Assembly (NCBI GenBank): GCA_004284765.1
Contig: NQJD01000023.1
Location: 1 to 32,000, forward strand
Length of the DNA stretch: 32,000 bases
From: Candidatus Electronema aureum
GTDB lineage: Bacteria > Desulfobacterota > Desulfobulbia > Desulfobulbales > Desulfobulbaceae
Direction: 5' to 3'
Part shown: positions 1 through 32,000 of the stretch, piece after piece
How the letters are laid out: each line of letters starts with the position of its first letter
How positions within the stretch are numbered: the first letter of the stretch is position 1
Position numbers and translations under genes: made by a program
The notes under the pieces: generated by a model
Seen by the model: the letters and a program-made list of their open reading frames with translations, nothing else
What the model was told of the DNA's origin: nothing
Database searches by the model: none

Positions 1-138
1 TTGTCTGTTTTGAGGGTGTTCAACAAATTGACGCGAGCATTCTTTGCATAAGAACTTCTTCTTTCCATTTGCTATGGAGCCGTTTTTAACAACATACGAA
101 GAGCCACATTTTGGACATTGCACCGCTGTTTTCTCCAT
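1..138 (-). mobile_element. Partial IS1-family-like transposase ORF (N-terminal InsA-like zinc ribbon); continues beyond the window start
   Basis: Minus-strand ATG at 138..136 gives MEKTAVQCPKCGSSYVVKNGSIANGKKKFLCKECSRQFVEHPQNRQ, which is open to position 1. The CxxC...CxxC pair with VKNG and GKxxFxC matches the pattern I associate with IS1 InsA zinc fingers. It is missing from the ORF track because it is truncated. No inverted repeat could be defined. Confidence 0.5.
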
Positions 139-358
139 AGTTAAATTTTTTCTTTCATAAGAACGGCGTTTGGCTGGCGGGCATTCGCCCTCTGAAAAAT
201 GAGACCAAGTCGGAAGTCAACTTTTTCAATATTATATTGTTTTTAATGGTAAATTCAATGTATTTTTTAGGGAGCCGTCCGCTTTGCCACTCGCGGTTCA
301 CTATTACCGTAAAACAAGCGCGGAAGATAAATTTATGGCGGGGGTAACGCGGTGTAAT

Positions 359-381
359 GGCAGCGGTTTTGACCCGCTGCC
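359..381 (-). terminator. GC-rich hairpin just 3' of the USP gene (possible terminator or RNA-stabilising stem)
   Basis: GGCAGCGG-ttttgac-CCGCTGCC forms a perfect 8-bp stem about a dozen nt downstream of the stop at 393. There is no clean U-tract on the minus strand, so support is weak. Confidence 0.3.
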
Positions 382-392
382 TGCTTTCTTGC

Positions 393-1247
393 TTATTCGC
401 CTTCTTTTTTCTCGAGCACCAGCACGGCGCAGTGTGCCTTGCCGATGACTTTCTCGGTGACATGCCCCATGAGGAGCTTGCTCAAACCCTTGCCGTGTCC
501 TCCCACCAAGATCATATCAACCTTGTTTTCCAAAGCCTGCGCTGCAATAATCTCCGGCGCATGTTTGCCAACTACAGCAAGCGGATGAAAGGCCACCTGC
601 TGGGCCTTTCCTTGTCCTTTCTTGCAAATTGCTTCAGTCAATTCTTTGGCCTGATCAAGGCCTTCCTCGGAAGAAGTCACAGAAAGCACATAGATTTCCT
701 TTAAATTGGAACAGTGCATTCCCATATCGATCGCTTCTTCCGCAGCCATATCGCTGGCTACCGAGCCATCAACTGCAACCAGAATTCTCTCGCCGCCGAG
801 AGTGAAATCTTTGGGCACTACCAGAACACGCGGAAAGCCGTGACCAATCACTTTGGCGGTCATGCTGCCCACCAGCAGTTTGAGTAATCCCCTTCTGCCG
901 TGCCGACCCATAATGAGGATATCCGCCTTATGCTGGCGAGCTAACTCGACAATGGATTTGTCCGGCTGAAAGGACTCCTCAAAGACCACATCGCACTCGA
1001 TGCCGTGGTCTTTGGCCATCTTGCTGACGTTATCTAGATGGCTCTTGATTTCCTCACTCATTCCTGCGGAGAATGTGTACGCACCCATCATTGATTCTGA
1101 ATCAATCGGGATGACATTCAGCACCACAATCTTTGCGCCGCAGGTCTGGGCCAAAAAAATCGCCTCCTGCACCGCTCCGTCCGTGTAGGAAGACCCGTCC
1201 GTTGCCAATGCGATGACTTCTGCTTGCCCAATCAGCCGTCCGCTCAT
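393..1247 (-). CDS. Tandem universal stress protein (two UspA domains)
   Basis: 284 aa with two halves. Each half has the USP pattern: I(L)VA(T/V)DGS at its start, then ...ADILIMGRHGRRGLLKLLVGSMTAKVIGHGFPRVLVV in the first half and VDMILVGGHGKGLSKLLMGHVTEKVIGKAHCAVLVL in the second (G-x2-G-x9-G-S/T ATP-binding type motif). Confidence 0.85.
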   Translation of the reverse strand: MSGRLIGQAEVIALATDGSSYTDGAVQEAIFLAQTCGAKIVVLNVIPIDSESMMGAYTFSAGMSEEIKSHLDNVSKMAKDHGIECDVVFEESFQPDKSIVELARQHKADILIMGRHGRRGLLKLLVGSMTAKVIGHGFPRVLVVPKDFTLGGERILVAVDGSVASDMAAEEAIDMGMHCSNLKEIYVLSVTSSEEGLDQAKELTEAICKKGQGKAQQVAFHPLAVVGKHAPEIIAAQALENKVDMILVGGHGKGLSKLLMGHVTEKVIGKAHCAVLVLEKKEGE

Positions 1248-1360
1248 AGCCGTCTCCTTTCTGTATCTGTTTGAAAAGAAAGTCTTTGCTCAATGCAAAG
1301 TTTCTCGTCATCTTAACACCGTTGCAAAAAATAGCAAGCCGCAGAAGCTGCTTCTGCCCG

Positions 1361-1394
1361 CATTTTTTTATTGACTTTCATTTTTTTATTGACT
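1361..1394. repeat. Two perfect 16-nt direct repeats CATTTTTTTATTGACT spaced 18 bp apart, in the divergent usp/TauE intergenic region
   Basis: Read directly at 1361-1376 and 1379-1394. Each copy carries a TTGACT (-35-like) hexamer. Function is unknown; possibilities are an operator, an UP-element-like sequence or duplicated promoter elements. Confidence 0.8.
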
Positions 1395-1441
1395 CCATTA
1401 TCCTGTCGATGTTGGTAGCAGTACCACGATTGAAGATGGAT

Positions 1442-1470
1442 TTAAAGTTTTACCTTTATATTCATATAAT
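1442..1470 (+). promoter_or_regulatory. Candidate sigma70 promoter for the TauE-family operon
   Basis: A perfect TATAAT sits at 1465-1470. The -35 is weak (TTAAAG at 1442-1447, 17-nt spacer). It lies about 100 nt upstream of the ATG at 1572. Confidence 0.3.
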
Positions 1471-1512
1471 TGCCCGTGCATTTCTTGTGTTTTTATGAGT
1501 TGTCCTCGTTTT

Positions 1513-1547
1513 CTGCTGTTGAATTTTTCAACAGCAGTTTCATTTTT
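1513..1547 (+). terminator. Intrinsic-terminator-like hairpin inside the 5' leader of the TauE-family gene (candidate attenuator)
   Basis: CTGCTGTTGAA-ttt-TTCAACAGCAG forms a perfect 11-bp stem (1513-1537) followed by TTTCATTTTT (1538-1547). It ends 25 nt before the ATG at 1572. Confidence 0.5.
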
Positions 1548-1571
1548 AAACGTACTTCAAGGAGAGAAGGT

Positions 1572-2576
1572 ATGAAGGAGAACAGATTCACAGGAAGCCT
1601 AAGAACGGGCTTCGCCGTACTGGCAGCTTTGTTGCTGGCCGCCAGCCCGGTCACATCGTGGGCAGCAGCAGCCCCAGCAGACGCAACTGCGTGGTGGGTC
1701 ATGCCTTTGCTGCTGCTGGTCGTGACTTTTTTCATGGGCATCATCGCGGTGCTGGGCGGTGTCGGCGGCGGTGTGCTGTATGTGCCAATCATCGGCGGCT
1801 TTTTCCCTTTTCACATTGATTTTGTGCGCGGAGCTGGCCTGCTGGTGGCCCTTTCCGGTGCATTAGCTGCTGGGCCAGGTCTGCTCAAAGCCAACTTGGC
1901 CAGCCTTCGACTTGCCATGCCGGTCGCCTTGGTTGCCTCGTCCTGCGCTATCGTTGGAGCTATGTTCGGCTTGGCTCTGCCTGCCCACATCGTCAAACTG
2001 CTGCTGGGCGTGACTATTTTGGGTATCGTAGTGATCATGTTCACGGCGAAAAAATCCGATTTCCCGGATGTACCCAAGGCTGACGCACTATCCACCGCGC
2101 TGGGGATTTACGGCATCTACCAGTCCCCGGATAAAACCATGAACTGGCAGATTCACCGCACCATTCCTGGATTACTGACCTTCATCATCATCGGCGTAAT
2201 GGCGGGCATGTTCGGTCTGGGCGCAGGCTGGGCCAACGTGCCGGTGCTGAATCTGATGATGGGTGCGCCGCTCAAGATCAGCGTTGCCACCAGCAAATTC
2301 TTGTTATCGATCACCGATACCTCTGCCGCTTGGGTGTATCTGAACAACGGCGCAGTAATTCCGATGTTGGTAGCACCTTCGCTGATTGGCATCATGCTCG
2401 GTTCGTTTGTGGGGGTGCGGATTTTGAAAGTCGCCAAGCCCTCGTTCATCCGCTGGATGGTCATCGGTATTCTGGCGTTTGCAGGCGGCAAATCACTCTA
2501 TGATGGCATTAAGGCCATGAACGCGCCGCATCCAACTTCAACCCATACACAGGAGGCATCTCATCATGGCAAATGA
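1572..2576 (+). CDS. TauE/SafE (DUF81) family anion/sulfite exporter-type permease
   Basis: Polytopic membrane protein with the typical GGVGGGVLYVPIIGGFF and GLGAGWANVPVLNLMMG glycine-rich repeats of the duplicated TauE fold. I placed the start at ATG 1572 (MKENRF...), which is preceded by AAGGAGAGAAGG. The 34-codon extension in the ORF track contains the leader hairpin. Confidence 0.85.
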   Translation: MKENRFTGSLRTGFAVLAALLLAASPVTSWAAAAPADATAWWVMPLLLLVVTFFMGIIAVLGGVGGGVLYVPIIGGFFPFHIDFVRGAGLLVALSGALAAGPGLLKANLASLRLAMPVALVASSCAIVGAMFGLALPAHIVKLLLGVTILGIVVIMFTAKKSDFPDVPKADALSTALGIYGIYQSPDKTMNWQIHRTIPGLLTFIIIGVMAGMFGLGAGWANVPVLNLMMGAPLKISVATSKFLLSITDTSAAWVYLNNGAVIPMLVAPSLIGIMLGSFVGVRILKVAKPSFIRWMVIGILAFAGGKSLYDGIKAMNAPHPTSTHTQEASHHGK

Positions 2577-3006
2577 AAAAAATGTAGCCTCAGAAGAGCA
2601 GCTGCTCTACGCTACTTGGTTAGAAAAAGGAATGCTGATTGGGCTGGTGCTGATTGTCATTAGCTTTGCCCTTTATGTAACTGGCATTATCAGTCCGGTT
2701 GTGCCGTTAGATGAACTTTCCAATTACTGGAATCTGCCGGTTAAAGACTATCTTGCCGCAGTGAACAACAATTTTCTCCATTTGCAACATCCGCCCACCG
2801 GTTGGGCTTGGTTGACATTGCTCGGCAAAGGGGATTTTCTCAACTTTTTGCCGATAGCTATTCTTTCTGGCATCACTATGCTGTGTTATGCCGTAATCGT
2901 GCCGGTCTTTATGAAAAAAGGCGATAAAGCCTACATGATTATGGCCATTGTTGAGGTATTGATTTTGGCCTTAGCTGCCAGCGGCTTGCTGAAAGCTGGA
3001 CACTGA
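2566..3006 (+). CDS. Small three-TM membrane protein, possibly the DUF1634-type partner of TauE permeases
   Basis: It overlaps the TauE stop by 11 nt, which suggests translational coupling. It has three hydrophobic helices. The DUF1634 assignment rests on size and synteny as I recall them, not on a verified match. Confidence 0.55.
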   Translation: MANEKNVASEEQLLYATWLEKGMLIGLVLIVISFALYVTGIISPVVPLDELSNYWNLPVKDYLAAVNNNFLHLQHPPTGWAWLTLLGKGDFLNFLPIAILSGITMLCYAVIVPVFMKKGDKAYMIMAIVEVLILALAASGLLKAGH

Positions 3007-3018
3007 GAACAGTCGCAA

Positions 3019-3060
3019 TAAAAAAGGCGACCTTCCCGTCAGGAGGGTCGCCTTTTTTAT
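3019..3060. terminator. Bidirectional rho-independent terminator between convergent operons
   Basis: GGCGACCTTCC-cgtca-GGAGGGTCGCC (3026-3052; 11 bp including one G-U) is flanked by an A-run at 3019-3025 and TTTTTT at 3053-3058. Confidence 0.8.
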
Positions 3061-3075
3061 TTGGGCAATCCGTCG

Positions 3076-3657
3076 TTACAATATCTGTCGCTGACGACAA
3101 CGTTCAGCAATGATGACGGATTTTAGAGCCAAAATCGCCTGCTCTAAGTGGTCATTGACGATCAGATAGGTGTAAGAATCGGCAGCCTGCATTTCTTTTT
3201 CCGCATTGGCGAGGCGGCGAAGCAGACTTTCTTCGCTTTCTGTGCCGCGCCCGCGCAGCCGCCGTTCCAATTCTGCTAATGAAGGCGGGGCGATGAAAAC
3301 CGTCACTGGCGCGGCATTGCGCCGCACTTGTTCTGCCCCTTGCACGTCAATATCAAGAATCACATCAATTCCAGCAGCCAAGCGGCTCTCGACTTCCTGC
3401 CGGGCAGTGCCATAAAAATTACCATGCACTTCCGCCCATTCAAGAAAGCCAGAGGGCGTGCTGTCGCGGATGGCCTTGAACTGTTCTACGCTAACAAAAT
3501 GATAGTCGCGCCCATTTACTTCACCGGGTCTGGGCTGGCGGGTAGTGTGCGAAACGGAAAAGGCCAAGCTGGGCAGCTCGGCCATGACTTGCCGCAAAAT
3601 GGTGGTCTTACCGCAGCCAGAGGGCGCAGACAGGACGAGTAATATGCCTTCATTCAT
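3076..3657 (-). CDS. gmk: Guanylate kinase
   Basis: P-loop SAPSGCGKTT, then SVSHTTRQPRPGEVNGRDYHFVS and the GNFYGT motifs. I chose ATG 3657 (MNEGILLV), which overlaps the upstream stop by 8 nt. The longer ORF-track start at 3708 is unlikely. Confidence 0.9.
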   Translation of the reverse strand: MNEGILLVLSAPSGCGKTTILRQVMAELPSLAFSVSHTTRQPRPGEVNGRDYHFVSVEQFKAIRDSTPSGFLEWAEVHGNFYGTARQEVESRLAAGIDVILDIDVQGAEQVRRNAAPVTVFIAPPSLAELERRLRGRGTESEESLLRRLANAEKEMQAADSYTYLIVNDHLEQAILALKSVIIAERCRQRQIL

Positions 3658-3946
3658 GATCGTTCTCCGTTTGCAATAGGCGAGCCGGATTAGCCTGATC
3701 TTTGTCAAGGGCGGATAGACGCTGACTGATAGTCTCCGGCTGGACCGAGGTCAGCACCAAATGACCGCTGTCAAGAATGATGATGCCCCGTGTGCGGCGG
3801 CCTTCGGTCACGTCAATCAACCGGTGTTCTTGTTTGGCCTCTTCCTTGAGCTTGCGGATGGGCGAAGAGCCAGGATTAACCACGGCAAGAATGCGGCTGA
3901 TTTTGACTGCATTACCAAAGCCAATATTGATGAGCCGATTGTCCAT
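3650..3946 (-). CDS. DUF370 / RemA-family small protein
   Basis: LINIGFGNAV...RILAVVNPGSSPIRKL...LIDVTEGRRTRGIIILDSGHLVLTSVQPETI is the conserved RemA/DUF370 pattern. It also sits in the classical position between yicC and gmk. Confidence 0.85.
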   Translation of the reverse strand: MDNRLINIGFGNAVKISRILAVVNPGSSPIRKLKEEAKQEHRLIDVTEGRRTRGIIILDSGHLVLTSVQPETISQRLSALDKDQANPARLLQTENDHE

Positions 3947-3952
3947 TACGTA

Positions 3953-4570
3953 CTAACGTTCAGCAATTTTCTTGAAAAGTCCATAGACGTATGGACGTGT
4001 ACCACCAGAAGGATTGACAAATATATATTTTTCATGCTTGACTAACTCGAAATCCTTCCCCATTCGCAGGGTCATTTCTTCAATAGAATAGCGATGCAGT
4101 TCAAGCCCAGCGCATTTTTGCGCACCTGTAGTCGCAAACTCTGCCAATAATACGTAGCCGCCTGAACGAACCGCTGCATGGAGATTGGAAAAATAACCTT
4201 GGATATCACTTTCCTTGAGGAGAAAATGAAGCACAGCCCGGTCTATCCAAATATCAATTGTCTTCGCAATTCCATCAGGTAATGGGTGAGCAATATCATA
4301 ATGCATTAATGATACATTATCATTTTCCCCTATCCTCGTCCTGAGCTTGCTTAATGCAACATCGCTGATGTCATTAAGAATAAGCTGATGGCCTTTTGCC
4401 AACAGAGCATCTGTTAACACCGATGTTCCTGCACCGGGTAAAAAAATTGTGGCAGTTTCTCGTGGCGGAATCAGATCAAGAAATTTTAATGTCTGTACAG
4501 CATCGTTCTCATACCAACCAAGTTCCGAATCTTTCTTGTTTGAAAAAATCGTATTCCAATGTTCCGACAT
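3953..4570 (-). CDS. Class I SAM-dependent methyltransferase (substrate unknown)
   Basis: 205 aa. W-x5-...GWYE N-terminal region, a glycine-rich motif I variant (IFLPGAGTS), an acidic residue after beta2 (LILNDIS) and DRAVLHFL (motif IV-like). AGGAG lies upstream of the ATG. The gene is visibly more AT-rich than its neighbours. Confidence 0.7.
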   Translation of the reverse strand: MSEHWNTIFSNKKDSELGWYENDAVQTLKFLDLIPPRETATIFLPGAGTSVLTDALLAKGHQLILNDISDVALSKLRTRIGENDNVSLMHYDIAHPLPDGIAKTIDIWIDRAVLHFLLKESDIQGYFSNLHAAVRSGGYVLLAEFATTGAQKCAGLELHRYSIEEMTLRMGKDFELVKHEKYIFVNPSGGTRPYVYGLFKKIAER

Positions 4571-4593
4571 AATTTTCTCCTTGAGTTGATCCG

Positions 4594-5475
4594 CTATTCG
4601 ATGTTCTGCACCTGTTCGCGTAATTTCTCAATCTCGTTTTTCATTTCTACACCGAGGCGAGCAATGGCAGCATTGGAAATTTTCGAGGCCAAGGTATTCA
4701 CTTCGCGCAAGAATTCTTGTAGGAGGAAATCTAATCGTCTGCCGGAAGGCTCTTCACTGTCCAAAAAGCTGCGGAATTGACTGATATGACTGGTCAAACG
4801 CACCACTTCTTCGGTGACATCAGCTTTATCCGCCATGATCGCTGCCTCCTGCGCTAAACGAGCCGGATCAATATCTACACCCGCCAGCAGCTTGGTCAGT
4901 CGCTCTTTCAACTCCTGATGACGCTGGGCGACCAGCTGCGGCATCGCGACTTCCACCTCTCGGACTGTGGCGGCAAAGGCATCTAAACGACTGTTCAGCT
5001 CCGTTTTGAGGGCTTGGCCTTCTTGCTCGCGCATCCGGTCGCAATCAGCAAGGGCGACTAACACCGCTTTTTCGATCAGCGGCCATTCCTGTTCAATATC
5101 TGGGTTCTGCTCTTGCTGAACAATAATGCCGCGCTGGGCAAGTAAATCACTCAAACTGACGTGGCAGCCAAGGCCGAGTTGTTCGTTGAGCTGCACCAAA
5201 CAGCTATGATATTGGCGGGCCAAATCCAAATCAACTGCCAACAACGGCGCAGCAGCCAGATTACCCCGGCACAAGACGAACAGTTCTACTCGGCCACGGT
5301 CGAGCTGTCCGGCCACGGTCTTCTTGACCCGTTCTTCTAAACCGGTCAACGCAGGCGGCAGTACCACCCGCTGATCGAGAAAACGATGATTGACTGTGCG
5401 AATTTCTACTGTCCAGCTCCGTCCGCCTTCTTCTGCCTCGCCTCGGCCAAATCCGGTCATACTGCGTGGTCTCAT
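4594..5475 (-). CDS. yicC: YicC-family protein (stress-induced, putative endoribonuclease)
   Basis: N-terminal SMTGFGRGE...W.VEIRTVNHRFLD and C-terminal DVTEEVVRL.SH...F......GR.LDFL.QE..RE.NT..SK are hallmark YicC N- and C-terminal domains. The start overlaps the hldA stop in an ATGA. Met6 (5460) is an alternative start. Confidence 0.85.
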   Translation of the reverse strand: MRPRSMTGFGRGEAEEGGRSWTVEIRTVNHRFLDQRVVLPPALTGLEERVKKTVAGQLDRGRVELFVLCRGNLAAAPLLAVDLDLARQYHSCLVQLNEQLGLGCHVSLSDLLAQRGIIVQQEQNPDIEQEWPLIEKAVLVALADCDRMREQEGQALKTELNSRLDAFAATVREVEVAMPQLVAQRHQELKERLTKLLAGVDIDPARLAQEAAIMADKADVTEEVVRLTSHISQFRSFLDSEEPSGRRLDFLLQEFLREVNTLASKISNAAIARLGVEMKNEIEKLREQVQNIE

Positions 5476-6464
5476 CGCGCTTCCTCTTTGTCTAAATCAG
5501 CTAATAGTTCCTCGCGGTTGACTGAGGCAGTGCCAACCTTGCCTACCACGATCCCAGCCGCATGATTGGCAATAATCGCGGCATCGGTCATTGAGCAACC
5601 CGCTGCCAAGCCAAGGGCAAGCGTAGCTGCAACCGTATCGCCTGCGCCAGTTACATCATAAACTTCTTTGGCCGCAGTCGGAATAGTAACCAACTCATTT
5701 TCGCCTTCCAACAAGGCCATACCCGCCTCGCCCCGTGTAATTAACACTGAGCCACAGGCTAGCTTTTGCTTGATTTTGCGGGCAGCAGCCAACAGACTCT
5801 GTTCGTCGCTGATCGCCATGCCACTCAGTTGTGCCGCTTCAAAGTTATTCGGCGTGATGACTGTCGCCCCGCTGAATTTGTCGGCGTTGACTGGCTTGGG
5901 ATCGACAATCAGGGGAATAGCTCGCCCGCTCTGCGCCCGTGTTTCGGCCAAAAGCTGATGCAGTCGCCGCATGAGCGGTTCACAAATCACGCCCTTGGCG
6001 TAATCTGAGACAATAATTGCATCAAAATCGACAAGATGGGTATTGATATAATGCAGCAAGCCGTGCAAAGTCTGCGCCGAAGGTGGGCCGGTCTTTTCTC
6101 GGTCATAGCGTACTACCTGCTGACCTTGGGCCACGACTCTGGTCTTGATGGTCGTTGGGCGGCGACCTTTGATCAGCCCATCAGTTGGCGCACCAGCGGC
6201 CCGCATTAAGGCCAGCAGCTCCGCGCCCATCGTGTCGTCGCCGATGATCCCGCAAAGTGCGCAGTGGCCGCCCAGCGAGATGATGTTCCGCACCACATTA
6301 GCACTGCCGCCCAGCAGCAGCTCCTCTTTGCGGACATCAACCACTGGCACCGGTGCTTCTGGCGAAATCCGCGTGACTGTCCCCCAGATAAACTGGTCAA
6401 GAATCACATCGCCGATGACTAAAATCTTGGCTTCGGCAAAACAATCAATTTTGTCGCGCAGCAT
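5472..6464 (-). CDS. hldA: D-glycero-beta-D-manno-heptose-7-phosphate kinase (RfaE domain I type, PfkB family)
   Basis: ILVIGDVILDQFIWGTVTRISPEAPVPVVDV, GGSANVVRNI and the C-terminal DVTGAGDTV PfkB motif. No adenylyltransferase domain is present. ATG 6464 overlaps the TGA of the upstream gene (TGATG). The ORF track begins 3 nt earlier at a TTG. Confidence 0.8.
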   Translation of the reverse strand: MLRDKIDCFAEAKILVIGDVILDQFIWGTVTRISPEAPVPVVDVRKEELLLGGSANVVRNIISLGGHCALCGIIGDDTMGAELLALMRAAGAPTDGLIKGRRPTTIKTRVVAQGQQVVRYDREKTGPPSAQTLHGLLHYINTHLVDFDAIIVSDYAKGVICEPLMRRLHQLLAETRAQSGRAIPLIVDPKPVNADKFSGATVITPNNFEAAQLSGMAISDEQSLLAAARKIKQKLACGSVLITRGEAGMALLEGENELVTIPTAAKEVYDVTGAGDTVAATLALGLAAGCSMTDAAIIANHAAGIVVGKVGTASVNREELLADLDKEEAR

Positions 6465-7270
6465 CAACAGTCTAACTCCAGCAAACGGTCTGCCGTGCGT
6501 TCAGCGGCAAAGACCAAGGATTCCAGATCAAGAAAATCGAGTACATGCTGATCAAACAGTATTTTTACTTTGGCAGAAAAGCCATCTTCTGGCTCTGCAT
6601 CCCAAAATAAAAGCAAGAGGGGAAGGCAGGGGAGAACAGGGATAATCGCGGCGGCAGCGGCGTTTTGCTCGGCAGGAATTGCGTCAAGGGCAGCACATAA
6701 TTCAATCAACCGCCCTGCCCTGCCGCTAAAACGTTCCGCTATTCGTTCTTCGCAGTATGTAGCTAACGTGCGGATTTTGGAAATAGAATTGGGCAGACTT
6801 TCCATGCCTACCCAAGTACCTTCAGGTTTTCTCCCACCACCAGAGGCCGCCACATAATTATACAGCAAAATTTGGTCTCTGGGATCAGTGGGTGGCTCGC
6901 CGTTGATGAAAACTCCAGCTTTTCCCAATTGCACCGGGCGACTAAGAAAAGAAAACCGGAGCAATTCAGGCTCTTCTGCTAACCAATTCGCGCCGAGGCG
7001 AGGGGCAAGATTGTGCAAATCCAACCCCTGCATTTTGCTCCGCAGGTGAGTAGCCAAGGCCAGTTCGCGTTTCTCTTGGCTGCGGTCAAGTGCGTTCTCG
7101 CTGGCCTTATTACCAAGCAACTCCGGCGGCAATGTATCCTTCAAATACGGGCAAAGATCAGCGCGAACTCCGGCCTTGGTGACGACTGCTGCAAAGGCAA
7201 GACAAGCGGGATAGCCGCATTCACCGCAGTTAGTACCGGGCGTGTAATGGAGAAATTGATAGGGATTCAT
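6464..7270 (-). CDS. Fe-S cluster domain + DUF3786-like protein
   Basis: The N-terminus CGECGYPAC-x16-CPYL has the CX2CX4CX16C spacing of the RnfB/CFeSP-type [4Fe-4S] domain. The rest resembles DUF3786 proteins of anaerobes, judged from recollection only. Confidence 0.6.
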   Translation of the reverse strand: MNPYQFLHYTPGTNCGECGYPACLAFAAVVTKAGVRADLCPYLKDTLPPELLGNKASENALDRSQEKRELALATHLRSKMQGLDLHNLAPRLGANWLAEEPELLRFSFLSRPVQLGKAGVFINGEPPTDPRDQILLYNYVAASGGGRKPEGTWVGMESLPNSISKIRTLATYCEERIAERFSGRAGRLIELCAALDAIPAEQNAAAAAIIPVLPCLPLLLLFWDAEPEDGFSAKVKILFDQHVLDFLDLESLVFAAERTADRLLELDC

Positions 7271-7284
7271 CCCAACGGGAGAAA

Positions 7285-7794
7285 TTATTTCAGCTTGGCA
7301 TTGAGACTGTTCAGCACTTCACCGGTGATATCGACAGAGTTGTCAAAATATAACACCGCAGTATTGGGCAAGACAACCGAATAGCCTTTGGCAGCAGCAA
7401 CGGAGCGGACTATGCCCTCAAGTTCCTTCATGATCGGAGCAAGATTTTTGTCTTCAAGATTCTTGAGTTCCTTTCTGGCATCATCTCGTTTGAATTCAAA
7501 ATCACGGGTCTTTTTTTGGAATTCAAGAAGCTGCTCTTGCTTTTTGTCGTCACTCCAAGCTGATGCTTTCTTTTTCATCTCATCTTGGAAAGCAGTCAAC
7601 TGCTGCTTGTCACTTTCAAAAGAAGCCTTCAGCTCCTTCATCCTCTGCTCAATTTTGCTCTTGGCTGCCATACCTGCGGAAGATTTAGTAAGCACATCTT
7701 GAATATTAAGAACAGCTATTTTTACCTCTGCCGCAGAAACAGAAGCGGTAACAAAGAAAAAAAGAGCAGCCAAAAGAGCAGCAGTTCTATTCAC
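7285..7794 (-). CDS. skp: OmpH/Skp periplasmic chaperone
   Basis: Signal peptide ending SVSA-AE, then KIAVLNIQDVL... and a long K/E/Q-rich coiled region of about 170 aa, as is typical for Skp. Confidence 0.8.
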   Translation of the reverse strand: MNRTAALLAALFFFVTASVSAAEVKIAVLNIQDVLTKSSAGMAAKSKIEQRMKELKASFESDKQQLTAFQDEMKKKASAWSDDKKQEQLLEFQKKTRDFEFKRDDARKELKNLEDKNLAPIMKELEGIVRSVAAAKGYSVVLPNTAVLYFDNSVDITGEVLNSLNAKLK

Positions 7795-7846
7795 AATATA
7801 TCTCCTTTAATGGGAATTACAGATCGGTTGAAACGAGGCGGGATGG

Positions 7847-7890
7847 TAAAAAAACAAACAGGTTCTTCAGCATCATGGCAGAAGAACCTG
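7847..7890 (-). terminator. Rho-independent terminator downstream of pal
   Basis: On the minus strand, CAGGTTCTTC-12 nt loop-GAAGAACCTG (perfect 10-bp stem, 7859-7890) is followed by TTTGTTTTTTT (7848-7858). Confidence 0.8.
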
Positions 7891-7910
7891 AAACCAGTGC
7901 GGGTCAGACT

Positions 7911-8483
7911 TTATTCAGCAAATACAAAGTCAGCTCTCCGGTTCTGCGCCCAAGATTGCTCATCCTGACCGAAGACCAGCGGCTTTTCTTCACCCCAGCT
8001 CACGGTTGAAAGCTGTCCGGCTTCAACGCCAAGTTTGATCAGATACTTTTTGGCTGCATTGGCGCGGCGTTCGCCCAGAGCAAGGTTGTATTCCCGAGTA
8101 CCACGCTCGTCGCAGTTGCCTTCGATTCGTATTTTCTTATCTTTTTTCTCTTTAAGAAAATCACCGTTATGCTCAACTCGACTCACTTGGTCGCCTTCAA
8201 TCCGAGAGGAATCGTACTCGAAATAAACCGGCAACATTGGTCCAGAAGTACGACCTTCAGCAAAGTTACCTTGACCATCTTGTCCTGCTGGACTTGCCAA
8301 GGATTCGTCTTGTCCAGGAGTCTCGCCTGTTGCTGCCTCAGCACTACCTCCGTTGCTTGCTGCCGCAGCAGCATCTGCATCGGTCGGCTTCTTTTTGCTA
8401 CAGCCGGTCATGGAAAAAGGTACAACTAAAGCCATAAAAACACAAAAACACAACGTTTTACTCACTTGCATCTTCATCTCCAT
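7911..8483 (-). CDS. pal: Peptidoglycan-associated lipoprotein (OmpA-family C-terminal domain)
   Basis: Lipobox SMTG-C and a low-complexity linker, then VYFEYDSSRI...IRIEGNCDERGTREYNLALGERRANAAKKYL...G...VSWGEEKP, the canonical Pal/OmpA_C motif set. Confidence 0.85.
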   Translation of the reverse strand: MEMKMQVSKTLCFCVFMALVVPFSMTGCSKKKPTDADAAAAASNGGSAEAATGETPGQDESLASPAGQDGQGNFAEGRTSGPMLPVYFEYDSSRIEGDQVSRVEHNGDFLKEKKDKKIRIEGNCDERGTREYNLALGERRANAAKKYLIKLGVEAGQLSTVSWGEEKPLVFGQDEQSWAQNRRADFVFAE

Positions 8484-8688
8484 ACTTGGGTAAGTATTTT
8501 ATCAGTATTGGTTCTTCGTATCGTACCAGAACAGGGGAAGAATTCAACATTTTTCTGTGAAAAAAGGAATTCGCTTGCAAAACCTGAGCAGCCCATCTAC
8601 TCTTAACCTGTTTGAGGAGCCAAGTTTTGTCATGAAAACCAAGACCCAGTAGGCTGCGCATTTTTTTAGCAGAGCACCAAGGATACTC

Positions 8689-10887
8689 GTGATTCCCAAA
8701 AAGTCCGTTAATGTTGATAGTGCAGAAGAGCTAATCTGCACCAGCAGATTTGGTACATTCTTCGGCGTACCGCAGCAGGTCTTCAACCGTGTCTGGCAGG
8801 CTTTAAGCCGCCCTGACAGCGGGTCGGTAGCCTATGTTTCCATGGAAATCGGCGCAGACCCCGATATCTTTCATCCGGTGCAAGATTTTCTTCGAGAACA
8901 AGCCTACACAAAAAGTGAAAACCCAGCACTCCTGCGTCTGCTCAAAAAATACTTAAACGGTCCCCGTAAAGTACCCAATTATAGCGGTGGTCTCGGCGTG
9001 TTGGCCGGTGATACCCTGAAGAGCTTTGCTGATCTCCACATGCCGGTCTTTGCAGTCTCACTGCTCTACCGGGAAGGTTATTTCTCCCAGTTGGTTGATT
9101 CCAGAGTAGGCCAGATTGATCAGGCCACCCAGTGGAGTCCTGAAGCGACACCGACTCTGTTTCAATTAGAAGACCCGGAACAGCCCGGTCAACCGTTAGA
9201 GCTGACTGTACCTTTTTTCAATGAGTACGATCATCCCACCTTGGCCAAGGCCCATGTCTGGATGAAGATGGAAATCAGCGAGGAAATGGACTATTTTGTG
9301 CCAGAATTCCTGCTTGATTACTCCATTCCCTCGTCGCCGCCGTGGGTGCGCGAAGCCGGTCTGCGGTTGTACAGTGCCAAATCCGACATCATGAAGGCTA
9401 ATCAGCGCCGGATGCTCGGTTCTGGAGTGCTGCCTCTGGCGGAACGACTGGGCTTGACGATAGGCACCATTCACCTCAATGAACAGCACGGGGTGGCAGT
9501 CACGCTGCATCTTATTCTCCGCCAGTTAGAAAAAAAGCTGGGGACAGACTGCCACAACTGCATGAGTGATCAAGACATCTTAGCAGCAGCAGAGGAAGCA
9601 GCCAAGCGGATTGTCTATACCATTCACACCCCGGTTAAGGCCGGGCATGATCGCTTTGCCCGCTCGCTTTACACCGGTATTAGCCATGCCACCTGCCACC
9701 GCATCCTTGATCTGTTAGCCAATGATGCAGATTCGCCGCATGAATACAACTTTACCGCCTTTGCCATGCGAGTCAATCGGGCGGTGAACAGCGTCAGTCG
9801 CCTACACCGAGATGTAACCCGCAAACAGTTTCCTGAGTTTGCACAAAAGATTAGAGCTGTGACCAACGGCGTGCATCATCTGACGTGGATCAGCTCGGCC
9901 AGAGCAGCAGTCTTTGACAGTACGGACGAGCTGTTTGGCTGGCGCGATGATCCAGGTATCTTTGTCCAAGCAGAAATCGGCAACGACCCGGTTTTTCTTG
10001 GCAAGCTCCAGCAGGCGTGGGCAGAAGACAACCGCACCTTGGTGAACTACGTCAATCGGATGCTTTCGGAACACCGCAGCCGGATGGAAGAGACGTGGAT
10101 TGATCCGCCCAACTATCTTTCTCATCTTCGGCAGGGCGAGACCAGCCAGCTCAGTCCGGGTACGTTTACCATTGGCTTTGCCCGCCGCTTTTCTACCTAC
10201 AAACGGGCTGACCTGATCTTTGAGGACATCCCGGCCTTAGCCGATATTCTGCTGAAAAACAACTGGAAGGTCAACTTCCTCTTCGCAGGTAAAGCGCATC
10301 CGCAGGATGAACCTGGCAAGTCAGTGCTGAAGCTGATCCTCGATAATCAAGAGGAGCTGTACACACGAAGCAAGGGCTTGGCTCGGCTGCTTTTTATCCC
10401 CGGCTATGACATGCGCATCGCCCGAATGATGGTTGCCGGTGTCCATACTTGGCTCAACAGCCCTAAGCGACCTTTGGAGGCTTCGGGTACCAGCGGCATG
10501 AAAGCGGCCATGAACGGTGTACCCAATCTGAGCGTGATGGACGGCTGGTGGGTAGAAGGGTATCATGAGGGGCAGACCGGCTGGAAGTTTGGCTACGAAG
10601 GCCCGCTTACTGCTGACAGCCTGAGTGAGGCACCTGAAACCCTGCTTTACGCTGAGGACTCACGCTCTTTTTACGCGCTGCTGCCCAAGGTGCTGGAGAT
10701 GTTCTATGACCGGCCTGATGAGTATCTCCAGTTGGCGGTCAGTAACCTGAAACTGAATGTGCCGATCTTTAACACCCACCGCATGGCAGCGGAATATGTC
10801 CGCAAATACAACCTGCGACTCGACCCGGAAACTGCGGCCCGCATTGAGGGCTTTGCCCGGCTTTACAAAAGCGATTCCTGCGACTAA
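8689..10887 (+). CDS. glgP: Alpha-glucan phosphorylase (GT35, short 'alpha-glucan family' type)
   Basis: YVSMEIG...NYSGGLGVLAGDTLKSFADL...VSLLYREGYFSQ at the N-terminus and the PLP-lysine region EASGTSGMKAAMNGVPNLSVMDGWW near the C-terminus. The start is a GTG at 8689, so the exact start is uncertain. Confidence 0.85.
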   Translation: MIPKKSVNVDSAEELICTSRFGTFFGVPQQVFNRVWQALSRPDSGSVAYVSMEIGADPDIFHPVQDFLREQAYTKSENPALLRLLKKYLNGPRKVPNYSGGLGVLAGDTLKSFADLHMPVFAVSLLYREGYFSQLVDSRVGQIDQATQWSPEATPTLFQLEDPEQPGQPLELTVPFFNEYDHPTLAKAHVWMKMEISEEMDYFVPEFLLDYSIPSSPPWVREAGLRLYSAKSDIMKANQRRMLGSGVLPLAERLGLTIGTIHLNEQHGVAVTLHLILRQLEKKLGTDCHNCMSDQDILAAAEEAAKRIVYTIHTPVKAGHDRFARSLYTGISHATCHRILDLLANDADSPHEYNFTAFAMRVNRAVNSVSRLHRDVTRKQFPEFAQKIRAVTNGVHHLTWISSARAAVFDSTDELFGWRDDPGIFVQAEIGNDPVFLGKLQQAWAEDNRTLVNYVNRMLSEHRSRMEETWIDPPNYLSHLRQGETSQLSPGTFTIGFARRFSTYKRADLIFEDIPALADILLKNNWKVNFLFAGKAHPQDEPGKSVLKLILDNQEELYTRSKGLARLLFIPGYDMRIARMMVAGVHTWLNSPKRPLEASGTSGMKAAMNGVPNLSVMDGWWVEGYHEGQTGWKFGYEGPLTADSLSEAPETLLYAEDSRSFYALLPKVLEMFYDRPDEYLQLAVSNLKLNVPIFNTHRMAAEYVRKYNLRLDPETAARIEGFARLYKSDSCD

Positions 10888-10902
10888 CAAGGAGAACATA
10901 GC

Positions 10903-11334
10903 ATGGCCCGCCACATCAATCCCAGCGGCTCAACCAACAAAGCGATAGATGCTCTTGACCGAAAAAGAGAACGAGAGCGCCGCTTTATCCTCAGCAAGGC
11001 CAGAGACATTGCCCCGGAGCTGGCTGTCCGGTTAGTGCAGCGACTTTTAGATGCGCACATCATTGAAACCAATGATGTCCATGCCATTCAAGACGGTGTG
11101 GAGCGGCAGCTGCGTGAGCCTGCGGAGATGGAAGAATTTGAGATTCGGCTGAAGATTGCCGATATCCGTACCTTAGTGCCAGACCCAAACATCCTTAGTC
11201 TCTACCTGACCGCCTACATTATCAATGACCTCATCGATCATCCACGGGTGCAGGATGTGTTTGGTAGTGACTTGGATGTCTATAACGCGGTTGATTCCGT
11301 GCTCTCCAAGATTCGGCAAGGCGCAGAAGACTGA
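10903..11334 (+). CDS. Hypothetical 143-aa cytoplasmic protein (possibly DUF507-like)
   Basis: AGGAG lies 9 nt upstream. The stop overlaps the ATG of the radical SAM gene (TGATG). The protein is helical and acidic. The DUF507 resemblance (..INDLIDHPRVQDVFGSD..) is only from memory. Confidence 0.55.
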   Translation: MARHINPSGSTNKAIDALDRKRERERRFILSKARDIAPELAVRLVQRLLDAHIIETNDVHAIQDGVERQLREPAEMEEFEIRLKIADIRTLVPDPNILSLYLTAYIINDLIDHPRVQDVFGSDLDVYNAVDSVLSKIRQGAED

Positions 11335-12611
11335 TGGGCAAAAGTACGCGGCCTTCCTTAGTTTTCGCCAATCGTCAGGGCGAAATCCTTGACTATGAGG
11401 GTTTGGAAATGGCCGGAAGCAGCGCAGGGAATTTTTTCAGCCCTGCGCCGGAGGAACTGGTTCCTCTGCCAGAGGGCAGCGAGTTGTTTGTCCTGCCAAA
11501 TCGCTTGCCAGTGGGCATTGAGCCGGAGAGTGGTGAAGCAGCTCTGCTGGCAGAAAATCCCTATGATGGCAGTCCGATTTCCGCCGTGGCGGCGTTCATG
11601 GCTCCGGCTCATACTGCGATTTACACCGCTGCCTATGAGACACAGGAAAAAGCTCCGCTGCTGCCGCTCTTCGCCTACACCGCTGTGGGCTGGCAAGATG
11701 GCAGATTCGTTGTCGCCGCCTTCCGCAGTGACAACGATATCCGTCAAGACCCCAAGGGCTTTGATCAACGGCTGATCAACAAGAAGACAGCAGCCAAGCT
11801 GAAGAAATACCCACACAACCGGCTCATTCAGCATCTCGGTAAATGCTGTCTGACCTACGCTTGTCCCGCTGCCCGCAACTACTTCCTCGGTCGCTGGGAA
11901 GCCCCGCTGCCGACCTCTCCCTGCTGCAACGCGGGCTGTATTGGCTGCATCTCCCAGCAGCCCAGCGGCTGTTGTCCGTCAACCCAAGACCGCATTCACT
12001 TTGTCCCCTCGACCACAGAACTGTTAGAAATAGCTGTGCCACATTTGGAGAAAGCAGCTAAAGCGGTAGTCAGTTTTGGTCAAGGCTGTGAGGGCGAGCC
12101 ACTGCTGCAAGCTCCGACGCTTGAATCTTCCATTCGCCAGATGCGAGCGCAGACCAGCAAAGGTACGATCAATCTTAACACTAACGCCAGTTTACCCGCT
12201 GCGGTTGACCGACTCGCACAGGCCGGGTTAGATTCAATCCGGGTGTCGATGAACTCGGCGCGCGCGGAGATGCACCATCGTTATTATCGGCCTTCTGGCT
12301 TCTCCTTCGCTGATGTACGCCAAACCATCGAGGTAATGAAGAAACATGGTCGCCACGTTTCGCTCAACTATTTCATCATACCCGGCTTTACCGATGACCC
12401 AGACGAACACGCCGCTCTCTGCGAGCTGATCACCTCCTGCCCACCTGACCTGATCCAACTTCGCAATCTGAACATGGACCCAGAGCATTATTTGAAGGCG
12501 GTTGGCCATGCGCCGAATAAACCCGCTTTAGGAATGCTCCGCTGGCTCAAGCTCCTTAAAGAGGAATTCCCGCAGCTCAAATTTGGCTATTTCAATCCAG
12601 CCTTACGCTGA
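11334..12611 (+). CDS. Radical SAM protein with an uncharacterised ~190-aa N-terminal domain
   Basis: CNAGCIGC gives the CX3CX2C cluster motif, followed by a GQGCEGEPLL (GGE-like SAM motif) and a TIM-barrel-length C-terminal part. The substrate is unknown. Confidence 0.8.
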   Translation: MGKSTRPSLVFANRQGEILDYEGLEMAGSSAGNFFSPAPEELVPLPEGSELFVLPNRLPVGIEPESGEAALLAENPYDGSPISAVAAFMAPAHTAIYTAAYETQEKAPLLPLFAYTAVGWQDGRFVVAAFRSDNDIRQDPKGFDQRLINKKTAAKLKKYPHNRLIQHLGKCCLTYACPAARNYFLGRWEAPLPTSPCCNAGCIGCISQQPSGCCPSTQDRIHFVPSTTELLEIAVPHLEKAAKAVVSFGQGCEGEPLLQAPTLESSIRQMRAQTSKGTINLNTNASLPAAVDRLAQAGLDSIRVSMNSARAEMHHRYYRPSGFSFADVRQTIEVMKKHGRHVSLNYFIIPGFTDDPDEHAALCELITSCPPDLIQLRNLNMDPEHYLKAVGHAPNKPALGMLRWLKLLKEEFPQLKFGYFNPALR

Positions 12612-12829
12612 CCTCGTGTTGCTCAAGGCGTACAAAAGCTATATTGATAGGGAGCTGAAGAGTGTCGAGCAGGGAACGTAAGAGCTTCGAGCGAGACAAA
12701 TTTAAAACGTCGCTCGACAAAATTCAGAAGCGTCGGGTGAGGGAATTTACAGGGTCACGGCTTGCTTTGATCCGACAACGGACGGTGATACTCCGTTTTG
12801 TAAAATTGAACAGCGTAACTCCTAATCAG

Positions 12830-12857
12830 TTGACACAGGAATGATGGAGGTTATATT
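12830..12857 (+). promoter_or_regulatory. Candidate sigma70 promoter for the AMIN-domain gene
   Basis: TTGACA (12830-12835), a 16-nt spacer, then TATATT (12852-12857). It lies about 60 nt upstream of ATG 12919, which has a GAGGA Shine-Dalgarno sequence. Confidence 0.45.
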
Positions 12858-12918
12858 CAAAGAAGGTTCCAGTGTTAAAAAGTTCTTTTCCCCCTCAGTG
12901 GCCACCAAACGAGGATCG

Positions 12919-13881
12919 ATGTTGAGAAACATTTCTGCGGCAGCCTTTGCGCTGCTGATCGTGTTCTTCCGCTGCCTGCCTGCGCTCGCGGTAGCACAGA
13001 TAGAGGACATCCGCTTTGAGACTGTTTCCCCGAACGAGGAGCGAGTTGTGTTCCGGCTCAACAGTCCTGTTCTTCCAAACTCCTTCCCGATGAAGGATGG
13101 CAGTCCCAGAATGGTTTTTGACTTCAATGATACCGGTGTTTCCAAGCGGATTAAAAACACCCTTGAGACCAAGGGTACCCTGATTCAACGCATCCGAGTT
13201 GGCATCCACGACAACAAGACGCGCGTAGTGCTGGACTTGGCACCGGGCAGACAAACCAAGAGTTTCAAAGAGCCGGGGGCGAGCGGTACTCTCCTGACCG
13301 TGGTTGTTCATGATGCCAGCGTTCAGCCAGAGCCGAGAAAGGCTGCCGCAACCGCAGGCACCATCTGGACACCCACTGCGGGAAAAACCCCAGAAGTAAA
13401 GCCTGTTGTCCGACTGCCTGAGGAGAAGCAGGTGCAGACTGTAACAACAGCACCACCTCCGGTCAAGGTGCCGGAAGAGCCAATCGTCAAGCCCGTAGCA
13501 AAGCCTTTCTCTGCCGCTGCCACGGTGCTGACTTCAGTGATTTTTGATAAGAATTCCAACCGGGGCGAGATGGTCATGTTCCGACTGAACAAATTCCATC
13601 CGCCCGTAGTCTTTGGCTTGGAAGAGAAGAAGCCGAGGGTGGTCTGTGACTTTCAAGACACCGCTGCGGGCGAGCGTCTGCCAGAGAATATCCCAGCAGA
13701 CGGCAAGTTTGTTCGAGGTATCCGCATCAGCAAGGAAGAATCAGGCAATAAAATCCGGGTGGTACTGGATTTAGCACCGAGCAACAACTATGATCTCCAG
13801 CAGGTCTTTTTCAAGAATGACAATCTCTTTGTCCTGATTATCAATACCCTCGGCAGTTCGGCTACTAAAAAGCTGAACTAA
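12919..13881 (+). CDS. Secreted protein with two AMIN domains joined by a Pro/Lys/Val-rich linker
   Basis: Signal peptide MLRNISAAAFALLIVFFRCLPALAVA. Two copies of the AMIN pattern are present: (R)VVFRLN...P(R)MVFDF.DT......I..IRVG....K(T)RVVLDLAP, and MVMFRLN...PRVVCDFQDT...VRGIRIS...NKIRVVLDLAP. I moved the start from 12841 because the promoter and SD fit 12919. Confidence 0.75.
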   Translation: MLRNISAAAFALLIVFFRCLPALAVAQIEDIRFETVSPNEERVVFRLNSPVLPNSFPMKDGSPRMVFDFNDTGVSKRIKNTLETKGTLIQRIRVGIHDNKTRVVLDLAPGRQTKSFKEPGASGTLLTVVVHDASVQPEPRKAAATAGTIWTPTAGKTPEVKPVVRLPEEKQVQTVTTAPPPVKVPEEPIVKPVAKPFSAAATVLTSVIFDKNSNRGEMVMFRLNKFHPPVVFGLEEKKPRVVCDFQDTAAGERLPENIPADGKFVRGIRISKEESGNKIRVVLDLAPSNNYDLQQVFFKNDNLFVLIINTLGSSATKKLN

Positions 13882-14690
13882 TCCTTGTCAGTCATTTCTT
13901 TAACTGTGAAATGCGGTGGCAGCGTAACCTCAAACCGTTGCTTATCAAGAGGGCCATAACCGAAGATTTCGCCGAATTCAATCGAGTAATCTGCTTCTAA
14001 TGCCTTACCGGACAGATTGATCTTGCCGGGCCAAGCGCAGGCTTTTGCGGTCTTAACATAGCCGCTGTAGCGAGCTTCAAACAGTATTTCATCGGTTTTC
14101 TTATCCATGACTATATGACGGCTGAGGCGGTTCTGCCGGTCTAACGCGAGAATATGAGCGGTTCTGCCGTCGGTGGAACCGCCATGCCACCAGAGCGTTC
14201 CCTCGGCATCTGTTCGTGCCGCCGCAGTCTGCATCCTTTCTCCACGTACCCGTCCGCTTAACCACAAAAAAAGGTCATCCATTGGGATGAAAGAAGGAAG
14301 GAAGCGGCGCACGAACTTCAACTCGGTATTGCCCCGATAGCCCTGCGCCTTTCGATTATCGGCCAGCGTGAAGGTCTTGCCGTCAGAACCCAGCAAAAGC
14401 AGAGGTCTGCCGAGTGGGTCGGTTAGGGCTAACCGCAGTGAGGCCGGGGCAGCTGCCTGTAAGGTCGCCGGATAGGTCTCTTGCTGGGCATAGGCTTTCC
14501 AGCTGAGTTTAACATCGCTATCTATTCCATCAACGCAGGACTGCGTTAAGAAGTTACTCAAACGCTCTTCTGCCAGCTTCAGTCTTTTGCCATCAAGCTG
14601 CGCTGACTGGTGTGATACTTTGCTTGCGCAGCCGCCCAGCAGTAGAGAAGCGAGACAGAGGCAAGCGAACTGAGATCGGAACGTGTTCAT
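13878..14690 (-). CDS. Outer-membrane lipoprotein, LolB/DUF4292-like
   Basis: Lipobox LLGG-C. The protein is about 270 aa and beta-rich, and its start overlaps the stop of the upstream TPR lipoprotein gene in an ATGA. The family call rests on size, pattern and synteny, so confidence is moderate only. Confidence 0.55.
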   Translation of the reverse strand: MNTFRSQFACLCLASLLLGGCASKVSHQSAQLDGKRLKLAEERLSNFLTQSCVDGIDSDVKLSWKAYAQQETYPATLQAAAPASLRLALTDPLGRPLLLLGSDGKTFTLADNRKAQGYRGNTELKFVRRFLPSFIPMDDLFLWLSGRVRGERMQTAAARTDAEGTLWWHGGSTDGRTAHILALDRQNRLSRHIVMDKKTDEILFEARYSGYVKTAKACAWPGKINLSGKALEADYSIEFGEIFGYGPLDKQRFEVTLPPHFTVKEMTDKD

Positions 14691-16633
14691 TGTTTCTCCT
14701 TATGGGTCAGACGGTCAATTTTTTCCTCAAGACGCTGGCGTTCACGGTCTTCCCGTTCTTGCTGCTTCTTGCTTTTCTCTCCCCCAGCCTGTTTTTTAGC
14801 GTGCAGGTCTAAGGCCTTCTGCCACGCCGTTAACGCCTCATCTTTCCGTCCGGCAGCGAGATGCACCTCAGCGAGATGATCGAACACTGCCGCATCATCA
14901 GGAGTCAAGCGGGCAGCAGCCTCCAGCATCTTGCGGGCTTCCTCAAAATTACCTAAGCGGTAATATACCCAACCGAGGCTGTCTTGAATATAACCGTCCT
15001 CTGGCTTGAGTTCCTTGGCTCGACTGAGATAAAGAAAGGCCTTGTTCAGATTCACTTTGGCCTCAGCCCAAGCATAGCCGACATAATTCAGCGCACCGAC
15101 ATGATCGGAATTCTTTTTGAGCAACTTCTGCATGGCCGATAACGCCTGCTTCTTCTTCCCGCTATAATCAAGAAACAGGCCGTATTCATAGAGCAGATGT
15201 TCGTTACCCGGATGCGCTTTCAAGGCGCGGTCATAGGTTTTCTTGACTGCTTCATCCTGCTCCGCTGTCTGATAAAGGCTCGCAAGCAAGACATACATAT
15301 CTGGCCCCAGCTGCTGCTCACCCTCCATTGCGGATTGTAGCAACTGAATCGCCTGCTCCTGCTGTTTCAGCTCCTTGAGTGTTCGCACTTGGAGAATCAG
15401 TCCGTCTTCGTACTCTTCGTCCTCTGGGATGATTTTTTCCAATGTTTTGAGGGCATCCTCATACTGTTTCTCTTGAAACTGAAGCGCGCCGAGCAAATAG
15501 CGGGCTTCGGGCATCTCTTCCTTTTTCAGAAGGTCTTGCAGCAAGCTCATTGCCTTAGCGTATTCCTCCCAGCGGATACAGAGCTTAATTATGGTCAGAT
15601 CAGTCTGTTCAGGATTGTTGGCTAAATCTTTGAGCCGCTTCAGCTCGGCCATTGCCTTCTTTTCTTTATTCTGGGTCAAATAGACATGAATCAAGGCGAT
15701 GCGGGCTTCTTCGTTGTCCTCATTCTCGGCCAGCAATGCCTGATACATCTTGACTGCTTGTCTGTATTTTTTCTGCCGCACTAAGAGATCAGCCATTTCT
15801 AACTGCACTCCTCCTGAGGGCGTAATAGCAATGGCCTGCTGGTAATGATCTAAGGCCGAAGCGAATTTTTCCTCAGCAGCAAGCAGGCGAGCTAACAGCA
15901 AATGAGCCGCATGAGAATTACGATCAACCGCCAGCACATTCTCTAAAGCAGCTTTAGCCTGTTCCTGCTTGTTTTCAGCTAAATGCAGCTCACTGAGGAG
16001 CAGCAGCGGCGTGGTATCTTTTGGATTCAGCTCATGCGCTTTGCGGTACTGCTCGGCAGCCTCTGCTAACTTGCCATCGCTGATGAACACTTTAGCTAAA
16101 AGCATTCTCGAAGCTGTATCTTCTGGATGACGAGCCAGATATTCTTTGAGCTTGATCGCAGCCTCATCGCGGCGGTCCATGCGCAGCAAAAGGAGCGGCA
16201 GCTTGCTGATGACAAAATCCGCGTCAGGATCGCAGATCAGAGCCTTTTCGTAGGCTTCGAGCGCGGCCTCGTATTTGGTCTCTAACTCAGCGTGACGACC
16301 CCAGAGAAAATAGAAATAACTACAGCCATGATCGCTTTCATCCTTCGGTAGAACAGTCATTGCAATATTTTTTGATTTTGTCGAAGATTCTCGAATGACT
16401 GGCACTGCTTTAACCGTAGGAGCGGGTTTGATCACCGCTACTTGCTTGGGTGGCACAAGAGGTGGCGGAGCAGGCTTTTTCTTGTGCGCGCAGCCCGTAA
16501 AGGAAAACACCAACGTGGCAAGCAGCACAGGCGGCAGTTTGCGAAGGAAATGGGGCAGGAGAAACGAAGAAGAAGGAGGCATGGCACTGAGTTGGTTATC
16601 TGGTCTGAAAGAACTCTTTTTCTTGGTCATCAT
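14687..16633 (-). CDS. TPR-repeat lipoprotein with a Pro-rich N-terminal linker and a charged C-terminal tail
   Basis: Lipobox SFTG-C and a PAPPPLVPPK linker, followed by more than 12 recognisable 34-aa TPR units (A..Y..AL...P....A...LA..Y motifs). The tail is KKQAGGEKSKKQQEREDRERQRLEEK. Met18 is an alternative start. Confidence 0.8.
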   Translation of the reverse strand: MMTKKKSSFRPDNQLSAMPPSSSFLLPHFLRKLPPVLLATLVFSFTGCAHKKKPAPPPLVPPKQVAVIKPAPTVKAVPVIRESSTKSKNIAMTVLPKDESDHGCSYFYFLWGRHAELETKYEAALEAYEKALICDPDADFVISKLPLLLLRMDRRDEAAIKLKEYLARHPEDTASRMLLAKVFISDGKLAEAAEQYRKAHELNPKDTTPLLLLSELHLAENKQEQAKAALENVLAVDRNSHAAHLLLARLLAAEEKFASALDHYQQAIAITPSGGVQLEMADLLVRQKKYRQAVKMYQALLAENEDNEEARIALIHVYLTQNKEKKAMAELKRLKDLANNPEQTDLTIIKLCIRWEEYAKAMSLLQDLLKKEEMPEARYLLGALQFQEKQYEDALKTLEKIIPEDEEYEDGLILQVRTLKELKQQEQAIQLLQSAMEGEQQLGPDMYVLLASLYQTAEQDEAVKKTYDRALKAHPGNEHLLYEYGLFLDYSGKKKQALSAMQKLLKKNSDHVGALNYVGYAWAEAKVNLNKAFLYLSRAKELKPEDGYIQDSLGWVYYRLGNFEEARKMLEAAARLTPDDAAVFDHLAEVHLAAGRKDEALTAWQKALDLHAKKQAGGEKSKKQQEREDRERQRLEEKIDRLTHKEKQ

Positions 16634-16658
16634 TCATCATATAACACGAACACCGACA

Positions 16659-16673
16659 GGTAACAAGCTTGCA
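16659..16673 (+). promoter_or_regulatory. Sigma54-like -24/-12 element upstream of the SBP-kinase pair
   Basis: aGGtAac-aagc-TTGCA has the correct GG-to-GC spacing (12 nt) and a perfect TTGCA, but a poor -24 flank. No enhancer-binding protein gene is present in the window. Confidence 0.3.
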
Positions 16674-16765
16674 TTCGTTCTCAGGTTCAGGTACAGATTA
16701 TATCTGAATATGCCCTGTTGTCTCTAAAATTCCGTTCTTCAGACCATGTGCAACAGAAGACTGCT

Positions 16766-18025
16766 ATGAACCGCCGCACCTTTCTTCAGCAGAGCGGAAA
16801 GCTCGGAGCTGCCGCCTTAGCTGCAACCGCGTTTCCTCGGCTTGTCAAAGCCAAATCTAAGCCAACCATCAAAGTGGTAGGTACTCACGTTACGCTGCTG
16901 GAACCTATTCGCCAGCAGGCCGAGCATGATTTGGGCATCAATATTGAGTTTTATCCCGGTGGCGATGCGGAAGTGCTACTCAAGGCAGCCACTGATCCCA
17001 CCTCTTTTGATCTCTACGAACAGTGGTCGAACAGCATCAAGGTGCTGTGGCAGGCCAAAACCATTCAGTCGATTGACACCAGCAGGCTCACCTATTGGCA
17101 TGAAATCAACAGCCTGAGCAAGACAGGACGCATCTCTGACAAGGCCAAGTTAGGTTTGGGTGACGCGCCCTGCAATCTGCTTTTTATTCAGCCAGATGGT
17201 TCGTTCAGCTGCGTACCTACTGAACACATCAGTTTTTTGCCCTATGTGCATAATGTTGATTCATTTGGCTACAATGCCAGCGTTATTCCTCAAGGCATTC
17301 CCTACGAGACCGAAAGCTGGGGTTGGCTGCTTGATGAACGCTGGCACGGCAAGGTCGCGATAATTAATTCACCGGAAATCGGTTTGTTTGATTTAGCGTT
17401 GGCAGTACGAGCTAAGGGCTTGATGGACTTTAAGAACATGGGCAACATGAGCCGAGAAGAGGTTGACAAGCTCTTTGATATTCTCATTGCCCACAAGCGG
17501 GACGGCCATTTTCGAGGCGTATGGACTTCAGTACCGCATTCCGTTGAGCTGATGGCCTCTGGTGAGGTAGTGCTTGAGAGTATGTTCTCGCCCGGAGTCA
17601 GTGCGCTGAACGGTATGGGTATTCCCTGCATTTATGCCGCCCCAAAAGAAGGCTACCGCGCTTGGCATGGGGTGATGTGCCTTTCTCGTGCCTGCACCGG
17701 CGAGCGACAGGAGGCAGCCTATGCCTTTATGAATTGGTGGCTGTCAGGTTGGCCCGGTGCCTTTATCGCCCGACAAGGCTATTACATTTCCAATCCCCAG
17801 CGTTCCAGACCCTTTATGTCACAGGCAGAGTGGGAATATTGGTATGAAGGCAAGCCTGCCACCGAGCCGCTGCAAGGTACTGATGGCAAAATCTCTGTGC
17901 GGCCCGGCGAGGTTCGCACTGGTGGTTCGTACATCAAACGCTTTGAGAACATTGCAATTTGGAACACAGTCATGGATACCTATGAATACACCATGACCAA
18001 GTGGAACGAGTTTGTCTTAGCCTAA
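16766..18025 (+). CDS. Tat-exported periplasmic solute-binding protein (PotD/PBP2-like), no cognate ABC permease or ATPase nearby
   Basis: MNRRTFLQQSGKLGAAALAATAFPRLVKA is a twin-arginine signal. The mature part of about 390 aa has polyamine-type SBP features (aromatic-rich W/Y pockets). I chose ATG 16766 over the TTG at 16718. Confidence 0.7.
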   Translation: MNRRTFLQQSGKLGAAALAATAFPRLVKAKSKPTIKVVGTHVTLLEPIRQQAEHDLGINIEFYPGGDAEVLLKAATDPTSFDLYEQWSNSIKVLWQAKTIQSIDTSRLTYWHEINSLSKTGRISDKAKLGLGDAPCNLLFIQPDGSFSCVPTEHISFLPYVHNVDSFGYNASVIPQGIPYETESWGWLLDERWHGKVAIINSPEIGLFDLALAVRAKGLMDFKNMGNMSREEVDKLFDILIAHKRDGHFRGVWTSVPHSVELMASGEVVLESMFSPGVSALNGMGIPCIYAAPKEGYRAWHGVMCLSRACTGERQEAAYAFMNWWLSGWPGAFIARQGYYISNPQRSRPFMSQAEWEYWYEGKPATEPLQGTDGKISVRPGEVRTGGSYIKRFENIAIWNTVMDTYEYTMTKWNEFVLA

Positions 18026-18036
18026 GGAGGGCAGTG

Positions 18037-19833
18037 ATGACCAATTTTCTCCTGCGTGCTATTGGCCTGAAGAAACGCATTGTGTTTGGCTACGTTATCA
18101 CCGGCGCAATGGCCTTCATGATTGCGCTGCTCTCCTACGGAGCTTTCACCAGACTTTCTGCGGATTTCAGAAAAATTGTTCTTTTCAGTCGCCGCTCTGC
18201 TGATAACATGGTTTTTGCTGCTCAGATGGCCGAGATGCAGCGGCAGGCCCTCATTTATATCTATGAAGGCCACAGTTCGTCAGGTTCGCAGGTTGGTGTA
18301 ATCTATCAGAAGATGATGCAAAACATCGGCGGCAGCGAAGCCATAGAGCAGCTCGGTGCTAAGGCCGTGGTGACTTTAGCCAAGAAGCATCTGGAAGCCT
18401 ATTATGAGGCATTTCAAGAGGTACGGCGGCAGCGGCAGCTCCAAGCTCGCTTAGTGAAAAGTGAATTTCGCGTTCATGCCACCAGAGGGCAGCAGTTGAT
18501 TGAAGAGCTGATTCGAGAAGAAGGAGAAACTCGCTTGCTCGAATGCACAAAGATGCTCAACGCTCTCTTACAAATTGAAAAAAATGCCTACCGCTATCTT
18601 GATTCCTTTGACGGTGATTTCATCAAAGCTGCTTTGTTTAATATTCAAGAAACGCGTTCTTTGATTGGACATTTCCAACAGAACCATCAAACGATAGAAC
18701 TTAATAACGTACTGAATAGCTACGAAAGCAGCTTTTTAGAAGCCGTGCAGCGCACTCGTGGCTATCTTTACCTCACCAGCGTAGTCATGGCAGCCCAAGC
18801 CTACGAGACGATGTATCAATCGAAAAAACTCTCTGCGTTGATGATCAGTGAATCAGAGCGCATCCAGCAGCAATTGTTTCAGCACGTCAGTTCTCGCTTG
18901 AGGCTTTTGCTCTTCTGGACCGTTTTTCTCCTCCTCTTTATTGCCCTGTTTTCTTACGTCATCACCAAAAGCATTACTATCCCGCTTAAACGGTTGACCA
19001 AAACCTTCAAGCTGCTGGCTTCTGGCTCGGCAGACGCAGAAATTCCATCGTACCCACTTCAAGATGAATTAGGTGATCTCACCAATGCAGCTGCCAGCTT
19101 TAAAGAGAAAAACATTGCCCTGCGAACCAGTAAGCAGGAGTTAGAGCGGTCGAATGACGAATTAGAGCAATTTGTCTATACTGTCTCGCATGATCTGAAA
19201 TCACCGATTGTTACCAGTATGGGTTTCATCGGCATCATCCGCAAATTAGCCAGCCAAGGAAAAGCAGAACAGGCGATGGGAATGCTGGATAAAGTGGTTA
19301 AGGCCAATGAGCGGATGAGTCAGCTGATCAATGACTTACTGGAACTGAGCCGAGTAGGGCGGATCGACATGGACAAGAAGCAGATCGATCTGAACCAGCT
19401 CCTTGGTGATTTTGCCCACAACCAATCGGAACGATTGAAGGCAGCTAAGTTCACCCTGACGGTAGAGCAAGACTTGCCCGTCATTTATGCCAATGAAAGC
19501 CGCACGCTTCAGGTCTTTGAGAATATTCTTTCCAACGGCTTGAAATACGTGCGCAACGAGAAGGAAGGTGGCCGTTTGCGGATCAGCTCGTTTGAAGATA
19601 AGCAGTGGCACCATATTCGCTGCACTGACAATGGGCTAGGCATCCCAGAAGAATACCGAGAGAAAATCTTTGGGCTTTTTTACCGCCTTGATGTAAATAT
19701 AGAAGGTACCGGCATTGGCTTGGCCGTAGCAAAGAAGATTATGAAATTCCACAACGGCGATATCCGGGCAGAAGCAGGGCCGAATGGCGGAGCCGTGTTT
19801 CATCTTACCTTTCCCAAAATGATGGATTTGTAA
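18037..19833 (+). CDS. Membrane sensor histidine kinase (helical periplasmic sensor - TM - HAMP - HisKA - HATPase_c)
   Basis: Two TM segments flank a helical domain of about 280 aa. HAMP region (ITIPLKRLTKTFKLLASG...ELGDLTNAAASF), H-box FVYTVSHDLKSPI, N-box NILSNGLKY, G1 DNGLGI and G2 GTGIGLAV. AGGAGG lies 8 nt before ATG 18037. Confidence 0.85.
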   Translation: MTNFLLRAIGLKKRIVFGYVITGAMAFMIALLSYGAFTRLSADFRKIVLFSRRSADNMVFAAQMAEMQRQALIYIYEGHSSSGSQVGVIYQKMMQNIGGSEAIEQLGAKAVVTLAKKHLEAYYEAFQEVRRQRQLQARLVKSEFRVHATRGQQLIEELIREEGETRLLECTKMLNALLQIEKNAYRYLDSFDGDFIKAALFNIQETRSLIGHFQQNHQTIELNNVLNSYESSFLEAVQRTRGYLYLTSVVMAAQAYETMYQSKKLSALMISESERIQQQLFQHVSSRLRLLLFWTVFLLLFIALFSYVITKSITIPLKRLTKTFKLLASGSADAEIPSYPLQDELGDLTNAAASFKEKNIALRTSKQELERSNDELEQFVYTVSHDLKSPIVTSMGFIGIIRKLASQGKAEQAMGMLDKVVKANERMSQLINDLLELSRVGRIDMDKKQIDLNQLLGDFAHNQSERLKAAKFTLTVEQDLPVIYANESRTLQVFENILSNGLKYVRNEKEGGRLRISSFEDKQWHHIRCTDNGLGIPEEYREKIFGLFYRLDVNIEGTGIGLAVAKKIMKFHNGDIRAEAGPNGGAVFHLTFPKMMDL

Positions 19834-19863
19834 GGGCGACCCCCTGTGGTCGCCCTTCGTTTG
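19834..19863 (+). terminator. Rho-independent terminator between the kinase gene and the convergent telA-like gene
   Basis: GGGCGACC-ccctgt-GGTCGCCC (perfect 8-bp stem) starts 1 nt after the TAA and is followed by TTCGTTTG. Confidence 0.7.
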
Positions 19864-19881
19864 CAGAGCCAGGCCGATATA

Positions 19882-21033
19882 TCACCTCAGCACTGCCGCG
19901 CTGGCTGCCTTCAACGCCGCTTTCAGCTTCTCTTCAGCCTCAGCCAGTTTCTCTAACCCTTCGGCCCGTTTCTGTCGATTTTCGACATCCATCTTGATAC
20001 CTTGGTCAATAGTTTGCAGGAGCTTGTCCGTCATCAGCTGCAAGGTCTCGACTTTGACAAAGCCCTCGCCCTGCGCCTTCTTCACTGCCGCTTGGGTCTC
20101 ACCCAGCATCTCGGCGGTGGACATCATCATATTGTTGGTCATCTCTCGTGTCTCATTGACCATTGCCATCGCCCGCTTTTGATCAAACAGGGAAATAGCA
20201 ATGACCAGCTGCTTCTTCCATTCTGGTATCATCATCAGGATTGAATCTTGAATTATCTCTACAATCGCTTTGGAGCCTTCTTGGGCAATTCTGATCGTCG
20301 GGCCGGAAGTAACTGCCGAGGCGCGGGCTAACTTCAGGTTGTAGAGGCGCCGGTCAAGCGACTGAATGCAATCGCCGAAGTCTTTCAAATCTTGCAGCTC
20401 CTTGGCATCCACACCATTCTGCGCGGCCAAAGTCTGCCGCTGCTGCTCGAACTGCGTCTCCATCTCAGCCATCTTCAGCTCACCTGCGGCAATCACTACC
20501 TCAAGCTGATCAAAGTATTCGTTGTTGCGGTCATAAAGCGTATCCAAGCGGTTGAGATGGGAAATCTGATTGGTCTTTTCTGCCTCCAGCCGTTTCGTGA
20601 TGGCATCAATCTGCACCTTGAGGGTTTCATAGCGGCGAATAAAGGCGCGTGCCGCATCGACCTTGGCCGCTAACCAACCGCCCACCACCGGCAAGCTACT
20701 AACCACCCTACTCAACGCGCCGCCCGCGCTTTGCGGCAGGCCGCGCACGTCGAGATCAAGGATTTTTCCTTTCAGATCAGACATCAGCTGACCAGTCGGC
20801 CCAGCGTCACCAGAGCGAATGTTGGTCAGCACCGAATCGGTGAAATCAACTAACCCTTTCTGGCTACTCACACCAAAGGCAAGCACGGCCTGTGTCTTGC
20901 TGAAGTCTAACTTGGCGACTAATTCCTGCGCTGCCTTCAGCTTGGCCGGGGACTTCTCCGCTAATTTCATGTACAGCAGGCTGTTCTTCTGCTCTGTCAA
21001 AGCCAGCATCGGCAAATTGTCTGTCATCGTCAT
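19882..21033 (-). CDS. telA: TelA-family (toxic anion resistance / YaaN-like) protein
   Basis: 383 aa and all-helical. The N-terminal region ...LDFSKTQAVLAFGVSSQKGLVDFTDSVLTNIRSGDAGPTGQLMSDLKGKILDLDV matches the conserved TelA N-terminal signature. GGGAGGGA Shine-Dalgarno. Confidence 0.85.
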   Translation of the reverse strand: MTMTDNLPMLALTEQKNSLLYMKLAEKSPAKLKAAQELVAKLDFSKTQAVLAFGVSSQKGLVDFTDSVLTNIRSGDAGPTGQLMSDLKGKILDLDVRGLPQSAGGALSRVVSSLPVVGGWLAAKVDAARAFIRRYETLKVQIDAITKRLEAEKTNQISHLNRLDTLYDRNNEYFDQLEVVIAAGELKMAEMETQFEQQRQTLAAQNGVDAKELQDLKDFGDCIQSLDRRLYNLKLARASAVTSGPTIRIAQEGSKAIVEIIQDSILMMIPEWKKQLVIAISLFDQKRAMAMVNETREMTNNMMMSTAEMLGETQAAVKKAQGEGFVKVETLQLMTDKLLQTIDQGIKMDVENRQKRAEGLEKLAEAEEKLKAALKAASAAVLR

Positions 21034-21057
21034 TCCCTCCCGTCAGCGGGATGCGGG

Positions 21058-22161
21058 TTAAAAGCTGCTGAGTTGCTTGGTGATTTTGTTCATCACTGTC
21101 GCGTTGGGCATGGGTATGACCGCATCGATGCTCTTGGGCAGACCGACTACCTCCAGCACCGAAGGATCATTCTCAACTCCCATCAAGCCGCTGCGGAAGC
21201 CGTGCTGCTCCCAAGCTGACTTCTGAAGTTTTGGTTCTTTGAGCGCAGCCAGCAGCTTCTTCCCTTTGTCGGTCATGGCAATCAGCGGATGGCTGGCCCA
21301 GACCGTCGGCACCGGATAGAGAATGCGCACCTTGGCCTTGAGCAGCTCAAGATGCTCCTTGTGCAGCAGCGAGTATTCTACTAACTGGTTCTCATAGCCA
21401 ACAATCATCGGATACGCCCCAACTCCCTGCTGGAGAAATTTCTCAAAAAGGTCAGACGAAGACTGCTCCATGTAGCCAAGCCGGGCATACAGGTCTTTGA
21501 CTTGGGGCAGCACGTTGTCAACAGTGTCTGTTGCAACCACTTCGCCGTTGTTCAGAGTATTGGCAATCAAGGCAGCAAACATGTTGCCAGAATTGCTCTT
21601 GCTGGGATCGGTGGTGCGGATGATCAAACTGCCGTAAAGCTGGGTCAGGCCGATCTCTTTCCACTGCTTCTTGGTCTTGACCAACTCAAGCAGCTTGGGC
21701 AGGTCAACAATGTAATTAACCCCTTCCTTGTGCTGAACTATCCCGGCCTTGATCAGGGCATCAGTGACGATATCCCAAGAGTACAACACAATGGGCGAGT
21801 TGAAGATGTCTGCCGACTGCTGGAGCCGAGTGCGGGAAGTGGAAGTCTTGAACGACTCCACATTGATCTGGCTGGCTGGCCAGAGAAAATCGTCATCGCT
21901 GGCCGCCTCCTGCACCATCTCCACGCTGCCTGCTTTCTTGACATTCACCTTCAGCCCTTGCTCGGCCAGCAGCTGCGTAACCTTTTCCGATTGGAGAAAG
22001 GCGATCTTCTCCGAACCAGCCCGGCCAGTCACAGTGACCAGCTCGCCTTTGGGTGCGGAGCTACCGCCGCTGATTGAAGAAATCTTGTCCTTGCCGAACA
22101 TGAAGAAGGCCGCAGCCGCAGCCACAGCCAGCAGAATGATCAGCCCTAAGAATTTTTGCAT
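21058..22161 (-). CDS. N-terminally membrane-anchored periplasmic-binding-protein-like (SBP fold) protein
   Basis: A single TM (LGLIILLAVAAAAAFFMF) is followed by a domain that aligns by eye with the N-terminal domain of ORF 23765..25411: GSVEMV/GSVDIS, WPAS, NSPIV/RSPVV, SKSNSGN/TQSNSGT, GYENQ/NYEAM, HGFRSGLMGVENDP/QGRRTGLIGMEADP. GGAGAAGG Shine-Dalgarno. Confidence 0.7.
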   Translation of the reverse strand: MQKFLGLIILLAVAAAAAFFMFGKDKISSISGGSSAPKGELVTVTGRAGSEKIAFLQSEKVTQLLAEQGLKVNVKKAGSVEMVQEAASDDDFLWPASQINVESFKTSTSRTRLQQSADIFNSPIVLYSWDIVTDALIKAGIVQHKEGVNYIVDLPKLLELVKTKKQWKEIGLTQLYGSLIIRTTDPSKSNSGNMFAALIANTLNNGEVVATDTVDNVLPQVKDLYARLGYMEQSSSDLFEKFLQQGVGAYPMIVGYENQLVEYSLLHKEHLELLKAKVRILYPVPTVWASHPLIAMTDKGKKLLAALKEPKLQKSAWEQHGFRSGLMGVENDPSVLEVVGLPKSIDAVIPMPNATVMNKITKQLSSF

Positions 22162-22179
22162 ATCCTTCTCCGTGTGGGT

Positions 22180-22764
22180 TCAGTCAAAGTCGAGCAGATT
22201 ATCAAAGGTTCTGGCATTGGTGCTGAGGTCGATGGCATCGTTTTCTAAGAGTCTATGGTGCATTTCCTCAAACTTGGCTACCGCCTTAGTCACGGCCTTT
22301 TCTGTGGCCTCCAGTGCCCGCGCACTCTGAGGCGAGTGGGTTTTTTGGTTAGCAAGGTCGATGTAACCAACAAGTATCTCGTGGAGCCGTTGCAGGCGGT
22401 CAGGCAAGGCTTGCGCCACCTGCATATCCTGCGGGTCTTTCTCAAAATTGATGAGCAAATCATCGCCCAGCTCGCAAAGATGCAGCACCGTCTTCTTGAA
22501 GGACAGATTATTGACCGCTGCCGCATCCTCGTACACTAAGGACAAGGCCAGCCTGCACTGCGAGAGATACTGCCTGAACTCCTCCTGTGAAACACCGTCC
22601 GGCAGCTCGGCAAGCACCTTGCGGTGTTCCGGCGGGAAAAGCAGGCGGATGCCGACATAACTGCCGATTGCCAGTGCAAGACTCAGCCACCAGAATGCGC
22701 CCTGGAAGAGCAGCAGCAGGAAGATGAAGGCGGCGGCAATGCCGGAGACGAGTTCTTTGATCAT
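22180..22764 (-). CDS. xpaC: XpaC-like two-TM protein (5-bromo-4-chloroindolyl phosphate hydrolysis protein family)
   Basis: Two N-terminal TM helices are followed by a helical cytoplasmic domain of about 140 aa. Its size and architecture, and its pairing with a TelA-family gene, mirror B. subtilis xpaC-yaaN. The family call still needs an HMM check. Confidence 0.55.
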   Translation of the reverse strand: MIKELVSGIAAAFIFLLLLFQGAFWWLSLALAIGSYVGIRLLFPPEHRKVLAELPDGVSQEEFRQYLSQCRLALSLVYEDAAAVNNLSFKKTVLHLCELGDDLLINFEKDPQDMQVAQALPDRLQRLHEILVGYIDLANQKTHSPQSARALEATEKAVTKAVAKFEEMHHRLLENDAIDLSTNARTFDNLLDFD

Positions 22765-23507
22765 TTAGAATATACTGTCCAAGCCCAAGCAGCGAGTGGC
22801 AATATGAGTGTACTCGCTATCCATTGCCAATATTTAACAACAAATAATTTACTTGAATAGATAGGGTTAATCTGAACATATATTTCTTTATCCAGAACCG
22901 GATGATCTTTTTTTTCTTCACCGAATGGCAACCTTATTCGTAAGGTAACATGAAGATGAAGCACCTTTCTCCCTCTATTTAGTGGGACAACGTCCCAAAC
23001 CCACTCTGTAAACCCTTTCTCTCCGAGGATTTGTTCTGCTTCGTTCAATGGGACAATTTGGAAGTCATCTCCGCTGAGACGAACTTTCATTAATTCAGAA
23101 ATTTTCAACTCTTCAATTTGAGGAAATCCGCTCCCTTTCAGGTTACTCCTTAGATTAAGGTACAATTCTCTGGAAATTCTTACTTCTACTCTTTCAGATA
23201 TGCCCAATTTCATCGTATTGGGAGGGTTAAAAAGTATCCTTCCAATTGGCAACTTGCTAAGTTCATTCTGATAAACCTCTCTGTAGCTCGTCTTTTCTCT
23301 ATCTATTGAGATATTACGACGAATCTGATCAAATATAATGCTAAACTCTTCTTGCGTCATGCAGCAACAGCAATATTTTCCTTGGCGGATTGCCCAAAGA
23401 GCAACTCCCGCCACAATCAACATTGCAATACTGCCGATAAGTAACGAAATTGACCAATTGCTGATTATCCATGTGAAAAATATTCTCATAAAATTATTAA
23501 TATCCAT
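22761..23507 (-). CDS. Hypothetical membrane protein: N-terminal TM region, CCCC motif, beta-rich central domain, C-terminal TM
   Basis: 248-aa ORF in an AT-rich stretch. Its stop overlaps the xpaC-like ATG (ATGA at 22761-22764). An alternative start at Met7 (23489) would form another ATGA overlap with the upstream ORF's stop. I recognise no family. Confidence 0.55.
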   Translation of the reverse strand: MDINNFMRIFFTWIISNWSISLLIGSIAMLIVAGVALWAIRQGKYCCCCMTQEEFSIIFDQIRRNISIDREKTSYREVYQNELSKLPIGRILFNPPNTMKLGISERVEVRISRELYLNLRSNLKGSGFPQIEELKISELMKVRLSGDDFQIVPLNEAEQILGEKGFTEWVWDVVPLNRGRKVLHLHVTLRIRLPFGEEKKDHPVLDKEIYVQINPIYSSKLFVVKYWQWIASTLILPLAAWAWTVYSK

Positions 23508-23764
23508 CGATCAATGCCTGCAAGCTGTCCGGGAAGGTTCTGGAGGAGCTTGCGGATGTTCAGCAGCAGATTCGGAACGTCCAAAACGAGATTTAGGATG
23601 TCCGCAGCCTCGTTTTGGACATCCATAGCGAGGTTCAGAACGTTCCTAATGAGCTTTTTGATGTTCAAAATCTCATTAGGGGCCTCCCAAAAGAGGTTCG
23701 GAATGTTCCCGGTCTGCTTCTGAACATCTATGACGAGCTTGTGAACGTTCGCAATGAGCTTCAT
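23486..23764 (-). CDS. 92-aa protein made of 12 tandem heptads [K/N]-L-x-x-[N/D]-[V/I]-x
   Basis: The ATG (23764-23762) directly abuts the TAA of the upstream PBP-vWA gene. The orientation matches the operon. The frame stays open through the twelve 21-nt repeats. The coding status is not proven, because the opposite strand is also open. Confidence 0.5.
   Translation of the reverse strand: MKLIANVHKLVIDVQKQTGNIPNLFWEAPNEILNIKKLIRNVLNLAMDVQNEAADILNLVLDVPNLLLNIRKLLQNLPGQLAGIDRWILIIL
23510..23761. repeat. Twelve imperfect 21-bp tandem repeats (consensus on the minus strand AAS CTC NNN NNG RAC RTY NNN; several units contain the palindrome GAACGTTC)
   Basis: Units were read out one by one from the sequence (23761-23741, 23740-23720, ... 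23530-23510). Confidence 0.85.
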
Positions 23765-25411
23765 TTAATTATACCCCTTCGCCTCTCTGAACGCCTGCAC
23801 CACATCCTTGCGGCCATCAAACATCCGGCCTGACATGGCCTCAGCAAAGGCTTTCATCTGCTCAGGCTTGGCATCACCAAAGAGGATGGTGAAGACCGGC
23901 ACATCCTTGCCCATGTTCGTGCCACCGATCAGCGTCTGGAACTGGTTGAGACTGCCTTCACTCATGCCGTCACTCATCACAATCACCGAGGAATGATACG
24001 TGCCAGATTCAGCCAGCAGCTTCATCTGCTTCATCGCTTCTGCCGCGCCCACGTACATATTGGTGCCGCCGCCCGGCTCCAAGGCTTCTACTTTGGCAAG
24101 CAGCTCGCCCAGCACTTGCGGGTCATTTCCTTTGGCCTCAAAGGAGGGCATCACCCCGCTGTTGAAGGGCACGATGATGGTCATATCCTCTGGCGAGGCT
24201 TGGAGCAGGTATTCTTTGGCAATCCGCTGATCAAGCAAGGTACGCATCGCCTTGCGCAGTTGCTCCACGCCCGTGCCTGCCATACTGCCCGAGTAATCCA
24301 GCACATACGCAGTAAGCGAGGGCTTGCGGAAGGCAGTCTGGTAAAGGTTAAGAGCCTCTGAGACCACTGGTGCGGCGGGAATTCTAATCGGCGTGAGGAT
24401 GCGGCTGAGGTTGATACCCCAGTCAGGATTGAAGACTGCGTTCAGGGCCGCAGCCTTGGCCGGATCAGCCTCCATGCCAATCAAACCAGTGCGGCGGCCT
24501 TGAGCCTGAATGCTATCTTGCACTGCCGGACTAAGCAGGTATTCTTGCAGCTTGGCAAAGACCGCCTCCTTTGCCGCGTCGCCTTTAGCAATGAAGCCGA
24601 GCGGACTGTCAGCGATGGAGATGCCATCGACGGGATACACTGCATACAGCGGCTCTTGGCCGGGCGGCAATTGGCGGTTGAACTCAATCACCATTGCCTC
24701 ATAATTGACCATGCCGTCATAATACAAATACTCCTTGAGCAGCATGTCCTTCAGCCAGCCAGAGCTGCCCGAAGAGCGGTTGACACTGCGCAGGAATCGC
24801 TTGATCTTGTCCGCCGCTTTTGGGTCATTCAGATGCTCGTTCGTCAGCACCTCTGGCCCGCCGGCAAAGGCGGAGAGGAAGGCGAGAAAAGCCGAGGTGC
24901 CGGAGTTAGACTGAGTAGCTGAGGTCATAGCAAAGCGGACATTGCCCTTCTCTACCGCCTCCAGAATCTCCATCACGGTGACATCTTTCTTGTCCCAGCC
25001 AAGCTTGCTGGCAATGGACTTCTTGACCGCAAAGACCACCGGGCTGCGCATGATCGACTTGGCGTTCTTGACCACGCCCTGCTTGTCGCCGAGCGAAAGC
25101 CAGAGACCAGAGGCAGGCCAGATTGCGTCGAACTGTGAGCCTACGCCCTTAGCCAGCTCTAAGCTGATATCAACCGAACCCATGTACTTGATCGAAATGC
25201 CGATGCTCTGCTGCTGGGCAAACTGCTGAAGCAGCGGTTCCAAGGTGCTGTTCTCAGAGCCGGAGACAATGGACAAGGAGCCAACTGGACTAGGGCTGGG
25301 GACTGCTTGCTGATTTGGCGAAGATTGAGGCGGCTGGCTTTGGTCGCAACCGAAAAGGGCAAGAACGGCGAGACTGGTGATCAGAACAATAAAATTACGG
25401 AACGGCTTCAT
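23765..25411 (-). CDS. Lipoprotein with N-terminal PBP-like (solute-binding fold) domain fused to a C-terminal von Willebrand A domain
   Basis: Lipobox ALFG-C and a Q/P/S-rich linker, then the PBP-like domain (see 21058..22161). The C-terminal vWA domain has a complete MIDAS: VLDYSGSM, GGGTNMY, VIVMSDGMSEG. GGGAGGAAG Shine-Dalgarno. Confidence 0.8.
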   Translation of the reverse strand: MKPFRNFIVLITSLAVLALFGCDQSQPPQSSPNQQAVPSPSPVGSLSIVSGSENSTLEPLLQQFAQQQSIGISIKYMGSVDISLELAKGVGSQFDAIWPASGLWLSLGDKQGVVKNAKSIMRSPVVFAVKKSIASKLGWDKKDVTVMEILEAVEKGNVRFAMTSATQSNSGTSAFLAFLSAFAGGPEVLTNEHLNDPKAADKIKRFLRSVNRSSGSSGWLKDMLLKEYLYYDGMVNYEAMVIEFNRQLPPGQEPLYAVYPVDGISIADSPLGFIAKGDAAKEAVFAKLQEYLLSPAVQDSIQAQGRRTGLIGMEADPAKAAALNAVFNPDWGINLSRILTPIRIPAAPVVSEALNLYQTAFRKPSLTAYVLDYSGSMAGTGVEQLRKAMRTLLDQRIAKEYLLQASPEDMTIIVPFNSGVMPSFEAKGNDPQVLGELLAKVEALEPGGGTNMYVGAAEAMKQMKLLAESGTYHSSVIVMSDGMSEGSLNQFQTLIGGTNMGKDVPVFTILFGDAKPEQMKAFAEAMSGRMFDGRKDVVQAFREAKGYN

Positions 25412-25463
25412 GCGCTTCCTCCCGGAAGATACCTAGCTGAAATCAGGATGGCTGACTCGTCCA

Positions 25464-25493
25464 ACCGTACCCGTAGTGTCGCAGGAGTGTCAA
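25464..25493 (-). promoter_or_regulatory. Candidate sigma70 promoter for the PBP-vWA...telA operon
   Basis: On the minus strand, TTGACA (25493-25488), an 18-nt spacer, then TACGGT (25469-25464). The -35 is perfect and the -10 is weak. It lies about 50 nt upstream of ATG 25411. Confidence 0.25.
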
Positions 25494-25817
25494 GAAATAC
25501 GTGAGTAGCCCTACGGTGCCTGTCAGCATCAGTTGTCCTCTGTCGCATAGGGAGTAGGTGCGCCTCTTTTACTGAACGAAGCAGGCAGTAAAAACGCAGG
25601 TAATAGTGAATCGTAAGTACAAGATAGAGTGACACTGAAGAAAGAGATGCAATTTGTTAGCATTGCGGTATAATAAATAATTCCTTTCGGTTGCCTTGCA
25701 TCGAGGGGTTGGCGCAAGCGATTTTAAATTGGCAAAGGAAGCAGAAAAACAAGCCATATCGAAAAACTCAATTTTAAACAGTGATCCTACACAATGAAAA
25801 ATAGAGGAACCTAAGCA

Positions 25818-26147
25818 ATGACGAGTAAAGAATACTGCATCGTCATTACTACTTTTACCGATGACCGCAATGGGCAGCAAATTATTGATGCCCTGCTTGC
25901 GGAACGGTTGGCCGCTTGCGTACAGGTATTGCCGATTCAGAGTTTTTATCATTGGCAGGGCAAGGTCAACTGTGATGCCGAGAAATTGGTGCTGATCAAG
26001 ACAAAGTGTAGCCTGTACGCCCAAGTACAGCAAACGATTCTCTCCCATCACGCTTACGAAGTGCCGGAAATCATCCAAGTGCCGATAACGGACGGCTTGC
26101 CAGCGTATTTGAACTGGATTAGTAAGGAATGCAGAGCGCAGAACTGA
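25818..26147 (+). CDS. cutA: CutA1 divalent-cation tolerance protein
   Basis: 109 aa with ..VITT......A..IA..L.E..LAACVQ..P..S.Y.W.G.......E..L.IKT.......V...I...H.YEVPEII..PI the classic CutA pattern. Confidence 0.85.
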   Translation: MTSKEYCIVITTFTDDRNGQQIIDALLAERLAACVQVLPIQSFYHWQGKVNCDAEKLVLIKTKCSLYAQVQQTILSHHAYEVPEIIQVPITDGLPAYLNWISKECRAQN

Positions 26148-26189
26148 AGCCCCGTACCTCTGCGATCATAACAAGAAGAGGAAACATCC

Positions 26190-26906
26190 ATGAAACGAAA
26201 GATCATTGAAATCAACGAGGAACTTTGCACTGGCTGCGGCGAGTGCATCCCTAACTGCGCAGAAGGTTCGTTACGGATCATTGACGGCAAGGCCCGCTTA
26301 GTGGCGGACAAACTCTGCGACGGCCTTGGTGCTTGTCTGGGCCATTGTCCAGCTGGTGCCTTGGTGATTATCGAACGGGAAGCAGAGGACTTTGACCAAG
26401 AGGCAGTGGATCAATTCTTGGCCGCAGAAAAGACGCAACCGCCGAGCCGTTGTCCATCTGCCCAGCTGAAGATGATGCAGCCGTCCTCCTGCGAGGCCGC
26501 TAATTCCCCGTCTGCACAGACAGGCAGTGCGCTCAGTCATTGGCCGGTGCAAATCCGCCTTGTTCCACCCAGCGCACCGTTCTTGGAGAATTGCGATCTG
26601 CTGATTGCTGCTGACTGCACAGCACTTGCCTATGCTGGCTTGCAGCAGGATTTCCTCCAAGGCCGCAAGGTGATGATGGGCTGCCCGAAATTCGATGACC
26701 AGCAGCTTTATGTTGATCGCTTTACCGAGCTATTTAAAACCAGACAGCTCAAGTCAGTAACGCTACTGATCATGGAAGTACCTTGCTGCTCGGCCATGCT
26801 CCAGATTGTTAGAAGAGCATATAACCAAGCGGGGGCCAAGGTATCGGTGCAACAGGTAGTGGTCTCTACGCAAGGGGAAATTGTTGACAGGCGGGACTGG
26901 CAGTAG
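26190..26906 (+). CDS. 4Fe-4S dicluster ferredoxin-domain protein with a Cys-containing C-terminal domain
   Basis: CTGCGECIPNC and CDGLGACLGHCP cluster motifs at the N-terminus. The C-terminal region of about 130 aa (HWPVQIRLV...GCPKFDD...VPCCS) recurs in anaerobe Fe-S proteins. Confidence 0.75.
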   Translation: MKRKIIEINEELCTGCGECIPNCAEGSLRIIDGKARLVADKLCDGLGACLGHCPAGALVIIEREAEDFDQEAVDQFLAAEKTQPPSRCPSAQLKMMQPSSCEAANSPSAQTGSALSHWPVQIRLVPPSAPFLENCDLLIAADCTALAYAGLQQDFLQGRKVMMGCPKFDDQQLYVDRFTELFKTRQLKSVTLLIMEVPCCSAMLQIVRRAYNQAGAKVSVQQVVVSTQGEIVDRRDWQ

Positions 26907-26908
26907 GA

Positions 26909-29266
26909 CTAAGGCGTTTGTTGCTTATCCTTCAACTGTTTGAGTTGCTGCTGCACAGCAGCATTGATTGGCTGGATAAGCAAAGCCTGCTCGTATTCCT
27001 CAATCGCCCGGTAATCAATACCCTTACCTTTGTAGTAATCACCGAGATAGATATGAAAAGGGGCGTAATCCGGCAGCCGTTTTATGCCCTCTCGCAGTAC
27101 CTCGATTGCCTTATCTTCCTCTTTCTGCTGTTGGTAATAGGCGAAAACCTGCATGAAATACTGCGGCTGTGCCTTCGGTTCTTGGCCAATGAAGTCAAGA
27201 GCGTGTTCGGTGAAATAGTTTGCATCCACCTCATTGCCTGCGGTACGAGCCAATTGAGCATAGTTGAGCCAAGCTGAGGTCAGTTGCGGCACAACGGCAG
27301 CCTTCTTTTCTTGGGTGAAACGGTATTCAGTTAACAGGGGATAGATGCTATTCAGCAGGCGAGGATCACGCTCCAGCTCTTGGCGAAGAATATGAGTGGC
27401 TCTCGCCCGTCGCTTGCGGGACAGCTCAAACTCAGCCCAGATTATCAGTGGCCCGTCCTTGATCTGCGAACGACGATAGCCGGTTTCCACCAGCATCCGC
27501 CCTTGCAGCGGATGAGCTTCTGCTTGGAGTAATCCAGCAGACTGAAGATACGTGCCTTCCATAGGCTGGAGCAAAGCGGCCTGACTGTAGAGGAGTAAGG
27601 CCGCTTTGCTCTGCTGCTGAAACTGTCGAATATTGCCCAACGCATACAGATAACTGCCGTTGAGAGGAGCTTTCTTGCCCGCTTCCTCTATCAATTCAGC
27701 CATTCGAGCAAACTGCTTCTTCGAGTCTTGGGATGAAGCTGCGGATACTTTCTGCGCCCGTTGATAGTGCCGGTCAGCAAGGATTTCTCCACCTTGGAGG
27801 AGTAGTCCAGCCAGAGCAAAGATAATCGTTGCAAGAAAAAGGGCTGTTCTTGCCTTAGCAGGTGAGGCGGATAGAGCCAGCAGGGTAGGGCGGTGCTGAT
27901 AATGTTGGCGGGTGTGTCCTGCGGAGACTAACAGGCCGCAGAGAAAGAAAAAATAAAGGCCGTTAGCCCAGTTGTGGAGGTTGAAATCAGTAATGCTAAA
28001 GAAAAGTAGCCCTGCGATCCCACTGAAAGCGGCGATGGCAGTCAGAACGCTCAAGCGGTCTTTGCGGCGGAATATCTGCCGCCAGCCGCTTCTCAGCACT
28101 GCGCCAACAAACCAAGCAGCCAAAAAGAAACCGATCAGTCCACCGTCAGTGAGTAACTCAAGATAATCATTGTGGGCGTGATCATAGATTAGGCTGTCAG
28201 CAAAACTTTTGTAACTGGGGAAAACATCAATGAAGGAGCCAAAACCTGCACCTGTAAGCAGAAAATGGGGAATTATTTTGACTGCATCCTGCCAAATGGG
28301 TAGCCGTGCGTCTTGAAGGGTTCCTGTGGCAGTGTCAAATGCCTTGTCAAATTTTGCAAAAATGGCTTCCCAACTGAACCAGCCCCCGGCTAACAGAAGT
28401 CCGCCGACTAATACCAGCAGGGTTAAAGTTTGAATTTTGCCTTGACTACGGGCCAGTAGAAAGAAAAACAGCAGTAGGGCAAAGGCAAGGCTGAGAATAC
28501 CACCCCGTGACTGGGCCAGCAGTACCGAAGCAAGAACAACAATCACGCCAAAGCCAAAGAAGAAATGCAAATTAGCCCCAGCACCAGAAAACAAATGCAG
28601 CAGCCTTTCTCGGAACGAGGCGTTTTTATCGGCGAGGGGACGGTGGAGCAGGAAGAACGCCAGTACTAAGGGGCAGGTCATGACCATAAACCCGGCGTAC
28701 TGATTTTTATAGACCCAAGGACCAAAAGAGCCGAAGCTGCTTTGCAGCGGCCTCACCCAGAACAAGGTGTCAGGCGCGGCAGCCCGTTGAAGCATTGAGG
28801 CAAAGGCAATGAAGAGTGTTAGCCAGACAATGCTAGTGACAGTGGTCGAAAGCTTTTTGCTGCTGATCAGCAGCTGCACGGTCAGGATATAAAAAAGCGC
28901 GTAGGCGGTAAAACGCATACCTTCAAGCAGCGTGGCCTGCCGGTTGACGGTCAGAGGAATCCACGTGTCTGGTGGCAACAACTCAAGAACTGGCTGATAG
29001 GCGAATGCTGTACCCGGAGAAAGTTGTTGTACCCAAGAGAACGGCAAGGGAATGCACTGAGCGTAGAGCCAGACTAAGCAGAGCACTAGGGGAATCACCC
29101 CCGGTACTCTGTAAAACACTGCTTTGCCAGATGGAAGTCGGGGGAAAAAACAAACCACGGCAGTCAAGGTCACTAACAGCTGCGCAGTGACCGTTGACCA
29201 AATTTCCGTGGTTCCGAAAGCCAGCGGGGCGAAGAAAAGAACAGCGACAAAACCAACAAAGGCCAT
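26909..29266 (-). CDS. O-antigen ligase/polymerase-like (Wzy_C) polytopic membrane protein fused to a C-terminal TPR domain
   Basis: More than 10 TM helices with the periplasmic-loop signature ..HAHNDYLELLTDGGLIGF. A C-terminal soluble region of about 280 aa has TPR-like units (YLYALGNI..., ALLLYSQAALLQP, IEEYEQALLIQP). Confidence 0.8.
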   Translation of the reverse strand: MAFVGFVAVLFFAPLAFGTTEIWSTVTAQLLVTLTAVVCFFPRLPSGKAVFYRVPGVIPLVLCLVWLYAQCIPLPFSWVQQLSPGTAFAYQPVLELLPPDTWIPLTVNRQATLLEGMRFTAYALFYILTVQLLISSKKLSTTVTSIVWLTLFIAFASMLQRAAAPDTLFWVRPLQSSFGSFGPWVYKNQYAGFMVMTCPLVLAFFLLHRPLADKNASFRERLLHLFSGAGANLHFFFGFGVIVVLASVLLAQSRGGILSLAFALLLFFFLLARSQGKIQTLTLLVLVGGLLLAGGWFSWEAIFAKFDKAFDTATGTLQDARLPIWQDAVKIIPHFLLTGAGFGSFIDVFPSYKSFADSLIYDHAHNDYLELLTDGGLIGFFLAAWFVGAVLRSGWRQIFRRKDRLSVLTAIAAFSGIAGLLFFSITDFNLHNWANGLYFFFLCGLLVSAGHTRQHYQHRPTLLALSASPAKARTALFLATIIFALAGLLLQGGEILADRHYQRAQKVSAASSQDSKKQFARMAELIEEAGKKAPLNGSYLYALGNIRQFQQQSKAALLLYSQAALLQPMEGTYLQSAGLLQAEAHPLQGRMLVETGYRRSQIKDGPLIIWAEFELSRKRRARATHILRQELERDPRLLNSIYPLLTEYRFTQEKKAAVVPQLTSAWLNYAQLARTAGNEVDANYFTEHALDFIGQEPKAQPQYFMQVFAYYQQQKEEDKAIEVLREGIKRLPDYAPFHIYLGDYYKGKGIDYRAIEEYEQALLIQPINAAVQQQLKQLKDKQQTP

Positions 29267-29275
29267 CAGTCGAGG

Positions 29276-31591
29276 CTATGCCTCCTGTTTTTGTGCTTCT
29301 TTTTTCTTCTTATCGCCCTTGTTGCTGTAAGTGCTATACTGCGAATAGTGAGAGTAAGAGGAATAATAGCCGTAATAGCCTTTGTCCGCATGTTTTTTCT
29401 TCAGTCGGTTCAGCACGATACCCAGCAGATGAGAATGGCCTTCCCGCAGCCGTTTGATGCCGCTGTCTAACATTTCGTAAGTGGTATGCCCCGCTTTCAC
29501 CACCAACACGGTGCCGTCTGCCAGCGGACCGAGTGCCAAGCTGTCCGTCACCTGTTGTACTGGCGGCGAATCGAGCAAAATAAAGTCAAATTGAGCCTGA
29601 TTTTCCTTAATCAATTGCACCATTTTACTCGAAGTCAGTAACTCTGCCGGATTGGGTGGCACCGGGCCAGAGGTGATCAAATACACCTGAGTCTCAGGTA
29701 GCTGCCGAATCAGCACTTGTTTTTCATCCGTATTGCCGGACAAATAGTTACTCAGGCCATAGGTATTAGCAATGCCAAACATGGAATGCTGCCGAGGACG
29801 ACGCATATCACAATCGACAATCAGAACTTTTTTCTCATTCTGGGCCAGAATATGGGCCAAGTTTTTGGTGGTAGTTGATTTTCCTTCCTGCTGCACCATA
29901 CTGGTCATCAGGATGACCTTTGGCGGACGTTCCGGTGTAGAAAGCATCAAGCTAGAACGAATAAGCCGGTAGCTTTCTGCCATCGGCGACAGAGGGTTAT
30001 CACGGACAAAGGTCTCAATATTATGCTTCTTGCCGGTCATATCTGCCACTGAACCGAGGACAGTAAGACCGTAACGTTCCTCAATTTCTTTACCTGAACC
30101 AGCTGTGTTATCTAAATAATCAAGGAAAAATATCAAGCCAAATCCGCCGCCCAAACCAACAACCAGTCCAATGAGCAAGGATAGCTTTTTATTCGGTTTA
30201 GACGGAAATTTTGGCAGCTCCGCCTTTTTCACCGCCCATATCTTGATATCCATAGATTCGGCGGTGACATCGGTTTTTTTGATGCTCGAAGAGAGGGCCT
30301 CAAAAACCGTTCTGTTCATATCCTTATTCCGATTCAAAATAGAATACTGAACAAAACGCTCGTTGGTGTTTTGCAGCTCGGCCTTAGTTTCGTTCATCAT
30401 AGCCGAAATATCTCGCACTTTAGCCCTTGCCAATTCGTAAGCATTCCTAGCCGCAGATGTGATTCGGTCGATTTCCGCCCGCCGTTCCCGCTGGAGCACT
30501 CGTTGCTCCTCTAATGCCTGCTGCATAGAAGGATGCTTTTCACCATATTTCGTTGATAATTCTCTGACCTTTTGTTCCGAAGTTACCATTTGGGTGCGGA
30601 GCTGTCGCAGGACAGGGTTATCTGCAAACAACGGAATAGTTTCTAACGCGCTGTAATCTTTGCCTGCTCGTGCAATTTGTTGATAAATTGCCTCTTGCTC
30701 TTTTTCCTTAGTTTGCGCTTCAGATAGCTCTTTACTGAAGCCTGAAAGCCGCTCAGGGAGGACTGTAAGCCTATTTTCCACCGTGATTATATCGTGTTCC
30801 CGCATGTATTGTTGCAGGTTTTGCTCCGAAGCTTCTAACTTTTTTTGCTCTTCTGCGGCTTTGGCAGTCATCCACTGGAGTGCGTTCCGAGCGGTGCTGG
30901 TCTTGATGTCCAAGGTTTCGTCAATGTATGCCTGCACCAACGCATCAGCAATCAGCTGCGCCATTTCCGGCTTTCTGTGCGTGTAAAACACATCAGCTAA
31001 CTTAGTGTTTCTGACCGGCTTAACACTAATGCTACGTTGAATCATCTCCGCTATTTTTTCCGCGTCACTTTCCGGTTTTGATGTGATTTTTTCACTATCT
31101 GCCGCAGTGGTATCTTCAACATTTTCTTCATTCTGGGCAAGATCGGGGCTAATCAGCCCTTCAAGCGCACCAACAGTATCTGTGATAAGAGAGGAGAGCC
31201 AGTTTATAACTAAGCTGGAGAGTCCGGGTGAAGAAGGTTTGTTTTGGAGGAAATAATGCCGGTATTTGGTATCAAGTTGGAGATTTTTTACCACCCGGAG
31301 AGTGACACTTTCACTGCGGATCATTTCGAACTGAGTCTGCTGAAAAGAGGGATCCCAGCCTGCGTAAGCATTATTGACTCCCTCAATCCGACCTGTATCA
31401 AGATTTTTATCAATCAGTATCCTTGTGGACGCTGTGTACAGGGGGATGGTTGAAAAAGCGGACAGGATAGCGGCTAAGACGGCTATACAGACAATCGTCA
31501 GCAGTAAAGCTTTACGCTTAGAGATAATACGAAAATAATCGCGCAAATGCAGGACTCTTCCCTGCCCTTCAAAGGATTCTTCTGAGTGCAT
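29276..31591 (-). CDS. wzc: Polysaccharide co-polymerase / tyrosine autokinase (Wzc/GumC/EpsG type)
   Basis: N-terminal Wzz-like TM and coiled-coil periplasmic domain, a second TM, then a BY-kinase domain with Walker A (SMVQQEGKSTTTKNLA), Walker A' (VLIVDCDMRRP) and Walker B (FILLDSPP). The tail is tyrosine-rich (KGYYGYYSSYSHYSQYSTYS). Confidence 0.85.
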   Translation of the reverse strand: MHSEESFEGQGRVLHLRDYFRIISKRKALLLTIVCIAVLAAILSAFSTIPLYTASTRILIDKNLDTGRIEGVNNAYAGWDPSFQQTQFEMIRSESVTLRVVKNLQLDTKYRHYFLQNKPSSPGLSSLVINWLSSLITDTVGALEGLISPDLAQNEENVEDTTAADSEKITSKPESDAEKIAEMIQRSISVKPVRNTKLADVFYTHRKPEMAQLIADALVQAYIDETLDIKTSTARNALQWMTAKAAEEQKKLEASEQNLQQYMREHDIITVENRLTVLPERLSGFSKELSEAQTKEKEQEAIYQQIARAGKDYSALETIPLFADNPVLRQLRTQMVTSEQKVRELSTKYGEKHPSMQQALEEQRVLQRERRAEIDRITSAARNAYELARAKVRDISAMMNETKAELQNTNERFVQYSILNRNKDMNRTVFEALSSSIKKTDVTAESMDIKIWAVKKAELPKFPSKPNKKLSLLIGLVVGLGGGFGLIFFLDYLDNTAGSGKEIEERYGLTVLGSVADMTGKKHNIETFVRDNPLSPMAESYRLIRSSLMLSTPERPPKVILMTSMVQQEGKSTTTKNLAHILAQNEKKVLIVDCDMRRPRQHSMFGIANTYGLSNYLSGNTDEKQVLIRQLPETQVYLITSGPVPPNPAELLTSSKMVQLIKENQAQFDFILLDSPPVQQVTDSLALGPLADGTVLVVKAGHTTYEMLDSGIKRLREGHSHLLGIVLNRLKKKHADKGYYGYYSSYSHYSQYSTYSNKGDKKKKEAQKQEA

Positions 31592-31639
31592 TTATTTTTT
31601 CTGTAGTGGGAGGGAGAGAATAAAAAATTTGGCAGCTGA

Positions 31640-32000
31640 TCAGAAAAAGCTCTCTGGCACTTCAATGACATCATCCGGCTGTACCAGCGTATCCATGCCT
31701 ACTTCCTCCATAACCTGCTTTTTGCCATTAGTAACTCGAACAAGTTTGATGCGTGATTCTGCTGCCATGCCGGTAAAACCGCCTGCCAAAGACACCATTT
31801 TCAGCACATTAGAATTTTTTGTCCAAGGATACGCACCTGGCTTTTTAACTTGGCCGGTGAGATAACAAACTGGAGGCTCGCCCTTGGCCACTGCAATAGT
31901 TTCACCACCAAGAATAGGAATATTGCTCGCAGCGTCTCCCTCATCAATCAGTTTTTTTACCTCGATGGTTATATTTTTTTGTCCGCCGCCTACCTCCTCG
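31640..32000 (-). CDS. Polysaccharide export protein (Wza-like, SLBB domain), 5'-truncated by the window end
   Basis: The frame stays open to position 32000 (...EEVGGGQKNITIEVKKLIDEGDAASNIPILGGETIAVAKGEPPVCYLTGQVKKPGAYPW...VQPDDVIEVPE). The G.V..PG.Y and L..GD.I.VP motifs are typical of SLBB repeats. The ORF-track start at 31891 is an internal GTG. Confidence 0.7.
   Translation of the reverse strand, partial: EEVGGGQKNITIEVKKLIDEGDAASNIPILGGETIAVAKGEPPVCYLTGQVKKPGAYPWTKNSNVLKMVSLAGGFTGMAAESRIKLVRVTNGKKQVMEEVGMDTLVQPDDVIEVPESFF

Follow-up and report, generated by a model that had tools for sequence, protein, structure and literature searches.

The region between positions 19882 and 25411 of the window, the whole 32,000-nucleotide stretch of Candidatus Electronema aureum DNA analyzed here, is well supported as one predicted E. 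aureum operon built on a conserved, mobile four-gene envelope module. This membrane module is widespread and unstudied, and in it two ligand-binding proteins, predicted to be tethered at the surface, are joined to the XpaC/TelA envelope-stress pair. The operon consists of 6 ORFs (g1 to g6), all on the minus strand and all at the positions given by the initial annotation, which together with 2 flanking elements are as follows:

23765..25411, minus strand: g1, 548-aa lipoprotein with a type-II SBP domain and a vWA domain
23486..23764, minus strand: g2, 92-aa heptad-repeat ORF, orphan
22761..23507, minus strand: g3, 248-aa membrane protein, probably 242 aa from 23489
22180..22764, minus strand: g4, 194-aa XpaC-family protein with an N-terminal 2-TM hairpin (about aa 5-45) and a helical domain of ~150 aa, predicted cytoplasmic
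21058..22161, minus strand: g5, 367-aa type-II SBP paralog of g1 with an N-terminal signal-anchor TM helix
19882..21033, minus strand: g6, 383-aa TelA-family protein, predicted cytoplasmic
25464..25493, minus strand: putative sigma70-type promoter, TTGACA (25493-25488), 18-nt spacer and TACGGT (25469-25464), ~50 nt upstream of the g1 ATG
19832..19857, strand not assigned: GC-rich hairpin with a 10-bp stem and a 6-nt loop, between the convergent TelA and histidine-kinase genes

The comparison set comprised 84 related loci from many phyla, with linkage counted on the informative ones (67 for g1, g5 and XpaC, and 56 for TelA). The g5 gene was adjacent to g1 in all 67 loci and XpaC lay between the two in 57, being missing from the other 10; TelA followed g5 in 17 of 56 loci (about 30%), and 39 had no linked TelA. 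A conserved PBP-vWA, XpaC, PBP and TelA cassette had been postulated, together with a gene-neighborhood check of it, and these counts bear it out: the cassette is found across phyla and survives permutation of the gene order. TelA is not the hub of the cassette. The obligate core, which is well supported, is the SBP-vWA/SBP2 pair, with XpaC almost always present and TelA as a frequent fourth gene. ATGA-type overlaps are common in cassette loci. The same families in permuted order, with 25-33% identity, occur in Variovorax, Sphaerotilus and Deinococcus, the Variovorax and Sphaerotilus cassettes being carried on megaplasmids, and nucleotide identity of the cassette reaches 98-99% across 4 Firmicute genera. 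Judged from such sequence comparisons, the module appears to move horizontally, a conclusion that is well supported. No other neighbor of the cassette recurs among the 84 loci, the flanks of which are ordinary. Our search of the accessible literature found no published description of an SBP-vWA/XpaC/SBP/TelA cassette, in agreement with the novelty originally claimed for it.

That g2 and g3 lie outside the conserved module, as strain-specific cargo acquired horizontally, is well supported. The heptad periodicity ascribed to g2 is real (z of 6.7, 6.2, 5.3 and 5.2 at lags 7, 14, 21 and 28, respectively); the protein had no match at a meaningful E-value in Pfam, NCBIfam, PADLOC or PHROG and no homolog in 88 related loci, and an exhaustive HMMER search recovered only g2 itself and repeat matches in large repetitive proteins. 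The g3 product consists of an N-terminal TM segment, a variable linker with CCCC, a conserved domain of ~170 aa and a C-terminal TM segment. Its description as a CCCC-motif membrane protein was right as to the membrane protein and the presence of the motif, but alignment of the family revealed that CCCC is not conserved. The gene has a GC content of 37.8% and a GC3 of 35.7%, versus a GC3 of 66-70% in the core genes, and its 66 homologs, with varied N-terminal fusions, occur without the cassette, in contexts unconnected with TelA, XpaC or SBP-vWA. Neither gene has a counterpart in related cassette loci, including those of sister species. In other Electronema species, the g1/XpaC junction is empty or holds different cargo, which in Electronema sp. 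JC is a HepT/MNT-type toxin-antitoxin-like pair; that this junction is a recurrent insertion site in Electronema is well supported. The unit thus comprises 4 genes (g1, g4, g5 and g6) rather than the 6 of the initial annotation, because 2 unrelated strain-specific genes have been inserted in the middle of the operon.

The combination of a PBP-like domain and a vWA domain with a complete MIDAS, as first read from g1, was confirmed. The g1 sequence shows 100% identity to a protein of Candidatus Electronema aureum. The SBP domain (about aa 44-330) matches Pfam SBP_bac_11 (8e-17, 62.2 bits against a cut-off of 25, model positions 6-226 of 227), and the vWA domain (about aa 365-548) exceeds the cut-offs of VWA, VWA_2 and VWA_3, with E-values for VWA of 4e-9 to 1e-7. 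The MIDAS residues (D372-x-S374-x-S376, T450 and D481) show no variation among 36 homologs, and the MTSATQSNSG motif is invariant or nearly so. With a signal peptide and a lipobox (LFGC, in LALFGC) whose Cys22 is invariant in alignments, g1 is a predicted bacterial lipoprotein; essentially all of 80 homologs have the lipobox Cys behind a hydrophobic leader. In Foldseek searches with the AlphaFold model (pLDDT 89.3), the SBP domain resembled ferric-, sugar-phosphate- (AfuA, VcA0625) and sulfate-binding SBPs as well as PDB 6lkg (TMt 0.65), which is also matched in sequence, and the vWA domain resembled that of ITIH1/ITIH4 (TMt 0.75, rmsd 3.2). The modeled vWA domain has a MIDAS-bearing Rossmann-like fold, with a predicted metal-site role.

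The g5 protein was likewise correctly recognized as a PBP-like paralog. Despite having no match in Pfam, it can be assigned, like g1, to the type-II SBPs, in its case by fold and paralogy: it aligns with the N-terminal domain of g1 in BLASTP (25% identity, E 2e-11), and its AlphaFold model (pLDDT 90.3) gives sulfate-binding protein, FbpA, ModA and MctA as best Foldseek matches. All of the 73 g5 homologs compared have a hydrophobic segment at the N terminus, and among the homologs listed, 120 of 120 are unnamed or "hypothetical" at the source. Foldseek probability is 1.00 for g1 and g5 to Sbp, FbpA, ModA and AfuA, the fold matches being remote (TM 0.5-0.7, identity <=17%). Like ModA, Sbp and FbpA, the cassette SBPs carry their motifs at helix N-termini (helix starts 50, 79, 190, 235 and 257 in the g5 model), and two N-lobe serines and an ADxFxSA-like motif of ModA align with them; Ser52 and Ser79 of g1 align with two serines of Yersinia pestis ModA, which we take to be the equivalents of the oxyanion-binding S12 and S39 of Escherichia coli ModA. 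The cassette SBPs differ from these proteins in being membrane-tethered, in one case fused to vWA, in lacking a cognate ABC transporter and in a distinctive motif set (GSEN, MTSATQSNSG, NYE and GRRTG); the same set of pocket motifs is kept in the g1 SBP domain and in g5. We do not class g1 and g5 as transporter SBPs because no permease or ATPase family recurs in the 84 loci. The presumed pocket also contains conserved acidic residues (E53 and E238 in g1, E51 and E257 in g5), which would be odd for a pure oxyanion site, so that the ligand could be a metal or a metal-anion.

For the XpaC and TelA components, the initial family assignments proved sound. The two-TM XpaC-like g4 matches Pfam Halogen_Hydrol (PF10112) with 2.1e-19 and 70.7 bits, over the gathering cut-off of 29.8 (model positions 3-186 of 191), and g6 matches TelA (PF05816, toxic anion resistance protein) over nearly the full length of the profile (5.7e-70, 236.5 bits, cut-off 30, positions 2-331 of 332). 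The hairpin of g4 has a 4-residue uncharged loop with K/R on both flanks, a distribution that fits an N-in/C-in topology. No hydrophobic TM segment or signal peptide was detected in g6, which is therefore predicted to be cytoplasmic. The topology proposed earlier, in which both SBP modules are extracytoplasmic, XpaC has 2 TM segments and TelA is cytoplasmic, thus holds as a prediction. Sequence searches found no solved structure related to g4 or g6, hhalign gave a probability of 1% for homology between XpaC and TelA, and the Pfam search of the operon proteins gave no PspA_IM30 match. The two families are paired in the same operon here and in the 17 loci with linked TelA, with g5 in between, and elsewhere XpaC occurs without a linked TelA.

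Taken as a whole, the locus is best explained as a ligand-gated membrane-protection module composed of two extracytoplasmic receptors, XpaC and TelA, a reading to which we give about an even chance of being correct. The SBP modules of g1 and g5 would be located at the outer surface of the cytoplasmic membrane, where both would bind an identical or similar small ligand, probably an anion, given that the conserved Ser/Thr/Asn-rich motifs lie at the starts of helices, an arrangement shared with oxyanion-binding SBPs; the nearest folds are binders of oxyanions, of ferric ion plus anion and of sugar phosphates, and the two-component co-sensor SBP 6lkg. Ligand-dependent closure of the SBPs, together with MIDAS-mediated protein contact of the vWA domain, may alter docking on the XpaC hairpin, whereupon the cytoplasmic domain of XpaC would hold or release TelA, and TelA at the inner leaflet might reorganize or protect the membrane. 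Because XpaC exposes only ~4 uncharged residues outside the membrane, any coupling to the SBPs would have to use TM-TM contacts, for example through the g5 anchor. No enzyme, ATPase, kinase or DNA-binding domain was found in the module, and its output must therefore be physical, that is, assembly or scaffolding. We infer every step of this chain from SBP through XpaC to TelA; furthermore, since only ~30% of loci have a linked TelA and 10/67 lack XpaC, the SBP pair may also function without them.

The output end of the proposed chain draws on the Firmicute xpaC-telA pair, which has been tied to envelope-acting stress (PMC3498285, PMC6811118, PMC12791056). In Bacillus subtilis, the core regulon of the envelope-stress factor sigmaW includes xpaC-yaaN(telA) (PMC3498285). 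Deletion of xpaC in Enterococcus faecium alters daptomycin binding and phospholipid domains only if telA is intact (PMC6811118), which suggests that XpaC restrains or organizes TelA at the membrane. Mutation of telA in Listeria raises sensitivity to both nisin and tellurite (Collins 2010, cited in PMC12791056), and the only TelA homologs with a reported phenotype are those of Listeria, E. faecium and plasmid RK2 (PMC12791056, PMC6811118). The cassette shares with the Firmicute operons (B. subtilis; Listeria monocytogenes lmo1966-lmo1967; E. faecium xpaC-telA) the co-occurrence of the Halogen_Hydrol and TelA families in a single operon, XpaC being membrane-anchored and TelA soluble. The classical pair, however, lacks SBP-fold flankers, whereas the cassette XpaC lies between two, one of them fused to vWA, is separated from TelA by g5, and is found with the SBP pair (57/67) much more consistently than with TelA (17/56).

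Other known systems resemble the module in part. With Ter/TerY and RK2 kilA/telA the cassette shares a MIDAS vWA domain and a TelA-family protein, both tied to "toxic anion resistance", and a frequent location on plasmids or mobile elements. By contrast, the cassette lacks TerB, TerC, TerD and TerZ genes and a kinase/phosphatase pair; no TerB, TerC or TerD match was found in the operon, its immediate flanks or recurrent neighbors, so that the locus does not qualify as a Ter system. TerY is a cytoplasmic vWA protein, unlike the exported, SBP-fused lipoprotein vWA of g1, and the parallel drawn with it in the initial annotation extends to a shared vWA fold, not to a shared system. In SBP co-sensors of histidine kinases (PDB 6lkg), a type-II SBP also serves as ligand module for a membrane partner rather than a transporter, but the partner in the cassette is a 2-TM XpaC that has no catalytic domain and presumably acts through TelA instead of phosphorylation. 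LuxP-LuxQ and TorT-TorS are further SBP-dependent membrane sensors. By analogy only, PspB/PspC-PspA and LiaF/LiaI-LiaH illustrate how small membrane proteins without enzymatic domains can recruit or restrain a soluble helical effector at the inner leaflet; we detected no homology to these systems, which have no extracytoplasmic SBP or vWA partners.

Signaling would not be needed if the tethered SBPs and the MIDAS metal site merely trapped a toxic anion or metal-anion outside, with XpaC and TelA optional. Such sequestration or buffering agrees with the two extracytoplasmic proteins being the only invariant elements (67/67, versus 10/67 loci without XpaC and 39/56 without linked TelA), with SBP folds nearest to oxyanion and ferric-anion binders, with conserved acidic and tyrosine pocket residues (Y237-E238 and E53) that could coordinate a metal and with a TelA family named after resistance to the oxyanion tellurite. 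Stoichiometric capture by tethered proteins is nevertheless a poor detoxification strategy, the tight coupling to a mostly cytoplasmic XpaC (ATGA overlaps in most loci) would go unexplained and the TelA linkage persists through gene-order permutation, and we consider this reading unlikely. A role in phosphate limitation is less probable still. The tellurite phenotype of TelA would then be due to the use of phosphate uptake routes by tellurite, which enters E. coli through the PitA phosphate transporter. Fitting this are the flanks in Desulfamplus (a PhoU-domain protein, PPK2 and alkaline phosphatase), in locus L006 (phytase/5'-nucleotidase, Exo_endo_phos and phosphodiesterase) and in Sphaerotilus (PhoX and an ExeM/NucH nuclease), as is the similarity of the g1 SBP domain to the sugar-phosphate binders AfuA and VcA0625. 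However, neighbors of this kind were found in only 6/84 loci, plus Sphaerotilus, no phosphate-related family occurs in more than 2 of 127 nearest neighbors, and the window contains no phosphate-scavenging gene.

Two further readings appear very improbable. The SBPs might be orphans that feed an ABC, TRAP or TTT transporter encoded elsewhere, with XpaC and TelA as chance neighbors; the SBP fold is confirmed and SBP_bac_11 proteins are mostly transporter components, yet no permease or ATPase recurs in the 84 loci, a vWA fusion, a TM-anchored paralog and an XpaC that almost always intervenes do not belong to a transporter, and linkage to XpaC and TelA is kept across phyla and gene orders. Equally remote is the notion that all 6 genes form one functional complex or that the locus is an anti-phage defense system. 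The 6 ORFs are tightly packed, with an ATGA overlap of g3 and g4; in Electronema sp. JC the g1/XpaC junction carries toxin-antitoxin-type cargo, the Variovorax cassette has a Wadjet system nearby, and resistance to phages and colicins has historically been linked to the Ter/TelA families. Against this, g2 and g3 are missing from every related locus, g3 is compositionally foreign, with homologs that occur without the cassette in unrelated contexts, and the 84 loci have ordinary flanks with no recurrent genes; the six-gene unit is thus largely refuted. The defense complex suggested by the initial annotation lacks direct support because none of the 6 proteins has a meaningful match in PADLOC-DB v2, the sole one listed being a Type II methyltransferase model (E = 0.024).

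The junctions within the operon are as tight as originally described. The g1 stop abuts the g2 start (TAA|ATG, 0 nt between), g2 and g3 overlap by 22 nt, which becomes ATGA if g3 starts at Met7 (23489), the start of the 242-aa NCBI protein, and g3 and g4 share an ATGA overlap. The gap between g4 and g5 is 18 nt, with GGAGAAGGA ahead of g5, and that between g5 and g6 is 24 nt, with GGGAGGGA ahead of g6. Of the terminator placed at 19834-19863, the hairpin stands, refined to 19832-19857, but there is no U-tract and the terminator scan did not call it. The hairpin, which overlaps the stop of the convergent histidine-kinase gene (MFE -20.6 kcal/mol for a 56-nt stretch, z -2.36), is a possible bidirectional transcript end. 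The promoter envisaged in the 400-bp spacer is upheld as a candidate, confined to TTGACA-N18-TACGGT rather than spread over the spacer. In the 5 Electronema genomes compared, this is the sole conserved block upstream of g1, with an invariant -35 hexamer and a largely conserved spacer. The E. aureum -10 matches the consensus at 3/6 positions, which explains why a consensus scan passed over it; in the other 4 genomes, the putative -10 is TACGAT in 3 and TACCAT in L010.

The window comes from the freshwater cable bacterium Candidatus Electronema aureum, g1 being 100% identical to a protein of this species, and all 6 minus-strand open reading frames (ORFs) of the initial annotation were found where it had placed them:

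23765-25411, minus strand: g1, SBP-vWA lipoprotein, 548 aa
23486-23764, minus strand: g2, heptad-repeat ORF, 92 aa
22761-23507, minus strand: g3, membrane protein with a CCCC motif, 248 aa
22180-22764, minus strand: g4, XpaC (Halogen_Hydrol), 194 aa
21058-22161, minus strand: g5, SBP2, a transmembrane (TM)-anchored SBP paralog, 367 aa
19882-21033, minus strand: g6, TelA, 383 aa

The spacing described earlier was also reproduced: g1 and g2 abut (0 nt), an ATGA overlap joins g3 and g4, and g5 and g6, each preceded by a purine-rich SD sequence, follow after gaps of 18 and 24 nt, respectively. The g2/g3 overlap is 22 nt and shrinks to ATGA when the g3 start is taken to be Met7, as in the 242-aa NCBI protein. 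The promoter suggested upstream of g1 narrows to a single block of the spacer, TTGACA-N18-TACGGT at 25493-25464, the only one conserved upstream of g1 in 5 Electronema genomes (with TACGAT as the −10 hexamer in 3 of the 4 others, TACCAT in L010, and a largely conserved spacer), which we take as a putative promoter, possibly including an operator. Downstream, where a terminator had been proposed, a 10-bp GC-rich hairpin is present at 19832-19857, between TelA and a convergent kinase gene (56-nt stretch; MFE −20.6 kcal/mol, z −2.4), and lacks a U-tract. No known RNA elements were detected by Rfam at gathering score in the whole window, including the 5′ region.

Profile searches upheld the domain assignments for TelA (6e-70), XpaC (2e-19) and both parts of g1 (SBP_bac_11, 8e-17, with VWA, VWA_2 and VWA_3), all over the Pfam gathering score, whereas g5, like g2 and g3, had no Pfam match. 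The proposed paralogy of g5 was recovered by other means: it aligns to the N-terminal domain of g1 (25% identity over 355 columns, E 2e-11) and is predicted to adopt an SBP fold. AlphaFold models built from homolog alignments were confident for both proteins (pLDDT 90.3 for g5 and 89.3 for g1). The nearest PDB structures to the g5 model in Foldseek were a sulfate-binding protein, ferric-binding proteins, ModA and a metal-citrate-binding protein (E about 1e-10, TM 0.5-0.67, identity ≤17%), and those nearest to the SBP domain of g1 were ferric-binding proteins, the sugar-phosphate binders AfuA and VcA0625, Sbp and 6lkg, an SBP acting as a two-component co-sensor. The C-terminal domain of g1 is closest to the vWA domains of ITIH1/ITIH4, and its MIDAS is indeed complete, with D372, S374, S376, T450 and D481, as well as the lipobox Cys22, invariant in 36 homologs. 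Sequence searches found no solved relatives of TelA, XpaC or g5, and a comparison of profiles (hhalign probability 1%) ruled out that the soluble domain of XpaC is a diverged TelA. NCBIfam and PADLOC added nothing meaningful for the 6 proteins, and the operon proteins had no meaningful match in defence-system and phage-family libraries. Current database names are of little guidance: all 120 g5 homologs among the matches listed are unnamed or "hypothetical," and most g1 homologs bear the wrong label "Ca-activated chloride channel family protein."

Nearly all g1 homologs have a hydrophobic leader with Cys at its end and are therefore considered lipoproteins, and an N-terminal hydrophobic segment following K/R, a predicted signal anchor, is present in 73/73 homologs of g5. 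XpaC homologs have K/R ahead of TM1 and behind TM2, separated by a 4-residue uncharged loop, which fits a predicted N-in/C-in hairpin, and TelA has no hydrophobic segment. Judged from these sequence features, the 2 ligand-binding modules and the vWA domain would face outward, with the helical domain of XpaC and TelA residing in the cytoplasm.

The SBP-vWA family has many members and is conserved to an unusual degree, with more than 2,368 matching cluster representatives and >50% identity in Desulfobacterota, Verrucomicrobiota, Planctomycetota, Acidobacteriota, Melainabacteria and others; species-representative genomes from many phyla encode a relative at at least 565 places. We searched 88 loci for the 6 proteins by tblastn, and all of their ORFs by iterated hidden Markov models (HMMs). 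At unique loci with enough downstream DNA, a g5-type gene followed g1 on the same strand in 67/67 cases, an XpaC-type gene lay between them in 57/67 (the 10 loci devoid of it being mostly from Chloroflexi) and TelA followed g5 in 17/56; XpaC-g5 junctions very frequently overlap by 4 nt. TelA-linked loci are found in Desulfobulbaceae, Desulfamplus, Syntrophobacteraceae, SAR324, Acidobacteriota, Desulfovibrionaceae, Treponema, Halothermothrix and several Clostridia. The linkage of approximately 30% is not an artefact of sensitivity, as broader profiles that took in divergent TelA proteins of Variovorax and Sphaerotilus recovered the same 21 ORFs. The anticipated association of PBP-vWA, XpaC, PBP and TelA is thus a conserved cassette across phyla, in which TelA is linked at a subset of loci. 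No other gene recurs beside it among the related loci: clustering of flanking ORFs yielded only antisense shadow ORFs of TelA, and in a Pfam census of the 127 nearest neighbours every family occurred in at most 2. Annotated megaplasmids of Variovorax and Sphaerotilus carry relatives (25-33% identity; membership confirmed by HMM and Pfam) in the order SBP2 - TelA - SBP-vWA - 2-TM protein, and Deinococcus has SBP2 - SBP-vWA - 2-TM protein, the 2-TM proteins being XpaC-like chiefly through their architecture. That the linkage survives rearrangement is strong evidence that the cassette is a functional unit.

By contrast, the claim of a 6-gene module has to be abandoned: neither g2 nor g3 has a homolog at any of the 88 loci, those of 5 other Electronema genomes and Electrothrix among them. 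The composition of g3 is foreign (GC 37.8%, GC3 35.7%, compared to GC3 of 66-70% in the 4 core genes), and its uncharacterised family, with 66 detected members in unrelated genomic contexts, combines varied N-termini with a conserved domain of approximately 170 aa and a C-terminal TM segment; the CCCC motif, used in the initial description of g3, is not conserved in the family alignment. The N-termini include PNP_UDP nucleosidase-like domains, pentapeptide repeats, HEAT, TPR, fn3, CarboxypepD_reg or a lone TM helix, and one homolog, in Methylobacter (L089), adjoins an Imm35 immunity-protein gene. The heptad repeats of g2 are genuine, no tandem repeat was found in it at the DNA level, and g2 is an orphan, matching only itself and repeats in large repetitive proteins in an exhaustive search.

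In E. halotolerans, the g1 stop and XpaC start overlap (TGATG), with nothing inserted. Elsewhere in Electronema, the junction holds a 158-nt non-coding remnant with inverted repeats, a 175-aa membrane ORF with a 110-aa CarboxypepD_reg-like ORF, a HepT-like/nucleotidyltransferase pair of toxin-antitoxin type or a duplicated XpaC, and the 2-ORF cargos (0.9-1.0 kb), of which g2 with g3 is the one in E. aureum, differ between species. The junction intervals are 22765-23764 in the window, 8642-9587 in L010, 8627-9521 in L011, 8630-8787 in L012, 8620 in L013 and 8639-9470 in L014; L011 and L012 have a right-boundary motif in common, GACTGAATC..A..GCC followed across the boundary by ATG. The junction is a recurrent insertion site inside the operon in this genus.

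The cassette itself also moves. Gut Firmicutes of the genera Faecousia, Merdivicinus, Gemmiger and Ruminococcus (loci L058, L059, L061 and L064; about 4700-11600 in L058) have the 4-gene cassette in common at 98-99% nucleotide identity, in a block that includes upstream recombinase-like and HTH-like genes. Such identity between 4 genera indicates that the block was recently transferred horizontally on a mobile element. Given this mobility and the carriage on megaplasmids, the cassette resembles an accessory resistance trait in its behaviour.

The same set of motifs is kept in both SBP paralogs (g1/g5: GSEN/GGEK, GSVD/GSIEM, TSATQSNSG/TDPTKSNSG, SSGSSG/SSGD, NYE/GYE and GRRTG/GFRSG). In the g5 model these motifs sit at helix N-termini, and Ser52 and Ser79 of g1 align to 2 serines of ModA, which we take to be its oxyanion-binding serines. 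From the helix positions and this alignment we infer that the SBP ligand would be an anion; given the conserved acidic residues of the SBPs, it might also be a metal-anion.

None of the 4 cassette proteins has an enzyme, ATPase, kinase or DNA-binding domain, and the output must therefore be physical. In Bacillus subtilis, xpaC-yaaN(telA) belongs to the core sigmaW envelope-stress regulon (PMC3498285), and increased sensitivity to nisin and tellurite is described for a Listeria telA mutant (Collins 2010, as cited in PMC12791056). In Enterococcus faecium with an intact telA, but not without it, deletion of xpaC reduces the daptomycin MIC and changes the distribution of phospholipid microdomains (PMC6811118), which suggests that TelA is membrane-active and that XpaC restrains or organises it. 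In our best model, ligand bound outside the membrane would alter the docking of the SBPs and the vWA MIDAS on the XpaC hairpin, the cytoplasmic domain of XpaC would hold or free TelA, and TelA would act at the inner leaflet; beyond the domain and topology assignments, all these steps are conjectural. Since invariance is limited to the SBP pair and XpaC displays almost nothing outside the membrane, a purely extracytoplasmic binding role of the pair stays a live rival to this model. A more far-reaching and, in our estimate, rather improbable reading is that the SBP-vWA/SBP2 pair is the long-missing receptor of XpaC/TelA. It would bind one particular anion outside the cytoplasm, either an oxyanion (for instance phosphate or a tellurite-like species) or a phosphorylated intermediate of the envelope, and, via XpaC, switch TelA between inactive and membrane-remodelling states. 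The cassette could, more weakly, be a phosphate-limitation module, with PhoX, PhoA, PPK2, PhoU or phosphodiesterase neighbours at a few loci, although these occur in just 6/84 loci, plus Sphaerotilus, too rarely for a rule, yet concentrated where present.

The association of TelA and XpaC with resistance to tellurite, nisin, daptomycin and other envelope-acting agents goes back decades, without a biochemical mechanism for either (PMC12791056, PMC6811118). The cassette contains the same 2 families but adds 2 extracytoplasmic SBP-type proteins, and what is new is the extension of this known envelope-stress pair by a conserved, candidate receptor pair. XpaC is set between 2 confidently folded, predicted surface-exposed ligand-binding proteins, with SBP-vWA relatives at 565 or more places, and because SBP ligands can be found by simple binding screens, the stimulus of XpaC/TelA becomes a tractable question. 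The main value is this experimental handle on a long-unexplained function; in practice, the locus should be cloned as 4 genes rather than 6. If true, the receptor reading would supply the TelA family with a ligand and a signalling partner, the first of either, and with a mechanism; hundreds of species would then possess envelope sensors of a new class, signalling from SBP to scaffold independently of a kinase. No account of the cassette was found in full-text literature on TelA, XpaC, vWA and solute-binding proteins, a scope outside which Anantharaman, Iyer & Aravind 2012 falls, and to that extent the architecture is uncharacterised, as had been supposed. The 2012 paper reportedly covers Ter/TelA neighbourhoods and is said to be the likeliest to have noted this one.

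Neither flank of the E. aureum operon (genes for an SBP_bac_8 protein and a histidine kinase at one end, CutA1 at the opposite end) is conserved along with the cassette. The former 2 genes (16718-19833, plus strand; an SBP_bac_8-family protein of 435 aa with a 25-nt overlap to a HisKA/HATPase_c kinase of 610 aa), which look like an SBP-coupled sensor kinase, are convergent with TelA, the kinase stop codon being overlapped by the 19832-19857 hairpin; the pair is not conserved beside the cassette in Electrothrix. Phosphate-scavenging flanks were seen at L003 (Desulfamplus), L006, L023 and L093 (Sphaerotilus plasmid), and neighbours of this type also include phytase/5′-nucleotidase, alkaline phosphatase and ExeM/NucH nuclease. 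On plasmid 2 of Variovorax sp. SRS16 (L092; bordering genes at 1-1138 and 10496-13404), the permuted cassette has a Wadjet (JetA-family) anti-plasmid/anti-phage system on one side and, on the other, a flotillin gene accompanied by an OB-fold (NfeD-like) gene. In E. aureum, a CutA1 divalent-ion-tolerance gene (25818-26147, plus strand) and a 4Fe-4S dicluster protein gene (26190-26906, plus strand) are transcribed divergently from the region upstream of the operon, and still further upstream are envelope polysaccharide genes for a Wzy_C/TPR protein and a Wzz/tyrosine-kinase-like protein.

What the first reader, a model, noticed from the sequence alone, without database searches (positions are those of the whole stretch)
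23510..23761. Twelve 21-bp tandem repeats encoding a heptad-only mini-protein, open on both strands
After the initiator Met, the minus-strand ORF reads KLIANVH KLVIDVQ KQTGNIP NLFWEAP NEILNIK KLIRNVL NLAMDVQ NEAADIL NLVLDVP NLLLNIR KLLQNLP GQLAGID. The consensus is [K/N]-L-x-x-[N/D]-[V/I]-x.
Hydrophobic residues at positions 2 and 6 give coiled-coil-like 3-4 spacing. However, Pro at position 7 in four units argues against one continuous helix, so the fold is not obvious and I recognise no family.
At the DNA level the period is 21 bp, exactly two helical turns. Units are quasi-self-complementary (AAGCTC / GAGCTT arms around GAACGTTC). As a result the plus strand is also open (ORFs 23514..23723 and 23615..23833) and encodes a similar periodic peptide (EVQNVPN ELFDVQN ... 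ELVNVRN).
The element could therefore be a novel repeat protein, a phased array of protein-binding DNA sites inside an operon, or both.
Basis: seen in the sequence. Interest (0 to 1): 0.7.

Follow-up and report, generated by a model that had tools for sequence, protein, structure and literature searches.

The report
Palindromic 21-bp DNA array, not protein
The twelve 21-base repeats are real, but related cable bacteria show that selection preserves a mirror-symmetric DNA motif rather than a protein, so the annotated 92-residue "mini-protein" is most likely a by-product of a new, lineage-restricted repeat element whose binding partner is unknown.

Summary
Window 23510-23761 (Candidatus Electronema aureum) contains 12 in-phase 21-bp units.

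The mini-protein interpretation does not hold.
- Orthologous arrays sit at the same VWA|xpaC junction in three other Electronema species, with 17, 12 and 3 units. Length differences are exact multiples of 21 bp.
- In Electronema sp. PJ the heptad frame carries an in-frame TAG. A 1-nt deletion puts the conserved TAAATG start in another frame, and annotators called the opposite strand.
- Across 96 units from seven arrays the consensus is a full palindrome, RANSWSNTYNNGRAYRTYCNN.
- Its G12 is the wobble base of a hypervariable codon (87/96). Its C19 is the first base of a codon giving P/Q/R/H/L (87/96).
- Between orthologous units the first two bases of codon 4 change most (11/20), while wobble columns 6, 9 and 12 change least (3/30, against 0.41-0.49 at four-fold sites of flanking genes).
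- Motif composition alone keeps both heptad frames open.
- No hairpin covariation was found.

Best reading: a cable-bacteria-restricted, low-copy lattice of palindromic sites phased at two helical turns, probably bound by an unidentified dimeric protein just upstream of genes.

The non-coding conclusion is fairly secure. The mechanism is inferred.

The parts
23510..23761 (.). Array of 12 in-phase 21-bp units. Unit k spans 23761-21(k-1) down to 23741-21(k-1) on the minus strand. Family consensus: RANSWSNTYNNGRAYRTYCNN. Unit 12 is degenerate.
23554..23645 (.). Best-preserved run: five consecutive perfect 8-bp palindromic cores GRAYRTYC, exactly 21 bp apart.
   Evidence: 4 phased pairs, 0 expected; core score 8/8 in units 6-10
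23486..23764 (-). Annotated 92-aa ORF (CDV28_12324). Its ATG abuts the TAA of the VWA gene. Its TGA overlaps Met7 of the next ORF (ATGA). Most likely not a conserved protein-coding gene.
23615..23833 (+). Antisense 72-aa ORF with the same heptad pattern. A by-product of codon-aligned palindromy. It runs antisense into the 3' end of the VWA gene.
23514..23723 (+). Antisense 69-aa ORF in another frame (RF-G/R-T/M-S/F pattern). A by-product.
23765..25411 (-). Upstream gene: lipoprotein with SBP_bac_11 and VWA domains. In most relatives it is followed directly by xpaC.
22761..23507 (-). 248-aa (annotated 242-aa) two-TM protein with no Pfam match. A lineage-specific insertion between the array and xpaC in E. 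aureum. Its family is not otherwise linked to such arrays.
22180..22764 (-). XpaC-like gene (Halogen_Hydrol). In Electronema sp. PJ, JALAAM01 and JC the array ends about 33 nt upstream of this gene's ATG.
19882..22161 (-). 367-aa gene and the TelA gene: the remainder of the conserved operon (context).

Best explanation
The element is a non-coding (DNA-level) tandem array. Each 21-bp unit is an imperfect palindrome with core G-RAY-RTY-C flanked by TY..//..RA. The units repeat strictly every two helical turns, so symmetry axes fall every 10.5 bp and all sites lie on one face of the helix.

I infer that it is a lattice of binding sites for a symmetric (dimeric or filament-forming) DNA-binding protein of cable bacteria. 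Bound protein would coat the 60-360 bp just upstream of the next gene (xpaC, or the inserted 248-aa gene in E. aureum) and act as an operator-like or architectural element.

The heptad 'protein' on either strand follows from the genetic code. A motif with A or T at every second codon position (columns 2, 5, 8, 14, 17) reads as polar/hydrophobic heptads. RAY-RTY reads Asn/Asp-Val/Ile on both strands.

**Shown:** periodicity; palindromic logo; nucleotide-level rather than codon-level constraint; non-conservation of the reading frame; whole-unit copy-number change; restriction so far to cable bacteria.

**Inferred:** that a protein binds the array, and any regulatory consequence. My confidence that the constraint is not protein-coding is about 0.8. 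My confidence in the binding-lattice mechanism is 0.42, the value given in this field.
For: **1. Orthologous arrays exist at the same junction.**
- Electronema sp. PJ (L183, 17 units), JALAAM01 (L184, 12 units) and JC (L003, 3 units).
- Units correspond one to one (15-19/21 identical).
- Length differences are exact multiples of 21 bp (189 = 9x21).

**2. The reading frame is not conserved.**
- PJ has TAG in the heptad frame.
- A 1-nt deletion in unit 1 means the conserved TAAATG opens a different frame.
- Annotators called the antisense strand in PJ.
- Even so, 10 of PJ's 17 cores are perfect.

**3. Logo of 96 units from 7 arrays.**
- G12 87/96 and C19 87/96, against background frequencies of 0.295 and 0.244 (P about 1e-36 and 1e-43).
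- Information content is mirror-symmetric column by column. Summed over first codon positions it is 4.58 bits, over third positions 4.16 bits.

**4. L183 versus L184 substitutions.**
- Columns 10-11 changed in 11/20 comparisons.
- Wobble columns 6, 9 and 12 changed in 3/30, against 0.41-0.49 at four-fold sites of flanking genes (P = 1e-4).
- Differences by codon position were 12:10:17. Flanking genes show 0.13-0.16 : 0.07-0.10 : 0.44-0.46.

**5. Five close relatives at a second locus.**
- The neighbouring gene varies 0:8 at codon positions 2:3.
- The array varies 8:3:6 by codon position, with no change in motif columns.
- The ORF tail is 12% variable, mostly non-synonymous.

**6. Open frames need no selection.** They are expected from motif composition.

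**7. No hairpin signal.** There is no complementarity excess at the variable mirror columns 10-21 and 11-20, and no compensatory pairs.

**8. Position next to gene starts.**
- At the S41/121-aa locus the first unit lies 40 nt from the divergent gene's ATG, so that gene's promoter must overlap the array.
- In PJ, L184 and JC the array ends about 33 nt before the xpaC ATG.

**9. Low copy and specific.** The phase-aware scanner finds arrays only in the window, L081-L084, L183 and L184 among 1.1 Mb.
Against: - No candidate DNA-binding protein is encoded next to the arrays in any locus.
- No isolated sites of the 16-bp palindrome exceed chance elsewhere in the window (4 one-mismatch hits against about 3 expected).
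- Four of the eight core positions are only R/Y-degenerate. That is unusual for an operator and is just what Asn/Asp and Val/Ile coding would give.
- Copy number ranges from 17 down to 3 units, and to 0 in sister species, so any function is dispensable or dosage-tolerant.
- In E. aureum the ORF has coupling-type junctions (TAAATG and ATGA).
- In PJ an alternative sense frame is open from the ATG to an ATGA overlap with xpaC (P = 0.04 under the column shuffle). This hints that translation across the array may matter.
- Real arrays fold more stably than column-shuffled ones (z from -0.7 to -4.4).
Confidence: 0.42

Rival explanations
1. Neutral or selfish palindromic minisatellite. The array has no cellular function. 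It expands, contracts and inverts units by slippage, unequal exchange and strand-switching at the palindromic cores. Concerted evolution keeps the motif.
For: - Copy number is 17, 12, 12, 3, about 1 or 0 at one locus in sister species, always changing in whole units.
- Some units within an array are exact direct or inverted copies of each other at 8-9 of 9 variable positions.
- Reverse-complement codon pairs co-occur at columns 4-6: CTC/GAG, CTG/CAG, GCC/GGC, GTC/GAC.
- The arrays sit beside variable toxin-antitoxin cassettes.
Against: - Orthologous units diverge at 0.19 per site against 0.41-0.49 at neutral four-fold sites. The deficit is concentrated in specific columns.
- The same motif is kept in arrays at unrelated loci, in Electronema and Electrothrix, and at locus GC contents from 0.37 to 0.59.
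- The element is low-copy, unlike selfish repeats.
Confidence: 0.2
2. RNA (or single-strand DNA) structure element. Transcribed within the operon, units in opposite orientation pair into a series of long hairpins. These would modulate mRNA stability, processing or polarity between the VWA gene and downstream genes, as REP/BIME clusters do.
For: - The sense RNA folds at -92 kcal/mol, z = -5.3 against dinucleotide shuffles.
- All seven arrays fold better than column-preserving shuffles (z -0.7 to -4.4).
- Inverted unit copies give stems of up to 17 bp.
- The location is intergenic within an operon in Electronema.
Against: - What is conserved is sequence identity at fixed columns, not complementarity.
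- The variable mirror columns show no excess pairing. Columns 13-18 and 15-16 pair less than expected.
- There are 0 compensatory pairs among 121 predicted pairs in four relatives, and several pairs are broken.
- The 8-bp core cannot pair with itself.
- There is no Rfam match.
- A strict 21-nt phase is not needed for hairpins.
Confidence: 0.15
3. Genuine translated heptad mini-protein (amphipathic helical or coiled-coil peptide), possibly readable from either strand.
For: - The ORF fills the gap exactly, with TAAATG and ATGA junctions and an AAGGGG upstream.
- The heptad has hydrophobic residues at positions 3 and 6 and polar residues at 1 and 5.
- AlphaFold predicts helices.
- Similar small ORFs are called in other cable bacteria.
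- There are weak sub-threshold hits to coiled-coil-like families DUF948 and DUF1664.
Against: - Stop and frameshift in the PJ ortholog; the annotated strand differs between species.
- Substitution pattern is not codon-like, and wobble bases are conserved.
- Position 7 is exactly the CNN codon set (P/Q/R/H/L). Position 4 shows radical replacements (W/A/R/E/L) with its G retained.
- Peptide identity is 39-46% between species whose flanking VWA proteins are 85-87% identical.
- Mean pLDDT is 63.6 and pTM 0.33.
- No Pfam, NCBIfam or PADLOC family matches.
- Open frames are expected by chance.
Confidence: 0.1

Closest known systems
Tandem centromere or operator repeats bound cooperatively by dimeric (ribbon-helix-helix type) proteins, e.g. 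the 20-bp parC repeats of plasmid pSK41 bound by ParR, and MetJ boxes (AGACGTCT). Recalled from my own knowledge; not tested here.
   Same: - Head-to-tail repeats with a period of about two helical turns.
- Locally palindromic sites. The 8-bp core G-RAY-RTY-C has the same RAY|RTY centre as the MetJ box.
- The array lies just upstream of genes.
   Different: - No partition or repressor gene is adjacent.
- The location is chromosomal, inside or beside ordinary operons.
- Units are only about 50% identical, with R/Y-degenerate cores.
- MetJ boxes abut at an 8-bp period, not 21 bp.
- Binding has not been demonstrated.
Iterons lying inside a coding region, e.g. the dyad-symmetric ori-lambda repeats within gene O. 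Recalled from my own knowledge.
   Same: Palindromic repeats of about 20 bp whose DNA function imposes a repeated amino-acid pattern on an overlapping reading frame.
   Different: - There is no evidence of a replication origin or initiator gene.
- Here there are 12-17 copies rather than 4.
- The reading frame is not conserved.
REP/BIME clusters of enterobacteria. Recalled from my own knowledge.
   Same: - Extragenic palindromic units in alternating orientation.
- Variable copy number, often between genes of an operon.
- Able to form RNA hairpins.
   Different: - REP units are hairpins of about 35 bp with compensatory stems and occur hundreds of times per genome.
- These units are 21 bp, cannot fold individually, show no covariation and are low-copy.
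Heptad-repeat coiled-coil proteins
   Same: A 7-residue period with a hydrophobic 3-4 spacing. Helical prediction.
   Different: - No conserved frame.
- Nucleotide-level rather than amino-acid-level constraint.
- Pro or any other CNN-encoded residue at position 7.

Membership tests
Conserved protein-coding gene (heptad/coiled-coil mini-protein) | The same reading frame is intact in orthologs | tested here: not met
   PJ ortholog: TAG in the heptad frame and a 1-nt deletion after the ATG; the antisense strand was annotated instead.
Conserved protein-coding gene (heptad/coiled-coil mini-protein) | Substitutions concentrated at synonymous (third-codon) positions | tested here: not met
   L183 versus L184: 12:10:17 differences by codon position. 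Wobble columns 6, 9 and 12 changed in 3/30 comparisons against a neutral 0.41-0.49. Close relatives: 8:3:6.
Conserved protein-coding gene (heptad/coiled-coil mini-protein) | Match to a known protein family or a confident fold | tested here: not met
   No Pfam, NCBIfam or PADLOC hit. AlphaFold mean pLDDT 63.6, pTM 0.33.
Conserved protein-coding gene (heptad/coiled-coil mini-protein) | Open frame beyond chance, with start and ribosome-binding signals | tested here: inconclusive
   E. aureum has TAAATG, an upstream AAGGGG and an ATGA overlap. P(open) from motif composition alone is 0.66. L184 would need a TTG start without a Shine-Dalgarno sequence.
Phased protein-binding repeat array (iteron / centromere / operator lattice) | Tandem sites with constant helical phasing | tested here: met
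   Strict 21-bp register over 10-17 units in 7 arrays. Indels occur only as whole units.
Phased protein-binding repeat array (iteron / centromere / operator lattice) | Sequence constraint on the DNA itself, dyad-symmetric | tested here: met
   Mirror-symmetric logo. G12/C19 are conserved irrespective of codon position.
Phased protein-binding repeat array (iteron / centromere / operator lattice) | A cognate DNA-binding protein, usually encoded nearby, binds the repeats | not testable with these tools
   No DNA-binding gene is adjacent in the window. A ParA-like gene lies 2.2 kb from the Electrothrix array, which proves nothing. Needs EMSA, DAP-seq or pull-down.
REP/BIME-type extragenic palindromes | Each unit forms a stem-loop maintained by compensatory changes | tested here: not met
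   No excess complementarity at variable mirror columns. 0 compensatory pairs.
REP/BIME-type extragenic palindromes | High copy number dispersed through the genome | tested here: inconclusive
   One array in the 32-kb window and 7 in 1.1 Mb of fetched loci. Only one ORF of this kind from E. aureum appears in the protein libraries. The whole genome was not scanned.
Known RNA families (Rfam) | Covariance-model match | tested here: not met
   No match on the array at E<=1.
TelA/XpaC/VWA stress cluster component | Present in related clusters | tested here: not met
   In nearly all related loci the VWA gene is followed directly by xpaC. No array was detected by the phase scanner in any of the 79 related loci scanned with a complete VWA match (of 80 fetched). 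Within the cluster, arrays were found only in some Electronema species (window, L183, L184; 3-unit remnant in L003).

The most novel reading that the evidence does not exclude
A strand-symmetric coding repeat. The arrays encode amphipathic heptad peptides that can be expressed from either strand: sense in E. aureum and JALAAM01, antisense in PJ. The codon-aligned palindromy is maintained so that unit duplication and inversion never destroy the product. This would be a gene family whose coding strand is interchangeable.

A less exotic alternative deserves about 0.6 interest. In it, the array is the recognition lattice of an undiscovered cable-bacteria-specific DNA-coating protein.
Probability: 0.06. 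Interest if true: 0.85.

Novelty: new variant of a known kind. Interest (0 to 1): 0.42.

Why it matters
**Annotation.** Hypothetical proteins such as CDV28_12324 (E. aureum), D3916_05710 (Electrothrix MAN1_4), the antisense 106-aa ORF called in PJ, and the 255-298-aa extensions of a 121-aa gene are probably artefacts. They arise from a DNA repeat that stays open in several frames.

**Biology.** The array defines a previously undescribed repeat family, so far seen only in cable bacteria. It is low-copy and under nucleotide-level selection. It sits immediately upstream of genes and beside hotspots where toxin-antitoxin and other cassettes insert. If a protein coats these lattices, it would be a new regulatory or architectural system in an uncultured, physiologically unusual lineage.

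**Method.** This is a clean worked example of how a palindromic DNA motif mimics a heptad protein on both strands, and of how wobble-position conservation exposes it.

Tried and rejected
- **Tandem Repeats Finder** does not see the array.
- **Word-seeded protein search** found only the query itself. Full HMMER found a handful of small heptad ORFs plus many unrelated eukaryotic or viral 7-mer repeats, which I discarded.
- **L085/P0134** turned out to be a different palindrome arrangement (GTTC-N-GAAC) and was excluded from the family.
- **Partnership with the 248-aa gene family** was tested and rejected. Eighty metagenomic loci of that family carry no such array.
- **tblastn against plasmids and phages** gave no match.
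- **Viral-contig scan** for four phased cores returned only perfect 21-bp minisatellites that contain the motif by chance.
- **A crude lag-21 scan** was too permissive, because it picks up coding periodicity.
- **tRNA scan** of the related loci was negative.
- **Promoter and terminator scan** showed nothing in the array above shuffle expectation.
- **RNAalifold** on four close relatives had too little divergence to be decisive.
- **AlphaFold** gave a low-confidence helix, so no fold search was run.
- **Literature searches** for such repeats in cable bacteria, and for the locus tag, found nothing relevant.
- **The test of intra-array against inter-array inverted similarity** is confounded by GC content. 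Only the exact inverted copies are used as evidence.
- **P0129** could not be located on a contig.

Full report
**1. What is there**

The window comes from Candidatus Electronema aureum, a freshwater cable bacterium. The 92-aa ORF is 100% identical to the hypothetical protein CDV28_12324.

Positions 23510-23761 hold twelve units of exactly 21 bp in one register.
- Self-identity is 0.50-0.52 at shifts 21, 42 and 63, against about 0.17-0.35 at other shifts.
- Tandem Repeats Finder misses the array because units are only about 50% alike.
- The phased pattern GRAYRTYC-N13-GRAYRTYC occurs four times, all inside the array, with none in 100 shuffles.

**2. Genomic context**

The minus strand carries, in order:
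- an SBP_bac_11+VWA lipoprotein gene (23765..25411);
- the array ORF;
- a 248-aa two-TM protein with no family match (22761..23507);
- an XpaC-like gene;
- a 367-aa gene;
- TelA.

In 79 related loci from many phyla, the VWA gene is almost always followed directly by the XpaC-like gene. The array and the 248-aa gene are therefore lineage-specific additions to a widespread cluster.

The 248-aa protein belongs to a family with a conserved C-terminal domain of about 160 aa. Eighty metagenomic loci of that family contain no such array, so the two are not a module.

**3. Relatives of the array**

A full HMMER scan found a few small ORFs with the same heptad [N/D/K]-x-h-x-[N/D]-[V/I]-[P/Q/R/H/L]. Their contigs come from cable bacteria.
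- L081 is Ca. Electrothrix sp. MAN1_4.
- L083 and its close relatives L185-L188 share a 90%-identity S41-peptidase cluster with Ca. Electronema sp. TJ.
- L082 is the orthologous locus in a more distant relative.

More importantly, the array is present at the same VWA|xpaC junction in other Electronema species:

| Species (locus) | Units | Notes |
|---|---|---|
| PJ (L183) | 17 | Array lies directly between the VWA gene and xpaC |
| JALAAM01 (L184) | 12 | Preceded by two toxin-antitoxin cassettes |
| JC (L003) | 3 | Same flanks as L184; exactly 189 = 9x21 bp shorter |

These rest. Species KV and E. halotolerans have none. UBA5173 has at most one remnant unit.

A phase-aware scanner finds arrays only in the window, L081-L084, L183 and L184 among 1.1 Mb of fetched DNA. 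The short JC remnant was found by eye.

**4. Coding or not**

*(a) The reading frame is not conserved.*
- In PJ the heptad frame has an in-frame TAG (NDV*DVK).
- The TAAATG start is conserved, but a 1-nt deletion in unit 1 puts it in a different frame.
- The annotators called a 106-aa ORF on the opposite strand.
- Despite this, 10 of PJ's 17 cores are perfect.

*(b) The pooled logo of 96 units is RANSWSNTYNNGRAYRTYCNN.*
- Its strongest columns are A14, T17, G12, C19, T8 and A2.
- G12 is the third base of codon 4, whose amino acid is hypervariable (W, A, L, R, Q, T, M, G, K, E...).
- C19 is the first base of codon 7. That explains the otherwise senseless residue set P/Q/R/H/L, which is precisely all CNN codons.
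- Each is 87/96, against background frequencies of 0.295 and 0.244 (P about 1e-36 and 1e-43).
- Information content is mirror-symmetric about a dyad between columns 15 and 16 and a second dyad on column 5.
- Summed over first codon positions it is 4.58 bits, and over third positions 4.16 bits, so there is no strand or codon asymmetry.

*(c) Ten orthologous unit pairs of L183 and L184.*

| Class of site | Changes observed | Comparison |
|---|---|---|
| Columns 10-11 (first two bases of codon 4) | 11/20 | The most variable columns |
| Wobble columns 6, 9, 12 | 3/30 | 0.41-0.49 at four-fold sites of flanking genes (P = 1e-4) |
| By codon position 1:2:3 | 12:10:17 | Flanking genes 0.13-0.16 : 0.07-0.10 : 0.44-0.46 |

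*(d) Five close relatives at the S41 locus.*
- The neighbouring 121-aa gene shows the classic pattern: 0 changes at second positions and 8 at third.
- The array shows 8:3:6 by codon position, with no change in the motif columns.
- The non-repeat tail of the called ORF is 12% variable, almost all non-synonymous.
- A TGA/GGA polymorphism opens or closes the antisense frame. Annotators have therefore variously called 121-aa, 255-aa, 291-aa and 298-aa proteins.

*(e) Open frames on both strands need no selection.* Only codons 2 and 4 can ever be stops. Column-preserving shuffles leave the sense heptad frame open with P = 0.66 in E. aureum. The antisense heptad frame has 1 stop observed against 0.89 expected.

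*(f) Protein-level evidence is weak.*
- Peptide identity between species is 39-46%, where the flanking VWA proteins are 85-87% identical.
- Each array's two strands encode mutually 'homologous' peptides (36-43% identity).
- No protein family matches.
- AlphaFold gives a low-confidence helix (pLDDT 63.6, pTM 0.33).

I conclude, with about 0.8 confidence, that selection acts on the nucleotide motif and not on a protein.

**5. Why it looks like a heptad protein**

The dyads fall on a codon boundary and on the middle of a codon, so the reverse complement is codon-aligned. A or T at second codon positions (columns 2, 5, 8, 14, 17) gives polar or hydrophobic residues. RAY-RTY reads Asn/Asp-Val/Ile on both strands. 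CTC and GAG (Leu and Glu) are each other's complement.

Within arrays, the column 4-6 triplets occur as reverse-complement pairs: CTC/GAG, CTG/CAG, GCC/GGC, GTC/GAC. Some units are exact inverted copies of others at 8-9 of 9 variable positions. This is a DNA-level signature that no single-strand protein model predicts.

**6. What it does (inferred)**

*RNA or DNA hairpins.*
- The array RNA is very stable (z = -5.3).
- Real arrays fold better than column-shuffled ones (z -0.7 to -4.4).
- However, the variable mirror columns show no excess complementarity, and columns 13-18 and 15-16 pair less than expected.
- There are no compensatory pairs.
- What is conserved is base identity at fixed columns.
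- Rfam has no match.

*Protein-binding lattice.* The features below fit best with a lattice of sites for a symmetric DNA-binding protein, all on one face of the helix, acting as an operator-like or architectural element:
- a strict 21.0-bp phase;
- dyads every 10.5 bp;
- low copy number;
- position directly upstream of start codons. The array ends about 33 nt before xpaC in PJ, L184 and JC. Its first unit lies 40 nt from the divergent 121-aa gene, so that gene's promoter must overlap the array. In E. aureum it abuts the inserted 248-aa gene.

*Caveats.*
- No binder is identified.
- No isolated sites occur elsewhere in the window above chance.
- The core is R/Y-degenerate.
- Copy number is highly variable.
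- Sense-strand ORFs bridging the neighbouring genes exist in several species, in different frames.

*Rivals.* I give 0.42 to the binding-lattice reading. A functionless palindromic minisatellite gets about 0.2. It is opposed by the column-specific deficit of substitutions and by motif conservation across loci, genera and GC contents. An RNA-structure element gets about 0.15, and a real peptide about 0.1.

**7. Comparison with known things**

The closest analogues, recalled from my own knowledge and not tested here, are:
- cooperative repeat arrays bound by dimeric proteins (pSK41 parC/ParR 20-bp repeats; MetJ boxes AGACGTCT, which share the RAY|RTY centre);
- iterons embedded in coding sequence (ori-lambda in gene O);
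- REP/BIME clusters.

Membership in any of these fails or cannot be tested. There is no adjacent partner gene, no hairpin covariation, and copy number is low. I found no description of such repeats in the cable-bacteria literature held here.

I therefore class it as a new variant of a known kind (phased palindromic repeat arrays), of moderate interest. It also serves as a correction to annotation.

Noticed in passing
window 22761-23764; L184:5636-7375; L003:6630-7521; L002:6688-7587: The VWA|xpaC junction is a cassette-insertion hotspot in Electronema.
- E. aureum: the 248-aa membrane protein.
- JALAAM01: a DUF6290+PIN pair and a HEPN/MNT-type pair.
- JC: a HEPN/MNT-type pair.
- KV: two unrelated ORFs of 175 and 110 aa.

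Insertions lie on either side of the array.
   Followed up: partly
L083:1608-2660; L185, L187, L188 (same locus): A second array locus lies next to an S41 peptidase and a conserved 121-aa gene. Variable MazE-PIN or MazE-x-HNH cassettes lie beyond the array. The 121-aa gene is annotated as 255-298 aa in some assemblies, because the antisense array frame reads through into it. A TGA/GGA polymorphism decides which.
   Followed up: yes
L085:564-1158: A different 21-bp tandem array built on the 15-bp palindrome CATGTTCWGAACATG. It lies inside a called 283-aa ORF whose N-terminus resembles a TetR-type helix-turn-helix (Pfam TetR_N, E=0.002, below threshold). It may be another palindromic site array that mimics a heptad protein.
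   Followed up: partly
L004:6627-6787: In Desulfobulbaceae UBA5173 (Electronema-like) the VWA|xpaC gap has no array. It contains other inverted repeats (GGACTTATAYACGTWAGTC-like) and one possible remnant unit (CGGAATGTTT).
   Followed up: no
window 22761-23507: The 248-aa protein belongs to an uncharacterised family. Its conserved C-terminal domain of about 160 aa has no Pfam match. Elsewhere the domain is fused to PNP_UDP, pentapeptide, TPR, HEAT, fn3 or CarboxypepD_reg N-termini. One member (P0186) has an 8-residue N-terminal tandem repeat.
   Followed up: partly
window 22889-22938 (-): A weak Rfam match to RAGATH-25 (26.4 bits, gathering score 49, E=9e-4) inside the 248-aa coding region. 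Probably chance.
   Followed up: no
window 19852-20065 and 20577-20752: A crude lag-21 identity scan flagged two stretches inside the TelA gene. This is probably ordinary heptad or codon periodicity of a helical protein. They contain no GRAYRTYC phasing.
   Followed up: partly
L081:2854-3879 (-): A ParA-family ATPase gene lies 2.2 kb from the Electrothrix MAN1_4 array on a 4.4-kb contig. This would be compatible with a partition-site reading, but it is a single instance.
   Followed up: no
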